Shown: positions 1 to 64,000 of the stretch, in pieces
Position numbering within the stretch: position 1 is the first letter of the stretch
Layout: each line of letters begins with the position of its first letter
Assembly (NCBI GenBank): GCA_963771415.1
Contig: CAVYTI010000004.1
Span: forward strand, 822,723 to 886,722
Direction of reading: 5' to 3'
DNA length: 64,000 nt
DNA from: an uncultured Acidobacteriota bacterium
Lineage (GTDB): Bacteria > Acidobacteriota > Vicinamibacteria > Vicinamibacterales > 2-12-FULL-66-21
Program-made: the position numbers and the translations under genes
The notes under the pieces: generated by a model
Seen by the model: only the letters and a program-made list of their open reading frames with translations
Told to the model about the DNA's origin: nothing
Database searches by the model: none

Positions 1-377
1 GACAAGTCATCGTCCGCCGACGGCTGACCGGTGGCCTGGATCAGTTTGAACGTTTCGACCTTCTGGTCGGTGCCGTCCTCGCGGATCTCGAAGTCGTCCT
101 TGGTCAGGTCGCTCACCGGCTCGCCATGGTGATCGACGACGCTGACGTCCACGCGGACCAGGTTGGCGCCGGCGCGGAACGTCGGGCGCGGCTGCTGCGG
201 TGTGGTGTCGGGCGGCTGCGCCGGCGTTGCCGGCGGCTGCGCCGGAGTTGCCGGCGGTTGCGATCCGGCAGCGGGGGGCGGCGACGAGGGTTGCTGGGCG
301 GTCGCGCCGGTCATCGCGCACGCGAACAGGAGCGCAAAGAAACCGGACCGAGCAGCGAGTGAACCGCGCCGAGTCAT
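1..377 (-). CDS. VWFA-related secreted protein (TIGR03436-like), N-terminal part only; the gene runs off the left edge of the window
   Basis: Not in the ORF track because it has no stop inside the window. ATG at 377-375. My translation is MTRRGSLAARSGFFALLFACAMTGATAQQPSSPPPAAGSQPPATPAQPPATPAQPPDTTPQQPRPTFRAGANLVRVDVSVVDHHGEPVSDLTKDDFEIREDGTDQKVETFKL. That is a signal peptide, a Pro-rich linker, then the FRxxxxLVxVDVxVxDxxGxPVxxLxxxDFxxxEDG opening typical of the acidobacterial VWFA-related family. The track ORF 7..402(-) in another frame is an Arg/Gly-rich shadow. Confidence 0.6.
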   Translation of the reverse strand, partial: MTRRGSLAARSGFFALLFACAMTGATAQQPSSPPPAAGSQPPATPAQPPATPAQPPDTTPQQPRPTFRAGANLVRVDVSVVDHHGEPVSDLTKDDFEIREDGTDQKVETFKLIQATGQPSADDDL

Positions 378-439
378 GAGCAGAGCTGACCGTCCCCTTC
401 ATTATCCGCGCGATGCGGTGGCCGTCGTCGGGCTACTCG

Positions 440-1189
440 TTACACGTCGAATCGGGCCACCACGGGCGCGTGATCGCTGGTACCGAAATCTCGATGAACG
501 GTGCAGGTGACGACACGATCGAAAACAGTCTGGCTCGCCAGGATGTAATCGAGCCTCCAGCCAATGTTGCGCTGACGCATGTTCCGCCACGGCGCCCACC
601 ATGTGAACATCTGGTCGTTCGTCGGGTCGAGCGCCCGCCCCGTGTCCACCAGCCCCCGTCCGAGCAGACGCTCGAGAATCGCGCGCTCTTCCGGGAGCTG
701 ACCGATCGCGCGAGGCTTTCGCTCCTTCGGATGCACATCGATGTCGGCCCGCGCGATATTGACGTCACCGCAGATGACGAGCCGCTTCCCCTCCGCGTGC
801 GCCTGCACCACGAAGGCGTCCATCGCCTCGAGGAAGCGCACCTTGGCGTCGAAGTCCTTTCCTCCATTCGGCACGTACACCGACGCCATCGTGACGCCGC
901 CAATCTCCGTGGTGACGATGCGGCTTTCATAGTCGAAGGCTGGATGCGAAAACATCGGACGCTCGGCGCTGAACGCCTTGCTCACGTGCAGGCCGACACC
1001 GGAGTAACCCTTGGCCCCATGCCAGTAGCACCAGTAGTCTTCCATCTCGCACAGCGCGGTCGGCACCTGATCTGAGCCAGCCTTGATTTCCTGCAGACAG
1101 ACGACGTCCGGCCGATCGCGCTGCACCCATTCCTGCACCTGCGACTGCCGGGCGCGAATGCCGTTCACGTTCCAGGTCCCGATCGTCAT
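440..1189 (-). CDS. xth: exodeoxyribonuclease III (ExoIII/Ape1 family AP endonuclease)
   Basis: Track ORF 440..1207. MTIGTWNVNGIRAR...VVCLQEIK...YWHGAKGYSGV...VYVPNGG...ICGDVNIA...WWAPWRNMRQRNIGWRLDYIL...SDHAPVVARF are the ExoIII catalytic motifs. Start placed at the ATG at 1189 (MTIGTWN). Confidence 0.9.
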   Translation of the reverse strand: MTIGTWNVNGIRARQSQVQEWVQRDRPDVVCLQEIKAGSDQVPTALCEMEDYWCYWHGAKGYSGVGLHVSKAFSAERPMFSHPAFDYESRIVTTEIGGVTMASVYVPNGGKDFDAKVRFLEAMDAFVVQAHAEGKRLVICGDVNIARADIDVHPKERKPRAIGQLPEERAILERLLGRGLVDTGRALDPTNDQMFTWWAPWRNMRQRNIGWRLDYILASQTVFDRVVTCTVHRDFGTSDHAPVVARFDV

Positions 1190-1246
1190 ACCGCCGGATC
1201 TTAACAATCGAGGCGGTGCGACGGCGGAGCGGCCCTGATTGGGGGG

Positions 1247-1459
1247 TCAGGCGGGAGGGAAACGGTCGCGCGAGCCATCTGATGAGCCGCCGGCTCCGGG
1301 CACCTCGGGGACGGGATGCCCGGGCTGGTGCGAGGCCTGGCGGCAGGCCTCGCCGCGCTCATCCAGGATCCAGACGATGCTTCCGTCGTAGGTTTCGTAC
1401 ACGCCCGTGAGGCATCCGCACGGCAACTCGCGGCCGCCGAGGCCTCTCAAGATACGCAT
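1247..1459 (-). CDS. small hypothetical protein (about 70 aa)
   Basis: Track ORF 1247..1474, start taken at MRILRGLGGRELPCGCLTGVYETYDGSIVWILDERGEACRQASH. It sits between hrpB and xth on the same strand. The N-terminal half looks protein-like and the C-terminal tail is low complexity. No family recognised. Confidence 0.25.
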   Translation of the reverse strand: MRILRGLGGRELPCGCLTGVYETYDGSIVWILDERGEACRQASHQPGHPVPEVPGAGGSSDGSRDRFPPA

Positions 1460-1532
1460 TTCGAAAATCTCCACATACGCATTTCGAAACCGTTAGACTG
1501 CCCGGCGCCTCGGCCCGTTAATCGCCGATCGC

Positions 1533-3857
1533 TCAGGGCGCTCCTTTTCGTTTGGTCCTGCCCGTCGGCTGTGCGCTCCACGGATCCTCTGGCCAGGGAT
1601 GCTTGGGATAACGTCCGCGGAGCTCCTTTCGTACACTTTGATAAGTCGTGTCCCAGAAATTGCGCAGATCCCGCGTCATCTGGACGGGACGGCCGTTCGG
1701 GGCCAGCAACGAGAAGATCACGGGCTGACGTGAACGCCCCAGCTGTGGCGACTCGGCCAACCCGAAGAGCTCCTGTAGTTTGACCGCCGCAACGACCGTT
1801 CCTTCTGCCTGATAGTCCAGCCTGACCTGCCGCCCGGACGGCACGACGAGCGTTTCAGGAGCCCAGCGATCCAAATCCCGCACCACATTTCGGTCGAGGG
1901 CGGAGGACGGCCGGACGGCGGACAAGAGATCGACGCCGGCGGCCGCCTTCCGCACGAGGTGGTCGAGGTCCGCCGGCAGGCCGGCGAAGCGAAGACGTCG
2001 AATGAGCTGTACGTCCGCGTCGGTGAGACCTTCCGCAAGATACGCGGCGGCCAGAAGCCGGGCTGACTCCTCTGGATCGGGCCTGACCGGACGATCGTGC
2101 AGCGGGATCTGACCGTAGTAGGCCCGTTGCACGGCGCGCACCCGGCCCGACCGTTCGTCCAGCTCGTGCTGGACGGCAACGCTCGTTGGCTGGATCCACT
2201 CGGGATCGACCGCGCTCGCCATCCAGATCAGGGCCTCGGCCCCTTCTCCGCTGCGAGTCCGATGGGCGTCGAGCGCAACGACGAACTCGGCGTCGTGGAC
2301 ACCGCTCTCGGCAGCGAGCACACCTCCCGTGCCGGATGCGAACAGAAACCGATTCGAGCCGGCGGCTCGGCGACGAGCGAGTCGATCGGCGTAGCCGGCG
2401 AACGTCGCGCGGCGGAAATGCGTATCGCGAGAGGCTTTCGTGTGCCGCCGCCCGGCATCGACCAGCCCGGCGAGATGCCCGGCCAACTGGGCGACGGATG
2501 CAGGCAGGGTTTGCGGATTGTCAATCGCAGACAGCAGATCGCTCGTCGTGGAGGCACGGCCCGCTGGGGCTGCGTAACGCTCCGCCAACACGGCGCAGGC
2601 CAGCGCGACGTCCCGGTCGCCTCCGCCTTCGACGAGCATGCGCGCAAGGCGAGGAGGCAGCGGCAGGCGCGACATCGTGCGGCCGAGCGGCGTGAGTTGG
2701 CCTTCTTCGATCGCGCCCAGACGCGCAAGCAGGGTCATCGCCGCTTCAATCCGCGAGGGGTCGGGAGACTCGAACCATTCGAACGAGTCAACCTGTCCGC
2801 CCCAGCCGATGATGGCCAGGAGTACGTCCGACAGATCGACTCGATGAATCTCGCTCTCCCGGTGTGCTCTCAACGTGTCGAGCGGGCTCCAGAGCCGACG
2901 CACGCGGCCGGGCCCGAGTCGTCCCGCGCGGCCGGCACGCTGCTCCGCCGAGTCGGTGGCGATTCGCTCGATCCGCAGCGAGTCGAGACCTCGGTCCGGA
3001 TCGTATCGCGCGACTTTCTGAGTACCGCTGTCGACAACGATGCGCACGCCGGGAACAGTGAGTGAGGTCTCGGCGATGTTCGTGGCAAGAATTACCCTGC
3101 CTGCGGACGTCTCCTGCAGCGCGCGATCCTGGTGATTGGCGGGGAGCGATCCGTGCAGCGGAACCACCTCCGCGCGATCGCCGATGGCCTGCCGCACCTC
3201 TGCCTCGGCGCGCCGAATCTCGGGAGCGCCGGGAAGGAAGCAGAGGAGGGTTCCACTCGCCTCCTGGTACAGATCTCGGACGGCTGCCGCAACGCTCTGC
3301 TCCGCTCGATATTCCACGCTGACCGGATGAAGAGTGCCCGGCACGTGCAGCACCGGACAGTCGTCGAGAAACGACGATATCGACGAAGTCTCGAGGGTGG
3401 CCGACATGACGACAACGCGCAGATCGTCGCGGGCGTGCCACGCCTGGCGTGCCAGGGCGAGACCGAGATCGGCATGAACGCTCCGCTCGTGAAACTCGTC
3501 GAGCACAACGGTGCGGAAGTCGGAGAGCAGCGGATCCTGTTGCAGGCGGGCGGCAAGGATCCCTTCGGTGGCGAGCAGCACGCGGGTGTTCGAGGTGAAC
3601 CGTCGCTCGAACCTGACGTGCCAGCCGACCAGGTCACCCAGGGTCCACCCTTGCTCCTCGGCAATCCGTCTGGCGATGGCGCGAGCCGCGAGACGGCGCG
3701 GCTGCAGCACGATGATCGGGCCGTCGACCGCGAGCGCGGGCGGGACACGGGTCGTCTTTCCGGCGCCGGGCGGCGCCGAGAGGACGAGCGCCCGTTTCCG
3801 CCGTACCAGATCGAGGATGCCGGGAAGGTGGTCGTCGATGGGAAGCGTCGGCCGCAC
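1533..3857 (-). CDS. hrpB: ATP-dependent DEAH-box helicase HrpB
   Basis: C-terminal 774 aa of the 1655-aa track ORF. VRPTLPIDDHLPGILDLVRRKRALVLSAPPGAGKTTRVP (Walker A), VVLDEFHERS (DEAH box), ILATNIAETSLTVPGVRIVVDSG, QRAGRAGR. The HrpB C-terminal domain ends ...RKELRGRYPKHPWPEDPW. GTG start at 3857-3855 shares its G with the TAG stop of the upstream permease (TAGTG). Confidence 0.88.
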   Translation of the reverse strand: MRPTLPIDDHLPGILDLVRRKRALVLSAPPGAGKTTRVPPALAVDGPIIVLQPRRLAARAIARRIAEEQGWTLGDLVGWHVRFERRFTSNTRVLLATEGILAARLQQDPLLSDFRTVVLDEFHERSVHADLGLALARQAWHARDDLRVVVMSATLETSSISSFLDDCPVLHVPGTLHPVSVEYRAEQSVAAAVRDLYQEASGTLLCFLPGAPEIRRAEAEVRQAIGDRAEVVPLHGSLPANHQDRALQETSAGRVILATNIAETSLTVPGVRIVVDSGTQKVARYDPDRGLDSLRIERIATDSAEQRAGRAGRLGPGRVRRLWSPLDTLRAHRESEIHRVDLSDVLLAIIGWGGQVDSFEWFESPDPSRIEAAMTLLARLGAIEEGQLTPLGRTMSRLPLPPRLARMLVEGGGDRDVALACAVLAERYAAPAGRASTTSDLLSAIDNPQTLPASVAQLAGHLAGLVDAGRRHTKASRDTHFRRATFAGYADRLARRRAAGSNRFLFASGTGGVLAAESGVHDAEFVVALDAHRTRSGEGAEALIWMASAVDPEWIQPTSVAVQHELDERSGRVRAVQRAYYGQIPLHDRPVRPDPEESARLLAAAYLAEGLTDADVQLIRRLRFAGLPADLDHLVRKAAAGVDLLSAVRPSSALDRNVVRDLDRWAPETLVVPSGRQVRLDYQAEGTVVAAVKLQELFGLAESPQLGRSRQPVIFSLLAPNGRPVQMTRDLRNFWDTTYQSVRKELRGRYPKHPWPEDPWSAQPTGRTKRKGAP

Positions 3858-6500
3858 TACTCCTGCCGCAGCGCGACGGCCGGATCGATGCGGAGGGCGC
3901 GCCGGATCGGCGCGTAATGCGCCGCCAGCGCCACCAGCGCCAGGAGGACGGCAGCGGCGCCGAAGGTCACGGGATCGGTCTGGCTCACGCCGAAGACTGA
4001 GCGTACCGAGAAATCGCGTGACCATCGCCGCGAGCGCGAGACCGACGACCAGGCCGGTCCCCACCAGCCTGCTGCCGCTCCACAACATCAACCCGAGCAC
4101 GTCAACGGCGTTGGCCCCGAGCGCAAGCCGCACCCCCAGCTCACGCGTTCGCCGCGCAACCGTATAGGAGACCACGCCGTAGAGTCCGATCGCGGCGAGG
4201 ACGAGTGCGAGCACGGCGAATCCGGCGAGCAGGCGCATGACGAAGATCTGCTGGGCGCGCGCCTTCGCCAGCAGGCCAGCCATGTCGGCGATGTCGTAGA
4301 CCGGCACCGCCGGATCGAGCTCGGCGACCGACCGGCGCAGCGATCCAACGAGGGGACCGGTGTCGATGCCCGCGTGCTTCACGGTGAGCACGAGGAAGGA
4401 GTCGGTGTTCTGCGATTGCGGCAGGTACATCGCCGGTGTGGGCGGTGCGGTGAGGTCGGCATGAGTGACGTCGCCGGCGATGCCGATTACCGTCCGCCAT
4501 GGCCCCTCTGCATGATCGCCGATCCGCACGACGGATCCGATCGGATCGTCCGATCCCCAGACCGCTCGCGCAGTGGCGACGGAAACAATCATCACCGGTT
4601 GCGTCGACGCGGCATCGGCCGGTGTGAACACGCGGCCAGCCAGCAGGGGAATGCCCATGGCCCGGAAATAGTCCGGCGTCACGGCATAGCGCTCGATGGA
4701 TGGATCGTCGGCCGGGTTCGGTTTCATCCTGCCCTTCACGTGAAACCCGTACTGATCGCCGTTGCCGCCCATGGGCACTTGTCCCGAGAGCGCGGCCGTC
4801 ACGACGCCCGGCAGCGCCCGGACGCTCGTCAGCAACCGATCCTGGAACGCCGCGACGGCTGAATCGTCGGTGTAGGCCTTGCCGACCAGGGATAGCTGGA
4901 GCGTCAGGAGGCGCTCGGGATCGAATCCCGGGTTCACCCGCAGCAGCGACATCGTGGTCCGCAGCATCAGCCCGGCGCCGGCGAGCAGGACGAGCGCGAG
5001 GGCGAGATCGACCACCACCAGCGCCGCGCGGGCCCGGCCGGCGCCGCCGATCGTGCTGCGGGACTCCGTGGCGAGAGCGTGCCGCGACACCTTCGAGCTT
5101 CGGAGAGCCGGCAACAGCCCGAACAGGCCTCCGGTGGCAAGCGCGGTGGCGAGGGTGAAGGCAAGGACGCGCATGTCGATCGAGACATCGGCCAGCCGCG
5201 GCGTGGAGACCGGAGCAATTGCGATCAGCGCTTTGACGGCGACCGCAGCCACGGCGATGCCTCCGAGCGCGCCGAGAGCGCTCAGCAGGATGCTCTCAGT
5301 CATCAACTGCCGGACAAGCCGCCTCCGAGTGGCGCCGAGCGTCGCACGAATGGCGATTTCTCGCTCGCGCGTGAGGGCGCGTGCGAGCAGCAGATTGGCG
5401 ACGTTGGCGCACGCCGCCAGCAGCACGAACGCGACCGCCGCCAGGAGCACGTAAAGCGCTGGCTTGACCCGGCCAGCCAGGGCGTCGTCCAGCGGCTCAA
5501 CGCGTATCGTGCCGGCCTCGTACTCCGTCGGATGCTCGCGTCGCAGTTGCTGGCGAATCGCGTTCATCTCGCTGGCGGCCTCGGCAGGAGTCGTGCCCGG
5601 GCGAAGACGGGCGAGCGCCCGGAGGTGCTGGCACGTGCGGCAGGCATATGGCAGCGACGTGTCATACCCCAGCGGCGCCCAGAGCTGCGCCGGACGATAG
5701 TAGCGCGCGGAGATCAGCGGTTCGTAAGATGGCGGCATCACGCCGATGATTCGATACTGGGCGTCGTTCATCGTGATCACGCGCCCGACGACCGTGGGAT
5801 CGGCGCCGAAGCGGCGCCTCCACAATCCGTCGCTGAGCAGCAGGACGTGCCAACGGTCGACGCGATCCTCCTCGTCGGAGAATCCGCGGCCCAGCGCCGG
5901 ATGGACGCCGAGCAGGTCGAAGAAATTCGCGCTGACCCGCATCGCCGGCACGCGTTCCGCCTCTCCGGAGCCAACGAGCGTGGCTTGCCAGGAACGATAC
6001 AGCGCGATGCCGTCGAACGAGCGGCTGCGCGCCCGCCAGTCGAGGACGGTCTCGTAGCCGACATTCGAGGCGCCCACCGCCGTGGCATCTCCGACCATCA
6101 CCAGCCGATCGGCGGCCGCATAGGGTAACGGGCGAATCAGCACCGCGTCGACGATCGTGAAAATGGCGGTATTGGCGCCAATGCCGAGCGCGAGGGTCGC
6201 GAGAGCCGCAAGGGTGAAGCCCGGCGACCGACGCAGCGCCCGCAGTCCGTATCCGAGGTCGGCCCGCAGGGTCTCGAGGAAAGGTAGCCCCCGCTGATCC
6301 CGCCAGTTTTCCGCGATCTGCGCCGAGCCGCCCAGCTCGAGACGGGCCGCGCGATGCGCCTGCTCCCGCGTAAGACCTCGCTCCAGGTGCCGGCGCTCGA
6401 GCATGTCGAGATGGAAACCCAGCTCCTGCTCGAGGTCGCGGTCCGCTGGGCCGAGGCCGATCGCGCCGCGGACACGCGTCACCGTCTCGCGCCACCTCAT
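3857..6500 (-). pseudogene. ADOP-type duplicated MacB/FtsX orphan permease, interrupted by one extra base near 3998 (as sequenced)
   Basis: The N-terminal 830 aa of the 1655-aa track ORF is a typical ADOP permease: MRWRETVTRVRGAIGL..., LRALRRSPGFTLAALATLALGIGANTAIF, two FtsX modules. At ...MVTRFLGTL the frame is lost. The expected C-terminus VFGVSQTDPVTFGAAAVLLALVALAAHYAPIRRALRIDPAVALRQE-stop is read in the +1 frame and ends at TAG 3859-3857. Confidence 0.85.
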
Positions 6501-6841
6501 GGCACCTGCTCCGCGCCGCCGAGCAGCCGCGCCATGATCGACGCCTTGCGACGCCAGTCCTCAGCCTCGCGCTGCAGTTCCTTCCGGCCAGTTCGAGTCA
6601 GACTGTAATACCGCGCCCGCCGGTTGTTGTCGGATACTCCCCACGTCGAGGAAATCCAGCCGCGCTGCTCCAGCCGCAACAACGCGGGATACAACGTCCC
6701 CTGGTTGAGCCGCAGCAGATCGTCCGACACTTGCTGCAACCGCTGCGCGATGCCGTAGCCGTGCAGGCTGCCAAGGGTGTCGAGCGTCTTGAGCACCATC
6801 AGGTCGAGCGTGCCCTGCAGAATGTCGGTCCTGTCGCTCAC
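6497..6841 (-). CDS. PadR family transcriptional regulator
   Basis: MSDRTDILQGTLDLMVLKTLDTLGSLHGYGIAQRLQQVSDDLLRLNQGTLYPALLRLEQRGWISSTWGVSDNNRRARYYSLTRTGRKEL is the PadR winged-helix signature. ATGA overlap (6497-6500) with the downstream permease. Confidence 0.92.
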   Translation of the reverse strand: MSDRTDILQGTLDLMVLKTLDTLGSLHGYGIAQRLQQVSDDLLRLNQGTLYPALLRLEQRGWISSTWGVSDNNRRARYYSLTRTGRKELQREAEDWRRKASIMARLLGGAEQVP

Positions 6842-6865
6842 GCGGCTCTCCCGGGGTTATACACC

Positions 6866-6913
6866 TGTTGAACGTCAACATGAGACTATGGCACCTCCTG
6901 TTGAATGTCAACA
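6866..6913. promoter_or_regulatory. two copies of a 15-bp perfect palindrome (candidate PadR operators) upstream of the padR-permease-hrpB operon
   Basis: TGTTGAACGTCAACA at 6866-6880 and TGTTGAATGTCAACA at 6899-6913. Each is TGTTGA-N3-TCAACA inside a longer direct repeat, CACCTGTTGAACGTCAACATGA and CACCTCCTGTTGAATGTCAACATGA. Centres are 33 bp apart. The first lies 25 nt upstream of the PadR ATG. Confidence 0.55.
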
Positions 6914-6920
6914 TGAAAGC

Positions 6921-6990
6921 GGCCACGGAAGACGCGCATGACACGGATCACGGGGCCGCAGAGCACGCGGATCACACGGAAATATTCATA
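6921..6990. repeat. short dispersed intergenic repeat (inverted copy of the 9631-9760 family)
   Basis: The reverse complement contains GTGATCCGCGT and TTCCGTGGCC, which also occur at 9703-9726. The region is built of CACGGA/CGCGGATCAC words. Confidence 0.5.
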
Positions 6991-7133
6991 GGGCGGCTCA
7001 CTTGCCGACCCCGGGTACCGGGTCGAACCGTGCTGGACTGATCGAACGCCCGTCCTGCCGCGCACGTATCTAGAGAAAATCGACCGATCACGCCTGAACG
7101 GCCCTCAGCCCTCGCGGCACCTCGAGGTGATGG

Positions 7134-9602
7134 ATGGAACGGCTCTTTCAAGAGATCAAGTTCGCAACCCGCCTGCTGTGGAAGGATCGCGGATTCTCGT
7201 CGACCGCCATCCTGACGCTCGCGCTCTGCATCGGCGCCAATGCCGCCATCTTCGCAGTGGTGAACTCGGTCCTGCTGCAGCCGCTGCCGGTCCCGCACGC
7301 GAAGCAGCTCGTCTATATGTACAACGCCTATCCGAAGGCGGGGGTCGAGGGGGGCTCGACCGGCGTGCCCGACTACTACGATCGTCTCCGCGAGACCGAC
7401 GTCTTCCAGGAGCAGGCGCTCTACAACACGCGCGGCATTACGCTGGGCAATCAGGGCGATCCGCAGCGCATCACCGCAATGATCGCCACTCCCTCCCTCC
7501 TGCGTATGCTGCAGGTTCAGCCCATCAAGGGGCGGATCTTTGCCGAAGAGGACGGCGAGATCGGCAAGACCCACAAGGCGGTCTTGACCTACGCGGCGTG
7601 GCAGCAGTGGTTCGGCGGACGCGACGATGCCGTCGGTCAGGACGTGCGGATCAATGGGGAGCCGTACCCGGTCGTCGGCGTGCTGCCCCGCGATTTCGGC
7701 TTTCTCGAGAAGGATGTCCTGGTCTGGATGCCGGTGGCGTTCAGCGCCAAGGAAAAATCGGATGACTCACGACATAGCAACAACTGGTCGTACGTCGCTC
7801 GACTGAAGCCGACCGCGACCGTCGAGCAGGCGCGTCAACAGATCGACGCGTTGAACGCGCGCAACCTCGATCGATTTCCCGAGCTCAAACAGATCCTGAT
7901 CAACGCCGGCTTCCACACCGTGGTCACGCCGCTGCAGGCATTCCTGGTGCAGGACCTGCGCAGCACGCTCTATCTCCTCTGGGGCGGCGTGATCTTCGTG
8001 CTCCTCATCGGTGCCGTCAACGTGACCAACCTGATGCTGATCCGATCGAGCGGCAGAATGAAAGAGCTGGCGACACGGCACGCGCTCGGCGCCGGTCTCC
8101 TGCGGATCGCGTCGCAGATGGTGACCGAGAGCCTCGTGCTCACGCTGCTGGGCGGCGCCCTCGGGCTTGCCCTCGGCGCGGTCGGCGTGCGACTCCTGGG
8201 CCAGTTCGGTCTCGACAACACCCCGCAGGGCACCAGCGTCGTTATCGACGGCACGGTCGTGCTGTTCACGCTGGGTCTCGCGGTGGTGGCAGGCTTCGCG
8301 GTCAGCCTCATTCCCATCTTCGCCGTCCACCGGATGAACCTGGCACAGGCGATCCGCGAGGAAGGGCGCAGCGGAACGGCCGGTCGCCGCGGCCGGGCCG
8401 TACGGCGCCTGCTGGTGACCGCGCAGGTCGCCTTCGCCTTCATGCTCCTGATCGGCGCCGGCCTCCTGCTGGTCAGCTTTCAGCGGGTTCTCGCCGTCAA
8501 GCCCGGCTTCGACGTCACCCACGTCCTGACCGGCATCGTCAGTCCGCCGGCATCCCGCTACAAGGAAGACAAGGATCTGATCGCGTTCTGGAACAATCTG
8601 CGCGACCGCGTTGCGGCGCTGCCGGGAGTCGAAGCGGCGGGGACCACCAACGTCCTTCCGCTCGGCGGCAACTACAACGACAGCGTGATCCTCGCCGAAG
8701 GCTACGTCATGTCGCCGGGCGAATCGCTGATCTCGCCCTACAACTCGTCGATCTCCACCGGCTACTTCGAAGCCATGAAGATTCCCCTTCGCCGCGGCCG
8801 GTTCTTCACCAGGTCCGACGATGAGCGGGCGCCGAAGGTGGTGATCGTGGACGAGCGCCTGGCCAAGCGATTCTGGAAGGGCTCGGATCCGATCGGCAGG
8901 CGGATGTGGAAACCGGACTCGCCGGAGGAACTGACGCGCGGCGCCGGACCAAAGAGCCAGTTCTTCACCGTCGTCGGCGTCGTCGGCAATGTCCGCACGC
9001 AGAGCCTGACCGAAAAGGAACCGGTGGGGGCTTACTACTTTCCGTTCGCGCAGGACGCCGCCCGCGGAATGACGCTGGTGACCCGGACCGCCGGTGAGCC
9101 CACGGCCATCGTCAGCGCCATCCGGCAACAGGTCAAGGCGATCGATCCGGAGCTGCCATTCTTCTCGGTGCGTCCGATGCAGCAGCGGGTAGAGGAATCG
9201 CTGGTGAGCCGGCGAACGCCGATGCTGCTCGCGCTGCTGTTTGGCGCCATCGCCTTGTTCCTGGCCGCGGTTGGCATCTACGGCGTGCTGGCGTATCAGG
9301 TTGCCCAACGCCGAAAGGAGATCGGCATCCGCCTCGCGCTCGGCGGAGATGGTCGCCGCATCTTCGGCCTCGTGGTCTCGGAGGGCCTGTGGTTGCTTGG
9401 TCTCGGCATCGTGCTCGGCGCCATCGGGGCCTTCGCGATTCGTCGAGCGATGGAAACGCAGCTGTTCGGCATCCAGCCGATGGACCCCCGCGTGCTGGCC
9501 TCGGTCGCCGGACTCCTCGCGCTCGTGGCGCTGGTCGCGTGTGCCGTCCCGGCACGACGGGCCTCGCGGATCGATCCGCTCATTGCGCTGACGGATCAGT
9601 AG
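7134..9602 (+). CDS. ADOP-type duplicated MacB/FtsX orphan permease
   Basis: Intact 822-aa track ORF. MERLFQEIKFATRLLWKDRGFSSTAILTLALCIGANAAIFAVVNSVLLQPLP, two MacB periplasmic-domain plus FtsX modules, C-terminus ...ACAVPARRASRIDPLIALTDQ. Confidence 0.92.
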   Translation: MERLFQEIKFATRLLWKDRGFSSTAILTLALCIGANAAIFAVVNSVLLQPLPVPHAKQLVYMYNAYPKAGVEGGSTGVPDYYDRLRETDVFQEQALYNTRGITLGNQGDPQRITAMIATPSLLRMLQVQPIKGRIFAEEDGEIGKTHKAVLTYAAWQQWFGGRDDAVGQDVRINGEPYPVVGVLPRDFGFLEKDVLVWMPVAFSAKEKSDDSRHSNNWSYVARLKPTATVEQARQQIDALNARNLDRFPELKQILINAGFHTVVTPLQAFLVQDLRSTLYLLWGGVIFVLLIGAVNVTNLMLIRSSGRMKELATRHALGAGLLRIASQMVTESLVLTLLGGALGLALGAVGVRLLGQFGLDNTPQGTSVVIDGTVVLFTLGLAVVAGFAVSLIPIFAVHRMNLAQAIREEGRSGTAGRRGRAVRRLLVTAQVAFAFMLLIGAGLLLVSFQRVLAVKPGFDVTHVLTGIVSPPASRYKEDKDLIAFWNNLRDRVAALPGVEAAGTTNVLPLGGNYNDSVILAEGYVMSPGESLISPYNSSISTGYFEAMKIPLRRGRFFTRSDDERAPKVVIVDERLAKRFWKGSDPIGRRMWKPDSPEELTRGAGPKSQFFTVVGVVGNVRTQSLTEKEPVGAYYFPFAQDAARGMTLVTRTAGEPTAIVSAIRQQVKAIDPELPFFSVRPMQQRVEESLVSRRTPMLLALLFGAIALFLAAVGIYGVLAYQVAQRRKEIGIRLALGGDGRRIFGLVVSEGLWLLGLGIVLGAIGAFAIRRAMETQLFGIQPMDPRVLASVAGLLALVALVACAVPARRASRIDPLIALTDQ

Positions 9603-9630
9603 CACCCGCGCGTGCGGCGTAATCGGCGGC

Positions 9631-9760
9631 CGGACCTGATCTCTTGCCGCGTATTCCGCGTATTTCGCGGCCGCATTCCGCGGCCCGACCCTGATGTCCG
9701 CCGCGTGATCCGCGTATTCCGTGGCCGTATTCCGCGGCCGTTTTCCGCGGCCCGCGGCCT
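9631..9760. repeat. degenerate tandem repeat array (13-nt unit G[TC]ATTCCGCGGCC nested in a duplicated unit of about 54-68 nt)
   Basis: Units seen: GTATTCCGCG (9651), ATTTCGCGGCC (9662), GCATTCCGCGGCC (9673), GTATTCCGTGGCC (9714), GTATTCCGCGGCC (9727), GTTTTCCGCGGCC (9740). CGGACCTGATCTCTTGCCGCG (9631) is echoed by CCGACCCTGATGTCCGCCGCG (9685). Confidence 0.7.
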
Positions 9761-9771
9761 ACAATTGATCC

Positions 9772-10462
9772 GTGGCTGCCCTCGAGACCGTCTTTCTGGA
9801 CGCCGGCGGCGTTCTCCTCTTCCCCAACTGGCACCGGATCAGCGATGCGCTCGCCCGGCAAGGCGTGGTCGTCTCTGCGGCGGCGCTGTCAGCGGCCGAA
9901 CCGCATGCGCGCCGCGTGCTCGACGACCAGCAGGTCGTCGGCGCGACAACCGACGCCAATCGCGGCTGGCTGTTCTTCGATCTGATTCTCGACAAAGCTG
10001 GCGTCACGGCATCGGCGGCCACGAATGCGGCGCTCGCCGAGCTGCACGAGTATCACGTCGCGAACAACCTGTGGGAGTTGGTGCCCGATGATGTTCGCCC
10101 GGCGCTGACCGCGCTGCGCGACCTGGGCCTGAAGCTGACGATCGTGTCGAATGCGAACGGGACACTCTGTGCGCACCTGGCGCGGCTCGGCCTGGACAGG
10201 TTCGTCGACTGCGTGCTGGATTCCTGCGACGAGCAGGTCGAAAAGCCGGATCCGCGGCTGTTCGAGATCGCGCTGGCCCGCAGTGCGGCACGGCGCGAAT
10301 CGACCATTCACGTGGGCGACCTGTACAACATCGATGTCGTCGGCGCGCGAAATGCGGGGCTGCGCGGCGTGTTGCTCGACGAGGCCGATCTGAGGCCTGA
10401 TGCGGATTGTCCGCGGGTGAAATCGCTGGCCGAGCTGGTGTCGCGGATTCGAGCCGGCGAAT

Positions 10463-10470
<8 letters not shown>
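9772..10470 (+). CDS. HAD superfamily hydrolase (subfamily IA-like)
   Basis: [14 protein letters not shown] (motif I), TIVSNANG (motif II), [35 protein letters not shown] (motifs III/IV). Confidence 0.85.
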
Positions 10471-12194
<1,724 letters not shown>

Positions 12195-12543
12195 GGGATC
12201 GAGCCTTTGATTATACCCAGCCACAGGCCCCAGGCCTAGGGCTCCGGACCGCGGTTTGAACTGCCAACCTCCTGTCCTGCTTCATGTTAGGGGGCACTAT
12301 CACCCCTTCCACGCGGGTGACCCGCGTGTCTCCGGATTTCGAGTGCAAATCCGAGAAAGACGTACATCTTCTGCAGCTGAGTGTGCTAGTTCGGAGCACT
12401 GTGCGCTGGCATCGATAAAGCCGCCAATCGGCGATCTCTGATTTTCCGGGAAAAATCCCTGCGTTGGCGGCGCGAACCCCGCGAAATCGAGCGGCGTGGT
12501 TCTTGCGCTGGCGCGCCCAGGTACGGATGAGGAGCCCATACCG

Positions 12544-13504
12544 ATGAAAGCTGCGCTCGGACGGGTCGAAGAGGTCAACAAAGAGCTTTGGGTGCTGCTG
12601 TCGTTGTTCGCCATCTGCCTGTTGCTCAACCTCGTCGTCGATGGGCAGCGGATGGTCCTCAGCTTCTACACGCTGCCCGACCCTCGGGTCGGCCTACTAC
12701 TACGGCCGCCGGCATGCGACGCTGACCGCGCTGGGCAGCGTCCTGCTCGTGGTCCTGATGACCTGGTACAACCCGGTGATGTTCGCCTCGGCCAGTGTGG
12801 CGACGGGCTTCGCGTCCACTAGGTGGATCGATATTACCGTCTGGGGCGGTGTGCTGATCATCATCGGCTACTCGATGGGCACCCTCTACGAGCACAAGAC
12901 TTCGCAGATCGACGAGCTCCGCGAGACCTACCACGGCGTGCTGCTGATTCTTCGCCACTTCATCGCCAAGGACACCTACACCGAGAACCATTCGTACCGC
13001 GTCTCGGTGTATGCCGCCACGATTGCGATGAGCCTGAATCTGCCGCACGAGCGTGTCGAGGACGTCCGCGCCGCCGCGCTCCTCCACGACATCGGCAAGC
13101 TCGACGTCAGTCGCGAGCTCCTCTACAAGGCCGCACGCCTGACCAAGGAGGAGTACGAGCAGATGCAGACGCACGTCCCGAAAGGCGTCAAGATGCTCGA
13201 ACCGGTCGGTGGCTCGCTGCGGCGCGTCATCCCGATCGTGCTCGCCCATCACGACAAGTTCGATGGGACTGGCTATCACCCGACCTCCGGCGACGGCATT
13301 CCGATCGAGGCGCGCATCCTCTCGGTCGCCGATGTCTACGACTCGTTGACCAGCGATCGGCCGTACAGAAAAGCGATGTCCCCCTTCGAGGCCAAGGACA
13401 TCATCGTCAAGGGCTCGGGCTCCGACTTCGATCCGCAGGTCGTCGGCGCATTCACCGACGCATTCAGACGCGGTGGCCTGGAGGTACCGGCGGTGGTCGT
13501 CTAG
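12544..13504 (+). pseudogene. membrane-anchored HD-GYP domain c-di-GMP phosphodiesterase, interrupted by one extra base near 12679 (as sequenced)
   Basis: Track ORF 12496..12822 gives MKAALGRVEEVNKELWVLLSLFAICLLLNLVVDGQRMVLSFYTLP. Track ORF 12641..13504 (+1 frame) continues TLGSAYYYGRRHATLTALGSVLLVVL..., then ENHSYRVSVYA...LLHDIGKL...AHHDKFDGTGYHP...ILSVADVYDSLTSDRPYRKA (HD and GYP motifs). GAGGAG lies 10 nt before ATG 12544. Confidence 0.85.
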
Positions 13505-13522
13505 ACCGACCGGTCCGGTGAT

Positions 13523-14851
13523 GTGAACATGGCGCTACCGCTGGCACTTGAAACTCTTGAAGCTCCGTCGCAGGACGAACGACGCGCGCACATCCGACAT
13601 GGCGCGACCGCCCTGCCGTGGATCAGCGTGTCGCGCCTGAGAAACGGTCCCTCTGTCTCGCTGATCGATTTGTCGGTGGGCGGCGTCCTGCTCGAAGCCG
13701 ACGTCCCGCTGCGCCCGGGCGCGCGTTTGACGCTCGAGATCGCCGGGCACGGCGACCAGCCGGCGATTGCCCCGATGCGGGTGCTGCGCTGCGAGATCGC
13801 CACGCTGGATCGGGCGACAGCGCGCTATCGCGGGGCGTGTGAATTCGTGCGGCCGCTGGAGCTTCCGGCGCTGATGGCCAGGCCTGAGCCGATCGATCCG
13901 GCGCAGCGATTCATGACGCTCGACGCGTCGCTCAAGATGCTGGTGGATCGCTACCGCCGCGATCCTGCAGGCAGCCTGGAGATTCCCGACGTCGTACGCG
14001 TCCTGCGAATGCTCGAAGCCCGCGCCTCGACCGTCGCCGACGGCGACTGGCTGGCGAGGCCGCTGGCCGACCTGCTGCCGACCGTCGCCGGTGCGCTCGA
14101 ACGTGGCGACAGCCCCAGACCGGTGCTGGCCGCCATCGAGTCGCGTCTGCGCGTGGCCCTGCCACAGGTCGACGTCCGGCTGACCGATGGTCCCCTGCCG
14201 CCAACCGGCAGCGGCGCCGAAATGATCCTGTTCCGCCCGGATCGGCTGACCGACCTCGGTTGCGTGCTCAACGTCGAGATGCCGCAGGGCAGCACCCTGG
14301 ACGACTGGCAGTTCAGGCTGCTCCGCGCGTCGATGCACCTGTGTTCGCTGTTCGATGCCAGCGCCACCACCCAAGACGTCTCCGAGCCGTCCGCGAGCGG
14401 CGCGCTCTGGCAACGGGTCGTCGTCCGCTATCTCGACGGCCGCCTGATTAAGGGTTTCTGCCGGGACTTCAACCCCTCGCAGTCGGAGTTTTCGGTGTGG
14501 CCGGCGCCGCACGCCCTCGAGAGCGAGCGGCTGGTACTCGGCGTGGAGGGGCTGAAGGCCGTTTTCTTCGTCCGTGATTTTGGCGGAGACTCCACCTACG
14601 TCGAGGAGAAAACCTTCGATCGTCCTTCGCACGGCCGTCGGGTGGAAGTCACCTTCTACGACGATGAAGTCATTGTCGGGACGACGCTCGGGTATCGTGC
14701 GGACGCAGCCAGCTTCTTCCTCAGCCCGGTCGACCCCAGGGCGAACAACATGCGCGTGTTCGTGTTGATGAGCGCCGTGCGCCACGTCCGGTTCCTCGGC
14801 AACGCCAGCGGAACCATCATCAATCGCGTCGAGGAATTCGTCCGGGCCTGA
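13523..14851 (+). CDS. PilZ domain protein with a C-terminal tandem beta-rich domain of unknown function
   Basis: N-terminal RRAHIRH...LIDLSVGGVLLEADVPLRPGARLTLEI matches the PilZ RxxxR and D/NxSxxG motifs. The C-terminal 140 aa shows two similar segments, RVVVRYLDGRLIKGF...AVFFVRDF and RVEVTFYDDEVIVGT...VRHVRFL. ATG 13529 is an alternative start. Confidence 0.8.
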   Translation: MNMALPLALETLEAPSQDERRAHIRHGATALPWISVSRLRNGPSVSLIDLSVGGVLLEADVPLRPGARLTLEIAGHGDQPAIAPMRVLRCEIATLDRATARYRGACEFVRPLELPALMARPEPIDPAQRFMTLDASLKMLVDRYRRDPAGSLEIPDVVRVLRMLEARASTVADGDWLARPLADLLPTVAGALERGDSPRPVLAAIESRLRVALPQVDVRLTDGPLPPTGSGAEMILFRPDRLTDLGCVLNVEMPQGSTLDDWQFRLLRASMHLCSLFDASATTQDVSEPSASGALWQRVVVRYLDGRLIKGFCRDFNPSQSEFSVWPAPHALESERLVLGVEGLKAVFFVRDFGGDSTYVEEKTFDRPSHGRRVEVTFYDDEVIVGTTLGYRADAASFFLSPVDPRANNMRVFVLMSAVRHVRFLGNASGTIINRVEEFVRA

Positions 14852-14910
14852 GTTGCTCGTTCTTCCGGTCGCACGGCCCCACGACCAACCGCAGTAAAGT
14901 TGATCCGGCC

Positions 14911-16083
14911 ATGACACGTACCTGCCTTGTCATCGGCGGCGGGATCTTCGGCGTCACGGCGGCGCTCGAGCTGCATCGCCGCGGGTGGCAGGTTCGACTC
15001 TTCGATCCCAGTCCAACCCCACGTACGGTCGCTGCCTCTACCGACATCAGCAAGGTCGTGCGGCCCGACTATGGCGCCGACGCCATCTACGTCGCGATGG
15101 CCGATGCCGCGCTCGACGGCTGGCACGCGTGGAACGGGCGGTGGGGGACGCCGCTCTATCACCAGGACGGCTTCCTCCTGCTCTCGAGAGAAGCGATGGC
15201 GCCTGGCGGCTTCGAATACGAGAGCTATCGGTTGCTCGAACGGACGGGCCACATTCTCGAACGGTTGGACGCTCACGGTCGGCGTACGCGGTTCCCGGCC
15301 TGGCCGCAGGACCAGTACCCCGACGGCTACCTGAATCCGCGCGCCGGCTGGGTGGAGAGCGGCAGGGTGCTCGAGCAGTTGACCGACGAGGCTCGCGCAA
15401 CAGGCGTGGAGTTGCGCGAGAACGCGCGGGTGACGCGGCTCCTCGAGCGCGGCTCCCGGGTGGTCGGGATCGAAATCGACAGCAAGGACGAGTTCCTCGC
15501 CGACATAGTCCTCGCTGCCGTGGGCGCATGGACGCCTGCCCTCATTTCAGGCCTGGACACGGTCATGTGGACGACCGGTCAGCCGGTCGTTCATTTCAAG
15601 GTCGATCGACCGGCCGACTGGCAGGCGCCGCGATTTCCGGTGTGGGCCGCGGACATCGCCCGCACCGGCTGGTACGGCTTCCCCGCTCTCGACGATGGAA
15701 CGTTGAAGATCGGACATCATGCAGCCGGTCGACGGGTGCACCCCGACGAGCCGCGCGGCGTCCGTCCGGAGGAGCTCGCCCGCTTCCGTGCGTTCGTCGA
15801 AGCCACCCTGCCGGCGCTGGCGACCGCGCCCATCGTGGGCAGCCGGTTGTGCCTCTATTGCGACACCTTCGATGGCGACTTCTGGATCGATCACGATCCG
15901 GCGCGCCGCGGGCTCGTCGTCGCGGCGGGCGACAGCGGGCACGGCTTCAAGTTCGCGCCGATTCTGGGGCCGTTGATCGCCGACGTGGTCGAAGGGCGGC
16001 CCAATGTCTGGGCGACGCAGTTCCACTGGCGCGAGCGCGTGCACGACTCGAAGGAGGCGGCCCGGGCGATCGACGCTATCTGA
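14911..16083 (+). CDS. FAD-dependent oxidoreductase (DAO / sarcosine oxidase-like family)
   Basis: MTRTCLVIGGGIFGVTAALELHRRGWQVRLFD is a Rossmann GxGxxG dinucleotide fold. ...AAGDSGHGFKFAPILG is a typical DAO family C-terminus. Confidence 0.85.
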   Translation: MTRTCLVIGGGIFGVTAALELHRRGWQVRLFDPSPTPRTVAASTDISKVVRPDYGADAIYVAMADAALDGWHAWNGRWGTPLYHQDGFLLLSREAMAPGGFEYESYRLLERTGHILERLDAHGRRTRFPAWPQDQYPDGYLNPRAGWVESGRVLEQLTDEARATGVELRENARVTRLLERGSRVVGIEIDSKDEFLADIVLAAVGAWTPALISGLDTVMWTTGQPVVHFKVDRPADWQAPRFPVWAADIARTGWYGFPALDDGTLKIGHHAAGRRVHPDEPRGVRPEELARFRAFVEATLPALATAPIVGSRLCLYCDTFDGDFWIDHDPARRGLVVAAGDSGHGFKFAPILGPLIADVVEGRPNVWATQFHWRERVHDSKEAARAIDAI

Positions 16084-16085
16084 TC

Positions 16086-17568
16086 TCAGCGCGCCAGCGT
16101 TTGCCCAGGGTGGGCGTTCGTCGTGTCGCCATCCCACACGACGGTGCCCGACACGAATACCTTCTTGATCCCGATCGCCAGGGTCGCTGGCTGTTGGAAG
16201 GTCGATCGATCGGCGACGGTGGCCGGATCGAAGAGGACGAGGTCCGCGACCGTGCCGGCGGCAATACGGCCGCGGTCCTTGCGGTGCAGCCGGTCGGCCG
16301 GGGCGGAGGTCATCTTTCGGACCGCCTCCGGCAGCGTCAGCCACTGCTGATCCCGGACGAACCGGCCGAGCACTCGTGGAAACGTGCCGCTGCTTCGCGG
16401 ATGGCGCAGGCCGATGCCGCCGTCGCTCGCCACCATCACCCACGACTGCTGGTAGAACGTGCGGATGTCCTCGTCCAGCATCGACTTTCCGATCACGCTG
16501 GCGCCGCCGTCCTTGACGATTCTGATGAACAGCTCCACCGGCGTGATGTGTTGATCCCGCGCGATCGCCTCGAGCGACCGGAACTCGTACTCGGGGTGCG
16601 CTTCGTCGCGATCGATCGTGACGTTGGCCGCTCCGCCGACGTCGTCGAGCGCTTTGCCGACGCTGACCGGATCGTCATATCGCTTGTTCGGGACCAGCAC
16701 CGTAATCGTCGAATGCCACGCATCGTACGGATAGCAGTCCGCGGTCACGTCAACGCCGCGGCGTCGTGCCTCGTCGATGAGGGCGACGGCCTCCGTCGCG
16801 CGACGCCAGACTCCCACCGTTCCCAACTTGATGTGTGAGATCTGAACCGGCAGGTGAGCCTGCTCTCCGATGGTGATGGCCTCTCGAAATGCCTCGAACG
16901 CCCGGTCCGCCTCGTCGCGGATATGGCTCATGTAGAAGCCGCCGTACTGTCCGGCAACCTTCGCCAGCGCGATCAGCTCCGGGGTCGTGGAATAGCTGCC
17001 GACCTCGGTACTCGAGCCCGCTGGAGAGCCCGACCGCCCCTTCCCGCATTCCCTGATCGACGAGCGTCTGCATGCGCGCGATCTCGTCATCGCGCGCGGG
17101 ACGCTTGTAGTCGTCGCCCATGACCGCGCGCCGTACCGTCGCGTGTCCGACCATCACCATGACGTTGAGCGCAGCCGGACGGCGCTGTCGGTCGGCCAGG
17201 TACCCGGCGATCGGCCATGGCGACGATCCGTCGGCGCCGACGACGATGGTGGTGATGCCCTGGGCGACCTGGGTCTCGGCGGCGGGATCGCTGTCGAGGC
17301 CGGTGGTCGAGTGGTTGTGAATGTCGATGAACCCCGGCGCGAGGACGAGACCCTTTGCGTCGATGATCGCGTCGGCCGCGTCGGGCGCGGAGTCGCCGAC
17401 ACTCACGATGCGATCGCCCTCGATCCTGACCGTGGCGGTCCGCACCGGTGCGCCAGTTCCGTCGGCGATAGTGGCGCCGACAATCGCCGTCGAGCGGGCC
17501 GACGACGACAGGCCGGCCAGGGCGAGGCACCCGACGGCAACGAGCGTGACTGCGCGAGCGATTCTCAT
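16086..17568 (-). pseudogene. secreted amidohydrolase (D-aminoacylase-like), interrupted by one extra base near 17007 (as sequenced)
   Basis: Track ORF 16750..17619 gives signal peptide MRIARAVTLVAVGCLALAGLSSSA, ...LAPGFIDIHNHS..., ...REGAVGLSSGLEY. Track ORF 16086..17090 (+1 frame) continues EVGSYSTTPELIALAKVAGQYGGFYMSHIRDEADRAFEAFREAITIGEQAHLPVQISHIKL...VASDGG... Confidence 0.85.
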
Positions 17569-17657
17569 GGGCGGCAGCGGCCGCCACATCTTAGCCCAGC
17601 ACTTCCTGGTGGCCGGCACCGAAAAGCTGACGGCCGCCTCAAAACTCGCTACTATTA

Positions 17658-18290
17658 TTGCCTCGACATCATTCCATGGACCCCCTGGATTCCGTGCCGG
17701 CGGCGACGAGTGCCGCGGGTCACGTACCGGCCGCCGATTCCTCCCTCATTCTCGTCATGCGGGCGCAGGAGGGAGACCAGCGCGCAAAGGAGGAGCTGTG
17801 TGCGCGATACCTCCCTCGCTTGAAGCGTTGGGCGCGAGGCCGGCTGCCGGTCTGGGCGCGCGAACACCTCGACACCGAAGACATCGTCCAGGAAACGCTG
17901 GTCCGCTCCATCGCCCAGCTCGAGGGATTCTCGCCGACGCACGAGCACGCCTTCTGGGCCTACACTTGTCAGGCGCTGCGCAATCGGATGCGCGACGTTG
18001 TCCGCCGTGCCCAGCGCCGGCCGGCAACCGGTGAATTGACCGAGGAGCACGTCGCCGACGACCCTTCTCCCCTCGAGCTCGCGGTCGGCCGCGACACGCT
18101 GCGCCGATACGAAAGCGCGCTGCAGCGGCTGCGGCCGATAGACCGTGAGCTGATCGTCGCGAAGGTGGAGCTGGGCTTCGAGTACACGGAAATCACCGAG
18201 CTGCTCGGCAAGGCGTCGATCGGCGCCACGCGCGTGGCGGTGAGCCGGGCGCTGATTCGTCTCGCAGGAGAGATGGGGATTGACCGATAG
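17658..18290 (+). CDS. ECF-type RNA polymerase sigma factor (kinase-associated type)
   Basis: Region 2 is LCARYLPRLKRWARGRL...EDIVQETLVRSI. Region 4 is IDRELIVAKVELGFEYTEITELLGKASIGATRVAVSRALIRL. It overlaps the downstream Ser/Thr kinase gene by 11 nt. ATG 17676 is an alternative start. Confidence 0.88.
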   Translation: MPRHHSMDPLDSVPAATSAAGHVPAADSSLILVMRAQEGDQRAKEELCARYLPRLKRWARGRLPVWAREHLDTEDIVQETLVRSIAQLEGFSPTHEHAFWAYTCQALRNRMRDVVRRAQRRPATGELTEEHVADDPSPLELAVGRDTLRRYESALQRLRPIDRELIVAKVELGFEYTEITELLGKASIGATRVAVSRALIRLAGEMGIDR

Positions 18291-21051
18291 GCCGGAAGAT
18301 CTCTGGCTGATCGGTCTGGCCGCCGATGTCTGCGAGGGACGCCCCGTCGACTGGCGACGCGCCGAGAGTCAGGTCGCCAGCCCGGAAGTCGACGCGATTC
18401 TGCGCGGCCTCAAGCGAATCGCCGGCGTCGTCGACGCGCATCGCAGCATCGCCGAGCCAGCGGCGCCCAGCGATGCTTCCGTCCAGGATCATCCGAAGGT
18501 CTGGCGCCATCTCGCCGTGCTGGAGGTTGCCGGCATCGGGGCCTTCGGAACCGTCTACCGTGCCTGGGACGCGCGGCTCGAACGTGAAGTCGCGCTGAAG
18601 CTCCTCACGGTTTCCGGCAATCGCCTGCCGTTGACGGAAGCGCAGCATCTGGCGCGCGTTCGCCATCCCCACATTGTCACGGTCTACGGGGCCGAACAGA
18701 CCGAGCAGCAGGTCGGCATCTGGATGGAGTTCATCGAGGGAGAGACGCTGGCCGATTCGGTGGGGCAGCGGGGCTCGATGAGCGCGCGCGAAGTGGCTGG
18801 CATCGGCATCGATCTGTGCCGCGCCCTGTCGGCGCTGCATGCGGCGGGCCTGGTTCACCGCGACGTCAAGGCGCAGAACGTGATGCGCGAGGTCGGCGGA
18901 CGGATCGTGCTGATGGATTTCAGCGGGTCGGGGGCGCTCGATCCGGGTGAATCAGGGCCCGAGCTGTCGGGCACGCCACTCTACATGGCGCCGGAACTGC
19001 TCGAGGGATTTCCTGCCTCGCCGGTGACCGACACCTACAGCGTGGGTGTGCTGCTCTTTTATCTCCTGTCCGGCTACCTGCCAGTTGCCGGATCGTCGCT
19101 GGCCGACGTCCGGCGCGCCCACATCGAGGGCAAGCGGATCCACCTTCGGGATCTGCGACCGGATCTGCCGGACACCGTGGTGGAGATCGTCGAACGGGCG
19201 GCGCATCCGGATTCCGGATCGCGCTATTCCACTGCCGGCGATCTGGAACACGCGCTCGCCGGCGTGCTCGGCGCAGCGCCGCCGATTCGACTGCCCGCGG
19301 GCCCTGCAGTCGACGATCGACGGGCGGCGTGGAGCTGGCGCGAGGCCGGCTGGGCGATCGGTCTCCTGACGCTGGTCGTCGCGGCGCTCCTCGGCGTCCT
19401 GCTGTTTCGACCGCCTGTCCCGGCGACGAATCCCCGAATGGTCCGGCTGACGCTTGGCGCACCTTACAACACCGCGAGCTGGCCGCGACTGTCTCCGGAC
19501 GGCCGGCTGCTGGTATACGGAACGGTTGTCGATGCGGGGCCGGTGCTCTGGCTCAGACCGCTCGATACCGATGCGGGACGGCCGCTCACTGGAACGGTCG
19601 CGCTCGAGAGTCCGTTCTGGTCGGCGGACTCCAGGCAGCTTGGCTTCTTTGCCGAGGGCAAGCTCAAGACGATCGATGTCGACAGCGAGCGCATCGAGAC
19701 GCTGACCGACGTCGGCCGGCCGCGCGGCGGAGCCTGGAATGACTCCGGCGTCATCGTCTTCTCGACCGACACGGGCCTCGACCGGATCGACGCGGGGGGG
19801 AGCCGGCGCCAGCACCTGACCCTGCTCGACACGAAGGGCGGCGAGTATCAGCATGGCTGGCCGCAGTTCCTGCCCGACGGGCGACGGTTTCTCTACGTCG
19901 TCCGCAGCAACGTCGAGGCCAATGCCGCCGTGTACATCGGCTCGCTCGACTCGCCGATCAAGCAGCAGCTGATGCCGGCGTATTCGCGCGTCGTCTACTC
20001 TCCGACGGGTCACCTGCTGTTCGTTCGGCGCGGGACGCTGATGGCGCAAGGATTCGACCCCAGGTCAGGCCAGTTGTCCGGCGAACCGCAGCCGATCGCC
20101 GGCCCGGTCAAGTTCCACGCGGGGAACGATGCCGCGTTCGATGTTTCGAACGACATCCTCATCTACCGTCTGGACGAGGGTCTCGCCTCCTCGCGTCTCG
20201 AGCTGCTCGATCGCCGGGGCCATGAGGTGCAGACGATCGACGGCCCGGCCTCGTTCAGGCAGCCGCGCTTCGCGCCCGACATGAATCGCATCGCCGTCGA
20301 GAAATCGACGCCGCAATCGCTCGACTCCAACATCTGGGTCTACGACATCGAGCGGCGCAGCGCGGCGCAGGTGACGACTTCGGGAACTGACGTACGGCCG
20401 GTCTGGTCACCCGACGGGCGACGCCTCATCTTCTCGGCGAAACGCGGCGCCTTTTACAACTTGTACGACAAGGCGGCCGACGGATCCGGCGACGAGCATC
20501 TCATCGACGACTCGCCCTACGACAAGCTGATCGAGGATTGCTCGGCGGACGGACGAACGCTGGCGGTTTTCGTGCCGCGACGTGGCCTGTGGCTCTACGA
20601 CGTCGCCACCCGCACACACGTGATGATCCGTTCGACGACAACCGCCGGCGCGATGCAGGCGCAGTTCTCGCCCGACTCGAAGTTCATCGCCTACGCGATC
20701 GAGTCCGAGGGCTCGGGCCAGGTCATCGTCGAGCCCTTGCCGACGACCGGCGTACGGTGGCAGGTCTCGCGGGGCGCCGGGGCCGAGCCCCATTGGCGAG
20801 CCGACGGCCGTGAATTGGTCTATGTATCGGGGGATGGCTGGCTGATGTCGGTCGCGATTCCGGCCGACCGTGCGTTCACGCCGTCAGCGCCGCAGCGGCT
20901 CTTCCAGATAACGATTCCCGAGCTGTTCGGGCCGGCCGACTCCACGATTTCGCGCGACGGCAAGCATTTCGTGATCAATCAGCTGGTCTCCTATCCGAAC
21001 GCTCCGTCCATTCACGTCGTCGCCAACTGGCCCGGGCTCATGAAGCCGTAG
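18280..21051 (+). CDS. Ser/Thr protein kinase with TM segment and C-terminal TolB-like (PD40/WD40-like) beta-propeller
   Basis: Kinase motifs: GIGAFGTVYRAWDARLEREVALKLL, HRDVKAQNVM, DFSGSG, GTPLYMAPE. TM segment WAIGLLTLVVAALLGVLLF. Repeated PD40 units: LSPDGRLLVYG, FLPDGRRFLYV, WSPDGRRLIFS, FSPDSKFIAYA, WRADGRELVYV. Confidence 0.9.
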   Translation: MTDRPEDLWLIGLAADVCEGRPVDWRRAESQVASPEVDAILRGLKRIAGVVDAHRSIAEPAAPSDASVQDHPKVWRHLAVLEVAGIGAFGTVYRAWDARLEREVALKLLTVSGNRLPLTEAQHLARVRHPHIVTVYGAEQTEQQVGIWMEFIEGETLADSVGQRGSMSAREVAGIGIDLCRALSALHAAGLVHRDVKAQNVMREVGGRIVLMDFSGSGALDPGESGPELSGTPLYMAPELLEGFPASPVTDTYSVGVLLFYLLSGYLPVAGSSLADVRRAHIEGKRIHLRDLRPDLPDTVVEIVERAAHPDSGSRYSTAGDLEHALAGVLGAAPPIRLPAGPAVDDRRAAWSWREAGWAIGLLTLVVAALLGVLLFRPPVPATNPRMVRLTLGAPYNTASWPRLSPDGRLLVYGTVVDAGPVLWLRPLDTDAGRPLTGTVALESPFWSADSRQLGFFAEGKLKTIDVDSERIETLTDVGRPRGGAWNDSGVIVFSTDTGLDRIDAGGSRRQHLTLLDTKGGEYQHGWPQFLPDGRRFLYVVRSNVEANAAVYIGSLDSPIKQQLMPAYSRVVYSPTGHLLFVRRGTLMAQGFDPRSGQLSGEPQPIAGPVKFHAGNDAAFDVSNDILIYRLDEGLASSRLELLDRRGHEVQTIDGPASFRQPRFAPDMNRIAVEKSTPQSLDSNIWVYDIERRSAAQVTTSGTDVRPVWSPDGRRLIFSAKRGAFYNLYDKAADGSGDEHLIDDSPYDKLIEDCSADGRTLAVFVPRRGLWLYDVATRTHVMIRSTTTAGAMQAQFSPDSKFIAYAIESEGSGQVIVEPLPTTGVRWQVSRGAGAEPHWRADGRELVYVSGDGWLMSVAIPADRAFTPSAPQRLFQITIPELFGPADSTISRDGKHFVINQLVSYPNAPSIHVVANWPGLMKP

Positions 21052-21076
21052 GGTAGCGAGGACCGGGGACGAGGGA

Positions 21077-22057
21077 CTATTGGCTCGCCTGCAGCGTCAG
21101 GTGCGCGCGGAGCCCGCTGAGCGGCGAGTCCGCCAGCGCAATCGAGCCGCCGTAGAGCTCCGCGAGATCCCGAACGATGGCCAAGCCGAGGCCGGAGCCG
21201 GGCGCGGCTTCGTCGGCCCGGACGCCGCGCTGGAGCACAGCTTCCCGCATCGACGGGTCCAGGCCGGGGCCATCGTCGTCCACCGCGATCGAGAGACAGT
21301 TGTCGTGCATGGTCGACGTGACGATCACGCGCGACCTCGCCCACTTGCAGGCGTTGTCGAGGAGATTGCCGAGCATCTCGTCGAGATCCTCCCGTTGGCC
21401 TCGGAAGGCGTGATCCGGCGGTACCTTCACTTCGATCGAGAGGCCCCGGCTGGCATGCAGGCGCTCGAGCGCCCGGGTGAGACCCTCGCTCGACTCGAGG
21501 ACCGACGCCCTCGCGCCCGCCGCCGTTCCCGACGCCGCCGCCCGCGCATGCGCGAGGTGGTATTCGATCTGCCGTTGCATGGCGGAGAGTTGCTGGGCGA
21601 TCCGGTCCGCCAGCTCCCGGTCTCCGGTACCCTCGAGGCGCTGCGCCTCGTTGGAGAGGATTGCCAGCGGCGTCTTCAGGCCGTGGGCGAGGTCGCCGGC
21701 CCTGCCAATCGCGCGGCGGACCGTCTCATCGTTGTGCTGCAGGAGCGCGTTGAGGTCGTCGACGAGCGGTTGCACTTCGCTCGGATAGCGGCCGTACAGC
21801 TGGCGAACGAGACCCTTGCGAACGTCCGCGAGACGGCGGCGCATGGCGTCGAAAGGAACGATCGCGCTGCGCACGACGACGAGGCCGGTCACCATCGAGG
21901 CCACCGCCAGCGCCGCCATCATCGGCCCGTGCGAGTGCACGATCCGAATCGAGTCTCGCGCCCGGACGAACACGTTGAGAGCGACGACCCAGACGGCGAG
22001 AAGACCAATCGTCCAGAGTGCCGCGCCGATCAGCAGCCGCCCTCGAAGCGACCTCAT
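21077..22057 (-). CDS. sensor histidine kinase with a minimal extracytoplasmic loop (intramembrane-sensing type)
   Basis: Two N-terminal TM helices separated by about 15 aa, an H-box (AGDLAHGLKTPLAIL), an N-box (LGNLLDNACKWA) and G-boxes (DDDGPGL, GSGLGLAIV). ATGA-type 4-nt overlap with the regulator gene. Confidence 0.88.
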   Translation of the reverse strand: MRSLRGRLLIGAALWTIGLLAVWVVALNVFVRARDSIRIVHSHGPMMAALAVASMVTGLVVVRSAIVPFDAMRRRLADVRKGLVRQLYGRYPSEVQPLVDDLNALLQHNDETVRRAIGRAGDLAHGLKTPLAILSNEAQRLEGTGDRELADRIAQQLSAMQRQIEYHLAHARAAASGTAAGARASVLESSEGLTRALERLHASRGLSIEVKVPPDHAFRGQREDLDEMLGNLLDNACKWARSRVIVTSTMHDNCLSIAVDDDGPGLDPSMREAVLQRGVRADEAAPGSGLGLAIVRDLAELYGGSIALADSPLSGLRAHLTLQASQ

Positions 22058-22719
22058 CGCCCGCTTTCATTCATCCGATAACCCAGGCCCCGTACCGTTT
22101 CGATGTATGACGACCCGACCTTGCGTCGGAGCCGGGCGATGAAGACCTCGACGGTGTTCGAATCCCGATCGAGGTCCTGCGAATAAATGTGCTCGGTCAG
22201 CTCGCGCTGCGAGACGATCCGCTCGCGATGGTGCATCAAGTAGGACAGGACTCGGAACTCGTGGCCGGTCAACTTCACCGGCACGCCAGCCACCGTGACG
22301 CGCGCGTTTCGCGAGTCGAGGGCCAGGGCGCCGCAGTGGAGCTCCGCGGTCAGCTGTCCGCTGGCGCGCCGGATCAGCGCGCGCAGTCTGGCCAGCACTT
22401 CCTCCATGCGGAACGGCTTGGCCACGTAGTCGTCGGCGCCGCCATCGATGCCCTGAACCTTCTCGTGCCAGCTGCCCCGGGCGGTGAGCACGAGGACAGG
22501 CAGCCCCAGCCCCGATTCGCGCCAGCGGCGAAGCACGGTGAGCCCGTCCATTCGCGGCAGGCCGAGGTCGAGGATCGCGGCGTCGTAGCGCTCGGTCTGG
22601 CCGAGGAACTCGGCGCGGGCCCCGTCGCGAGCACAGTCCACGGCGTAGCCTGCCCCCGTCAGCGCGGCGACGAGCTGCGTCGATAGCGCGGCCTCGTCCT
22701 CGGCGATCAGGATCTTCAT
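22054..22719 (-). CDS. OmpR/PhoB-family response regulator
   Basis: MKILIAEDEAAL...DAAILDLGLPRMDG...VLVLTARGSWHEKVQGIDGGADDYVAKPF is the receiver domain. ...VKLTGHEFRVLSYLMHH...TVEVFIARLRRKV...TVRGLGYR is the winged-helix output. Confidence 0.92.
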   Translation of the reverse strand: MKILIAEDEAALSTQLVAALTGAGYAVDCARDGARAEFLGQTERYDAAILDLGLPRMDGLTVLRRWRESGLGLPVLVLTARGSWHEKVQGIDGGADDYVAKPFRMEEVLARLRALIRRASGQLTAELHCGALALDSRNARVTVAGVPVKLTGHEFRVLSYLMHHRERIVSQRELTEHIYSQDLDRDSNTVEVFIARLRRKVGSSYIETVRGLGYRMNESGR

Positions 22720-22830
22720 GGTGCAGCGCTCTATTTATCGCACACCGGGCTGAACCGCGCCTGAACGCCGGACCGGTTCCAATCGGCGCCCGGGCCTGCT
22801 AACGTAAGCGCCCACACAGAAAGGCGCGAC

Positions 22831-24616
22831 ATGGTGCAGGGCAGGGCTACGAGCGCGGCGCACGACGTCGTCGTCATCGGATCGGGCGCGGGTGGCGGCA
22901 CGGTGACCAAAGTGCTGGCCGACCTCGGTATCTCGGTCCTGCTGATCGAAGCCGGACCGATGATCGGTCCTGACGATTTCAAGGAACACATGTGGCCGTA
23001 CGATGTGCCGCACCGGGGTGTCGGCCCGCACGCGGAGGGATACTTCGGCCGGTCTCCTTTCACCTACAGCGCTACCTACGGCGGCGCCCAGCTCGAGGGG
23101 GAGCCGTATACGGTCGCGCCGGGAAGTGATTTTTCCTGGTTTCGATCGCGCGTCCTGGGCGGACGGACGAACCACTATGGCCGCGTCACCCTGCGGTTCG
23201 CGGATTACGACTTCACGCCAAGAGAAAGGGACGGCCTCGGCGTCGACTGGCCGATCAGTTACGAGGACCTCGCGCCCTATTACGACAAGGCCGAAACGTT
23301 CATCGGCGTCACGGGCACGAAGGAGGGGATTCGCAGCGCTCCGGACGGCATCTTCAACCCGCCGGCGCCGCTTCGTGCGCACGACGTCCTGGTTCAGCGC
23401 TCCTGCGCCAGGCTTGGCATCCGGGCGATCCCGGCGCGCCAGGCGGTCACGACCGTGCCACGCAACGGACGGCCCGCCTGCCACTATTGCGGACAGTGCG
23501 GCCGCGGCTGCAAGACCGGCCTCGAACTACGCATCCAGCTACGTGCAGATCCTGCCGGCGATGCGCACCGGCCGGGTCAATGTCATCGCCAACGCGATGG
23601 CCCGCGAGCTGATCACCGACGACCGTGGCAAGGTCGTCGCCGTGTCGTACATCGACAAGACCACGGGCAGCGAAGCGCAGGTCCGTTGCCGCACGGTGGT
23701 GCTGGCCGCCAGCGCCTGCGAATCCGCACGGCTGCTGCTCAACTCGCAATCCTCCCGGCATCCACAGGGTCTCGCGAATTCGTCCGGCAAGGTCGGACGC
23801 TATCTGATGGACACGGTCGGCTTTAGTGCGTCCGCCTACGTCCCGGCCCTCTCGGGAATGCCGCGCTACAACTCCGATGGGTACGGCGGCCACCTCTACG
23901 TGCCGTGGTGGTTGTGGGACAAGAAGGATCTCGGATTTCCCCGCGGCTATCACATCGAAGTCGGCGGCGGCTACGGCATGCCGGCCATCGGATCGTTCAC
24001 CGGCATCGTGAACCGGACAGAAGGCTACGGCCTGACGATGAAACAGGCAATCCGTGACGAATACGGCGCGTCGGTGGGTTTGTCCGGACGCGGGGAAATG
24101 ATTCCCAACGAGAATTCGTTCTGCGAGATCGATCCCGAGGTGAAGGATCGCTGGGGTATTCCCGTGCTGCGTTTTCATTGGGCCTGGAGCGACTACGAGC
24201 TCGACCAGGTCCGCCACATGCAGTCCACGTTCCGCGCGATTCTCGAAGGTATGGGCGGACGGGTCAATACGCCGGCGCCAGCGGCTCGACCGGCTGAGAG
24301 CCAGTCTCCGCAGGCACTCGCCCTCGCTCAGCCGGCCCAGATCGACACGCCCTCGTCACAAACCGCGCCGGCGCGACCTCCCATCTCGCGCGGCGGCGCG
24401 ATCATTCACGAGGTCGGCACGATTCGCATGGGGAACGACCCGCAGACCAGCGTGCTGAACCGGTTCTGCCAGGCACACGACGTCAAGAACCTCTTCGTCG
24501 CCGACGCCGCGCCGTTCGTCGGCAATCCCGACAAGAACCCGACCCACACGATCATCGCGCTCGCCTGGCGTACCGCCGAGTACCTCGCCGAAGAAATGAG
24601 GAAGGCCGATGTCTGA
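22831..24616 (+). pseudogene. GMC family oxidoreductase (FAD), interrupted by one extra base near 23521 (as sequenced)
   Basis: Track ORF 22831..23826 gives HDVVVIGSGAGGGTVTKVLADLGISVLLIEAG...CHYCGQCGRGCKTG. Track ORF 23003..24616 (+1 frame) continues SNYASSYVQILPAMRTGRVNVIANAM...HEVGTIRMGNDPQTSVLNRFCQAHDVKNLFVADAAPF. Confidence 0.88.
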
Positions 24617-25208
24617 CATGTCCCGGCGCGACGCGCTCCGACGGATCGCGCTGGCCGTCGCTTCCGTCGGAGTGGTCGATCGCGTGTCGGCGCAGGAGGT
24701 TCATCACCTCGCCTCGCAGGCCACGACCGCGTCCGGCGGCTCGTACGCTCCGACCGCCCTCTCCGAGCACGAATACAAGACGGTCGAACGGCTGACGGAT
24801 CTCATCATCCCGGTCGAAAATGGGGCGCCAGGAGCCCTGGCCGCCGGCGCGCCCGCCTGGATCGATATGCTTGCCGGCGCAAACGACCAGTTGAAGCGGA
24901 TCTACACGACGGGTCTGGCCTGGATGGACGACGCATGCCCTCAGCGTGGCGCCGCAGATTTTCTCTCCGCTTCCGCCGCGCAGCAGGCCGCACTCCTCGA
25001 TCAGATCGCTTATCGACGCAACCAGACGCCGGAGCTGGCGCCGGGAATCCTGTTCTTCACCTGGGTCCGCCGGATGACGGTCGATGCGTTCTATACCAGC
25101 GAGATCGGCATCCGCGACATCGGCTATCGCGGCAACACGGCCCTGGCGGCATACCCTGAACCGACCGAGGCGATCGCGTTCGCGCTGAAAAAGAGCGGAC
25201 TGCAATGA
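24609..25208 (+). CDS. gluconate 2-dehydrogenase subunit 3-like small subunit (Tat signal)
   Basis: MSRRDALRRIALAVASVG is a twin-arginine leader. ...FFTWVRRMTVDAFYTSEIGIRDIGYRGN is typical of the family. 8-nt overlap with the GMC gene, the usual partner. Confidence 0.8.
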   Translation: MSDMSRRDALRRIALAVASVGVVDRVSAQEVHHLASQATTASGGSYAPTALSEHEYKTVERLTDLIIPVENGAPGALAAGAPAWIDMLAGANDQLKRIYTTGLAWMDDACPQRGAADFLSASAAQQAALLDQIAYRRNQTPELAPGILFFTWVRRMTVDAFYTSEIGIRDIGYRGNTALAAYPEPTEAIAFALKKSGLQ

Positions 25209-26092
25209 CACGTGCGACGGCCGTGCTCGTCATGGCGGTGGCCATCAGCGCCCGCCTCGTGCCGGTCGGCGCCGCCGCAGCCATCAGCGTGAAAGCGGAC
25301 GCGCGATCGATCCGGCCGGGCGAGCTGGTGGTCCTCACGATCGTGCCGGCCACCGAAGCGTCGGCGGTGCAGGTTCGAGCGTTCGATCGCGACTTGCCGG
25401 CTTTCAAGGCCGATGGGAAAACCTGGCGCGTGTTGGTCGGCATCGATCTCGCCAGGGCACCGGGAACGTACAACGTGAGCATCAGCGCCGGTAGCGATGC
25501 CGCCGCTCGAACGATCTATCCGCTCGTCGTGGCATCGCGAACGTTCCCGAGCCGGACGCTGACCGTGGACGACGCCTTCGTCAACCCACCTGCGGAGGCC
25601 CTCAAGCAGATCGAACAGGACACGCAGGTGATGAACCGCGTCTGGGCCTCCGGTGCGTCGGTCAAGCTGTGGACGGGCGCGTTCATCCTCCCGGTGCCGG
25701 ATCCGGCGAACAGCCGGTTTGGCTCACGCAGCGTGCTGAACGGTCAGCCGCGAAGTCCACACAGCGGTGCGGACTTCCTGAGCCCGCTGGGCAGACCCGT
25801 CAAGGCGCCGAACGCGGGACGCGTCGTCTTCGCCGGCTCACAATACTTCACGGGAAACACCATTGTGATCGATCACGGGCTGGGACTGTTCTCTCTCTTT
25901 GCGCACCTCTCCAGCATCGCGGCCAACGTCGGCGACGATGTGCAGACGGGGGCGATTATCGGCGAGGTCGGTGCCACCGGACGAGTCACCGGCCCGCACC
26001 TGCATTGGAGCGTCCGGGTCAACGGTGCGCGTGTTGATCCGCTCTCGCTCATTGCCCTGCTCGGCGAGAAACCGGCTTCCGCGGATCGATAG
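25205..26092 (+). CDS. M23 family metallopeptidase (secreted)
   Basis: Signal peptide, then HSGADFLSPLGRPVKAPNAGRVVFAG...IVIDHGLGLFSLFAHLS...GEVGATGRVTGPHLHWSV (HxxxD and HxH motifs). ATGA overlap with the upstream gene. Confidence 0.88.
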   Translation: MTRATAVLVMAVAISARLVPVGAAAAISVKADARSIRPGELVVLTIVPATEASAVQVRAFDRDLPAFKADGKTWRVLVGIDLARAPGTYNVSISAGSDAAARTIYPLVVASRTFPSRTLTVDDAFVNPPAEALKQIEQDTQVMNRVWASGASVKLWTGAFILPVPDPANSRFGSRSVLNGQPRSPHSGADFLSPLGRPVKAPNAGRVVFAGSQYFTGNTIVIDHGLGLFSLFAHLSSIAANVGDDVQTGAIIGEVGATGRVTGPHLHWSVRVNGARVDPLSLIALLGEKPASADR

Positions 26093-27311
26093 CCAGCCAG
26101 GCGACCGCGCCGGTCGCGTACACCCCCGCCGTGATGTAGAACGGCATCGACCACGAATGCCAGCGATCGACCGCGACCCCCACCACGATGGGGCCGACCA
26201 GACCGCCGAGATTCCCGAAGGTGTTCATGAAGCCGGTGACCACCCCTGCGTGGTCAGCGCCGACGTCGAGGCAGACCGCCCAGCAGGCAGCCAGGGCAAG
26301 GTCGGCTGACGCGAGCGCAAACGCCAGCAGGACCGCTCTGGCGATCGGATGTGCGGGTACCGTCGAGGCGATCAGGAGCGCACCGCACGTCGCAAACGCG
26401 CAACAGCCGAGGCCGCAGCGCGCCGCTCGCAGCCCTCGCCGTGCCGCCAGCCAGTCCGTCGTCCAACCGCCGACGACATCCGCGATACCGGCAAGAAGGA
26501 AAGGCAACGCCGCAAAGGCGCCGCCGGCAAGAAGCGAGAAGTGGAGCTCTCGAATCAGGAACGTCGGCAGCCACGTGAAGTAGAAGTAGAGACCGTACCC
26601 GAACGCGAAGTACATCACGCAGATGGTGTAGAGGTTCCGGCTGGTCAAGAGGTCGCGCCACGGCGTGAGCGGATGACCCGCAGGTGGGGGCCCATCCTGT
26701 TGAATCCAGCGCAGCTCCTCGGCGCTGACGGCGACGTGTTCGGACGGGCGATCGCGATACCACGCGTACCACGCCGCCGCCCAGACCAGACCGACGGTGC
26801 CCACCGTCACGAAGCTCCAGCGCCAGCCCCATCGGCGAATCAGGAACAGCGTCAGGGGAACCGCCAGCATGCCGCCGACGCGCGAGCCCAGGAACATCAT
26901 GCCGTTCGCCTGGCCGCGCTCGCGAAGCGGAAACCACAGGGAGAAGCTGCGGGCGATGTTGGGAAACGCGCCCGCCTCTCCTGCCCCGAACAGAAACCGG
27001 ATGGCAATGAGCGAGGCCAGCCCGCGCGCCGCGCCGGTCAGCATCGTGAACGCCGACCACCACAGCGCGATGCGGGTCAGCACGCGGCGGGGGCCGTAGA
27101 CGTCGCCAAGCCAGCCGGAAGGCACTTCGAAGATCGAGTACGCGAGTGTGAACGCGCCGAACACGAGGCTCATCTGCACGACCGTGATGTGCAGCTCGTC
27201 CATGATGAACGGCGCCGCCGCGGAGATGCAGATGCGATCGAGATACGTGATCACCGCGAGGGCAAAGGCGAAGCCGAGGACGCGGGAGCGGACGCGCGAC
27301 GACGTCGTCAT
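26049..27311 (-). CDS. MFS transporter (anion:cation symporter-like)
   Basis: 420 aa with 12 predicted TM helices. ...LDRICISAAAPFIMDELHI...GWLGDVYGPRRVL... is the MFS loop 2-3 motif. The 3' end overlaps the convergent M23 gene by 44 nt. Confidence 0.88.
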   Translation of the reverse strand: MTTSSRVRSRVLGFAFALAVITYLDRICISAAAPFIMDELHITVVQMSLVFGAFTLAYSIFEVPSGWLGDVYGPRRVLTRIALWWSAFTMLTGAARGLASLIAIRFLFGAGEAGAFPNIARSFSLWFPLRERGQANGMMFLGSRVGGMLAVPLTLFLIRRWGWRWSFVTVGTVGLVWAAAWYAWYRDRPSEHVAVSAEELRWIQQDGPPPAGHPLTPWRDLLTSRNLYTICVMYFAFGYGLYFYFTWLPTFLIRELHFSLLAGGAFAALPFLLAGIADVVGGWTTDWLAARRGLRAARCGLGCCAFATCGALLIASTVPAHPIARAVLLAFALASADLALAACWAVCLDVGADHAGVVTGFMNTFGNLGGLVGPIVVGVAVDRWHSWSMPFYITAGVYATGAVAWLAIDPRKPVSRRAGQ

Positions 27312-28366
27312 GCTTTGGTCGCAAAGACCACGCTGCGGTCGGCCAGCGTCTCGCGGAACCCGACATCCTTGAAGCCGACCTCGAGCAGCAGGTCGCGCAT
27401 CTCCGCCCGGGCGTAACAGCGCCCTTCGGTCGAATGCATCAGGAGGCAGGAGAATGCGGCGACCGGGAGTGGGCCGGTCTTCTCGTCATTGAGGTGCGCG
27501 TCGTGCACCACGAGCAGGCCGCCCGGCGGCAGCGCGGCGGCGGAAGAGGCAAGCAGCTGGCGGACGATCGGAACGTCCCAGTCGTGGAGGACGTTCGAAA
27601 AGAGGTGAGCGTCGAAGCCTTCCGGCAGCCGGTCGGCAAGCATATCCGCAGCCTGGACCGACACGCGGTTGCTGAAGCCGCGACCGTCGATCGCGCGTCG
27701 TGCCACCTCGTCGACCGGCGGACGCTCGAGTACCGTTGCCCGCAGCTGCGGATGTTCCTCGACGATGCAGCAGGCATAGACACCGGAGCCGCCGGCGATG
27801 TCGAGGAGACGGTGGCGTGTCGCGAACGGTGCGTTGCGCGCGACACCTCGACCCAGATAGACACCGCGACAGTCCATCGCCGCGGTGAACTGCCGGGCGA
27901 ATTCCGGCTTCTTCATCGCCTCGACCCATTCGCCATGCGCCGCGCCCGCCCAGTTGCGGGGACGCCCGCTGCGAAGGATCGCGACGAAGTCGCGACAGAT
28001 TGGACGGTCCTTGAACGACGCGTAGTACGGAGTGAGCGAGAAGGGCGAAGCATGGGTCAAATGTTCGCGCGCGAGTGCGGTCACCCCGTACGTCTCGCCG
28101 CGGCGCTCGATCAGGCCCATCGCCAGGAACAGCGTCAGCATGACGTCGGTCGGTCGCGGGTGAATTCCCAGCGACTCGCACAGGACCGTCAGGCTGCTCG
28201 GCTGCGCCTCGAGCCACGTGAACAGGTCGAGCTCGACGATGGCGGCGGTCAGCAGATCGGCGGCATAGAGACCGTCGCGGTATCGGTAAAGTGATGACGG
28301 ATCCGTGGCCGGCAGCGGCGGGAGCATGATGAACGCAGAGTCTACCTCTGATAGCCTGCTCGCCAT
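27308..28366 (-). CDS. class I SAM-dependent O-methyltransferase (dimerisation domain plus Methyltransf_2-like)
   Basis: LLDIAGGSGVYACCIVEEHPQLRATVLERP is the SAM motif I. ...HLFSNVLHDWDVP...LPPGGLLVVHD. ATGA overlap with the MFS gene. The real start may be the internal Met at 28327 (MLPPLPATDP). Confidence 0.82.
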   Translation of the reverse strand: MASRLSEVDSAFIMLPPLPATDPSSLYRYRDGLYAADLLTAAIVELDLFTWLEAQPSSLTVLCESLGIHPRPTDVMLTLFLAMGLIERRGETYGVTALAREHLTHASPFSLTPYYASFKDRPICRDFVAILRSGRPRNWAGAAHGEWVEAMKKPEFARQFTAAMDCRGVYLGRGVARNAPFATRHRLLDIAGGSGVYACCIVEEHPQLRATVLERPPVDEVARRAIDGRGFSNRVSVQAADMLADRLPEGFDAHLFSNVLHDWDVPIVRQLLASSAAALPPGGLLVVHDAHLNDEKTGPLPVAAFSCLLMHSTEGRCYARAEMRDLLLEVGFKDVGFRETLADRSVVFATKA

Positions 28367-29328
28367 GCGTGCGCTGATCGCTCGATGCGAATGGACCGGC
28401 GTTCCACACCGACTGGCCTGAGCCGCGTCCGGCCCAGGGTGAGACGGTGGTGCGGGTCCTCTATGCCGGAATCTGCGAGACCGATCTCCAGCTGATTCAG
28501 GGATACAAGGGTTTCCGCGGCGTGCTCGGTCACGAGTTCGTCGGCGTCGCCGAATCAGGTCCCTTCGAAGGCACGCGGGTCGTCGGTGAGATCAACTGCG
28601 CCTGCGGACATTGCGCGACCTGCGCGGCGGGGCATCCCGGTCATTGTCCGCACCGCCAGGTGCTCGGGATTCTCGGCCATGACGGCGCGTTCGCGGACTA
28701 TGTTTCGGTGCCGCAGCGCAACCTGCACAGGGTTGCGGACTCGATTGCAACCGAAGTCGCGGTGTTCACCGAACCACTGGCCGCCGCGTTCGAGATTCCT
28801 GCGCAACTTCGCCTGAAGCCTGACGACCGGGTGATCGTGCTTGGTGACGGTCGGCTCGGGTACCTGTGCGCGCACGTGCTCGCGGAGTCGTGCCGGAACG
28901 TGCTGACGGTCGGCAAGCACCCGGAAAAGCTCGCGGTGGTGGCCGCCTCGGGCCGGCCGGTCTGTCTTCTCGCCGATCGGCCGCGCGATCGGCTGGCGGA
29001 CGTGGTGGTGGACTGCACAGGATCTGCGTCCGGCCTGCCGCTCGCCCTCGAGCTGGTCCGCCCGCGCGGAACGGTGGTCCTGAAGACCACCCTCGCGGGA
29101 ACGCAGTCGATGGAGTGGGCTCCCGTAGTCGTCGACGAGATCACCATCGTCGGCTCGCGGTGCGGCCCGTTCGACCGCGCCCTCGCGGCGCTGGCCGAGC
29201 AACGCATCCCGGTCGGCCCGCTGCTGTCGAAGACGTTCGCTCTGGAGGACGGCCTCGGGGCGCTGCAGTACGCCGGCCAGCCGTCCGTGCTGAAGGTCCT
29301 CCTCGAGGTGTCCGCCGGCGCAAGCTGA
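28365..29328 (+). pseudogene. zinc-type medium-chain alcohol dehydrogenase/reductase, interrupted by one extra base near 28380 (as sequenced)
   Basis: ATG 28365 gives MRALIA. The +1 frame then reads LDANGPAFHTDWPEPRPAQGETVVRVLYAGICETDLQLIQGY...GHEFVG...CGHCATCAAGHPGHC (track ORF 28447..29328). These are the catalytic and structural Zn motifs. Confidence 0.8.
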
Positions 29329-29375
29329 ATGGAACCTGAACGGGCTGTTCACTTGTCGTTCAGCGGCGGGCCAAT

Positions 29376-29513
29376 ATGATCGCCGCTATGCGAACGCAAA
29401 CCGTGGTGGTGGTCCTGATCGTCACGCTGGTCGTGCTGGTTGGCGCGATCGGCTTTCACGGTCACGGTCATCGGTTGATAAGAAAGTGGATGCCAGCCAT
29501 CCACGGCCGCTGA
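29376..29513 (+). CDS. possible 45-aa single-TM peptide
   Basis: My translation is MIAAMRTQTVVVVLIVTLVVLVGAIGFHGHGHRLIRKWMPAIHGR, below the ORF-track size cutoff. It lies directly upstream of the lipoprotein-permease pair. There is no homology support. Confidence 0.2.
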   Translation: MIAAMRTQTVVVVLIVTLVVLVGAIGFHGHGHRLIRKWMPAIHGR

Positions 29514-29517
29514 GGAA

Positions 29518-29940
29518 ATGAGGTCTGGACAAATGACCAAGAGACGCTACGCAATCGGCCTGGCGATCATGGCGACGGTGCTGTCGGTGTGTGCGACGGG
29601 CGCCTCGAGCCCGGCGGGGAAGACGACCGACCAGTCGAGCGTTGAAGGTAGGTGGGTCGGACGGATCACCGGCACGCCACATGGCGATATGACCATGGGC
29701 CTCGCCCTGAAGCAGGAAGGCAACAAGGTGACCGGAACACTGACCACCGAGCACACTGGTGAAATGCCGGTGGAAGGCGAGTTGAACGAACGGGCGCTCA
29801 AGCTGGCAACCGGGACGCACGCCGAAATGCAGATCGTGCTGACCGGCACACTCAAAGACGATGGGTCGCTGTCGGGATATCTCTCCAGCGAAGTGGGTGA
29901 CATGACCTGGTCGGCCGAAAGGGTCAAGGACAAACAGTGA
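29518..29940 (+). CDS. small secreted protein / putative lipoprotein
   Basis: MTKRRYAIGLAIMATVLSVCATG is a lipobox-like LSVC. The mature part is beta-rich (GRWVGRITGTPHGDMTMGLALKQEGNKVTGTL...). GAGGAA precedes the ATG. GTGA overlap with the downstream permease start. Confidence 0.6.
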   Translation: MRSGQMTKRRYAIGLAIMATVLSVCATGASSPAGKTTDQSSVEGRWVGRITGTPHGDMTMGLALKQEGNKVTGTLTTEHTGEMPVEGELNERALKLATGTHAEMQIVLTGTLKDDGSLSGYLSSEVGDMTWSAERVKDKQ

Positions 29941-32346
29941 TCGCCGAACTGCGCCAGGCGTGGCGGATGATGCTCAAGAGCCCGCTGCTGGCTGGCGTGG
30001 TGATCCTGTCGCTCGGCGTCGGGATCGGTGCCAATACGGTCGTCTTCTCGTGGATCGAGGCGGTCATCTTCAAGCCGATCCCCGGAGTGCGGGACGCCGG
30101 ATCCTTTCACCTGGTCGAGCCCCGTACCGACACCGGCATCTACATCGGCTCGTCCTGGCTCGAGTATCGGGACCTCGCCGACCGGCTGCAGACGATGACC
30201 GATCTGCTCGCGTTTCGGATGGCGCCGTTGTACGTCGGCGACTCCGGAAAGGTCGAGCGCGGCAACGGGCTCCTGGTGTCGGGCAACTACTTTTCGGGTC
30301 TCGGCCTGACACCAGCGCTCGGCCGTCTCCTGCGGCCGGAGGACGTCGATCATCAGGTCGGTCAGCCGGTGATGGTGATCTCCTACGACTACTGGCGGAC
30401 ACGGCTGGGTGGCTCGGCCGACGTGATCGGTCAGTCGATGCGTGTCAACGGCCAGACCTTGACGATCGTCGGCGTCGCGCCAGAGGGATTCCAGGGAACG
30501 ATCCTGAGACTGACCTTCGATATCTGGCTGCCGGCGCCGTTGTCACCATTGCTCTTCACCGGGTCGCGTGAGCTGGAAGACCGATCGGTTCGCAGCTACT
30601 CGATCATCGGTCGGCTCTCGGCGCACGCGAGCGAGGCAAGTGCGCAGGACGAAGTCGCCGGCGTCATGCGGGAGCTGGCGAGAACGTTCCCGAAGACCAA
30701 CACCACCGTGCAGGCGGACGTGCTGTCGTTCTGGCGGGCGCCACGCGGTCCGCAGCGTCTCCTCGCCACCTCGCTCGTCGTCCTCCAGGGCATCACGCTT
30801 CTGCTGCTGCTTGCGGTCTGCGGCAACACCGCCAATCTGCTGCTGGCGCGGGCGAGCGCCCGGCGCCAGGAAATGGCGGTTCGATCTGGCGCTCGGCGCG
30901 AAGCCGTGGCGCGTCGCGCAGCTGCTCCTGACCGAAAGCCTCGTGCTCGCCCTGTGTGGCGCGGCGCTCGGCGCCGGCATGGCGGTTTGGGGAACGCGGG
31001 CGTTGAATGCGTTGCCGCAGATGCGCGTGCGAGGGATCCCCATCTCGTTCCAGACCAACGTGGATGGAACGGGCCTGGCGGTCGCGATGCTGCTCGGCAT
31101 CGCCTGCGCGATCGTCTTCGGTCTGGCCCCGGCGCTGCAGCTCGCGCGTGTCGCTCCGCAGCACCTGCGCGCGAGCTCGAACACCGAGCCGCGCAGCCGG
31201 GTGCGGAACATCCTGATGGCAACCGAGGTGGCGCTCGCCGTGGTGGTGTTGCTGGTCGCGGGGCTGTTCTTTCGAAACTTCAACGCCACACGCGGCGTCG
31301 ATCCGGGATTCGTCCGCGATGGTGTACTGCTCGCCGAATACGATCTGACCGGCCGGCCGGTCGACGAGGCCGGCATGCGGCGCTTCGCCGCCATGCTGCT
31401 GGCGAAGCTGCGCGCTCTTCCCGCTGTTCGCGGTGCCGCAATCGCGTCCGCGGTGCCGCTCGACATCCATGGCCTGCCCACGCGCTTCATCAGCGTCGAA
31501 GGCCGGCCGCGCAACGAGGCCTCGCCGGACCAGGCGTTGGCCAATACGGTGACGCCCGGCTACTTCGAGGTCATGGGCATTCCGCTGCTGCAGGGGAAGG
31601 ATTTCGCCGATCTCGACGATCCTGCCGCACCCGCACAGGCCATCGTCAATGAGGAGTTCGTGCGTCGCTTCCTGGTCGGCGTGCAGCCGTTGGGTCGCCG
31701 CGTCGAGGCGCGTGGACGGAGCTATGTCATCGCGGCGGTCGCACGGAACTCGCTCTACAACGGGTTCGGCGAGCCGCCGCTGCCGATCGTGTACTTCTCG
31801 TACCGCGATCGGCCGGGCGTGATTGGCGAGGTGCACCTGCGCACGCGGGTGGGAAGCGAAACGGCGCTCGCGCCGGACCTCCGCCGGATCGTGCGGGAGC
31901 TGGATCCCGAGTTGCCGGTCTACGACATCCGGACGCTGAACGATCACATCGAGTCGAACCTGATCTTCCGTCGCGTGCCGGCGCGGATGTTCAGCGTGCT
32001 CGGGCCGCTGCTGCTCGTGCTCGCGGCTACGGGGATCTACGCGGTGGTCGCCTATACCGTGTCGCAGCGAACGAAAGAGATTGGCGTTCGGCTGGCACTG
32101 GGCGCGACCACGCGACGGGTCATCCTCGAGCACGTCGGTGAGAGCCTCGTGGTAGTCGGTGTCGGGGCGCTTGGCGGCTGGATGATCGCGTTCTTCGTGG
32201 CGATGGTCAGCTCGCCGGAACCGGTCGACGCCATCGTCTTCAGCGCCGTCCCGAGCGTGTTGATGCTGGTGGCCTGCCTTGCGTGCTGGCTGCCGGCCCG
32301 CCGGGCGGCGCTGGTCGATCCCGTCGTCGCCTTGCGGCAGGACTGA
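29937..32346 (+). pseudogene. ADOP-type duplicated MacB/FtsX orphan permease, interrupted by one extra base near 30885 (as sequenced)
   Basis: Track ORF 29937..31652 gives ...LLAVCGNTANLLLARASARRQEMAVR. Track ORF 30568..32346 (+1 frame) continues LALGAKPWRVAQLLLTESLVLAL... to ...WLPARRAALVDPVVALRQD. Confidence 0.88.
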
Positions 32347-32377
32347 AGAAAAGGGGACAACGTCCCCCCTTCCCGCA

Positions 32378-33709
32378 CTACTTGAAGTACTTCCCCAGGA
32401 ACTGCAGGAACGCGGTCCAGTCGGCAGGCGTCGCCGCATGACCACCGGTGTGATAGTGCCAACCGAGATCTCCGGCGGTCACGGGCGTGTCGAGCGCCGG
32501 AAGGTCCGTGACGCCGAGATCCTTCTTGCCGAGTAGTCGATAGACCGGCCCGGCCGCGACCACCGCCTTGAACTCACCCACCGGGTCAGCCCACTGGTCC
32601 TGGGTGCCGCCGGTAATGAACACCGGTCGCGGCGCGCTCAACGCGATCAGCATGTGCGCATCGACCGGCATCTCGTTCCAGCGCCCCGCCCACTTCTGAA
32701 AATCGCCGGCGAACCAATAGGGAAAATTCTGCGCCATGTCATCGACCGTCTCGCCAAAATCGCGACGCGACAGGGCCGCTCCCATCTCTCCCGAACAGCT
32801 CGCGTAGACGGCGGCAATCCGCTCGTCGAGCGCAGACGCCCACAGCGCCGTCTTGCCGAGCCGCGAGTGCCCGAACAGCGCGATGTGCTGCTTGTCGACG
32901 GCCGGATCGGTCACGAGGTAATCGAGGATCCGGCTGACACCCCACGCCCAGGCGCCGATGGCCCCCCATTCCTCCGGGCCCGGTGCCGTCTTCCCCGATC
33001 CGAGCGTCGTACCGATAACCCCTTGATTGAACGTATCGATCTTGTCGGGCTGGATGTCCAGGTATCCGACCATCGCGTAGCCCCAGCCACGTTCGAGGAT
33101 CTCCGCCGCCACGGGGGGATCGGTACTCGGCGGAGGCGCCGCCCCGGCACGACCTGCCGTCGCTGGCGGAGGCGTCGAACTGCTGGCGAAATTCACGAGC
33201 AGGATGATTGGCGCCGGTTTGCCCGCGTGTGCCGGCGTGTACAACGTCACGTTGATGGTGGGCCCGTCCGCCGCCGTGCCAACTTTGCCGACAATCCGTT
33301 TCTTGACCGCCTTTCCGTCGCGGGCCGCCGGATCGGTTTCCGTCACCTGCCAGGTGACCTTCGGCGTGTTCGCCGGGATCGCACCGAAAATCGACGACTC
33401 GTACAGCTTGATGATCTCCGGTCGGCGCTCGCGCATCCACACCGCGGCGCTTCGAACCGGCTTGCCAGCCGACGACACCAGCGGGTCGGGGAGCGTGTAC
33501 GGATGCACCTTCTTCTCGTCGTAGTTCGAAACGTGACCCGTCTTCAGGGCCAGACGGATCGGATTGCCGTTGGGATCGGTCCCGAGGTTGGTGCTGCGTC
33601 CGGGACTTGAAGTCTGTGCCGTTGCCGGCGCTGGAGTGGCCGTCTGTTGAGCGGACGCCACGATTCCAGCCAGGCACACCACGGAGGTCAGGAAGGCACG
33701 GGTTTGCAT
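32378..33709 (-). CDS. secreted alpha/beta hydrolase, glucuronoyl-esterase (CE15)-like
   Basis: Signal peptide MQTRAFLTSVVCLAGIVASAQQ. ...IALFGHSRLGKTALWASALDERI is a G-x-S-R-x-GK nucleophile elbow as in CE15. GGAG lies 9 nt before ATG 33709. Confidence 0.7.
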   Translation of the reverse strand: MQTRAFLTSVVCLAGIVASAQQTATPAPATAQTSSPGRSTNLGTDPNGNPIRLALKTGHVSNYDEKKVHPYTLPDPLVSSAGKPVRSAAVWMRERRPEIIKLYESSIFGAIPANTPKVTWQVTETDPAARDGKAVKKRIVGKVGTAADGPTINVTLYTPAHAGKPAPIILLVNFASSSTPPPATAGRAGAAPPPSTDPPVAAEILERGWGYAMVGYLDIQPDKIDTFNQGVIGTTLGSGKTAPGPEEWGAIGAWAWGVSRILDYLVTDPAVDKQHIALFGHSRLGKTALWASALDERIAAVYASCSGEMGAALSRRDFGETVDDMAQNFPYWFAGDFQKWAGRWNEMPVDAHMLIALSAPRPVFITGGTQDQWADPVGEFKAVVAAGPVYRLLGKKDLGVTDLPALDTPVTAGDLGWHYHTGGHAATPADWTAFLQFLGKYFK

Positions 33710-33779
33710 ATGAAGTTTCTCCAACGGACCTGTCGATCGATCCACCGTCGCATCTTCTCAAATCGCTCGTCGTGAACGA

Positions 33780-34832
33780 CTACTTCAGCGCCGCCGGATC
33801 GATCACCACGTGCTTGATGCGCTCACGTTTCCACGTGTAGGTGACGTGTACGCGACCATCGCGCGCCTGGATCATCGCCGGATACGAATGCTCGCCGGGT
33901 GGCTCTTCGAGGACGACCGCCGATCGCCACGTGGTTCCGTCTTCCGATACGGCAATCTCCAGCTTGTCGCGCTCTGTTCTGCTCGGATTGTAGACCAGCA
34001 GGAATCGCCCGTCCGCCAGCCGCACGGCGTCGATGCCCGCGCTCGGATTGGCCAGGGACGTCGCGTGCATGTGCCCCCAGGTTTTGCCGCCGTCATCGGA
34101 CCGCGTGTCGGTGACGACGCCCTGTCGGCTGCGGCAGAGAATCTGCCACGCCGTGGGCGAATGCATCAGAATCGTTGGCTGGATCGCGCCGAACTCGGCC
34201 GGGTCGTTGAGCGGCGACGAGATCTCCCACGATTTGGGATCGGCGAGGCCGGCTGCGGTCCACTTGCCGCTGAACCGCTCCATGTGCGTCACCCAACCTT
34301 TGTCCTCCGTGCTGGAGCCGGCCAGCATCTCGCCGCCGGTCAACTCCACGGGCTTTGCCCGAATCGGCCCGAGGACACCTGGCGGGAGAGGGATTGCGTC
34401 GGACCACGTATGCCCCGCGTCGTTCGACGTGCGAGCCAGACCCCACCATTCGCTGGGGCTCGGTCCGACCTTGTAGAAGAGCACGAGCGGTCCATTGAAG
34501 GGCAGGAACAGCACCGGATTCCAGGACGGCTGCCGCGTGCCATTCGGCTGCACGCCGTTGGCGACCTCGACCGGCGTCGACCAGCCGCCCGCCTCCCGTC
34601 GTGAGACCCAGATGCCGACGTCGGGATTGCGCTCCTTGGTTCCACCGAACCACGCGGCCACCAGACCTTCGGGCGTCTCGACGATCGTGGAGGCGTGGGC
34701 GGACGCGAAGGGCGCGCGTTCAAAGATGTATTCGCTCTGGACGATCGTGGTCGGGCCAGTCTGCGGATAGCCAGCTTGCACCGCAATCGTCGTCAGCGCG
34801 ACGAGCGCGCAACCTCGCACATTCATGACCAC
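33780..34832 (-). CDS. BNR/Asp-box repeat exo-alpha-sialidase-like glycosidase (secreted)
   Basis: Signal peptide. Asp-boxes SNDAGHTWSD, SDDGGKTWG, SEDGTTW. ...ASAHASTIVETPEGLVAAWFGG... is typical of the sialidase-like beta-propeller family. Confidence 0.8.
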   Translation of the reverse strand: MVMNVRGCALVALTTIAVQAGYPQTGPTTIVQSEYIFERAPFASAHASTIVETPEGLVAAWFGGTKERNPDVGIWVSRREAGGWSTPVEVANGVQPNGTRQPSWNPVLFLPFNGPLVLFYKVGPSPSEWWGLARTSNDAGHTWSDAIPLPPGVLGPIRAKPVELTGGEMLAGSSTEDKGWVTHMERFSGKWTAAGLADPKSWEISSPLNDPAEFGAIQPTILMHSPTAWQILCRSRQGVVTDTRSDDGGKTWGHMHATSLANPSAGIDAVRLADGRFLLVYNPSRTERDKLEIAVSEDGTTWRSAVVLEEPPGEHSYPAMIQARDGRVHVTYTWKRERIKHVVIDPAALK

Positions 34833-34851
34833 GCGATCCCGAAAAAGCCGG

Positions 34852-35145
34852 CTACGCCTTGCCGAACGCGAGCCGCGCCCGCTCCGTCTGCAATTCGTGC
34901 AGGACGCGCATGACGTTATAGGCGGTCAACTCGACGAGAAGGGTCGTCACCTTCGCGTGCTGCTCATCGCTGAGATCGGGTTCCGCGGCCTTCATTGCCG
35001 CCACGAGACGTTGTTCCTGACCCTCGACTTCCGTCTTCGAGACAACGCCGTCGGCGAGTGCGCTCGTGAACGACTCGAGCTTGTTGATCCGTTCCTGAAT
35101 GATCGGGTGTTGCGCTTTATCGTCGAACCAGCTTGTGCGTGCCAC
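34852..35145 (-). CDS. 97-aa helical protein of unknown function, last gene of the PspA/AAA+ operon
   Basis: MARTSWFDDKAQHPIIQERINKLESFTSALADGVVSKTEVEGQEQRLVAAMKAAEPDLSDEQHAKVTTLLVELTAYNVMRVLHEL. It starts 9 nt after the AAA+ stop. No family recognised. Confidence 0.6.
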   Translation of the reverse strand: MARTSWFDDKAQHPIIQERINKLESFTSALADGVVSKTEVEGQEQRLVAAMKAAEPDLSDEQHAKVTTLLVELTAYNVMRVLHELQTERARLAFGKA

Positions 35146-35154
35146 GGGGACCTC

Positions 35155-36924
35155 CTACAACTCTTTCACCAGTTGCTTGAGCGCGGTCAGGCGCGCCTGC
35201 AGGGCACCGCGCGCTCCCTCGCCGGTTGTTTTCTCGAGAATCGATGGCGGCAGGAACTGGCGATCCGTGCACTCGAGGATGGCCGCCGTCTCCTGTAACT
35301 CGCGCTCGAGACCTTGCGTGGACGGCATGAATTGCACGACCACGTCGGCGAGCGACTCGCGGGTGATGTGATCGGCGCCGGCGAGCAGCGATGCGCGCCA
35401 CGCCCGCCCGACCATGCCTTCGATGTCCGCCCCCGACAGATGGCCGCGCTGCGGAATCGCCGGCACATCCTCGAGAGCCACACGTGAGCCGAGCTTCTTG
35501 GCCAGGATCACGAACATCTGACGGATCTCCGCCTCGTCGGTCGGATAGAACAGCGGAATGTGGACCTCGGCGCGTCCTTGCCGCTTCAAGTCGATCGGCA
35601 GCAGATCGGGACGCGCTGTCAGCAGCATCCACAGGATGCGTCCGCGGTACTGCGTATCCCCCATCTGCGCGGCAATCATGGCGAAGACGCGGCTCGAGGT
35701 TCCCGAGTCGCCGTCCTGCTCGCGACTGCCCAGCGCAGCGTCCGCTTCGTCCACGACGACGACGACCGGACCCATCGCCCGCAGGACCGCCAGCACGCGC
35801 TCCAGATTTCCTTCCGTCTCCCCGACATACTTCGAGCGGAAGTTCTTGAGAACGACGCAGGGGACGCCGATCTCGCCGCTGACGCACTGGGCGAGGAACG
35901 ACTTGCCAGTGCCGACCGGTCCGCAGAGCAGATACCCCATCGGCAGGCTATCGAGCGCACCTCGTTTGAGCAACGCCGCATCCTCGCGCAGTCGTGCTTT
36001 CGCCGCCTCATGGCCGACAACCGTATCGAGGGTCCACCGCGGTTCGATGAACTCGAGCAGGCCGTGACACTGGCGCTCGAGCAGCCGCTTCTTCAGCGCG
36101 CGGAACACGGTGGCGTCGAGCCGCTTGCCGCTCTCGCGCGCCGACTGGACGAGCACGTTGAGGTCGGTGAGCGAGATGCCCGCGGTCAGCGTCGCCAGCT
36201 GCGAAGCGTCGTAATCGGAAAAGTCCTTGAGCGCCGTCGTGCCGCACGACGCGGTGATGAATGTTTGGCGCGCCTTCTCGTCAGGCAGCGGTACCTCGAT
36301 TGTCGCGACGTGCGGGTTGCCGGTGAGCCGATCGCTCAGGTCGGCGAGCTTTTCGTCCACCATGACGAACGCCATGTTCAACCGCTTCACATGCGGGCTC
36401 ATCGCCCAGTTCAGCATCGTCACCAGCTGCGACGAGGCCTGCATGTTCAGGCGACCTGGCTCGCCGGAGGGAAACAGGTACGACGCCTGATCCATGATCA
36501 CCGCGAGGCTGAGCCGATCTTCCTCCGCCGCCATGATGTTGTTGCGCACGAAGCGGTCGAGCAGCGCGAAGGTGGCGGCCGGATCCTTGGGAAGGGCGCT
36601 GAGATCACCCACCTTCTTGGTGGCGAGCGCGACCATGTCCTTGAGCCGCTGCTCGTCCCTTCCGGCGAAGGCGCGCAGGCCGCGCCCGAGGTCGTAATGC
36701 AGCACCAGCGACCAGCGGCCGAACAGCTGTTCCGCCAGGAACTCCGCCAGCACGCCGTAGCGCGATTCGTCGTCATCGACGCGGAAGAGATCGTAGGTGT
36801 TGCCGTTCAGGACGAACGCGGCGGTCGTGCCCGAGAAGTACAGGTCCGCCAGCTGCGCTGACCAGGCTGGAAGCCATGCCGGCAGGTTCGCCGGACGCCG
36901 ATGCAGCTGCGAATCAAGCGTCAT
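35155..36924 (-). CDS. classical-clade AAA+ ATPase (Vps4/FtsH/Cdc48-like ATPase module) with an N-terminal region of about 320 aa of unknown function
   Basis: Walker A LLCGPVGTGKSFLA, pore loop FRSKYVGETEGNLERV, Walker B PVVVVVDEADAAL, SRH / Arg finger LLTARPDLLPIDLKRQGRAEVHIPLFYPTDEAE. 11-nt overlap with the upstream gene. Confidence 0.88.
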   Translation of the reverse strand: MTLDSQLHRRPANLPAWLPAWSAQLADLYFSGTTAAFVLNGNTYDLFRVDDDESRYGVLAEFLAEQLFGRWSLVLHYDLGRGLRAFAGRDEQRLKDMVALATKKVGDLSALPKDPAATFALLDRFVRNNIMAAEEDRLSLAVIMDQASYLFPSGEPGRLNMQASSQLVTMLNWAMSPHVKRLNMAFVMVDEKLADLSDRLTGNPHVATIEVPLPDEKARQTFITASCGTTALKDFSDYDASQLATLTAGISLTDLNVLVQSARESGKRLDATVFRALKKRLLERQCHGLLEFIEPRWTLDTVVGHEAAKARLREDAALLKRGALDSLPMGYLLCGPVGTGKSFLAQCVSGEIGVPCVVLKNFRSKYVGETEGNLERVLAVLRAMGPVVVVVDEADAALGSREQDGDSGTSSRVFAMIAAQMGDTQYRGRILWMLLTARPDLLPIDLKRQGRAEVHIPLFYPTDEAEIRQMFVILAKKLGSRVALEDVPAIPQRGHLSGADIEGMVGRAWRASLLAGADHITRESLADVVVQFMPSTQGLERELQETAAILECTDRQFLPPSILEKTTGEGARGALQARLTALKQLVKEL

Positions 36925-37834
36925 GGCGGAGCACCTCGCGCAGGTCGGTCTCGAGGATGGCCGGCGGCTCCTGCAGTTGGTCGGCGAGCCCGGTCAGATG
37001 CTGCAGCTCACTGACCGCCTTTTCCGTCTGCCTCATGCTTTCGGCAGCAGAATCCACCTGGCTGCTCAGGAAATCGGGATCCTGACGATTGACGGCGGTC
37101 TCGGCGAGCGCCTGGATCTTACCCTCGATGCGATCGAGCTCAATCGAAACGAAGTCGGCGTTCTTCTTGGCACGACCGAAGTTGTCGAGCCTGAGCTCGC
37201 CCATCGCGATGCTGTCCTGCAGCGATCGCACGACCCGCTCGTCGCCGCCGCTGCCCTGCGCCGCCGTCAGGCTCTTGTGCAGCTCCTCGAGCCGCGAGGC
37301 AATCTCCTTTTCGTTCATGGTCTGGAGAAAGCGGTCGAGCGCCGCGCGCGACAGCAGCAGCCGGAGAAACAGCCAGAGCAGGCGATCGAGCCCCGGCGTC
37401 CTGGCCTCCTCGCCGGCAGTCTGGTCGCCGGCCGCGCCCCGAACGCCGGCAGCTATCCCGCGCATTTCGAGGCAGCGCGCGTGAAGCCTCTCGAATCGCA
37501 GCCTCGAGTCGCGTGGCAGGCCGCTCAGCATCGACACCAGCGACACCGGCGGCGCCTGCGGCTGTCCTTCCGTGCCGGAAGCAGAAGTCATCGCATGAAC
37601 CTTCGCGTCGATCGCCGCTCGGAACCGAGGAATCGACACCAGTCCGGCGAGATACGTGAGCTCGGCCGCAGCGACGAGCGGCAGCAGCACGGCGGCGACA
37701 GGCGTCAACGCGGCAGCCGCGACGCCGCCGCCGAACAGCAGCAGGTTCCACCGGAACAGAAATGCCTCTTTGATGTAGTCGGGCATCCCGCCCGACCGCG
37801 GGGGTCCTGACGGATCCGGAGCCGGACTAGTCAT
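36914..37834 (-). CDS. membrane protein (TM hairpin) with a long cytoplasmic coiled-coil; unknown function
   Basis: [42 protein letters not shown] forms two TM helices, followed by heptad-rich helices (...[17 protein letters not shown]..., ...[18 protein letters not shown]...). It overlaps both neighbours (8 nt and 11 nt). ATG 37786 is an alternative start. Confidence 0.65.
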
Positions 37835-38654
37835 CGCCGGCCCGGGTGGAGGTCGCCAAGGTGTCGATCAGATCGCGGATCTCGAAGACACGCTCCATGA
37901 ACGCCGGGTCGCGCTGCATCTCCTTCGGCGGACGATCCGAGCCGGGGACCGCCATCTCCTTGAGAATCGTTCCGGGCGCGCCGGAAAACACGTAGACGCG
38001 ATCGCCGAGGTAGACCGCCTCCTCGATCGAGTGGGTGACGAAGAACACTGTCGCCTGCGCCTCTTTCCACAGGTCGACCAGCAAGGCCTGCATGTGCAGG
38101 CGGGTCGTCGGATCGAGCGCGCCGAACGGCTCGTCCATCAGGATGATTCGTGGCGACAGGATCAAGGTCCGCGCGATGGCGACGCGCTGGCGCATCCCAC
38201 CCGACAGCTCGTTGGGATATTTCGTCGCATCGCGCTTGACGTCGAGCCCCACCTTCGCGATCCATTCCCGCGCACGCTCGCGGCGATCGGCCGAGGCGAC
38301 GCCGCGGCACTCGAGGCCGAAGGCGACGTTGTCTTCGACGGTCCGGTTGTCGAACGAGGTGTAGTCCTGGAACACCATGCTTCGATCCGAGCTCGGCGGC
38401 CCCACCGGCTTCTCGCCGACGAGCACCGTGCCGGTCGTCGGCGGATGGTGTGGACGCAACCCGGCAATCAGCCTGAGCACGGTCGATTTGCCGCACCCCG
38501 ACGGCCCGAGAATCGCGATGAACTCCCCTTTGTTGGGAAGGTCCTTCACCGCGAACGTCACGTCGCGGATCACCGTCAGGTCGCCGAACTTCTTCGTGAC
38601 GTGATCGAACTGGACGATGTTCGGGAGATCAGTCGCGGCGTCGCTCATCGTCAT
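37827..38654 (-). CDS. ABC transporter ATP-binding protein (NitT/TauT-type importer)
   Basis: [18 protein letters not shown] (Walker A), [15 protein letters not shown] (signature), [13 protein letters not shown] (Walker B), FVTHSIEEA (H-loop). Start at ATG 38654 (MTMSDAATD), in an ATGA overlap with the permease stop. The upstream part of track ORF 37827..39575 is shadow. Confidence 0.9.
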
Positions 38655-39472
38655 TCTTCCACGAGGCGATGCGGGAACAGACCACGCTGGAACCAGAACA
38701 GCACGCGATCGATGCCGTACGCGAGCAGCCCGATAATGATCAGGATCAGGATGATGTGCTCCGACAGCCCGCGGCGCTGGCTGGCCATCAGCAGGTAGCC
38801 CAGGCCGTGCTGCGCGTTGATCAGCTCGGCCAGCATGATGTAGCCGAACGCCAGGCCGAACAGGTGTCGCAGGCTGTTGTAGATGTCGGGCAGGGCGAGC
38901 GCGACGAGGACCTTCCGCACGATCTGGAACGATGTCGCGCCGAGCGTCTGCGCCGCCTCGACGTAGCGGTCGGGTACGTTGACCACGGCCGAGACCGCGT
39001 CGGAGTAGACGAACGGCACGCAGGCAATGAAGATGAACATCACCTTCTGCGTTTCGTCGATGCCGAACCACAGGATCGTCAGCGGAATCAACGCGGCGAC
39101 GGGCAGGTTGCGGCCGAAAAGCGCCAGCGGGGCGCCGGCGGCCTCGAGGACGCGCCACGATCCGGCGGCGATGCCAAGGGGAACGCCGACGAGCGCGGCC
39201 AGCCCGAAACCAACCAGCACGCGCTTCAGCGTCGCGGCGATGCTCTGCAGCAGCGCCCGCTCGTTGAGCAGGCTCGGGAAGCTGCGGAGCACTTCGCCGG
39301 GGCTCGGGAGGATCACCGGGGAGATCAGGCGGTCCTCCGAACCGAGACCGGAGGTGACGAACCACCAGACGAGGACAATGACCCCCATCGCAATGGCCCC
39401 GACGAGTCGCCGCGTCATCGGCGGCGGCACGATTCGGATGGCCAGCAGCGACGACTGCGAGTCGGTCGGCAT
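38651..39472 (-). CDS. ABC transporter permease (NitT/TauT family, BPD-type)
   Basis: 273 aa with 6 TM helices. EAA-like loop ...[28 protein letters not shown]... It starts at the base directly after the stop of the SBP gene. Confidence 0.9.
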
Positions 39473-41203
39473 CTACTTCGACGCCGGCGCCGCTTCCGCC
39501 GGGTAGACCTTGACCTCTACCCGTCGATTCTTTGCGTTGTTGTCCGGATCGGACGCATCCGCGGGCCGGTCCCATCCCATCCCGGCGGTCGAGAACTGAT
39601 TGGGTTGCAACGATGAGAACTTCCGCAGGATCGCTTCCTTCACCGAGTTGGCACGATTGAGCGACAGCTCCTGGACCAGGCTCTTCGGCACCGAGGACTT
39701 CATCGAACCGTCGGTGTGCCCCTCGATCACGATGCGGGCCGCGCCGTACTGCCCGGCGAGCTTGCCGATCTCCTCGACGACGAATCCGACGTTCGGGTCG
39801 TAGAGCTCCTCGACTTCCTTGCTATCGGCCGTGCGAGTGATCTTCTTGTTCAGGTCCCAGGAATTCGGGAAGAAATGAATGACGACCGTCTTGGTGAGGA
39901 TCTCGTCCTTCTCACCCTGCACCGTACCGGCGCTCGCCGGTGCGAACTGGATGTCGTACTCATTCTTCTGGCTGGCGTATTTCGGCTCGGACCCCAGCTT
40001 CTGGATGACGGAAAAGTCCATCACCTGATCGAACGGCGTCTGCTCGGTGACCGCGTTGATCTTCTTGTAGAGGAAATACGCGGTCGTCCAGGTGCGCTCG
40101 AAGCTGGTCGGGTTGTTCTGGTTCAGGAAGAAGTCGCGGTTCTCGGCGTAGTTGGTCGAGTGGGCGTCGCCGAGCATCCCGAGCGCGTCGCTCTCGGGAA
40201 TCGAGTAGCCCGCGGCCATCAGCTTGGCGACCTTCTGCTTGCCGTCCTGCGCTTTCAGATCCTGCATCGCGTCGAAGATTCCGCGGGTGATGCCCTCGAC
40301 GACGTCCGGGTTGTCCTTGGCGAAATCGGCGCGCGCGAACCAGACGTCGGCAATGAGCTTGTTGGCGGTGGAGGTCGTGACCAGCAGCCGGTTGCCTTTG
40401 ACCTTCTCGAGGTTGTAGATATCGGGGGCCCAGCTGACGCACCCGGCAAGGCTCTTGTCGGCGTTGAACGCGGCCGCGGCCTGGAAGGCGTCCTGCGTGA
40501 ACTTGAATTCGACTTCGGCGGGCTGCACACCGGCGTTGATCAACGCGTTGAGCACGAAGAAATGCGACGGCGAGTTCTGCGCCAGCACGATCGTCTTGCC
40601 GCGCAGATCCGACATCGTCTTGATACTGTCCCGGACGACAATGCCGTCGCCGCCGTTGGACCAGTCGACCTGTTGATACACGCGCGGCATGACGCGTGAG
40701 TCCTTGCGGAGGCCTTCGAGGAACAGCGGCAGCATGTCGAGCGTCGCCCAGCCGACGTGAAGGTTGCCCGCGGCGTAGGCGTCGCGCATCGCGATCGGGT
40801 CGTCGATCAGCACGAGCTCGAGCTTGAAATCCTTGCCGCCCGGCGTCTTCCACACCTTGCCCGGCTTGAAGCCGTTGTTGGCGTAGATGATCGGGCCCCA
40901 TCCTGCCCAGACGTTGATCGCGAAGCGGACCGTCCGATCCGCCATCGGTTTGTAGCTGGAGATGCCCTTGACTTCGGGGAGGCGTGAGGCCGCGACGTAG
41001 TTGTATTCCTTGACCGTGGTGATGCCGGAGCTGTCAGGAGCTTCGGCGCCGGCCTTCATCTGCTTCATCTCGTCCGCGGTGAACTGGCCCGATTGACCCT
41101 TGGGCCCGATGGCGCCATAGCGCCACAGGGCGAGGCCGACGAGGCCGACCACCACGAACAAAACCGCGACGTAGAACGCGGGTCTGGGGCTTCCGTTCGC
41201 CAT
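39473..41203 (-). CDS. TM-anchored ABC substrate-binding protein (NMT1/SsuA/TauA-like fold) fused to a C-terminal OmpA-like peptidoglycan-binding domain
   Basis: N-terminal TM helix [20 protein letters not shown]. The central 350 aa is SBP-like ([21 protein letters not shown]..., [20 protein letters not shown]...). The C-terminus is ...[11 protein letters not shown]...[14 protein letters not shown]...GMGWDRP...NRRVEVKVY, the OmpA/MotB/Pal signature. Confidence 0.85.
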
Positions 41204-41217
41204 GGGATGAACGCTCC

Positions 41218-41973
41218 TCAGCTCTGCTTCTGTGTGGTTTTCTCAACCGCCGGCCCGAGATCCTTCGCCGTCTGCGACACCGGCGTCGTCTCCGGCGACT
41301 TCAGTCCGAGCTCGACCTCGAAGTCGTTGAGCGCCTGCTCGGCGAGCTGCGAGTGCATGCGCTCTTCCGCGTTGATCTCGGCGATGCCCTTCTGCGAGAG
41401 ATCGGCCGCGACGCGAACCTTGCCGCGGTTCTGATCGATCTTCTGCTGGATCACGGTTTCGATTTCGCCGAAGTCGGTCGTCAGGTTCATGTCGAACGTT
41501 TCCGACAGCTTGGCGATTTCCGCTTCCGCCGCGCTCATCTTCAGCTCGGCATCGTATTTCTGGATCCTTTGCCGCAGCTCGATCAGCTTTTCGTTCGCGT
41601 GCTGAATCTTCTTGAGGTTGTTGCCGTAGGCGGTCTCGTGCATCTGGAGCTGGTTCTCGTTGCTGGCCAGCTCCTCTTTCGCTTTCTGCAGCTCGAGGGC
41701 GAACTTGGCGGCGGTGGTGCGGTCGCCGGCTTTCAGGTAGGCCTTGGTTTCGGCTTCGAGTTGCTGCGCGTGCGAGCGATTCGCGGCGACCTGACGGGTG
41801 ACCCGCTCGACGAGCCCGCGATATTGCTCCAACCCGGTGCGCCCTTCCTTGAGCTGTTCGACGGCGCGGTCGTACTCATAGCGCATCTGCGCCACGGGAT
41901 CGGCCTCCCAGAAGACGTTGGCGACCTTGTTGAGTTGCGCGACGAAGGCGGACCAGAACTTGTGGAAGATCAC
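41218..41973 (-). CDS. pspA: PspA/IM30/Vipp1 family protein (bacterial ESCRT-III superfamily)
   Basis: MIFHKFWSAFVAQLNKVANVFWEADPVAQMRYEYDRAVEQLKEGRTGLEQYRGLVERVTRQ... is the characteristic N-terminal amphipathic helix plus long coiled-coil hairpin of PspA/IM30. GTG start with AAGGAGAGG upstream. Its TGA is followed immediately by the GGAG of the next gene. Confidence 0.85.
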   Translation of the reverse strand: MIFHKFWSAFVAQLNKVANVFWEADPVAQMRYEYDRAVEQLKEGRTGLEQYRGLVERVTRQVAANRSHAQQLEAETKAYLKAGDRTTAAKFALELQKAKEELASNENQLQMHETAYGNNLKKIQHANEKLIELRQRIQKYDAELKMSAAEAEIAKLSETFDMNLTTDFGEIETVIQQKIDQNRGKVRVAADLSQKGIAEINAEERMHSQLAEQALNDFEVELGLKSPETTPVSQTAKDLGPAVEKTTQKQS

Positions 41974-42130
41974 CAGACCTCTCCTTTTTGCTTGCCTCGA
42001 TCGGGCCGTGCCGCGGCCGCCGCGGCCCGTCCCTTTCCTCTACTTACGCTGGATGCGCCCCCCGATGTTCGCCGATTCCAGCGTCTTCGGAACCTGCTGA
42101 CTCGACGACATTTCCACGTCGCCCACGGGC

Positions 42131-42913
42131 TCAGCGGCTCTTGCCGGGTTCCCGCTCGGCGCCCGGCGCCTCGGCAAGAATCTTGCCCTGGTAAATTCCG
42201 TCGAGCGCCGTACGCAATTCCGCCCCCGTGCCGGCGCCAATCACGTCGCCGCCGACGTTCTTGAGAAACGCGAACTTCTCGGGACTGGTATCGAACGCGA
42301 CGAAGTAGACCTGCACGGCCCCCTGGCTCTTACGGTAGATTTCCTCGGCCACATTGTCCGGACTGCGGCCGCTCGTATTCTCTCCGTCGGTCACCACGAG
42401 GAGATATTTGCGAAACACCCCGGCTCGGTACAGATCGGGGCGGGCTTCCCGCATCGCTTCGCCGATGGCGGTGCCGCCGCCCGGCCGCGGCAGGTTCGCG
42501 AGCGCGGCTTTGATCGCCGTCCGATCGTACGGCTGGATCGATCGCAGCGTCCGCACGCCGCTGGAAAAACTGTAGACGCCGATCTTGACGGGAAAATCCG
42601 GCCGTTTGGCCACGAAGGCGTCGGTCGCGTCGAGCATGTTCTCGAGCGCCTCCTGGGCAACGACGTATTTCGGTCGCGAGTCGCCAGGCGCCTTGTCGCG
42701 CATCGACCCCGACGTGTCCACCAGGATGGCGACGGCCGCGCCGAGGCCCTCTTCGACCTCGGACTGATAGGGCGCCGCCTGATCGGGTTCGGGCGCGGAG
42801 CGCGTCTCCGCGGACCGGCCGCCTGGCCGCGCTTTGCATGACAGCAGCCACGGGACCAGTGCAACGACGGCCAGGGTGGCGCACACCCGAACGGACAGCG
42901 CTCCAGCTTTCAT
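42131..42913 (-). CDS. von Willebrand factor type A (vWA) domain lipoprotein
   Basis: Lipobox LLSCK. MIDAS motif VAILVDTSGSM. ...GGGTAIGEAM..., ...LLVVTDGENTSG... ATGA overlap with the upstream isomerase gene. Confidence 0.88.
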   Translation of the reverse strand: MKAGALSVRVCATLAVVALVPWLLSCKARPGGRSAETRSAPEPDQAAPYQSEVEEGLGAAVAILVDTSGSMRDKAPGDSRPKYVVAQEALENMLDATDAFVAKRPDFPVKIGVYSFSSGVRTLRSIQPYDRTAIKAALANLPRPGGGTAIGEAMREARPDLYRAGVFRKYLLVVTDGENTSGRSPDNVAEEIYRKSQGAVQVYFVAFDTSPEKFAFLKNVGGDVIGAGTGAELRTALDGIYQGKILAEAPGAEREPGKSR

Positions 42914-43821
42914 GCGGTCACTGGTGTCGGGGGCAGTCTATCAAAATGCTCCTCGCGCTTCCGCTTGAGGAAGTCGACCGACCCGCGAAGCTCCTCGAGG
43001 CCGTTCATGCCGTCCTCGACCGAAATCCAGCCGCTGAAGCCGACTTCGGCGAGCAGCCGGAAGATCGCGTCGTAATCGTTGAGCCCTTTGCCGGTCTCGC
43101 CATGCCGCAGCGTCGCGGCGTACCCCGCCGATCCGTCGGCCGCGCGCAGGTCATCGAGGGTCGATCCCGGCGCCAGGAACCGATCCGACGCATGCATCGT
43201 CACGACCCGACGGCGGACCCGCTCCAGAAAGCGAATCGGATCGTAGCCCCCCACTGTCGCGTTCGACGGGTCGTACTGGACGCCGAACGACGGCGAATCA
43301 ATCCGGTCGACGATCTCGAGGAAGATGTCCTCCGGCTGCGCAAACTCGGGATAACGCCACAAGCCGTCCTTGTAGTGGTTCTCCATGCACAGGGTCACGG
43401 CGCGCCGTTCCGCGTAGTCGAGCGACTGGCGCAAGCACTCCACAGTCCGATCGATACCCTCCTGGCGGGTCAGGCCCGGGTACCGCTGTCCGCTGAGCGT
43501 GCGGCAGAAGCGGGCGCCGAGACGAACCGTGAGATCGATGGCGGCCTTCTGACGATCGACCTGCAGGCGCCGTTCCTCCGCGTCGGGGTGGGTGAAGTCG
43601 GGTGAAAAGCACAGCATCGACGTCACTTGCCCCGTCTCGTCCAGGACGCGCGCGATCGGATCGACATCGGCTGGCGTGAAGCTCCTGAAAAAGCCGTCGT
43701 AGTGCTCGACGCCGTCGGCGCCGAGGGTCGCGGCATCGCGGAGCCAGGCCGCGAACGGCATGCGGCCGTCGACGAGCTCGTCGAAGTAGCACTTGGGAAA
43801 GACGCTGATCCGCGGCGGCAT
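42910..43821 (-). CDS. sugar phosphate isomerase/epimerase (xylose isomerase-like TIM barrel; UlaE/SgbU-like)
   Basis: ...LGADGVEHYD..., ...LCMENHY..., ...VQYDPSNA..., ...GWISVEDG... are the conserved metal-binding E/D/H/E pattern of AP_endonuc_2 barrels. Confidence 0.8.
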   Translation of the reverse strand: MPPRISVFPKCYFDELVDGRMPFAAWLRDAATLGADGVEHYDGFFRSFTPADVDPIARVLDETGQVTSMLCFSPDFTHPDAEERRLQVDRQKAAIDLTVRLGARFCRTLSGQRYPGLTRQEGIDRTVECLRQSLDYAERRAVTLCMENHYKDGLWRYPEFAQPEDIFLEIVDRIDSPSFGVQYDPSNATVGGYDPIRFLERVRRRVVTMHASDRFLAPGSTLDDLRAADGSAGYAATLRHGETGKGLNDYDAIFRLLAEVGFSGWISVEDGMNGLEELRGSVDFLKRKREEHFDRLPPTPVTA

Positions 43822-43824
43822 GGA

Positions 43825-44592
43825 CTAGAAGTTCGATGGGGCACCGACGGGATATTGCTCGAGATCCATCACGGTGCCGGTCACGAGGGCGCTGGCGTCC
43901 GAGGCGAAGTAGGCGGCGGCCAGCGCGATGTCGTGTGGCGAGAGCAGCCGCCCGAACGGCCGCGTCGCCACCGCCTTCGGCAGCCAGTCCGGATCGTGCT
44001 CGTCTTCACGTTTGACGCGCTCTTCCCCTTCGGTCAGCGTCCAGCCGACGTTGATCTGGTTGACGCGGATCTTGTGGCGGTTCAGTGTCGCGGCGGCGTT
44101 GCGCGTCAGCGTCATGAGGCCGCCCTTCGAAACCGAGTAGGGCCCGAGCTTCGGCTCGCCGACATAGGCATTGACCGAGCCGATGTTCAGGATGGAGCCG
44201 CCGCCCCGCGTCTTCATCGATTTCACCGCCTCCTGCAGGCAGAGGAACGGCGCACGCAGGTTGATGTGCATGATCCTGTCCCACAACTCGACCGGGACGT
44301 CTTCGAGGTAGGCGCGGGCGGTGGTCGCCGCGTTGTTCACCAGGATGTCGATGCCGCCGTAGTGCTCGATCGTGAAGCGGACGATGCGCCGGCAGGCTTC
44401 GACGTCGGCGAGGTCGCCCGCAACCGCCGCAGCCGACCACCCGTGCTCCGACAATCGCGTCGCGACGGCGACCGCCTCTGCCTCGTCCAGACCATGTACG
44501 ACGACGCGGGCGCCGAGCGACGCGAAGAGCTCGGCAATCCCGCGGCCGATGCCCGACGTCGAGCCGGTGATCAGGGCGATCTTGGTGTTCAT
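43825..44592 (-). CDS. SDR family oxidoreductase
   Basis: MNTKIALITGSTSGIGRGIA (TGxxxGxG), NNAA, S...YSVSK catalytic triad (YxxxK). Start at ATG 44592. The N-terminal extension in track ORF 43825..44664 is not protein-like. Confidence 0.88.
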   Translation of the reverse strand: MNTKIALITGSTSGIGRGIAELFASLGARVVVHGLDEAEAVAVATRLSEHGWSAAAVAGDLADVEACRRIVRFTIEHYGGIDILVNNAATTARAYLEDVPVELWDRIMHINLRAPFLCLQEAVKSMKTRGGGSILNIGSVNAYVGEPKLGPYSVSKGGLMTLTRNAAATLNRHKIRVNQINVGWTLTEGEERVKREDEHDPDWLPKAVATRPFGRLLSPHDIALAAAYFASDASALVTGTVMDLEQYPVGAPSNF

Positions 44593-44695
44593 GGCGGTTG
44601 GCGGTGGGCGGCTGGGTGGATAGCGGTTGGCGGTTGATGGATGTGGTTGCCGGTCATCCGACATCCGTCATCCACCATTCCGTCAACCCTCCGGG
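44593..44695. repeat. low-complexity GGT/GGTTG-rich intergenic tract followed by CATCC words
   Basis: GGCGGTTGGCGGTGGGCGGCTGGGTGGATAGCGGTTGGCGGTTGATGGATGTGGTTGCC, then GGTCATCCGACATCCGTCATCCACCATTCCGTCAACCC. It lies between the Zn-ADH and SDR genes. Confidence 0.5.
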
Positions 44696-45726
44696 ACAAT
44701 GACCGACTTGATGACGCGACGTTCGTGCATGGCGTCGAATGCTGCCCGCCAGCCTTCGAGCGGGGCGCGAAGGCCGACGATTTCTTCGGGCAGCGTCGTT
44801 CCTCGATCGAGCAGATGGATGACGCGCTCCCAGATCGGGTAGTTGTGGCTGAACGATCCCTGCAGCCGCAGATTGCGCAACACCAGCGGGTTGGGATCGA
44901 TGGGAATGATTTGGGGAGACCAGCCGACCTTGGTGACCTGCCCGTCCGGTCGCGCGATCTGCAGCGCCACCTGCAGCGCGTCGCTCGTGCCGGTGGCGTC
45001 GCACACCAGGTCGGCGCCGATCGGCGACAGGCCGCGAACCACGTCCTCCAGGCTCTCCTTCTCGATGTCCACGGTTCTGGCCGCACCGAGCCGGCGCGCC
45101 GTCTGCAATCGCGCCGCGTCCGCCGACAGGCCGGCCACAATCAGCGGATCGGCCCCAGCCAGGGCCGCCATTCGCGCGCACAGCAGGCCGATCGGACCGG
45201 GCCCGAGGACGACCACGGTCTCCCCCGGCCGAATCGTGGAGTTCACGCACATCGCGTTGTAGGACACGGCGTGGGGCTCCGATAAGCAGGCCAGATCGAA
45301 CGGCAGAGTATCTGGAATCCGGTGCAGGCATCTTGCCGGCACCCGGACCCAGCTCGCCATCGCCCCGTCGACGCCGTAGCCGAATCCCTTTCGCGCCGGA
45401 CAGAGGTTGTATCGTCCGGTCCGGCAGAGCACGCACTCGCCGCAGATGTGCGCTGCCGTCTCGCAGACGACCCGGTCGCCTTCCTTGAAGCCGCGTACGG
45501 CGCGCCCGACCCGCGCGATCGTGCCGCCGAACTCGTGGCCGAGCACGACCGGGATGTTCACCGGCCAGGAATGTGTGTTCCACGCCTGGTGCACGTCCGA
45601 TCCGCACACCGACACGGCGCCGACCTTGAGCAGCGCGTCATCGTCGCCAATGTCCGGAATGGCGAGCTCGCGCAACTCCACAGCGCCCGGCTGCAGCGCG
45701 TAGTGAACGAGAGCGGGCATTTTCAT
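44683..45726 (-). CDS. zinc-dependent alcohol/polyol dehydrogenase (MDR family)
   Basis: MKMPALVHYALQPGAVELRELAIP...VCGSDVHQAW...GHEFGG...CGECVLCRTGRYNLC...VVVLGPGPIGLL. Start at ATG 45726. The 105-aa Arg-rich extension in the track ORF is rejected. Confidence 0.88.
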   Translation of the reverse strand: MKMPALVHYALQPGAVELRELAIPDIGDDDALLKVGAVSVCGSDVHQAWNTHSWPVNIPVVLGHEFGGTIARVGRAVRGFKEGDRVVCETAAHICGECVLCRTGRYNLCPARKGFGYGVDGAMASWVRVPARCLHRIPDTLPFDLACLSEPHAVSYNAMCVNSTIRPGETVVVLGPGPIGLLCARMAALAGADPLIVAGLSADAARLQTARRLGAARTVDIEKESLEDVVRGLSPIGADLVCDATGTSDALQVALQIARPDGQVTKVGWSPQIIPIDPNPLVLRNLRLQGSFSHNYPIWERVIHLLDRGTTLPEEIVGLRAPLEGWRAAFDAMHERRVIKSVIVPEG

Positions 45727-46421
45727 GACACCAAGCCTACCGCATGCACATCGTCGCAGATTTTCTTCAGCACCGGGAACAGATTCCGGTCGGCGGGCCG
45801 AAACGCCGCACCGTCGATGACGAGCGGCGCGCCGACCACGACCAGCGGCGCCCCGCGCACCGCGCAGGCGATGGCCTGATCGATCGACAAGCCGCCGACT
45901 GCCTGCACCGGCACCGAGACCGCGCGGACGACGGCGTCGATTTCGTCGAGGGGGCTGAGTCCTTTGACCAGGTTGCGCTCGTCGAAGCCGATGTGATGGA
46001 CCACCACGTCGACGCCGAGCTCCTCGAGCCATCGCGCGCACGCGATGCGGTCGGCGGCGCCGAGATTGTCTCCCATCACCTTGACGCCGAAGTCGCGGCC
46101 GGCGTCGACAACCCGGCGGATGGTGGCTTCGTGGGCCCGTCCCATCACCACGACGAAGTCCGCGCCCGCCTTGGCCATCATCTCGGCTTCGAGGTAACCG
46201 CCGTCCATCGTCTTCAGATCGGCGACGATCGGATGTCGCGGGAACCGCGCGCGAAGGCCTTCGACCGCCCGCAGCCCTTCGGCGAGGATGAGCGGCGTAC
46301 CCGCCTCGAGCCAGTCGACGCCGGCATCGACGCCGACCGCGGCAGTCTCCAGGGCCTCCTCCAGCGAGGTCAGGTCGAGGGAGAGCTGGACGATCGGGTG
46401 GGTCAGGCGGTCGAGAGGCAT
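45723..46421 (-). CDS. orotidine-5'-phosphate decarboxylase-family enzyme (3-hexulose-6-phosphate synthase / 3-keto-L-gulonate-6-P decarboxylase-like)
   Basis: PIVQLSLDLTSLEEALETAAVGVDAGVDWLEAGTPLILAEGLRAVEGLRARFPRHPIVADLKTMDGG is the HPS/KGPDC signature. Start at ATG 46421. ATGA overlap with the ADH gene. Confidence 0.8.
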   Translation of the reverse strand: MPLDRLTHPIVQLSLDLTSLEEALETAAVGVDAGVDWLEAGTPLILAEGLRAVEGLRARFPRHPIVADLKTMDGGYLEAEMMAKAGADFVVVMGRAHEATIRRVVDAGRDFGVKVMGDNLGAADRIACARWLEELGVDVVVHHIGFDERNLVKGLSPLDEIDAVVRAVSVPVQAVGGLSIDQAIACAVRGAPLVVVGAPLVIDGAAFRPADRNLFPVLKKICDDVHAVGLVS

Positions 46422-46524
46422 GGCGGGCAGCGTACCATCACGAGCGACGCGCGAAATATCGTGAAATACCATGCACCCGGGCGGGATCGCGAATCGACGC
46501 GGTCGCGCCGATAAACCGGTGGCT

Positions 46525-47019
46525 ATGGTACGCGAAGTCGCCGTCTCGCAGTTCCGCATCGAAAAACGCCGTACGGATGGGCTCGTCAAGCTGTCGAGCG
46601 GCGCGTCGATCAAGGGCTGCTTCTTCATCGCCGGCAACAGCGCCCGTCACGACGGACCGGAGCGGGTCTGGGATCTCCTCAACTCGGAGGACGGCTTCTT
46701 CCCCTTCGAGGTCCACGACTCCGCCGGCGCACGAACCGTGCTCTTCAACCGCGACCACGTCGTCACGGTCGTGCTGTCGGATAACGAGGCCAGCCGGGAT
46801 TCGGGCTACACCGTCGCCACCCGGCGCGCCGTGTCGATGCGACTCTCGACCGGCGAGCAGATCACCGGCGCGGTATGCGTCTATCGACCGGAAGGGCGCG
46901 ACCGCCTCAGCGACTGGGCCCGCGAGTCGGACCTGTTCCGCTACGTCGAAAGCGGCGACGACCAGACGATCATCGTCAACAGTGCCCACATCGTCGAGAT
47001 CTCGGAGGGAACCACATGA
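46525..47019 (+). CDS. hypothetical protein with an internal duplication, translationally coupled to pilT
   Basis: MVREVAVSQFRIEKRRTDGLVKLSSGASIKGCFF...VLFNRDHVVTVVL, then ...VSMRLSTGEQITGAVCV...IIVNSAHIVEISE. Its stop overlaps the pilT ATG (ATGA at 47016-47019). Confidence 0.55.
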   Translation: MVREVAVSQFRIEKRRTDGLVKLSSGASIKGCFFIAGNSARHDGPERVWDLLNSEDGFFPFEVHDSAGARTVLFNRDHVVTVVLSDNEASRDSGYTVATRRAVSMRLSTGEQITGAVCVYRPEGRDRLSDWARESDLFRYVESGDDQTIIVNSAHIVEISEGTT

Positions 47020-48143
47020 GCACTGCGGCGATCGATCAGATGTTCCGGGCGATGTGCGATGCGGGCGCGTCGGACCTGCATCTCTGCGTCGGCACGTCGC
47101 CGATGATCCGCAAGGACGGACACATGCAGCCGCTCGACCCGGCGGCGCCGGTGCTGAGCGGCGACGACCTGGTGTCGCTCCTGGCGCCGATCATGCCGGA
47201 GAAAAACCGGAAGGAGTACGCCGATCGGCACGACACCGACTTCGCCTACGAGATTCCGGAGCTGGCCCGCTTCCGGTCGAACGTGTTCGCAGATCGCCGC
47301 GGGCCGGGTGCGGTGTTTCGTGTCATCCCGTCGAAGATCCTGACCGCCGAGCAGCTCGGTCTGTCGTCCCACATCCTGCAGTTGTGCAAATTGAACAAGG
47401 GGCTGGTGCTGGTCACCGGGCCCACCGGCTCGGGCAAGTCGACCACGCTGTGCGCGATGATCGATCACGTCAACCGGACCCGGCAGGATCACATCATCAC
47501 GATCGAGGATCCAATCGAGTTCGTGCACGAAAATCAGAAGTGCCTGATCAACCAGCGCGAGGTTCATACTCATACCGGGTCGTTCAAGGACGCGCTGCGC
47601 GCGGCGCTGCGCGAGGACCCCGACATCATCCTGGTCGGCGAGCTGCGCGATCTGGAGACGGTCGCCATCGCCATCGAAACGGCCGAGACCGGCCATCTCG
47701 TCTTCGGGACGCTTCACACCACGACCGCGGCGTCGACGGTCGATCGGATCATCGATCAGTTTCCCGCCGATCGGCAGGCGCAGATCCGCATCATGCTCTC
47801 GGAGTCGCTCCGCGGCGTGATCGCGCAGACCCTCTGTCGCCGGATCGGCGGCGGGCGGGTGGCGGCGCTCGAGATCCTGATCGCGACGCAGGCGATCAGC
47901 AATCTGATCCGGGAAGGCAAGACGTTTCAGATTCCGTCGATCATGCAGGTCAACAAGGCGGCGGGCATGGTCACGCTCAACGACGCGCTGATGGAACTGG
48001 TCACCAAGAAGCTCGTCGCGCCGGACGAAGCGCTGGCCAAGGCGGTCGACAAGCCGGGCTTCGAGTCGTTGCTGAAGCGCGCCGGGTTGAACACCGCTCC
48101 TGTCGCTGACGGGCGTCCGCGCCCGCAGCCGACATCCGCCTGA
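47016..48143 (+). CDS. pilT: type IV pilus twitching-motility ATPase PilT
   Basis: ASDLHLCVGTSPMIRKDG..., GLVLVTGPTGSGKSTTL (Walker A), IITIEDPIEF, REDPDIILVGELRD (Walker B), ETGHLVFGTLHTT, and AIRNLIREGK-like ISNLIREGK. Confidence 0.92.
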   Translation: MSTAAIDQMFRAMCDAGASDLHLCVGTSPMIRKDGHMQPLDPAAPVLSGDDLVSLLAPIMPEKNRKEYADRHDTDFAYEIPELARFRSNVFADRRGPGAVFRVIPSKILTAEQLGLSSHILQLCKLNKGLVLVTGPTGSGKSTTLCAMIDHVNRTRQDHIITIEDPIEFVHENQKCLINQREVHTHTGSFKDALRAALREDPDIILVGELRDLETVAIAIETAETGHLVFGTLHTTTAASTVDRIIDQFPADRQAQIRIMLSESLRGVIAQTLCRRIGGGRVAALEILIATQAISNLIREGKTFQIPSIMQVNKAAGMVTLNDALMELVTKKLVAPDEALAKAVDKPGFESLLKRAGLNTAPVADGRPRPQPTSA

Positions 48144-48172
48144 TCGACCCGCTGTGGCATAGTCTTTGGGCA

Positions 48173-48877
48173 GTGGGAATCGATCTGCTCGTGTTCGGGC
48201 CTCACGCCGACGACATCGAGATCGGCCTGGGCGGCACGATCGCGCGCCACACGGCCGAGGGGCGGTCGGTCGGCCTGTGCGATCTGACCGGTGCAGAGCT
48301 CTCCAGCAACGGAACTCCGGAGCAGCGCCGGATCGAGGCCGACCGCGCCGCGAAGGTGCTCGGCGCCCGGTGGCGCGAGAACCTCGGCTGGCCCGACGGC
48401 GGCATCGTCGCCACTCCACCGCTGATCCGATCAGCGGTCGATTTGATCCGTCGTGAGCGACCTCGCGCGATTGCGATTCCCTACTGGGACGACCGGCATC
48501 CCGACCACGTGGCGTCGAGTCAGGTGCTGCGCACAGCGATCTTCACCAGCGGGCTCCGCCGCTACGCGACCGGCGCCGAAGCGTGGCGGCCGGACTGGAT
48601 CTGTCATTACTTCATCAACGACAGTGCGACCCCGTCGTTCGTGGTAGACGTCTCGGCCCATTACCAGCGCAAGCGCGAGGCGCTCGACTGCTATTCGAGC
48701 CAGTTCAGCCCGGACGCCGACGGAGCGGTCGCGACGCGGCTGACGGCGGCATCGTTCCGACAGCTCATCGAGAGCCGCGACGCTCAGTTCGGCGCGCTTG
48801 CCGGCGTCGCGTTCGCCGAGGGCATTGTCGTCCGCGGACCAATCGTCCGTTCGGGCCTGCTGAAAGACGCGCCATGA
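48173..48877 (+). CDS. bshB1: bacillithiol biosynthesis deacetylase BshB1 (PIG-L/LmbE family)
   Basis: DLLVFGPHADDIEIGLGGTIARHTAEGRSVGLCDLTGAELSSNGTPEQRRIEA...DRHPDH... aligns by eye along its whole length with Bacillus BshB1 ([23 protein letters not shown]...GICDLTEADLSSNGT). Confidence 0.85.
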   Translation: MGIDLLVFGPHADDIEIGLGGTIARHTAEGRSVGLCDLTGAELSSNGTPEQRRIEADRAAKVLGARWRENLGWPDGGIVATPPLIRSAVDLIRRERPRAIAIPYWDDRHPDHVASSQVLRTAIFTSGLRRYATGAEAWRPDWICHYFINDSATPSFVVDVSAHYQRKREALDCYSSQFSPDADGAVATRLTAASFRQLIESRDAQFGALAGVAFAEGIVVRGPIVRSGLLKDAP

Positions 48878-50028
48878 ACATCGGCATGGTGTGCTATGCC
48901 TCGGTCGGCGGAAGCGGCGTCGTCGCCACCGAGCTGGCCCACGCGCTGGCACGACGCGGCCACCAGGTTCATCTGATCAGCAGCGAGCCACCGTTTCGCT
49001 GGCGATCCGGCGTGCCGGGCCTGTCGTTCGTACCGGTCGAAGTCCCACCCTACCCACTCTTTCGCGAACCGCAATACCTCCTGGGCCTGACCACGACCAT
49101 CGCGCGCGTCGCGGAAGAGCGTCAATTGGACATCGTCCATGCGCATTACGCGGTGCCGCATGCCACGGCGGCGTACCTTGCCGAGCGGATGCTCACCTCG
49201 GCGCCCGCGGTCGTGCCACCCCGCACCGTGACCACGCTGCACGGGACCGACATCACCCTCGTCGGCAGCGACCCTTCGTACGCGCGGGCGGTGGCCTTCT
49301 CGATCGAGCAATCGCACGGCGTCACGGCTGTCTCGCAGAGCCTCAAGGCCGACACCGTCTCGTTCCTCGGCATCCGACATGACATCACGGTGATTCCGAA
49401 TTTTCTGGATTGCACGGAATATCGCCGCCGGCCGGATCCTGCGCTGCGCGCCGAGCTGTGCCCGCCGGACCGTTACGATGCCCTGGTCATTCACGTCTCC
49501 AACTTCCGTCCGGTAAAACGGGTGGACGTCGCCTTCGAGGTGTTCCGGCGGATTCGCCAGCGCGTCCGCGCGAAGTTCGTCCTCGTCGGCGACGGCCCTG
49601 TTCGCGAAGACATCGAGCGCCGCGTACGAGACATCGGTCTCGACGAGGACGTCGCGTTGCTGGGCGAACAGCAGGATCTCGTCGGCATCCTCTCGTGCGC
49701 CGATCTGTTCCTTCTCCCGTCGGCTCAGGAAAGCTTCGGACTTGCCGCGCTGGAAGCGATGGCCTGCGAGGTCCCGGTGGTGGCCTCGAACGTCGGTGGG
49801 CTGCCGGAAATCATCGAGGACGGCGTCACCGGATTTGTCTGTCCGCCTGAAGCCATCGAGCTGATGGCCGAGCGCGGAACTGCGTTGCTGACACAGCCCG
49901 CGCTCAACCAGTCGATTGTCAGCGAGGCCGCGCGCCTCGTGCATGCCCGCTACTGTACGGACTCCGTCGTGCCCTTCTACGAGGCGGAGTATCTGGAGGT
50001 CCTCCGGCGCCCGGCTCCAGCATCCTGA
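48874..50028 (+). CDS. bshA: N-acetyl-alpha-D-glucosaminyl L-malate synthase BshA (GT4 glycosyltransferase)
   Basis: [36 protein letters not shown]...[12 protein letters not shown]...TTLHGTDIT...[11 protein letters not shown]...[35 protein letters not shown] matches BshA by eye. ATGA overlap with bshB1. Confidence 0.85.
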
Positions 50029-50045
50029 CCCGCGATCCGCTTCGC

Positions 50046-51185
50046 TCAGTCGTGATCGTGTCCGTCGTGGCCCGACAGCGCGTTGATGCGACCGTAGAGC
50101 CCGTGTTTCTCGCCGTCCGGCCCTGCCGTGAAGAACAGCGCGTTGGTCGGCTGGCCGGACACGCCGTTTCCGAATGCCAGTCCCCACAGCCCGTCAACGC
50201 TCAGCGTCCGATGGTCCGCCGTGCGCATTTGTCCCTCGAATTGACCGGAGCTCAAGTCGAACGCGTTGATCCGGCCGTCGCCGAAGTTGCCAACCAGCAA
50301 CATGTTGCTGAACCGACCGAAATCCCCCGGGGCGAGTGCTACGCCCCACGGCGCGTTGAGCGTCCCCCGCGAGGCGAGTCGACGAATCAACCGGCCGTCC
50401 GCGTCGAAGACATTGACGAAACCCCGCCCGACACCCGCAACTTCGTCGTGCTTGTCCGCATCCTGCTTCGCATACATCACATACAGATTGCCGAGAATGT
50501 TCTGGACATTGAACGGCGCATAGCCCGCCGGCAGGCGCGGATCTTCGAACCGGCCGGCGACGGACATCGGGTGAAAGGCCGCGTCGAAGACGTCAATCCG
50601 GTTGTTGTGGAAGTCGGCGGCGTACAGAAAATGACCGGTGCCATCCCCCGCCAGCGTCAGGCCCTTGTAAACCGCCCCGTTCGTGGAGTGTGGAACGGCG
50701 AGTATCGCGTGCGTCCCGTCCACGTTGGGCGCCCAGCCTGAAATGCTGCCGTCTTCGGTCGCGAAGATGAAGCGGCTTGGCCCCGAGAGTGTTCCTTTCG
50801 TCACCACGAAGTCGGCGCCGCCGCTGAAGACGATGCCGGTAGGAGCACTCGGCGAAGCGCCGTTGTCAGGCGGTGGAACCGTCACGACCAACATCTGCTT
50901 TTCGCCTGCACCGTTGTAGAGCGTCGATACGCCGGTGCCGTTGTTGGCAACCCAGACAACGGCGGTGGGATTGAACGCAATGCCCCATGCATTCACCAGA
51001 TCGGCGTCTTTGTGGTCGGCGGGTACGCCTCCGTCCGAGACGAGATTATGTACCGAGTACAACGCGGCTCCGTTGTCATCGAAGCCCTGCGACTCGGCTT
51101 TGACGATCGTTGTCAGGCCGGCCAGCCCCGCCAGACACGCCACGACGCAAAGGCCAAGGATCAGACGAGGACGCTGTGTCTTCAT
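50046..51185 (-). CDS. TIGR03118 family secreted beta-propeller protein
   Basis: Signal peptide MKTQRPRLILGLCVVACLAGLAGL. YSVHNLVSDGGVPADHKDADLVNAWGIAF...VWVANNGTGVSTLY... Start at ATG 51185. The upstream part of track ORF 50046..51554 is Arg-rich shadow. Confidence 0.8.
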   Translation of the reverse strand: MKTQRPRLILGLCVVACLAGLAGLTTIVKAESQGFDDNGAALYSVHNLVSDGGVPADHKDADLVNAWGIAFNPTAVVWVANNGTGVSTLYNGAGEKQMLVVTVPPPDNGASPSAPTGIVFSGGADFVVTKGTLSGPSRFIFATEDGSISGWAPNVDGTHAILAVPHSTNGAVYKGLTLAGDGTGHFLYAADFHNNRIDVFDAAFHPMSVAGRFEDPRLPAGYAPFNVQNILGNLYVMYAKQDADKHDEVAGVGRGFVNVFDADGRLIRRLASRGTLNAPWGVALAPGDFGRFSNMLLVGNFGDGRINAFDLSSGQFEGQMRTADHRTLSVDGLWGLAFGNGVSGQPTNALFFTAGPDGEKHGLYGRINALSGHDGHDHD

Positions 51186-51480
51186 GTTTTCCCTCCTGGA
51201 AGGCTCGTTGCCCCGGATGGAGCCGAGGAGGCGCGCAGGTGGGGGAACGTCGGCGAGCTCGACGCCGTGCACGCTGTGCCGACGACGCGGTGCAAGTGCG
51301 GATCCTGTCCTGGTTGGTTCACTGGGTCGTGGGATCGGCCGATCTGGCCCGTTCTCGTTCACGCGCCGGCACAGCCATGCGCGACGTTTTCGTCCAGCGT
51401 CGAAGGCTTTCGCGGATCGTCGGGCACCTAAGCTCGAGTGGAGCCTCGCGGGTGAGCAGCGCATATACTCACAATCCGCC

Positions 51481-52317
51481 GTGCCTCTCACGCCCATCGA
51501 TACTCGTCCGTTGTTCAGGCCGCTCACCCAGGACATCGTCGCGTTGCTGCGCACGCTGCCGGCGACGGATTGGGAGCGTCCAACGGTCGCAGGAAGCTGG
51601 CGGGTACGCGAGGTCGTCGCTCATCTGCTCGACACCGGACTTCGGACGCTGACGGTTGTCCGGGATGGAGGGAAGGGACCGGCACCAGAGCGGCCGATCT
51701 CGAACGAGCGGGACCTCGGCGCGTTCCTCAACCGGTTGAACGACCGGTGGATTCGAGCAACAGAGACACTCAGCCCCCGCGTGCTCACCGACCTCTATGA
51801 TCGGACGAGTCACGACGTCGCGGAATTCATCGAGAGTGCGTCTCTCGAAGGGCCGGCGCGGTTCGCTGTGTCCTGGGCCGGTGAGTCGAAGTCAACCGCG
51901 TGGTTCCATATCGGCCGCGAGTTCACCGAAATCTGGCATCACGGAGCGCAGATCCGGGACGCCGTCGGTGCCGCGCCGTTCGGGGATGCGCGATGGCTTC
52001 ACGCGGTCCTCGATGTCGCGGTACGAGGCCTGCCTCACGCCTACCGCACGACAGCCGCGTCTGCCGGCCGGACGATTCAGTTCGAGGTCAGCGGTCCGTC
52101 GGGAGGCCGGTGGTGGCTCGTGCGGACGGATGCGGGCTGGGACATCAATGCCGGCGTGACGCGCGGTCCTGACGCGACGGTGAGCATGAGCGACGAGGTC
52201 GCCTGGCGCCTGCTCTTCAACGCGCTGCCGCTGGCGGCGGCCGAGCCGGTTGTTCGCCTCGGTGGCGACACCGCACTCGGCCGTCCCGTGTTGAGCGCGC
52301 GGTCGGTCGTGCTCTAG
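51481..52317 (+). CDS. DinB-fold / maleylpyruvate isomerase N-terminal domain family protein (thiol-dependent enzyme family)
   Basis: VPLTPIDTRPLFRPLTQDIVALLRTLPATDWERPTVAGSWRVREVVAHLLDTGLR... has the WxVxxxxxHL motif of the MDMPI_N/DinB_2 domain. GTG 51481. The 5' 180 codons of track ORF 50935..52317 are not protein-like. Confidence 0.7.
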   Translation: MPLTPIDTRPLFRPLTQDIVALLRTLPATDWERPTVAGSWRVREVVAHLLDTGLRTLTVVRDGGKGPAPERPISNERDLGAFLNRLNDRWIRATETLSPRVLTDLYDRTSHDVAEFIESASLEGPARFAVSWAGESKSTAWFHIGREFTEIWHHGAQIRDAVGAAPFGDARWLHAVLDVAVRGLPHAYRTTAASAGRTIQFEVSGPSGGRWWLVRTDAGWDINAGVTRGPDATVSMSDEVAWRLLFNALPLAAAEPVVRLGGDTALGRPVLSARSVVL

Positions 52318-52341
52318 ACCACGACGGCGATTTCGCTCCGC

Positions 52342-55300
52342 CTAGAACGTCAACTTTGCGGACAGCTGCACCTGACGCGGGTCGCCCACACCGCTGCGCA
52401 GGAAACCGTTGAAGTCGAAGAGCAGCGGCGTCGTCAACGGGTTGACGTTGTTGTCGTTGTTGAAGGTGTTGAACATCTCGATCGTCGGGATCACCTCGTA
52501 GCGGCCGCCAAACCTGAACCCCCTCGACAAACGCCAGTCGAGCGAGAAGTAGGCGTTGTCCTTGCGATCCCAGTTGCGGCCGCGGTCGTCGCCGTTGAGC
52601 ACCCGTGGCGAGGTCGTGATCGGCTGCGCCGTGCGTCCCTGCACCCGAACGTTGAACAGGAACTGCTTCGGAAGCTCGGCGTAGGTGTAGAAGTTGACGC
52701 GGTGGCGGATGTCGCGGTCCGACGGACCGTAGTCGAGATCGAGATTGTAGAAGTTGAACGAGCGGTCGGTGAACGGGTCGCGCTCATTCGAGTCGTCGTC
52801 TTCATCCTTCGACAGGACGTAGTTCGCTTCCAGCTGGTATCGCTGCGCGAAGCGTTTCCTGACGCCGAGCGTCAGGCCGCGATACAGGCCGTGGCCGAGG
52901 CTATTGGTAACGAACACGTCGCCGAGCAGCGGCTCGAACGGATTGGCGCCGACGTAGGTCGTCGTGTCGCGCGTGGCCGGCTGGTTCGCCGCGGCAGCCG
53001 TGCCGTGCACGTTGTAGTTCAGGAACCGGGTCAGGTGAACACCCTTGGCGACGGTAAAGTCGGCGTAGGCCGTCGCGTTCGGCGCGATCTCCCGCTCGTA
53101 GCCGGCATTGAAGCTGTAGACGCGCGGGTTCTCGTAATTACGATCGAAGACCCGAATCCCGGTAAAGAGCGGGAAGGTGCCGGGCGGCACGGCGCTCGGC
53201 GGCAGCAGGTTCGGCCACGCCGGCCCGCCACCGAAGGCGGTCGACCGGAAGTCGCTCTTCTGCTGGATCCCGTTGGTCGTGACCGAGCCCACCTGGCTGA
53301 GCATGTTCTGGCGCGCGTAGTAGACTCCGGCGCTGCCCCGGAGAACCGACTTGCCGTCCTGATTGATGTCCCAGGCGGCGCCAACGCGTGGCTGGAACTG
53401 TTTCCACTGACTTGGAATCTTGCCGTCCGACGGAAACCGCGGATCGCTCAGGAACGGGGCGAATGCCGTCGTCGCCGGATCGACGGTGTCGGGCATGGTC
53501 TGCGCGTCCCACCGCAACCCGTAGTCGAGCGTGAGCCCGTGGCCCGCCTGCCAGCGATCCTGGACGAACAGCGCCACCTCGTTGTTGTTGATGTCGGAGG
53601 CGCCCGCTGCGTCGCGCGCGACGCCGTCCGGGCTGCTGCTCTGCAGGTAGAACAACAGCGGACCGCCGGTCGACGTGGTGCCGGCCGGGCACGCCGTCGG
53701 CATGGTCACGAAGGAGCCGTCGGAGCAGCCTGCCGTCAACGGACCGAATCCGCCGGGTGCGGCTGGCGATGAGTAGCGCAGGAAGCCGGTCACGCTGTCG
53801 AACAGGTAGCGGCCCTCGAAGAAGCCTCGGAAGACCTGCGCGTTGTTCGTGCGCACCCACTCGGCGCCGGTCTTGATCGTGTGCTTGCCCGTGACGATCG
53901 AGAAGTTGTCCTTGACCTGGAACCGCTTGACCAGCTCGTCGACGTTGGGCGCGAGAAAGAACGGGTTGCCGAATCGAAACGACGGCGCGAAGCCGATGCC
54001 GGTGTCGGCGGGAATGGCGGACGGCGTTGCCGTCCCGCGGCCGGTTCTCACGCGAGTAGGTGACGTGCAACTCGTTCAGCTTGTTCGACGTGATCGAGCT
54101 GAACAGGTTCAGGTTCAGCATGTTGATCTTCGACGGCCCTTCGGTGCCGTTGGCGGTCGTGCCGTAGGTCGGGACGTCGAACGTCTGATTGCGGTTGTTC
54201 GAATGATCGAAGTTGTACGACACCGACAGGTTGGTGGTGGGCGTGACGTTCCAATCCGCCTTGGCCAGCAGCGCGGTGTTGTTGACGGTGTGGTCGACCG
54301 GCTGCCCTTCATCCTGATTCAGTCGGGTCTTGAAGAAGGACAGCAGTGCCTGCCGCTGGCAATCGGCGCTGCCGTTGATCAGCGCTTCGTTGGCCGCCAG
54401 CGTCGGATTGGTCACCGAGCACGGCGTGCCGATCGGCACCGACAGGTTCGGTCGCAGCAGGTTCTCCTGGATTCCTTCGAGGGCGAAGAAGAAGAACGCG
54501 CGATCCTTCTGCACCGGTCCACCGACGGTGCCACCGTACTGCTGGCGATGAAAGTCGGTCAGCGGGGTGCCATCGGAGGCCTTGGACGTCAGCCCCTCGA
54601 GCCGCTGGAAATAGAACATGCTGCCCTTGACTTGATTGGTGCCCGACTTGGTGATGACGTTGACGACGCCGCCGCCGGTGCGGCCGTATTCGGCCGGGGC
54701 GCCGGTCGCCACGACCTGGAACTCCTTCACCGCTTCGAGCGTGATGTCGATGGCCGCGCGCTGCCCGCCCATCTGCTCGCCGAAGAAGCCGTTGTTGTAG
54801 TCGCCGCCATCGAGGCTGATGTTGTTGAACACGCCGCGCTGGCCGGCGAAGTTGATCTCGTCGCCGTCGGGTCCCTGCGCTGACGCTGACGCCGGGGGTC
54901 AGGGTGAGCAGATCCTCGAACTTGCGCCCGAGGATCGGCGTCGTCTCGATCGTCTTCTCGTTGAGCGTGGCGGCGGCCGCGGTGCGCGTCGCTTCGACGG
55001 TGGACGACTGCGTCGAGACGGTGACCGTCTCGGCCACGCCGGATACCTTCATGCTCGGCGTCAGGCGGACCGATTCACCGACGGTGACCAGCACGTCTTC
55101 CTGGACCAGCGTGGCAAAGCCCGACAGCTTGAACGTGACCGTATAGCGTCCCGATGGGAGCTGTAGCGCGACGAAACGACCGTCACGATCGGTGACGAGC
55201 GTGCGCGTGAAGTTGGTGTCGACGTTGCGGACTTCGACATCGACGCCGGGCAGTACGGCGCCGCTGGCATCGACCACGACCCCTTCGATGACTGCTGTCG

Positions 55301-55379
55301 TGATCTGCGTCTGCGCCCGGGCGGGTAGGGTGAATCCGAGAGCGATGCCCACCACGATGAGCCAGATCCTGATTCGCAT
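52342..55379 (-). pseudogene. TonB-dependent receptor with N-terminal carboxypeptidase-regulatory-like domain, interrupted by single extra bases near 54878 and near 54022 (as sequenced)
   Basis: Three track ORFs in successive +1 frames. 54309..55379 gives a signal peptide, then VIEGVVVDASGAVLPGVDVEVRNVDTNFTRTLVTDRDGRFVALQLPSGRYTV...LTLTPGVSVS. 53138..54832 gives (GPDGDEINFAGQRGV)FNNISLDGGDYNNGFFGEQ...LHVTYSRENRPR. 52342..54051 gives ...SAIPADTGIGFAPSFRFGNPFFL... and ends QVQLSAKLTF, the terminal aromatic residue of a beta-barrel. Confidence 0.85.
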
Positions 55380-55394
55380 CGTACGACCTCCTCC

Positions 55395-55433
55395 GACCGC
55401 GGAATGCGTGTGGAAAACCGCAGCGTATCACCG
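55395..55433. repeat. third copy of the ATTCCGCGG-type intergenic repeat (inverted), upstream of the TonB-dependent receptor gene
   Basis: The reverse complement reads CGGTGATACGCTGCGGTTTTCCACACGCATTCCGCGGTC. It shares GCATTCCGCGG with 9673-9683 and GTTTTCC with 9740. Confidence 0.45.
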
Positions 55434-55525
55434 TTCTTTGGGATCCGGCGCGTGCGCCATGACGCCGCCGGCAATTTATTTCGTCCCTGTGGCACGCCGT
55501 CGCGGCGTGTGCTAGGCTCGCCGCC

Positions 55526-56377
55526 GTGAGCACTGAATTCTCGATCTCACGTCGGACATTTCTGGCTGTCGCCGGCACGCTGCCGTTCGCGGCCTCGGGC
55601 CTGGCGGCGTGGCTGAAGGACGTTCCCGTCGGCCTCGAGCTGTACTCCGTGCGCAACGAGCTTCAGAAAGACTTGAAGGGCACCGTCACCGCGGTGGCGA
55701 AGGCCGGCTACCAGGTCGTCGAGTTCTACGCACCGTATCTCGACTGGACGGTCGACGCGGCGAAGGACGTCCGGAAGCTGCTCGATGACCTCGGCATCAA
55801 ATGCCTTTCGACGCACAACAACGGTCCCTCCTTCACCGACGAGGGGCTGCAGAAGGCGATCGAGCTCAATCGGATCATCGGCAGCAAGTACATCATCATG
55901 GCCAGCGCCGGGCGCGTGACCGGGCTGGACGGCTGGAAAACGGTCGCCGATCGGTTGACCGCCGTCGCCGAGAAGCTGCGACCGCTCGGGATGTCGACCG
56001 GTTATCACAATCACCAGGCCGAATGGCCGGCGATCGACGGCAAGCGGCCGATGGACGTGCTGGCGGCCAACACCCCCAAGGATGTCGTGCTGCAACTCGA
56101 CGTTGGCACATGCGTGGAGTCAGGCGCCGACCCGGTTGCGTGGATCAACGCAAACCCGGGGCGCATCCGCAGCGTCCACTGCAAGGACTGGGGAGCGGGC
56201 GCGAATCGCGGCTACACCGTGGCGTTCGGCGAGGGAGACGCACCCTGGAAGAAAATCTTCGACGCCGCCGAAGCGACAGGTGGAGTGGAGTACTACCTGA
56301 TCGAGCAGGAAGAGAGCCCCGACCAGCTGCAGATGGCGCGACACTGCCTCGAGAACTGGAAGAAACTGCGCGCGTGA
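55526..56377 (+). CDS. Tat-exported sugar phosphate isomerase/epimerase (xylose isomerase-like TIM barrel)
   Basis: SRRTFLAVAGTLPFAASG is a Tat-type leader. ...GYQVVEFYAP..., ...GYHNHQAEW..., ...LQLDVGT..., ...YYLIEQE... Confidence 0.8.
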   Translation: MSTEFSISRRTFLAVAGTLPFAASGLAAWLKDVPVGLELYSVRNELQKDLKGTVTAVAKAGYQVVEFYAPYLDWTVDAAKDVRKLLDDLGIKCLSTHNNGPSFTDEGLQKAIELNRIIGSKYIIMASAGRVTGLDGWKTVADRLTAVAEKLRPLGMSTGYHNHQAEWPAIDGKRPMDVLAANTPKDVVLQLDVGTCVESGADPVAWINANPGRIRSVHCKDWGAGANRGYTVAFGEGDAPWKKIFDAAEATGGVEYYLIEQEESPDQLQMARHCLENWKKLRA

Positions 56378-56422
56378 TGCGCCGCGTTCCGGCCGTTGTC
56401 GGCCGGGTTCGTCAGCACCCTG

Positions 56423-56566
56423 CTAGATGCCGCGTCCGCGAATCACGCGAATCAGCAGGAAAATAATCGCGATCACCAGCAGGATGTGCAGAAAACCGCC
56501 AAGCGTGTACTTCGTGATCACGCCGAGCAGCCATAGGATCACGAGAATCACGACGATGCCCATCAT
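56423..56566 (-). CDS. lmo0937-family small membrane protein (47 aa)
   Basis: Below the ORF-track cutoff. My translation is MMGIVVILVILWLLGVITKYTLGGFLHILLVIAIIFLLIRVIRGRGI. GGAGG lies 10 nt upstream of the ATG. The pattern hhhhLWLLG...GG.hHhLLVIAhhhhhhRhhRGR is the family signature. Confidence 0.75.
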   Translation of the reverse strand: MMGIVVILVILWLLGVITKYTLGGFLHILLVIAIIFLLIRVIRGRGI

Positions 56567-56651
56567 GGTGAAATGGCCTCCGCTGCGATCGTGACCCTTC
56601 GCCCCGCCAACCTGGATCCGCCGAGGTCTTCGCCCATCGCCCGGGCGTCGG

Positions 56652-57441
56652 TCAGCGCGGCGTCGCGCCGGTCGGCACAGTGAACGTCCGGTTCACCACC
56701 TCGCCGGTGCGACCCAGCACACCCTGATCCTGACCGGCGAGCATCACCCGCACGGCGCTCGCATCACCGGCGCGGATGGCGATCGTGCGGCGTGCCTTGA
56801 GAGGAATGCGCTCGTTCGCCGGGTACCTCGCGCTCGATTGTGCGCTCTCCGTCAACCGTAACGCGCAGCCACACCGGACGCAGCGTCACGATCTCCGCCT
56901 GGGGCGGCGGTCCCTGGCTCGCGGCCGGCGCCGGCGGGGTCGTCTGAGGGGTTGTCACGGTGGGGGCCGCGGACGCGGGTATCGAGGACGAGGGTGTCGG
57001 CGGGGCCGCGCCCCTGCCTCGGATGGCCAGCACGACGACCAGAGCAATCACGAAGACGATGGCGCCGAGCCCGGCGACGAGAGCGCCGAGGCCGAGACGG
57101 CGGCCCCGCACGCGAACGGCCGTCGGCGTGGCGGCTGCGGGTGCCGGAGGTGACGGCTCCACGTTCGCCGCGGCCGCGGCCGGCGCCGCGCCCGGCTGGG
57201 AAACCGAGCGTGTGGACGCCGCGGCGGCGACCGAGGGCGGCTTCACGGTGGGGCCCGCTGTGGCGGGTGCCAGAGCGTGTCCAACGGGCTCGGGGTCCCT
57301 GAACCCGCGAACGAACGCGTCGAACTCGGCGACGGTCTCGCCGCGCTGCCGGCGCGATTCGCGGATGGCGCGCTGCAGGCGCTCCAGCTCCTCGAGCGCT
57401 GCCTGCTCGTCGAAGGACGAACCGCTCGTTTCAGATCTCAT
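56652..57441 (-). pseudogene. membrane protein with RodZ C-terminal-like (DUF4115) domain, interrupted by one extra base near 56824 (as sequenced)
   Basis: Track ORF 56764..57507 (from ATG 57441) gives MRSETSGSSFDEQAALEELERLQRAIRESRR..., a Pro/Ala-rich linker, TM LGLGALVAGLGAIVFVIALVVVLAI, ...VWLRVTVDGERTIEREV. Track ORF 56652..56855 (+1 frame) continues PANERIPLKARRTIAIRAGDASAVRVMLAGQDQGVLG... Confidence 0.75.
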
Positions 57442-57506
57442 GGTCACTGGTTGCTCGTCTGTTCCACGTTCGGTGTCAAGCCGAGGATAATACGATCGAG
57501 GACACA

Positions 57507-58082
57507 ATGGCAGCGCTGATTGAAGCGATCGCGGTCAAGCGGAAAATGTACTTCGAGTACGAGAACGCGCCCTATCACTGCCTCGACGTCGAGGTGTCGA
57601 AGCCGACGGCCCGAGGCGGGCAGACGCTCGTGCGCCTGAAGATGCGCAACCTGCTGACCCGCGCGGTCTTCGATCGCACCTTCAAGGCCGGAGAGAAGTT
57701 CAAGGAGCCCGACCTCTCCGTGGTGTCGGCCTCCTACCTCTACGCCGATGGTGACGGATGTCACTTCATGGACCAGGAGTCGTACGAAACGCTGACCCTC
57801 GGCGCCGACGTGCTCGGCGAGGATCGGCAGCTGCTCGTGGACAACATCCTCGTCCAGATTCAGAAATACAACGGCAGCCCGATCGGCTTGCAGCTTCCCC
57901 CCCACGTCGAGCTGACCGTCGTCTCGACCGAGCCCGGGGTGCGCGGCGATACGGCCAGCGGGAGCGTGACAAAGCTCGCGACGCTCGAGTCCGGCCTGGA
58001 GATTCGCGTTCCGCTGTTCATCAAGGAAGGCGAAAAGGTCAAGGTGCACACGGAGACGCGGGAGTTTGCCGGCCGCGCGTAA
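57507..58082 (+). CDS. efpL: elongation factor P-like protein, EfpL (YeiP) subtype
   Basis: 191 aa. The loop region DVEVSKPTARGGQTLVRLKMRNL resembles E. coli YeiP [20 protein letters not shown] rather than the EF-P KPGKGQA loop. The C-terminus KVKVHTETREFAGRA compares with YeiP KIRIHIEERRYMGRAD. Confidence 0.8.
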   Translation: MAALIEAIAVKRKMYFEYENAPYHCLDVEVSKPTARGGQTLVRLKMRNLLTRAVFDRTFKAGEKFKEPDLSVVSASYLYADGDGCHFMDQESYETLTLGADVLGEDRQLLVDNILVQIQKYNGSPIGLQLPPHVELTVVSTEPGVRGDTASGSVTKLATLESGLEIRVPLFIKEGEKVKVHTETREFAGRA

Positions 58083-58138
58083 CGGTCCCTGAGCGTGCTA
58101 TTCTGGCTGGAGACCGTCGCCTGTTCGAGAGCGGCGTC

Positions 58139-58204
58139 AAAAAAAGGCTCCTAGCAACCACGTCCCGAGACCTCGGGGCACACCATATGGTTGCGGCCGG
58201 GAGG
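58139..58204 (-). terminator. candidate intrinsic terminator for minus-strand transcripts (long interrupted stem followed by U7)
   Basis: On the minus strand, CTCC..GCAACCA [inner hairpin CCCGAG/CTCGGG] TGGTTGC..GGAG is followed by CC and TTTTTTT (the plus-strand A-run at 58139-58145). Confidence 0.5.
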
Positions 58205-58261
58205 TGCATGCATGGCAAACACTACGGGGAGTCGCAGCTGAGACTCCCACGATGAAGGGAA

Positions 58262-58294
58262 ACGGCCGGCGGTCACACGCCGGCCGTTTTTCTT
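58262..58294 (+). terminator. intrinsic terminator (plus strand); the stem could also act weakly for yciI on the minus strand
   Basis: ACGGCCGGCG (58262-58271), GTCACA loop, CGCCGGCCGT (58278-58287), then TTTTCTT. Confidence 0.7.
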
Positions 58295-58303
58295 GTACGG
58301 GGC

Positions 58304-58669
58304 CTACCGCGCGGTCGCGACGGGAACTTCCATCACCGGTCGGACCTCGATCGTGCCAACCCGGGCGCCCGGGATCCGGGCGGCAATCGAGATCGCCTCG
58401 TCAAGGTCCTTGGCATCCACCAGGTAGTAGCCGCCGAGCTGTTCGCGGGTCTCGGCAAAGGGGCCATCGGTCACCGTCCGTTTACCGGCCCGCACCTTCA
58501 CGCTGGTCGCGGTGGGGGTCGGCTGCAGGGGGGCGCCGGCGTGATAGTGGCCGCTCGTCTTGATGTCCTGGGTGAACGTCATATATTCCCCGAACATCTT
58601 CTGGCGCTCGGCGTCGGGCATGGCTCCCCACGCCTTTTCGTCTTCGTAAATCAGCAACATGTATTTCAT
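58304..58669 (-). CDS. YciI/DGPF family protein
   Basis: MKYMLLIYEDEKAWGAMPDAERQKMFGEYMTFTQDIKTSGHY...VTDGPFAETREQLGGYYLVDAKDLDEAISIAARIP is the canonical YciI-like sequence. Confidence 0.9.
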   Translation of the reverse strand: MKYMLLIYEDEKAWGAMPDAERQKMFGEYMTFTQDIKTSGHYHAGAPLQPTPTATSVKVRAGKRTVTDGPFAETREQLGGYYLVDAKDLDEAISIAARIPGARVGTIEVRPVMEVPVATAR

Positions 58670-58744
58670 GTCTGCCTCCTGCCGTAGAAACGAATGGCCG
58701 CACCGCCAATCGACAGCGTGCCGCGAAAATATTTAACATCGATC

Positions 58745-60019
58745 ATGGCTCCGGACGACACCGCCGAGGTGGTGGCCCAGGTCTACCGCGCCGACTGGGG
58801 CCGAATCGTGGCAACCCTGATCCGTCAGATTGGCGACTTCGATCTGGCCGAAGAGGTCGCCCAGGAGGCGTTCGTCACCGCGCTGGACTCCTGGCGGACC
58901 GCCGGGGTGCCGGAATTCCCGAGGGCGTGGATCGTCCAGACGGCGCGGAACCGGGCCATCGATCGCTTCCGCCGCCAGGCCCGGCTGCAGCGGAAGCTGC
59001 AGGAGCTGGCCTGGGACCCGCTCGCCTCTCAGGGTGTGGTACGACCGTTCGAGCTCGACGAATCCGACGGCGAGGAGATCCCGGACGACCGGCTGCGCTT
59101 GATCTTCACTTGCTGTCACCCGGCGCTTCCCCAGGACGCGCAGGTGGCCCTGACGCTGCGTACTCTGTGCGGTCTCGAGACGGATGAAATCGCGCGCGCC
59201 TTCCTGGTGTCCCCGGTCACCATGGCGCAACGCCTCGTCCGCGCCAAGCACAAAATCAGGAGTGCCGGCATCCCCTATTCGATCCCCGACATCGGCGACC
59301 TGCCCGATCGGATCGACGCTGTGCTGACCGTCATCTATCTCGTCTTCACCGAAGGCTATGCGGCTACGCGGGGCGAGCCGCTCGTCCGTCACGATCTGTG
59401 TGCGGAAGCCATCCGCCTCGGCCGTCTGGTGCGATCGCTGATGATGCCGTCGCCTCCCTCGGAAGTCACCGCGCTCCTCGCGCTGATGCTGCTGCACGAC
59501 TCGCGTCGGGCCGCGCGCCTCGATGCGGGCGGCGATGTCGTCACGCTTGAGGAGCAGGACAGAAACCTGTGGGATACCGATCAGATTGCCGAGGCGCTGC
59601 CGCTCGTGGACGAAGGGCTGCGCGGCGGACCCGGCCCCTTCGCCCTTCAGGCCGCCATCGCGGCGCTGCATTGTCAGGCGCGCCAGGGGAACACCGACTG
59701 GCCGCAGATCGCGCGGCTCTACCGAGTCCTCGAGCGCGTACAGCCGTCACCGGTGGTGTCGCTCAACGGCGCGGTCGCCGTAGCCATGGCCGATGGCATC
59801 GATCGCGGCCTCGCGCTGATCGACCAACTGGCGGCTGCAGGAACCCTCGAGGACTACCATCTCCTTCACGCCGCCCGCGCCGACCTGCTGCGACGCACCG
59901 GTGCCCACGCGGCCGCCGCGCGAAGCTACGAGCGGGCGCTGGCGCTGGCCGGCAACGAAAGCGAGCGCCGCTTCCTCGAAAAGCGCCTGCAGGAGGTTCG
60001 CGCCTCGAGCGGCGCCTAG
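58745..60019 (+). CDS. ECF sigma factor with long C-terminal TPR-like extension (the DGPF-associated type, ECF42-like)
   Basis: VYRADWGRIVATLIRQIGDFDLAEEVAQEAFVTAL is region 2. ALTLRTLCGLETDEIARAFLVSPVTMAQRLVRAK is region 4. A helical extension of about 230 aa follows. It is divergent from the yciI-like gene. Start at ATG 58745. Confidence 0.85.
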   Translation: MAPDDTAEVVAQVYRADWGRIVATLIRQIGDFDLAEEVAQEAFVTALDSWRTAGVPEFPRAWIVQTARNRAIDRFRRQARLQRKLQELAWDPLASQGVVRPFELDESDGEEIPDDRLRLIFTCCHPALPQDAQVALTLRTLCGLETDEIARAFLVSPVTMAQRLVRAKHKIRSAGIPYSIPDIGDLPDRIDAVLTVIYLVFTEGYAATRGEPLVRHDLCAEAIRLGRLVRSLMMPSPPSEVTALLALMLLHDSRRAARLDAGGDVVTLEEQDRNLWDTDQIAEALPLVDEGLRGGPGPFALQAAIAALHCQARQGNTDWPQIARLYRVLERVQPSPVVSLNGAVAVAMADGIDRGLALIDQLAAAGTLEDYHLLHAARADLLRRTGAHAAAARSYERALALAGNESERRFLEKRLQEVRASSGA

Positions 60020-60648
60020 CGCCGGCGATCCTCGAAGCGCTCGATCGTCTCGTACGGGATTTCCTCGAACGGCGGCAGACCAGCCAGCCGGACGATCTCC
60101 AGCAGGCCGCTCCGCTCGTGGAACTCCTTGCCATCGCGATCGATCACGATGGTATCGGCGTAGAGCGGCGCCAGCCGCCGAAACTCGTCGTCGATGAGAC
60201 GGAAGCGTCGGACCATGTTCTCGACGTCCTCGTGCGGACGGCTCCGGAGCCTGATGTGTTTCTCGATCGTGTCGAGACCGGAGGTGAGCACGATCACCTT
60301 GTCCGGCTTCCAACCATCACCGAGGGTCAGAACCTTGCGCAGCTCTTGGTGATACTCGACCGGATACTCGGCCATGTGCGCTTCCAACGTAATTCGCGCC
60401 CCCTCGAAGAAGATCACTTTGTCCGGCCGATCGCGATCGGCCGCGTCGCGATAGTTGGCGTCGTAGAGGCGGGCGAAATAGGCCGTCACGCCCACCGGGT
60501 TGCGGCCGGCCTCGATATCGATCAGCACGTCGGGGTGCCAGACGCCCTTCTCACCCTCTCCGTAGGACCCGTGACGGTAGAGGTCGCCGAGCTGCCGGAG
60601 CAGGGTGCTCTTGCCGATGCCGGGCCCACCGACGATCGCGACGCGCAT
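60016..60648 (-). CDS. P-loop NTPase (nucleoside/nucleotide kinase-like)
   Basis: MRVAIVGGPGIGKSTLLRQLG is the Walker A motif. The size and layout resemble small kinases. No finer assignment is possible. Confidence 0.6.
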   Translation of the reverse strand: MRVAIVGGPGIGKSTLLRQLGDLYRHGSYGEGEKGVWHPDVLIDIEAGRNPVGVTAYFARLYDANYRDAADRDRPDKVIFFEGARITLEAHMAEYPVEYHQELRKVLTLGDGWKPDKVIVLTSGLDTIEKHIRLRSRPHEDVENMVRRFRLIDDEFRRLAPLYADTIVIDRDGKEFHERSGLLEIVRLAGLPPFEEIPYETIERFEDRRR

Positions 60649-60684
60649 GGTCGGTCAATCCTACCGGAAGATACGCGGTAATCT

Positions 60685-61782
60685 GTGCGCTCGATGCCGA
60701 CGCCGCTGTCACCCACCGCTATCGTCACCCGACGCCTGCACAACCAGCGGTTGCTCGGGCCGACTCGCGATCCCGGAGAGGTCGTTGCCTGGTTGGGAGC
60801 GGTGCAGGCGCAGGACTATTCCGGGGCCAAATGGGCCCTCGGATTGCGCACGACCGCGGCCACCGACACCGTCGTCGAACAGGCGTTCATCGAAGGGCGG
60901 ATTCTCCGCACCCATGTCCTCCGGCCGACGTGGCACTTCGTTCCGCCGGCCGACATCCGCTGGATGCTCACGCTCAGCGCGCCACGAGTCCAGGCCGCGA
61001 GCGGATCGGTCTATCGCCTGTGTGAGCTCGACCCTCGGACGTTCTCGCGCAGCCATGCCGCCATCGAGCGGGCGCTTCGCGGCGGACGGTTTCTGACTCG
61101 CACCGAGCTGAGCGTCGCGCTTGCTCGCGCCGGTATCACCGCCGATGGAGTCCGGCTCGCGTACATCGTGATGTGCGCGGAACTTGAAGGGATCATCTGC
61201 AGCGGCCCCAGACGAGGCAAACAGTTTACTTATGCGCTGCTCGACGAACGTGTCACACCCTCGCCGACTTTGACGCGGGACGAGGCGCTCTTCGAGCTCA
61301 CCCGCCGCTACTTCCTGAGCAGAGGGCCGGCCACGGTGCGCGACTACGTCTGGTGGTCGGGCCTGACCGTTCGCGAAGCGCGTGCGGGCATCGACATGGT
61401 CGGCTCGGCGCTGACGTCTGAAGTGGTGAAGGGTCGAACATATTGGTTCGCCCCCTCACGGGTGCCCCGGGACGGTCCGTCGAGGACGTTCCTGTTGCCC
61501 AACTACGACGAGTTCGGCATCGCCTATCGCGACCGCGAGGTTCTTCCCTCGCTGCCACCCAAGCGCCGGATGCGCCCGGCGGACATCTTTGCCCATCTGC
61601 TGGTGATCGATGGAGAACTGGTCGGACGCTGGAAGCGCCAGGTACTCACCAACCGCGTCATCATCGAAGCACAGCCGTTCAGACGTCTGACGGGGCGCGA
61701 AATCGCCGCGCTGCGAACGGCGGCGGAGAAGTACGCCGCCTTCCTGCAGGTGGAGGCGGCGCTGACAGTCACGAGTCTCTAG
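60685..61782 (+). CDS. winged-helix DNA-binding domain protein of the YcaQ/AlkZ-like DNA glycosylase family
   Basis: RRLHNQRLLGP...VVAWLGAVQAQDYSGAKWALGLR...ILRTHVLRPTWHFVPPADIRWML... has the QxQ motif and overall layout of the DUF1006/YcaQ family. Confidence 0.75.
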   Translation: MRSMPTPLSPTAIVTRRLHNQRLLGPTRDPGEVVAWLGAVQAQDYSGAKWALGLRTTAATDTVVEQAFIEGRILRTHVLRPTWHFVPPADIRWMLTLSAPRVQAASGSVYRLCELDPRTFSRSHAAIERALRGGRFLTRTELSVALARAGITADGVRLAYIVMCAELEGIICSGPRRGKQFTYALLDERVTPSPTLTRDEALFELTRRYFLSRGPATVRDYVWWSGLTVREARAGIDMVGSALTSEVVKGRTYWFAPSRVPRDGPSRTFLLPNYDEFGIAYRDREVLPSLPPKRRMRPADIFAHLLVIDGELVGRWKRQVLTNRVIIEAQPFRRLTGREIAALRTAAEKYAAFLQVEAALTVTSL

Positions 61783-61920
61783 TCCTTCGTCCCGGGTCGC
61801 TGATCCTCGGTCCCGGCCTTCGTCCTGAGTCCTGCATCCGCGTCCCAGGTCCATCGTCGCAAAAGTGTCCCCACGACTACGGACCGAGGACTGAGGACGA
61901 GCGACCAGGGACGAAGGACT
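61781..61920. repeat. 140-bp imperfect inverted repeat built of GTCC/GGAC words, between convergent genes
   Basis: The left arm is AGTCCTTCGTCCCGGGTCGCTGATCCTCGGTCC (61781-61813). The reverse complement of the right arm (61881-61920) is AGTCCTTCGTCCCTGGTCGCTCGTCCTCAGTCCTCGGTCC. Confidence 0.7.
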
Positions 61921-61932
61921 GGAGACTAATGA

Positions 61933-64000
61933 CTACTCATACCGCAGTGCCAGGATTGGATCGATCCTGCTAGCGCGGCGCGCGGGGATGACGCCGGCCG
62001 CGGACGACACCAGGGTCAACAGCAGCATCGTCCAGATCGCGATGCTCGGATCGCGGGGCTGAATTCCGAACAACTGCGTCGAGACGAACCGGCCCAGGGC
62101 GAATGCGGCGGGAAGGCCGATGGCGAGGCCGATCCCGAGCAGCAGCAGGACCTCCCGCATCACGCTCCAGATGACCCAACCTGGTTGCGCGCCGAGCGCC
62201 AGGCGGATTCCCAACTCCTTCTTGCGCCGCGCGACGACGAAGGCCATCACCCCGTACAGTCCGATCGAGGCGAGTAACGTGGCGAGCAGGCCAAAGCCTG
62301 CCGACAGCGAGGCGATTAACCGATCGGTGAGCAATGTTTCGTCGAGCTGCCCCTCGACGGTCTTCATCGAGTACACCGGCATGGCCGAGTCGAGCTGCTT
62401 GACCTCGTTGCGGATCAGGCCATAAGCCGCGCTCGAGCTGTTGTACGTCCGCACGTAGAAGACCACGCTTCCCCGGCCCCAGTTCGGCACGAAGACCTGG
62501 CGGCGGACGCCTTCCCGCGGTCCTTCATATAGGGAGTCGGCGACGACGCCGATGATCTCCACGTCCAGCTTTGTCGTTGGCCCACTGCCGCGGCCGAGAT
62601 GTTTGCCGAGCGCGCTGCCTCTGGGAAAGAAATGTTCAGCGAAGTGCCGGTTGACAATCGCCACGTGACTGTTCTCGGTGAGGTCCTTCTGCTCGAAGTC
62701 GCGTCCCTCGAGGATGGGCACGTGCATCGTCTCGAAGTAACCCGGCGACAGGGCGTTCATGAACGCCTGCATGTCTTCGCCGTCAGCCGATTGATGTCCT
62801 TCGACGCTCGTGGAGCTGTCCCACTCGTCGCCGCTCAGAATCGGCACGGCCGCCATTGCCGCTGATTTGATGCCGGGAGCGGCTCGCAGCCGCTCGAGAA
62901 GTTGACGATTGAAGAGGACCGCCCGCGGATCGTCGTAGCCGCTCAGCGCCGGCGAGAGCTGGAAGGTGACGAGGTTGTCGAGGGCCACGCCGGTGTCGGT
63001 CGTCTTCAGGTTCTGCAGGCTGCGCACGAACAGCCCGGCACCGAACAGCAGGAGGAAACTGAGCGCCACCTGGGCGGTCACGAGCCCCTTGCGGAGGATG
63101 AGCGAACCGCCAGTGCCGGCGATCGAACCCATCGTGTCCTTCAACGTGGTCCACGGGTCGGGCCGACTCGCGCGCATCGCCGGCAGCAGGCCAAAGACGA
63201 TCGACGTGACAAACGTCAGCACCAGCGTGAAGAGCAGGATCCGCATGTCCGGGCTGGCGGTAATCAGGAGCGGTTGCCCCTGCGAGGGGATCAGCGCGAG
63301 CAGGCCGCGGGTGAGCACGACGGCAAGGCCGAGCCCGACGAGGCCGCCGGCGGTCGAGAGGACCAGGCTCTCGACGAGCAGCTGTCGAACCAGGCGGCCA
63401 CGCGACGCGCCCAGCGACAGCCGCATCGCAATCTCCTTCTGGCGCATGAACGCCCGCGCGATCAGCAGGTTGGCGACGTTGGCGCAGGCGATCAGGAGCA
63501 CCAGGCCGACCATGCACATCAGGACGATCAACGCGGTGGAGAAATCATTGCGAAGGCCGGAGAAGCCCATCGCCGCGCTCTCCACGAGAAGGCGGCCCTT
63601 CATGAACTGCTCGCGCGAGTACTTCGACCAGTCCTTTGCCGCCGGCAGCGTCATCTCGTAAGCGCGAACCTGGGTGAAGAGGCCCTGCAAGGGTGCCTGC
63701 GCGGATTCGACGGTATATCCGGGCTTGAGACGGCCGAACACCTGCACCCATCGAGTGCGGCGGTCGTCCATGTGCACCCATTCCCAGTCGGGCACCATGG
63801 TCGGCTTCATCAGGATCGGCACGCGAATGTCCGGCGACTGTGCCGGATCGATGCCGGCGAATCCCCGGGCCGACACGCCGACGATGATCATCGGGTAGTT
63901 GTTGACGAGGATCTTCTTGCCGATGACCGCCGGATCGTTGGCGAACCGGCTGGTCCAGTAGCCGTAGCTCAGAACGACGACGGGATGACCCTGGTAGACC
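61933..64000 (-). CDS. ADOP-type duplicated MacB/FtsX orphan permease (5' end lies beyond the right edge of the window)
   Basis: Track ORF 61933..63891. The frame stays open to position 64000 (...VYQGHPVVVLSYGYWTSRFANDPAVIGKKILVNNYPMIIVGVSARGF...). Two FtsX modules; C-terminus IPARRASRIDPILALRYE. Confidence 0.88.
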   Translation of the reverse strand, partial: VYQGHPVVVLSYGYWTSRFANDPAVIGKKILVNNYPMIIVGVSARGFAGIDPAQSPDIRVPILMKPTMVPDWEWVHMDDRRTRWVQVFGRLKPGYTVESAQAPLQGLFTQVRAYEMTLPAAKDWSKYSREQFMKGRLLVESAAMGFSGLRNDFSTALIVLMCMVGLVLLIACANVANLLIARAFMRQKEIAMRLSLGASRGRLVRQLLVESLVLSTAGGLVGLGLAVVLTRGLLALIPSQGQPLLITASPDMRILLFTLVLTFVTSIVFGLLPAMRASRPDPWTTLKDTMGSIAGTGGSLILRKGLVTAQVALSFLLLFGAGLFVRSLQNLKTTDTGVALDNLVTFQLSPALSGYDDPRAVLFNRQLLERLRAAPGIKSAAMAAVPILSGDEWDSSTSVEGHQSADGEDMQAFMNALSPGYFETMHVPILEGRDFEQKDLTENSHVAIVNRHFAEHFFPRGSALGKHLGRGSGPTTKLDVEIIGVVADSLYEGPREGVRRQVFVPNWGRGSVVFYVRTYNSSSAAYGLIRNEVKQLDSAMPVYSMKTVEGQLDETLLTDRLIASLSAGFGLLATLLASIGLYGVMAFVVARRKKELGIRLALGAQPGWVIWSVMREVLLLLGIGLAIGLPAAFALGRFVSTQLFGIQPRDPSIAIWTMLLLTLVSSAAGVIPARRASRIDPILALRYE

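Follow-up and report, generated by a model that had tools for sequence, protein, structure and literature searches.

[quoted passage not shown] The DNA analyzed is a stretch of 64,000 nucleotides, referred to as the window, from a Vicinamibacteria-like acidobacterium. An earlier note, made from the sequence alone, had described in it eight packed minus-strand genes; the ORFs were confirmed at the coordinates it gave, and the spacings and domains also match the sequence (Table 1).

Table 1. Genes and other features of the cluster, with coordinates in the window
Feature	Coordinates	Strand	Characteristics
vWA lipoprotein, 260 aa	42131..42913	-	VWA_2 7.5e-14; VWA 3.3e-12
Intergenic gap vWA/PspA	41974..42130	-	157 nt; GGAGAGG ahead of GTG start
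PspA/IM30-family protein, 251 aa	41218..41973	-	PF04012; N-terminal amphipathic helix
TM-anchored TauA/SsuA-like SBP with C-terminal OmpA-like peptidoglycan-binding domain, 576 aa	39473..41203	-	
ABC importer permease, 273 aa	38651..39472	-	TauC/SsuC/NrtB-like; BPD_transp_1 4.9e-18
ABC ATPase, 275 aa	37827..38654	-	ABC_tran 7.7e-29; taurine-type ATPase NF008421 3.2e-59
Inner-membrane protein, 306 aa	36914..37834	-	TM hairpin, helical domain; no Pfam family
Tandem classical AAA+ ATPase, 589 aa	35155..36924	-	PF00004 at residues 331-457, 1.4e-22
Helical protein, 97 aa	34852..35145	-	Family unknown; accessory gene accompanying the AAA+ gene
Terminator-like hairpin and T-run	34848..34865	-	Overlaps stop codon of 97-aa gene

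Gene organization

The widest junction of the run is the gap between the vWA and PspA genes. It is followed by 14 nt between the PspA and SBP genes, where TGA is followed by GGAG, 0 nt between the SBP and permease genes, an ATGA overlap (-4) between the permease and ABC ATPase genes, overlaps of the 306-aa gene with the ABC ATPase gene (-8 nt) and the AAA+ gene (-11 nt), and 9 nt between the AAA+ and 97-aa genes. Three of these junctions have overlapping start and stop codons. Upstream, a xylose-isomerase-like gene shares 4 nt with the start of the vWA gene, and 19 nt past the 97-aa gene comes a BNR gene, so the co-directional run extends beyond the eight genes. As a consequence packing alone is insufficient to delimit the unit, the limits of which are instead given by comparative synteny. 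The 157-nt gap is the likeliest promoter site for a unit running from the PspA gene to the 97-aa gene, a role that we only infer because no sigma-70 consensus site was found. The hairpin at the other end is a possible 3' end of the unit; the evidence is weak since terminator-like sites in the region (9 observed) are not above the shuffled expectation (7.2).

Conservation of a six-gene core

Synteny was assessed in 80 related loci from several phyla, counting for each gene only those loci long enough to show it. The core consists of the genes for the PspA-like protein, the TM-anchored SBP::OmpA fusion, the permease, the ABC ATPase, the 306-aa 2-TM helical protein, and the AAA+ ATPase, in that order, which is kept in practically all of the 80 loci. 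The PspA-like gene was found in 55 of the 57 informative loci, while the SBP::OmpA (58/58), permease (66/66), ABC ATPase (68/68), and 306-aa (75/75) genes were present in all of them. The core occurs in Acidobacteriota (Vicinamibacteria-like organisms and Solibacteraceae/Bryobacteraceae), Gemmatimonadota, Myxococcota, and Planctomycetota, and the AAA+ proteins of related loci share 64-92% identity. The conservation of the cluster over several bacterial phyla is real, and co-occurrence and synteny, which the earlier note had named as a check on its proposal, were strongly confirmed. Two other genes are accessory: the vWA gene lies upstream of the PspA gene in 37 of 55 loci, and the 97-aa gene follows the AAA+ gene in 47 of 75, with none among the 22 from Gemmatimonadota.

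The novelty that had been claimed for this arrangement does not stand. Exactly this six-gene order was reported from genome comparisons by Ravi et al. 2024 (mSystems 9:e00847-23, PMC11237479), with OGG56892.1 from Candidatus Handelsmanbacteria as an example, and these authors had already, and independently, proposed a Vps4-like, ATP-dependent remodelling; the degenerate N-terminal AAA domain is also theirs. Both operons have the same order and domains of the six core genes, including the combination of an inactive and an active AAA. The copy described here differs in its acidobacterial origin and in including the upstream vWA lipoprotein gene and the downstream 97-aa gene, neither of which is named in the published listing. 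With respect to that work, the new elements are the large 306-aa family as the hub of the system, its distant variants, and one SBP-anchor signature found over two unrelated SBP classes.

The AAA+ ATPase

The motifs quoted in the earlier note (GPVGTGKS, KYVGETE, VVVVDEAD, and TARPDLLPIDLKRQGR) are all present in the translation, and their key residues are invariant in 26 orthologues, the remainder being nearly so. The invariant positions include Walker A, the YVG pore loop, the DEAD Walker B, and the SRH arginines (Arg fingers). Only about 35 residues precede a first AAA-like domain that has HGNTYD at the Walker A position and thus no P-loop; its lid is still recognizable, as the N-terminal profile matches the last strand and lid of 74 classical AAA structures (residues 210-269). 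The N-terminal copy is degenerate, and the C-terminal copy is predicted to be active. The C-terminal AAA domain is followed by a conserved helical extension of about 60 residues (…ECTD…). The AF2 model of the protein is poor (pLDDT 51.8).

The assignment of the AAA module to the classical clade agrees with its best NCBIfam matches, CDC48 and PAN, and with the lack of any CbbX or SpoVK match in NCBIfam. Membership in the Vps4 family, which the term "Vps4-like" in the earlier note might imply, was rejected: Pfam detected no MIT or Vps4_C domain, the CdvC score (48.5 bits) is below that of CDC48 (75.6 bits), and of the two AAA copies in the protein the first is degenerate. The nearest solved relatives are the substrate-threading unfoldases p97, VAT, and Cdc48 (about 1e-30). 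As in these type II unfoldases, two AAA-like domains are found in tandem and the N-terminal lid aligns with p97 lids; the differences are the missing Walker A of the first copy, a distinct conserved C-terminal extension, and an N-terminal region in which no double-psi barrel domain was detected.

The locus has in common with CdvB/CdvC and Snf7/Vps4 an ESCRT-III-superfamily polymer gene beside a classical-clade AAA+ gene, and the ATPase has the aromatic pore loop and the two SRH arginines of the Vps4 systems; the arrangement fits subunit extraction by threading. However, the ATPase lacks MIT, Vps4_C, and the beta-domain, it has two AAA copies with the first inactive whereas Vps4 systems have one, and its polymer partner would be of the PspA type rather than the Snf7 type. 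Nothing in the ESCRT systems corresponds to the periplasmic SBP/OmpA/vWA and the ABC components; what comes closest is the ProX gene of some archaeal ESCRT loci (PMC10936438).

The PspA-like and 306-aa proteins

The PspA-like protein matches PF04012 (PspA_IM30) over model positions 1-188 of 220 with 35.1 bits against a Pfam cut-off of 33.9, and all 26 PspA-like orthologues match this family (best, 1.7e-13). Identity to the PspA of distant variant loci is still 47-64%, and the C-terminal tail is conserved (FEVELGLKSPETTP...K-LGP).

A single long hydrophobic stretch (residues 31-68) in the 306-aa protein is modeled by AF2 (pLDDT 82.8) as a two-helix TM hairpin at about residues 28-67, and the model also predicts a cytoplasmic domain that is helical throughout and includes a long hairpin at 147-250. 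The protein belongs to a large family (814 clusters at 50% identity) in which a C-terminal motif, GL...EPPAIL in this copy and GL...EPPxL in general, is retained by members only about 30% identical. Ravi et al. 2024 labeled it "TM + divergent Snf7" (PMC11237479), a call that was not reproduced here, since Pfam, PDB profile, hhalign, and Foldseek comparisons all gave no Snf7/ESCRT-III match. The earlier note had treated this protein as a bystander; it is in fact the most persistent component and, by its distribution, the hub of the system.

A PspA/IM30 effector with a small integral membrane partner is also the theme of the Psp and Lia systems (pspF-pspABCDE, liaIH, pspA-ydjGHI), and the 306-aa protein could recruit PspA as PspBC or LiaI do. 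On the other hand, PspB, PspC, LiaI, Toastrack, and a PspF-type bEBP are all absent from this locus, its AAA+ is of the classical unfoldase type and not a sigma-54 activator, and the unit includes an ABC importer as well as a peptidoglycan tether.

Proposed mechanism

Our preferred reading, to which we give a probability of about 0.5, is that the cluster belongs to an envelope module found in several phyla and centered on the 306-aa protein, in which a PspA polymer is recycled by the AAA+ ATPase and a tethered ABC importer takes part. In the cytoplasm, a polymer of the dedicated PspA subfamily would be anchored or nucleated by the 306-aa protein through its helical domain, and the tandem AAA+ ring would use its pore-loop-bearing second copy to pull out PspA subunits, leading to polymer disassembly or recycling in a role comparable to that of Vps4 or Cdc48 elsewhere; the 97-aa protein is probably a cofactor of the AAA+. 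On the periplasmic side, the SBP, held by its TM anchor and tied to peptidoglycan by the OmpA domain, would feed the type I ABC importer; with the vWA lipoprotein, it would also couple envelope or ligand status to the 306-aa protein. Gene content, domain identities, intact catalytic motifs, synteny, modular variants, and the shared TM-anchor signature are observed; the scheme adds by inference the physical contacts, PspA as substrate of the AAA+ ATPase, the signalling direction, and the solute transported. Several points count against it: PspA rods hydrolyze ATP weakly by themselves (PMC11746142) and do not strictly need a motor; the Snf7 nature of the 306-aa protein was not reproduced; conservation of the PspA tail does not track the presence of the AAA+ gene cleanly; and the AF2 model of the AAA+ is of low quality.

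The AAA+ ATPase could instead act mainly on the 306-aa protein or the ABC/SBP complex, for extraction, reset, or quality control, with PspA merely stabilizing the nearby membrane. The overlap between the 306-aa and AAA+ genes, the presence of the former at every informative locus, and the persistence of its C-terminal motif at about 30% identity point in this direction, as do the order ABC ATPase, 306-aa homologue, AAA+ at L090, a contig that begins inside the ABC ATPase gene and so does not reach the position of an upstream PspA gene, and the inclusion of the membrane-protein extractors Msp1 and Cdc48 among the AAA+ relatives matched. However, at L085 and L098 the AAA+ gene comes directly after the PspA gene and not after the 306-aa homologue, and the C-terminal motif is also retained at loci without AAA+; we thus regard this reading as rather unlikely.

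The recycling of PspA by the AAA+ ATPase also has to accommodate the modular variants. L081, L083, L096, and L099 are distant PspA/306-aa loci with no AAA+ gene in the neighborhood, which makes the AAA+ ATPase not an obligatory partner in cis and suggests that members of this PspA subfamily may do without it. At L085 and L098 the PspA and AAA+ genes are adjacent in the absence of ABC genes, and the 97-aa gene is still directly 3' of the AAA+ gene in these rearranged loci, both of which speak for the preferred reading. The occurrence of PspA without AAA+ (L081, L083) and of PspA with AAA+ but without ABC genes (L085, L098) indicates that the module is separable.

The ABC importer and the vWA proteins

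In the vWA protein, the signal sequence ends with LLSC, which resembles a lipobox, and the DxSxS motif is intact (VDTSGSM). At L081, L084, L088, and L096 an SBP::vWA fusion adjoins the 306-aa family, and the separate vWA gene of the window corresponds to the fused domain, a link of the Rosetta-stone type. Some features could be read as those of an anti-phage or conflict system answering envelope damage during infection: PADLOC IetA models (8.6e-18) and NCBIfam IteA both match the AAA domain, vWA proteins occur commonly in conflict systems, L081 has type I restriction-modification genes and a Schlafen-like gene as neighbors, and L089 is in a phage-like context. We consider such a role very improbable: the IetA match is limited to the generic core of AAA domains and an IetS-like protease partner is missing, the AAA+ identities are high, and the neighboring genes within the window are metabolic with no defence island.

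The SBP::OmpA protein, with a hydrophobic anchor at residues 4-33, matches NMT1 (5.3e-07) and OmpA (2.1e-10) in Pfam, and its nearest solved structures are TauA (7e-13) and the Omp38 PG-binding domain (4.8e-11). An anchor signature, KPKxxF[YW][IV]...GL...LxR, is common to the NMT1::OmpA and SBP_bac_11::vWA proteins, although their SBP classes are unrelated. That the ABC genes are an ordinary sulfonate/taurine-type nutrient importer, meaningless as a neighbor of PspA and AAA+, is hardly tenable: SBP, permease, and ATPase do match TauABC/SsuABC-type families best and the flanking genes are metabolic, but all three score far under the curated equivalog cut-offs, the gene order is preserved over several phyla, and the SBP is unusual in being TM-anchored and OmpA-fused, with a signature shared by fusions that stand beside the 306-aa family without ABC genes. 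The best NCBIfam matches of the permease are SaoP and TauC, and its translation includes an EAA-loop-like ...LALP sequence. The 97-aa protein gave no match in Pfam, PADLOC, or PDB; it is predicted to be helical.

Organization and limits of the cluster

The eight genes lie on the minus strand with the coordinates and dense packing that the earlier note had described: translation confirmed every open reading frame, Pfam and NCBIfam backed every domain call, and the junctions matched exactly. The vWA and PspA-like genes are separated by 157 nt, the PspA-like gene and the gene for the solute-binding protein (SBP) fused to OmpA by 14 nt, with GGAG after the TGA, and the SBP::OmpA and permease genes by 0 nt; the permease and ABC ATPase genes overlap by 4 nt (ATGA), the ABC ATPase and 306-aa protein genes by 8 nt, and the 306-aa protein and AAA+ genes by 11 nt, and 9 nt separate the AAA+ gene from the 97-aa protein gene. 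The run does not end at those eight genes, however, as co-directional genes continue on both sides. A xylose-isomerase-like gene overlaps the start of the vWA gene by 4 nt, with more sugar-metabolism genes upstream, and a BNR gene begins 19 nt downstream of the 97-aa protein gene. Packing alone therefore cannot delimit the unit.

The limits were defined by synteny. The AAA+ protein was used as query, with one genome per species, and the best 80 of 554 relatives were taken as loci. They span Vicinamibacteria-like Acidobacteriota, Solibacteraceae/Bryobacteraceae, Gemmatimonadota including Longimicrobia, Anaeromyxobacter, a Deltaproteobacteria MAG and Planctomycetota, with AAA+ identities of 64-92% across phyla. 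The co-occurrence and synteny of the PspA-like, SBP::OmpA, 306-aa protein and AAA+ genes, on which the earlier note had staked its proposal, held in 55/57 to 75/75 informative loci of this sample. Since the flanking metabolic genes are common only to the two closest genomes (loci L001 and L006), the unit can be considered to extend from the PspA-like to the AAA+ gene, with the vWA and 97-aa protein genes as frequent accessories, and the upstream sugar-metabolism genes lie outside the system. Another round of profile searching for AAA+ homologues yielded no more than the same close relatives.

Coordinates of the features discussed, in the window unless a locus is named (L numbers are related loci in other genomes, those from L081 onward being distant variants). 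The last column gives loci with the gene in the same order over loci with flank long enough to show it, among the best 80 of 554 relatives
Feature	Coordinates	Strand	Conservation
PilT-like type II/IV secretion ATPase (T2SSE, 1.1e-47)	46875-48143	+	
Xylose-isomerase-like TIM barrel, SDR, Zn-dependent alcohol dehydrogenase, HUMPS/OMP-decarboxylase-like gene	42910-46400	-	
vWA lipoprotein	42131-42913	-	37/55 (upstream of PspA)
PspA-like protein	41218-41973	-	55/57
SBP::OmpA	39473-41203	-	58/58
Permease	38651-39472	-	66/66
ABC ATPase	37827-38654	-	68/68
306-aa protein	36914-37834	-	75/75
AAA+ ATPase (589 aa)	35155-36924	-	
AAA+ C-terminal extension (residues about 530-589)	35155-35340	-	
97-aa protein	34852-35145	-	47/75 (after AAA+); 0/22 in Gemmatimonadota
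BNR_2 (sialidase-like, 3.3e-77) and glucuronyl-esterase-like protein	32378-34832	-	
MacB_PCD/FtsX-type duplicated permease (acidobacterial ADOP-like)	29937-32346	+	
SBP_bac_11/SBP_bac_8::C-terminal vWA fusion, L081	8309-9997		
Same, L084	7287-9014		
Same, L088	2211-3935		
Same, L096	1526-3262		
Type I restriction-modification system and Schlafen/AlbA_2-like gene, L081	10921-19241		
Variant with preceding small ORFs and PhageMetallopep-domain gene, L089	1-5050		

The PspA-like protein and the tandem AAA+ ATPase

The PspA-like protein matched Pfam family PF04012 (PspA_IM30) with 35.1 bits, the cut-off being 33.9, over model positions 1-188 of 220, and all 26 PspA-like orthologues, from several phyla, matched the same family (best E 1.7e-13). 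Neither phmmer nor a 26-sequence profile found a direct match to the solved PspA/Vipp1 chains, and hhalign against E. coli PspA aligned the N-terminal helix alone, at a non-significant level. The PspA assignment therefore rests on Pfam and the protein belongs to a divergent subfamily. As in E. coli PspA, an N-terminal amphipathic helix is followed by an (E)ADP motif. Judged by sequence identity the subfamily is markedly better conserved than its partners, at 47-64% in loci where the 306-aa homologue reaches only 30-40%. The C-terminal tail, FEVELGLKSPETTP...K-LGP, is strongly conserved. Every locus with an AAA+ gene has this tail, and L081 and L083 have lost it; as far as the neighbourhoods extend, L096 and L099 retain it with no AAA+ gene nearby, so the correlation is not clean, and we rejected the tail as a marker of AAA+ presence. 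The PspA tail and that of the 306-aa protein have in common the spacing ExAxxx(hydrophobic)xxx[TL]GL followed by prolines; this match was statistically non-significant and the idea of a motif common to both did not hold.

Residues 331-457 of the 589-residue AAA+ protein matched PF00004 (1.4e-22, Pfam), and all elements of a complete, classical AAA module are present in the C-terminal cassette: Walker A and B, an aromatic-hydrophobic-Gly pore loop and a second region of homology (SRH) with arginine fingers. Across 26 sequences, drawn from several phyla, conservation extends over the Walker A GPVGTGK[ST], the pore loop KYVGETE and the SRH RPDLLP[IL]D[IL]KRQGR, whose key residues never vary, and the DEAD Walker B is invariant. 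NCBIfam scores were 75.6 bits for CDC48, 75.4 for PAN, 57 for FtsH, 53.5 for IteA and 48.5 for CdvC; among solved structures p97, VAT, Cdc48, AFG2 and Rix7 were matched at 1e-30 to 1e-22, and fidgetin-like 1 at 4e-17. The best matches are substrate-threading unfoldases. The module was placed by HMM score ranking; neither CbbX nor SpoVK appears in it, and this ranking gives no sign of an affiliation of that type, which the earlier note had considered damaging to its proposal.

The same note had named the enzyme Vps4-like. As a functional analogy this is retained, since the AAA+ protein may act like Vps4, but in family terms it is not Vps4: Pfam detected neither an MIT nor a Vps4_C domain, there are two AAA-like domains, and CdvC is matched with 48.5 bits. 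Whereas Vps4 and CdvC carry an N-terminal MIT domain, which binds ESCRT-III MIM motifs, and a single AAA cassette with a Vps4_C/beta-domain, the present protein has a degenerate AAA domain in its N-terminal 300 residues, followed by the complete one. It also differs from Cdc48/p97 type II enzymes, which combine two nucleotide-binding AAA domains with a double-psi-barrel N-domain, in that the first copy is devoid of Walker A and no N-domain family was detected. The N-terminal 300 residues alone matched no Pfam family; a profile of this region made from 25 sequences matched 74 PDB chains, and all of those listed are classical AAA ATPases, including p97 (7e-4), paraplegin, FtsH, Vps4, Rix7 and Msp1. 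Nearly all of the matches listed fall at residues about 206-290, most at 210-269, that is, in the last strand and lid (...IEVPLPDE..R..F...LA.LTAGISL.DL..LVQSA), and three members also touched AAA_lid_3. An hhalign comparison of the N-terminal and C-terminal halves was non-significant, the lid homology being visible by the PDB profile search. Because FVLHGNTYD occupies the Walker A position while a Walker-B-like FVLIDE strand is retained, the protein is a tandem AAA ATPase with an inactive first copy, as Ravi et al. describe. An AF2 model of the full protein, made from a shallow alignment, had a pLDDT of 51.8 and was left out of the fold search.

Past the lid, about 60 further residues form a helical, strongly conserved extension at the C-terminus of the AAA+ protein, FMPSTQGLERELQE.AAI.ECTD..FLP...GGR..LQ.RL, to which nothing in the matched classical AAA families corresponds. 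Searches of Pfam, NCBIfam, PADLOC and the PDB gave no match for the 97-aa protein.

The 306-aa membrane protein

No family in Pfam or NCBIfam matched the 306-aa protein. Its AF2 model (pLDDT 82.8) consists of two hydrophobic helices at about residues 28-67, which pair into a TM hairpin whose loop is very short, then an amphipathic helix, and an all-helical domain in the cytoplasm, built around a long hairpin (147-194 and 199-250) after which come two short helices; the tail carries the conserved GLADQLxEPPAIL. Basic residues flank the TM hairpin on both sides, and by the positive-inside rule both termini should be cytoplasmic. The predicted pattern of a long hairpin plus two short helices is compatible with an ESCRT-III fold, and the published description labels this protein a divergent Snf7. 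We could not reproduce that label. Snf7 and PspA were absent from the Pfam matches listed, namely the 25 families matched most often, for 24 close members (E <= 10) and for 78 diverse members (E <= 1), profiles of two depths, the deeper of 78 sequences, recovered no ESCRT-III chain in the PDB, and hhalign gave a probability of 0.1 against the PspA-like profile and a noise-level result against E. coli PspA. Foldseek of the model against the PDB found nothing better than E = 0.26, with CdvB (9s9k_B) in 27th place at E = 1.4, and its top matches were generic membrane-binding helical bundles (AhlC, eisosome Lsp1/Pil1 and SNX BAR).

With E <= 0.001 an exhaustive search gave 814 clusters at 50% identity (428 with E <= 1e-10), and the whole architecture is kept in members down to about 30% identity. 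The 306-aa family is the hub of the system. A search for related loci from a very distant homologue found nothing.

The solute-binding protein, the importer and the vWA protein

The SBP, permease and ABC ATPase are components of a type I, NitT/TauT-like ABC importer, matched by BPD_transp_1 and ABC_tran; the translations include an EAA-type loop in the permease and intact Walker A, signature and Walker B motifs in the ATPase. In NCBIfam all three scored best against TauABC/SsuABC/SaoP-type families, far below the equivalog cut-offs, and the closest solved SBP is TauA (7e-13). Residues 479-560 of the SBP are an OmpA domain (PF00691, 2.1e-10; Omp38 peptidoglycan-binding domain, 4.8e-11) that keeps the GHTD ... 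LSxxRA ... NRRVE residues and is predicted to bind peptidoglycan. The vWA protein matched VWA_2 (7.5e-14), and VDTSGSM, GGGTAIG and VVTDGEN in its translation follow the DxSxS ... T ... D pattern of a MIDAS.

The NMT1/TauA-like SBP::OmpA and the SBP_bac_11/8::vWA proteins found in distant loci have in common an N-terminal TM-anchor signature, roughly KPKxxF[YW][IV]xxxLxxxGLxx[FY]xLxR, and these two SBP classes are otherwise unrelated. Conservation of a single-pass anchor implies a specific membrane partner helix, for which the TM hairpin of the 306-aa protein would be the obvious candidate.

Distant variant loci

The neighbourhoods of distant 306-aa members and of relatives of their PspA proteins show a modular system.

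Gene content of the distant variants
Locus	Genes	Lacking
L095, L102 (Deltaproteobacteria and Myxococcota MAGs)	full canonical order	
L089	PspA (apparently disrupted), AAA+, SBP::OmpA, permease, ATPase, 306-aa homologue	
L083	PspA, SBP::OmpA, permease, ATPase, 306-aa homologue	AAA+
L087	vWA, SBP::OmpA, permease, ATPase, 306-aa homologue	PspA, AAA+
L091	SBP, permease, ATPase, 306-aa homologue, NifU	
L085	PspA, AAA+, 97-aa homologue, then 306-aa homologue	ABC genes
L098 (Gemmataceae)	PspA, AAA+, 97-aa homologue	ABC genes
L081/L093 (Desulfobacterales)	PspA, SBP_bac_11::vWA fusion, 306-aa homologue	
L084, L088	SBP::vWA, 306-aa homologue	
L096	PspA, SBP::vWA	306-aa-family gene (none detected downstream of the fusion)
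L086	306-aa homologue alone	
L099	PspA alone	

No link proved more persistent than that of the 306-aa protein with a TM-anchored SBP. In L081, L084 and L088 the SBP::vWA gene lies directly upstream of the 306-aa-family gene, with no ABC genes nearby, and because the link persists without the transporter the SBP probably has a role beyond supplying an importer. By a Rosetta-stone argument, the vWA and SBP proteins would act together in the periplasm, since the separate lipoprotein of the window is a fused domain elsewhere. A PspA/AAA+/97-aa sub-module is supported by loci in which the PspA and AAA+ genes adjoin without ABC genes and by the 97-aa gene, which travels with that of the AAA+ protein.

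Two variants have unusual surroundings. The restriction-modification and Schlafen/AlbA_2-like genes of L081 lie immediately 3' of the 306-aa homologue, a single defence-island case. In L089 a series of small ORFs and a PhageMetallopep-domain gene precede the variant, a setting that may be that of a phage or prophage; gene calling split the PspA-like gene of this locus in two (80 and 164 aa), which suggests a frameshift.

Relation to the published operon and proposed function

The earlier note had presented the gene set as new, allowing that an existing description would remove the claim. Exactly this architecture has been described by Ravi et al. 2024 (mSystems 9:e00847-23, PMC11237479; preprint 2020): in their Table S3 the order on one strand is PspA, SIG+PBPB+OmpA, TM permease, ABC ATPase, TM helical protein, and inactive AAA + active AAA, which is also the order in the window. 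The claim of novelty therefore falls. These authors propose an ATP-dependent membrane remodelling comparable to Snf7/Vps4, in which OmpA binds peptidoglycan and the SBP binds the transported solute (PMC11237479). We found no experimental follow-up of this operon in the literature; the system, though known, has drawn little attention. The cluster in the window is real and biologically coherent, a new instance of an operon type known from comparative genomics, here carried by a Vicinamibacteria-like acidobacterium, and because the idea is already in the literature the value of the analysis lies in sharper hypotheses rather than discovery. It adds the quantified synteny, the evidence for a degenerate first AAA copy, the negative Snf7 result, vWA and the 97-aa protein as accessories, the size of the 306-aa family and its place as the hub, the shared anchor signature and the SBP::vWA fusions, an architecture not found in the text and supplementary passages of Ravi et al. 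that were searched.

The cluster as a whole is best explained, with a probability of about one half, by a 306-aa membrane adaptor that links a PspA/AAA+ cycle to a tethered periplasmic solute-binding module. On the cytoplasmic side the 306-aa protein would anchor or nucleate a dedicated PspA polymer, from which the tandem AAA+ ATPase, with the 97-aa protein, would thread out subunits so that the polymer is recycled. On the periplasmic side the SBP anchor would couple the 306-aa protein to a peptidoglycan-tethered, vWA-assisted solute-binding module and the importer. That the AAA+ ATPase acts instead on the 306-aa protein or the transporter, and not on PspA, seems unlikely to us. A defence or conflict system is suggested by the generic IetA similarity of the AAA+ protein and by the neighbourhoods of L081 and L089, but is very improbable given the high sequence conservation across phyla and the metabolic genes that adjoin the cluster in the window. 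An ordinary nutrient importer that has these neighbours by coincidence is contradicted both by the synteny and by the ABC-less SBP::vWA dyads, and we give it hardly any credence.

The adaptor reading can be extended, tentatively and as less likely than not, to the whole 306-aa family: the 2-TM protein would then mark out a trans-envelope system that is widespread (814 clusters at 50% identity) and has no name so far. A periplasmic solute-binding module with the signature TM anchor, tied to peptidoglycan by OmpA or to a vWA adhesion domain, would gate the assembly of a dedicated PspA polymer via the membrane protein, and in the full version a Cdc48-like tandem AAA+ ATPase with the 97-aa cofactor would recycle that polymer. 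If true, this would be a real bacterial counterpart of the ESCRT-III/Vps4 cycle, controlled by a periplasmic ligand or the cell wall. According to a 2025 review a Vps4-like ATPase appears to be absent in bacteria (PMC7619361), and a 2024 survey confined complete ESCRT systems to archaea and eukaryotes (PMC10936438). With PspA and a threading-type AAA+ ATPase in one conserved unit, in soil phyla that include culturable genera, the operon family makes the disassembly of bacterial ESCRT-III polymers (PspA, Vipp1) directly testable; the comparative data group the parts (PspA, AAA+ and the 97-aa protein; the SBP anchor and the 306-aa protein; vWA and SBP) and yield defined motifs for mutation.

Other features of the window

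The G+C content is 62-68% throughout the window, with no compositional island at the cluster. No Rfam family reached its gathering score anywhere in positions 1-64000, and promoter and terminator scans of the region gave nothing above chance. The PilT-like ATPase gene upstream lies on the opposite strand. Directly 3' of the 97-aa protein gene, the BNR_2 and glucuronyl-esterase-like proteins are carbohydrate-active neighbours unrelated to the module. Further on, the MacB_PCD/FtsX-type permease occupies two overlapping frames with a break near 30860-30900: frame 1 is sensible up to ...LLLARASARRQEMAVR and frame 2 picks up at ...LALGAKPWRVAQLLLTESL, which suggests a frameshift, either in a pseudogene or through a sequencing error.

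Follow-up and report, generated by a model that had tools for sequence, protein, structure and literature searches.

The operon analyzed here, from an uncultured Acidobacteriota bacterium, bears on how the ESCRT-III-like proteins of bacteria, PspA and Vipp1, are recruited and recycled beyond the PspBCF paradigm of E. coli. It brings PspA together with an AAA+ ATPase of its own, a partner in the membrane and an ABC importer that appears to be tethered to the cell wall. The window, that is the whole stretch of DNA analyzed, comprises 64,000 nucleotides, and the gene in focus encodes a solute-binding protein (SBP) fused to an OmpA-like domain. If the ligand of this protein and its coupling to the other components were worked out, they would reveal the periplasmic or wall cue of such PspA systems, and they might also reveal whether solute import belongs to membrane repair.

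An in silico study, Ravi et al. 2024 (mSystems 9:e00847-23; PMC11237479), has already reported the SBP-OmpA fusion and its operon, with the arrangement PspA - 'PBPB+OmpA' - permease - ATPase - 'TM+Snf7' - inactive-AAA+/AAA+ and OGG56892.1 from Candidatus Handelsmanbacteria as the example. The locus studied here agrees with that operon in gene order and domain content from the PspA gene to the AAA+ gene, and the same proposal was made there, in which the OmpA domain is the peptidoglycan-binding part and the binding domain captures the solute of the linked ABC transporter. The earlier description differs in that it consists of one example row and a few sentences, in which the N-terminus is labelled 'SIG' and no pocket analysis is included; the vWA lipoprotein and the 97-aa gene are unmentioned in that example. 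No experimental work on the operon was found in the literature searched.

Gene content and conservation of the operon

The operon is tightly packed and encodes a vWA lipoprotein, PspA, the SBP-OmpA fusion, a TauC-like permease, a TauB-like ATPase, a 2-TM coiled-coil protein, a Cdc48-like AAA+ ATPase and a 97-aa protein. The features, including the three parts of the fusion protein, are as follows.

42131-42913 (-): vWA-domain protein, the variable first gene of the cassette (Pfam VWA_2, 7.5e-14; VWA, 3e-12)
41218-41973 (-): PspA/IM30 family protein, 251 aa (PspA_IM30, 1.3e-8, 35.1 bits against a cut-off of 33.9)
39473-41203 (-): SBP-OmpA fusion gene, the subject of this study, 576 aa, ATG start
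41123-41179 (-): predicted N-in transmembrane anchor, residues 9-27 of the fusion protein (uncharged run, hydropathy, AlphaFold2 helix)
39989-40933 (-): NitT/TauT-type (TauA-like) two-lobed binding domain, residues 91-405, with a conserved acid/aromatic cleft (NMT1, Foldseek, profile alignment)
39500-39901 (-): OmpA-like, putatively peptidoglycan-binding domain, residues 435-568 (Pfam OmpA; alignment to 3td3)
38651-39472 (-): ABC permease, TauC/SsuC/SaoP-like (BPD_transp_1, Pfam 4.9e-18), abutting the fusion gene
37827-38654 (-): TauB-like ABC ATPase (Pfam/NCBIfam), overlapping the permease gene by 4 bases
36914-37834 (-): 306-aa protein, two TM helices at the N-terminus followed by a long helical domain in the cytoplasm, no Pfam family
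35155-36924 (-): AAA+ ATPase, 589 aa (Pfam AAA, 1.4e-22; single PF00004 match at 331-457)
34852-35145 (-): 97-aa helical protein, the last cassette gene, no family match in Pfam or NCBIfam
34848-34865 (-): terminator-like hairpin at the stop codon of the 97-aa gene (consensus match only)

The reading frame of the fusion gene is as given in the first-pass annotation of this DNA, and all protein strings quoted there, including NRRVEVKVY, were found in the translation. The PspA gene ends 14 bases upstream of the fusion gene, and the profile of the PspA orthologues matches Synechocystis PspA and Vipp1 chains at about 2e-6. The vWA protein, which contains LLSC near residue 26 and the MIDAS motif DTSGS, is a probable periplasmic lipoprotein. 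Its gene was located upstream in 43 of 69 genome loci; a vWA gene also comes after the ATPase gene in a distant Spirochaete clade.

Directly downstream of the fusion gene, the presence of an ABC permease and an ATPase was confirmed by Pfam and NCBIfam. The NCBIfam matches of the permease were SaoP (6e-41) and TauC (6e-34), both under the cut-off. The true start of the ATPase is at MTMSD, and the 582-aa reading frame in the ORF list is an upstream over-extension. Its Walker A (GPSGCGKS), signature (LSGGMRQR) and Walker B (ILMDEP) motifs are intact, and judged by these sequences the transporter looks functional.

The equivalent of the 306-aa protein was named 'SIG+TM+Snf7' by Ravi et al. (PMC11237479), an assignment that we did not reproduce. 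The protein had no match in Pfam or NCBIfam, hhalign against the PspA profile gave a probability of 0.2%, and a PDB profile search returned no ESCRT-III, PspA or Vipp1 match. Its AlphaFold2 model is all helical (pLDDT 73) and retrieved nothing at E<=0.001 in Foldseek. Since helical proteins with shallow alignments are hard cases, these null results are no refutation, and we refer to the protein as a 2-TM coiled-coil protein and not as Snf7. The AAA+ protein matches Cdc48/p97/VAT chains at about 3e-30. It has an active classic-clade domain at residues 326-515 with Walker A GPVGTGKS and Walker B VVVVDEAD, and no Walker A/P-loop occurs in residues 1-300 of its N-terminal half. With the PF00004 match and the P-loop only in the C-terminal half, the protein fits the published pattern of a putative inactive N-terminal and an active C-terminal AAA+ copy. 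Terminator-like hairpins were no more numerous in the region than in shuffles. A function in anti-phage defence was rejected, as PADLOC gave only weak generic matches to ZorB/MotB, IetA and TerY.

In 80 genomes that represent at least five phyla, among them Acidobacteriota, Myxococcota/'Deltaproteobacteria', Planctomycetota, Gemmatimonadota and Spirochaetota, no locus with sufficient flank departed from the core gene order. Among the loci with enough flank, PspA was located directly upstream in 75/75, and the permease (78/78), the ATPase (75/75), the 2-TM protein (71/71) and the AAA+ protein (62/62) were present throughout, with the 97-aa gene in 51/58. All 69 loci that contained all six core genes were colinear. 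The same core order was found in a second clade of 78 metagenome loci, about 50% identical, with PspA directly upstream in about 54/55 loci, the permease in 56/56 and the ATPase in 51/51, and also around the relatives P0132 and P0216. Hence, the position next to pspA, to which the first-pass annotation had attached its functional interpretation, is not due to chance. In soil Acidobacteriota the cassette is very common, and several other phyla have it too.

A few relatives are arranged differently. P0127 and P0187 are orphans without an adjacent transporter, and P0152 is encoded between PspA and AAA+ without ABC genes (locus L103), an arrangement seen once. These cases show that the binding protein can exist without a linked importer. 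No further PspA - SBP-OmpA - AAA+ loci without ABC genes were detected in a genome scan with P0152 or in the first metagenome scan, and in an alignment-based metagenome scan of 78 loci the permease and ATPase were present in every one with enough downstream flank. We treat the ABC-less locus as a lone outlier.

Binding cleft and OmpA-like domain of the fusion protein

The AlphaFold2 model of the fusion protein (mean pLDDT 91.4, pTM 0.85), Pfam and Foldseek together established that the three-part architecture suggested earlier is real, with a hydrophobic N-terminal segment, a TauA-like SBP fold and a C-terminal OmpA-like domain. One end of this solute-binding protein is probably embedded in the inner membrane, and its other end bears the domain for cell-wall binding. 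The NitT/TauT-type SBP core was borne out by the Pfam profile NMT1 (PF09084), which matched residues 190-318 above the cut-off (E 5e-7, 30.2 bits vs 20.5). The best PDB match of the model in Foldseek was E. coli TauA (6ssy; E 5e-18, TM-score 0.78 on the target), and the top matches TauA, SsuA, NrtA and CmpA indicate the two-lobed type II binding-protein fold. The best NCBIfam matches were likewise NitT/TauT-type binding proteins, all far under the equivalog cut-offs.

The pocket was located through sequence alignment to TauA, and conservation was counted over 31 relatives that are 27-63% identical. The cleft residues D156 (30/31), D180 (28/31), W181 (28/31), S182 (31/31), G184 (31/31), G185, D186 (30/31), P212 (30/31), W258 (24/31), P260 (31/31) and D286 (26/31) are among the most conserved of the family, and W99 is kept in 29/31. 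In TauA, the sulfonate is contacted by Gln30 and the backbone NH of Gly61, Gly79 and Thr132, and Glu106 and Asp205 bind the amine of taurine (PMC6906117). In the alignment, Glu106 corresponds to D186, Asp205 to D286, Trp176 to W258, Thr132 to the S211-P212-S213 loop and Gly79 to D156. The acidic residues that hold the amine of taurine in TauA are kept in the fusion family and Gly79 is replaced by a near-invariant Asp, which, purely in terms of residue chemistry, suggests that the ligand of the cleft is probably a small cationic or amine-bearing solute and not a sulfonate. Taurine/sulfonate specificity was rejected based on scores of 51.8 bits vs an equivalog cut-off of 490 for TauA and 44.2 vs 163.5 for SsuA_fam, together with the Gly79 to Asp replacement.

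For residues of about 90-400, no protein matched better in structure and sequence than TauA of the E. coli TauABC system (6ssy, 6st0), and the partners of the fusion protein are TauC- and TauB-like. In contrast to the fusion protein, TauA is soluble in the periplasm and has no OmpA domain, and the genomic context of the fusion is stress response, not sulfur assimilation. The first-pass annotation had envisaged a structural or mechanosensing role rather than simple solute capture. While its architecture and its link to pspA hold and the structural or mechanosensing idea finds partial support (see below), the dismissal of solute capture is not supported: the pocket, whose conservation it had proposed to inspect, is highly conserved, several of its residues align with TauA ligand contacts, and the permease and the motif-intact ATPase co-occur wherever the flank suffices.

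The C-terminal OmpA domain recognized in the first reading was upheld by the Pfam profile OmpA (PF00691), which matched residues 479-560 above the cut-off (E 2e-10, 41.3 bits vs 27.2), and by both residues expected to contact diaminopimelate. The family profile matches 3td3 at 2.5e-25, and D498 and R517 align to the 3td3 chain residues D55 and R70 (offset 216), which are Asp271 and Arg286 of AbOmpA. These two residues contact diaminopimelate in AbOmpA (PMC5974059) and are kept in 30/31 (D498) and 31/31 (R517) family members. The domain is thus predicted to bind peptidoglycan.

Proteins of the MotB/PomB/TolR-Pal/YiaD type have an OmpA-like domain with conserved Asp and Arg, as does the fusion protein, and bridge inner membrane and wall in the way that is predicted for it. 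They differ in that the fusion protein has a full binding domain between the predicted anchor and the OmpA domain, no Asp or Glu in the predicted TM residues 9-27 as opposed to the proton-conducting Asp of MotB, and no MotA- or ExbB-like gene in its cassette. The absence of an acidic TM residue and of a MotA-like partner led us to reject the protein as a MotB/PomB-type stator subunit.

A proposed receptor within a PspA/AAA+ operon and alternative roles

On balance, we lean towards the view that the fusion protein is the receptor subunit of a TauABC-type importer built into a conserved PspA/AAA+ envelope-maintenance operon. We infer a topology that would start with a short N-tail in the cytoplasm, where the conserved motif lies, and cross the membrane once through an uncleaved helix (residues 9-27). 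On the periplasmic side would come some 30 residues of flexible linker, then an N-terminal extension that is ordered and conserved, the TauA-like binding domain and, finally, the OmpA-like domain, which would grip peptidoglycan non-covalently via D498 and R517. The loaded binding domain would dock on a dimer of the TauC-like permease, and the TauB-like ATPase would power uptake. With the receptor held at both ends, by membrane and by wall, solute would be taken up or ligand detected at a fixed membrane-wall interface. PspA, the 2-TM coiled-coil protein and the AAA+ ATPase would act in remodelling or repair of the inner membrane, and receptor and importer would be co-expressed, and probably co-localized, with them. 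This system is not an ordinary nutrient importer, and nothing shows a loss of ligand binding or transport.

The combination of a PspA-family protein and a classic-clade AAA+ ATPase in one operon resembles the archaeal and eukaryotic ESCRT-III with Vps4 and the bacterial PspA/Vipp1 proteins of the ESCRT-III superfamily. The AAA+ protein of the cassette is closest to Cdc48/p97-type D2 domains and no MIT domain was detected in it; the second proposed ESCRT-III-like protein of the cassette is putative only. To our knowledge, no ESCRT system is known that includes an ABC importer.

Somewhat unlikely, in our estimation, is a role as a sensor or tether without net nutrient uptake, in which the protein would bridge membrane and wall and report the distance between the two, strain or a wall-derived ligand to PspA and AAA+, either through its conserved cytoplasmic N-tail or with the ABC module as a signal transducer. 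Such a role is consistent with the cytoplasmic motif P-[KR]-P-x-F-[YF], which precedes the TM segment and is conserved across phyla (R-[YF]-G follows the segment): the column identity among orthologues was 0.75-0.78 in this motif vs 0.51 in the neighbouring periplasmic linker. Between phyla, the protein keeps 68-72% identity over its whole length, a level that suggests constraint by several partners, and double anchoring would immobilize the receptor. The orphan members and the one locus that combines PspA, SBP-OmpA and AAA+ without ABC genes point in the same direction. However, the cleft is conserved and acidic, as expected of real ligand binding, and the permease has the type I importer fold (BPD_transp_1) and is not of a mechanotransmission type. 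Furthermore, wherever the flank sufficed, the permease (78 loci) and the intact ATPase (75 loci) were present, whereas the scans that followed up the single ABC-less arrangement gave the full cassette only.

As a speculative and fairly improbable extension, the double-anchored SBP may provide the input to a machine that monitors envelope integrity, fixed, as this SBP would be, to peptidoglycan by the OmpA domain and to the inner membrane by the TM helix. It would sense a cation that derives from the wall or is linked to stress, or an altered geometry between wall and membrane, and the ABC module and the cytoplasmic N-tail would trigger or position PspA polymerization and AAA+-driven remodelling. 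If true, bacteria would possess an ESCRT-like repair system whose sensor lies in the periplasm and takes the wall as its reference.

The N-terminal segment and the genomic setting of the proposed receptor

The importer receptor that we favour would be held in the inner membrane by the 19-residue hydrophobic segment at its N-terminus. The uncharged run is exactly 19 residues long in 74/78 orthologues and has a mean Kyte-Doolittle hydropathy of 2.55, and the AlphaFold2 helix spans residues 8-28. Neither a lipobox nor a conserved AxA site was found at the N-termini of the 78 orthologues. With its fixed length, the lack of these sites and the conserved motif, the N-terminus does look like the uncleaved helix that the initial reading had seen in it, and the reading as a TM anchor is favoured on these sequence features.

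The segment might also be a cleaved Sec signal peptide, which would leave a periplasmic, wall-bound SBP without membrane anchor and with the OmpA-like domain as its sole tether. We consider this quite unlikely. The small residues G23 and A25 (G-L-A) form a weak possible signal peptidase I site inside the hydrophobic run, but this G-x-A candidate is absent from some orthologues (e.g. L077), and the run is strongly hydrophobic and of fixed length. The label of Ravi et al., 'SIG+PBPB+OmpA', agrees with cleavage, as do the clear classical signal peptides or lipoboxes of the more distant family members P0129, P0152, P0159, P0127, P0128 and P0131; against it stands the conservation of the n-region motif across phyla, which would be unusual for a discarded segment.

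Lipoprotein anchoring of the fusion protein was rejected, as the clade represented in the window has no Cys in this region. In the second clade, a mid-helix Cys gives a lipobox-like match in only 42/84 of the N-termini examined, and hence there is no conserved lipobox; these N-termini have their own conserved N-tail, KVGPTxLGK, followed by an 18-residue run and then FRD.

That the genes encode an ordinary nutrient importer (e.g. for sulfonate or nitrate) which lies beside pspA by chance is highly improbable and already looks refuted by synteny, because, although the binding protein, permease and ATPase are all of NitT/TauT-family transporter types, they occur with PspA, the 2-TM protein and AAA+ in every sufficiently flanked locus of five phyla and the second clade, the genes overlap or abut, all NCBIfam equivalog scores are far under the cut-offs and the sulfonate-binding position is replaced by Asp. 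For genome annotation, the database names are misleading, and the system is no transporter of taurine, nitrate or phosphate.

Gene cassette and protein architecture

SBP-OmpA is the third gene of an eight-gene cassette, all on the minus strand and closed by a terminator-like hairpin.

Components of the SBP-OmpA cassette, in cassette order.
42131-42913 (-), first gene: vWA-domain probable lipoprotein with the MIDAS motif DTSGS
41218-41973 (-), second gene: PspA
39473-41203 (-), third gene: SBP-OmpA
38651-39472 (-), fourth gene: TauC-like permease
37827-38654 (-), fifth gene: TauB-like ATPase with intact Walker A, signature and Walker B motifs
36914-37834 (-), sixth gene: 306-aa protein with two TM helices and a helical (coiled-coil) domain (2-TM protein)
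35155-36924 (-), seventh gene: 589-aa AAA+ ATPase
34852-35145 (-), eighth and last gene: 97-aa all-helical protein of no known family
34865-34848 (-): terminator-like hairpin overlapping the stop codon of the 97-aa gene; weak consensus match only

Gaps of 14 bases between PspA and SBP-OmpA and of 9 bases between the AAA+ and 97-aa genes were found, while the permease/ATPase, ATPase/2-TM and 2-TM/AAA+ junctions overlap by 4, 8 and 11 bases, respectively. The ABC permease and ATPase that the first-pass annotation had placed directly downstream of SBP-OmpA are the TauC-like and TauB-like genes, the former following with no intervening base. The ATPase starts with MTMSD at 38654; a 582-aa ORF (37827-39575) is over-extended upstream, and its first 307 codons, which overlap the permease in another frame, are a high-GC artefact. 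Many long antisense ORFs in this window of 65% GC are similar artefacts. A profile of the PspA orthologues matched the Synechocystis PspA and Vipp1 chains (~2e-6), and the AAA+ domain (residues 326-515) was nearest to Cdc48/p97/VAT (3e-30); no P-loop was seen in the N-terminal half of the AAA+ protein when its sequence was read.

The SBP-OmpA ORF encodes 576 aa from an ATG start and contains every string quoted in the first-pass annotation. Both expected Pfam domains scored over their cut-offs, NMT1 at residues 190-318 (E 5e-7, 30.2 bits vs 20.5) and OmpA at residues 479-560 (E 2e-10, 41.3 bits vs 27.2), with weaker Phosphonate-bd and NMT1_2 matches overlapping NMT1. The top NCBIfam matches were NitT/TauT-type binding proteins, including the putative urea-associated TIGR03427 (6e-22) and TauA (7e-14), all scoring far under the equivalog cut-offs, and the C-terminus was matched by the OmpA-like families YiaD, Omp38, TssL, MotB and Pal. 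Among solved structures, a sequence search returned E. coli TauA (6ssy, 7e-13) and the OmpA-like domain of A. baumannii Omp38 (3td3, 5e-11). An AlphaFold2 model based on an alignment of 31 diverse relatives (mean pLDDT 91.4, pTM 0.85) comprised a helix at residues 8-28, disorder at ~33-59, and two alpha/beta domains, the first two-lobed and the second C-terminal. In Foldseek, TauA came out on top (E 5e-18; TM-score on the target 0.78), ahead of SsuA, NrtA, CmpA and ThiY/Thi5-type proteins. The three-part architecture originally read from the sequence was thus corroborated.

Probable membrane anchor, putative cell wall contact and binding cleft

Whether the N-terminus is an anchor or a signal peptide was judged by comparing 78 orthologues (68-100% identical) from at least five phyla. 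They share the consensus M-x-x-G-x-P-[KR]-P-x-F-[YF], followed by an uncharged run of exactly 19 residues in 74/78 (mean Kyte-Doolittle 2.55 in the window protein), then R-[YF]-G and a Gly/Ser/Pro-rich linker of low conservation. Mean column identity was 0.75-0.78 across the N-tail and hydrophobic run vs 0.51 in the linker behind. The window-clade N-termini lack Cys and therefore have no lipobox, nor does a conserved AxA site follow the hydrophobic segment; a weak G-x-A pattern occurs within that segment at residues 23-25, but some orthologues, e.g., that at locus L077, do not have it. A second clade (~50% identical) has a different yet equally conserved N-tail, KVGPTxLGK, followed by an uncharged run, which spans 18 residues in the majority (55 of 84 N-termini), and FRD. 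A bilayer-spanning segment of fixed length beside a conserved cytoplasmic motif favors a retained N-in anchor over a discarded signal peptide, and the uncleaved TM helix suspected initially is therefore quite probable. More distant relatives carry lipoboxes (proteins P0127, P0128 and P0131) or classical signal peptides (P0129, P0152, P0159 and P0187), so that the anchor would be a trait of particular clades and not of the whole fusion family.

At the opposite end of the protein, GHTD498 and LSLNR517 align with D55 and R70 of the 3td3 chain, which correspond to AbOmpA Asp271 and Arg286 (offset 216), with an identical spacing of 15. According to a passage in PMC5974059 that cites Park et al. 2012, these two AbOmpA residues bind diaminopimelate (DAP). 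As D498 is kept in 30/31 and R517 in 31/31 family members, peptidoglycan binding by the OmpA-like domain is plausible.

A library of representatives at 50% identity contained 2754 relatives at E<=1e-3 and 261 at E<=1e-30, including full-length SBP+OmpA proteins with as little as 27-30% identity. Across 31 full-length relatives, N109, S182, G184, Ser/Thr211 and P260 of the binding domain were invariant; G101, D156, D186 and P212 were kept in 30, W99 and G185 in 29, T154, D180 and W181 in 28, D286 in 26 and W258 in 24. In the AlphaFold2 model the conserved positions lie at beta-strand ends and helix starts, where type II binding proteins contact their ligands.

Published TauA-taurine contacts (PMC6906117) were carried over through an alignment of the family profile to TauA, with the numbering (PDB chain + 21) checked on Gly61, Gly79, Glu106, Thr132, Trp176, Leu204 and Asp205. 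In TauA, the taurine amine is bound by Asp205 and by the hinge residue Glu106, whose mutation abolishes binding, and the sulfonate by the backbone NH of Gly79 (PMC6906117). The profile alignment pairs D186 with Glu106, D286 with Asp205, W258 with Trp176, the S211-P212-S213 loop with Thr132, and D156 with Gly79. Hence, SBP-OmpA retains the half of the TauA site that binds the cation, and an acidic side chain occupies the half that binds the anion. This residue chemistry argues for a cleft that is conserved yet not a sulfonate site, and we infer a small cationic or amine-bearing ligand instead of sulfonate, nitrate or phosphate. Since most of the conserved cleft residues are also kept in orphan family members in the alignment of relatives, ligand binding is apparently a family-wide property.

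Conservation of the PspA link and its exceptions

A scan of one genome per GTDB species yielded 258 relatives, the best 80 of which (68-95% identical to the window protein) occur in Vicinamibacterales, Bryobacterales/Solibacteraceae, 'Deltaproteobacteria'/Haliangium, Planctomycetota, Gemmatimonadaceae and Spirochaetales. Among these 80, counting only loci with enough flank, PspA lay directly upstream in 75/75, accompanied by the permease (78/78), ATPase (75/75), 2-TM protein (71/71) and AAA+ protein (62/62); the vWA gene started the cassette in 43/69 and the 97-aa gene closed it in 51/58. All 69 loci with the six core genes were colinear on one strand. The same gene order was found in the second clade (78 loci from a metagenome scan, proteins ~47-54% identical), with PspA in ~54/55 loci (one clear exception, locus L180), the permease in 56/56, the ATPase in 51/51, the 2-TM protein in 46/47 and the AAA+ protein in 33/37. 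The association with pspA noted in the first-pass annotation is therefore real and strong, though not universal. The 68-72% identity that the whole protein displays across phyla seems unusually high for a binding protein and points to constraints from several partners, horizontal spread, or both.

A second full-length SBP-OmpA paralogue lay immediately upstream of PspA in 8/42 second-clade loci. At the paralogue-bearing loci of this clade (L109-L112, L115-L118, L120-L122, L129 and L142), PspA is flanked by two binding proteins predicted to be wall-tethered. At the locus of P0132 (46% identical), the cassette is complete and its AAA+ gene is followed directly by a PMT/ArnT-like (GT39/GT83-type) membrane glycosyltransferase (contig L099, 15968-18226), a possible sign of envelope glycan or lipid modification. 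The locus of P0216 (32% identical) comprises PspA, SBP-OmpA, permease and ATPase.

Exceptions were found among distant relatives. A Spirochaete clade (~32% identical) has the order SBP, SBP-OmpA, permease, ATPase and vWA, with no tblastn match for PspA or AAA+ at these loci. The vWA gene follows the ATPase (L084-L089, ~13.3-14.5 kb), and its presence in a clade lacking PspA and AAA+ suggests that the vWA protein may partner the SBP-OmpA/ABC module itself. Upstream of this cluster and divergent from it, L085 encodes a Halogen_Hydrol/XpaC-family membrane protein (7986-8639, -), a family linked in Bacillus to TelA-type stress genes. P0127 and P0187 were orphans in single-locus look-ups. At the P0152 locus (metagenome contig L103, 4203-8599), PspA and AAA+ flank an SBP-OmpA that starts with a classical signal peptide and whose pocket shows partial divergence (R for W99, S for D180, N for G185); neither a permease nor an ABC ATPase was found in the 16.8 kb that were read. 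Neither the genome scan nor the metagenome scans revealed a second PspA/SBP-OmpA/AAA+ locus without ABC genes.

Proposed role and relation to previous work

Close relatives are named 'phosphate ABC transporter substrate-binding/OmpA family protein' or 'OmpA family protein' by NCBI, and our literature searches found no description of the system besides Ravi et al. 2024 (mSystems; bioRxiv 2020), who proposed that OmpA binds peptidoglycan and PBPB the transported solute (PMC11237479). The window gene is thus another member of a widespread system that is already noted in the literature, so far only on computational grounds. To this description we add synteny counts for both deep clades, comparative support for a TM anchor that is probably retained and preceded by a conserved cytoplasmic tail, a case built on individual residues for a conserved, putatively non-sulfonate cleft together with confirmation of the predicted DAP-binding pair, and the recurrent vWA lipoprotein and 97-aa genes.

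An ordinary nutrient importer appears to be ruled out in view of the strong PspA link. The earlier suggestion of a structural or mechanosensing role rather than simple solute capture finds no support in its second part: cleft, permease and ATPase all look functional, which argues against a loss of solute capture. In the best-supported reading, SBP-OmpA would be a receptor for a small cationic solute, tethered to both wall and membrane, and would feed, or signal through, a TauBC-type module belonging to a PspA/AAA+ membrane-maintenance operon, with uptake, signaling or both as the output.

The published 'divergent Snf7' label of the 2-TM protein was not reproduced: hhalign gave a probability of 0.2%, a PDB profile search offered no Snf7 support, and Foldseek with the AF2 model (pLDDT 73) returned nothing at E<=0.001. 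The protein fell into none of the Pfam and NCBIfam families and is annotated as 'hypothetical' by every source; it has ~2800 database relatives.

Downstream of the conserved cassette, and apparently not part of it, two secreted-looking proteins are encoded (32378-34832, -), of which by eye one resembles a BNR/sialidase and the other an esterase-like hydrolase. On the opposite strand, ~4 kb from the cassette, lies a gene for a PilT-like type IV pilus retraction ATPase (46875-48143, +; Walker A GPTGSGKST) that appears unrelated to it.
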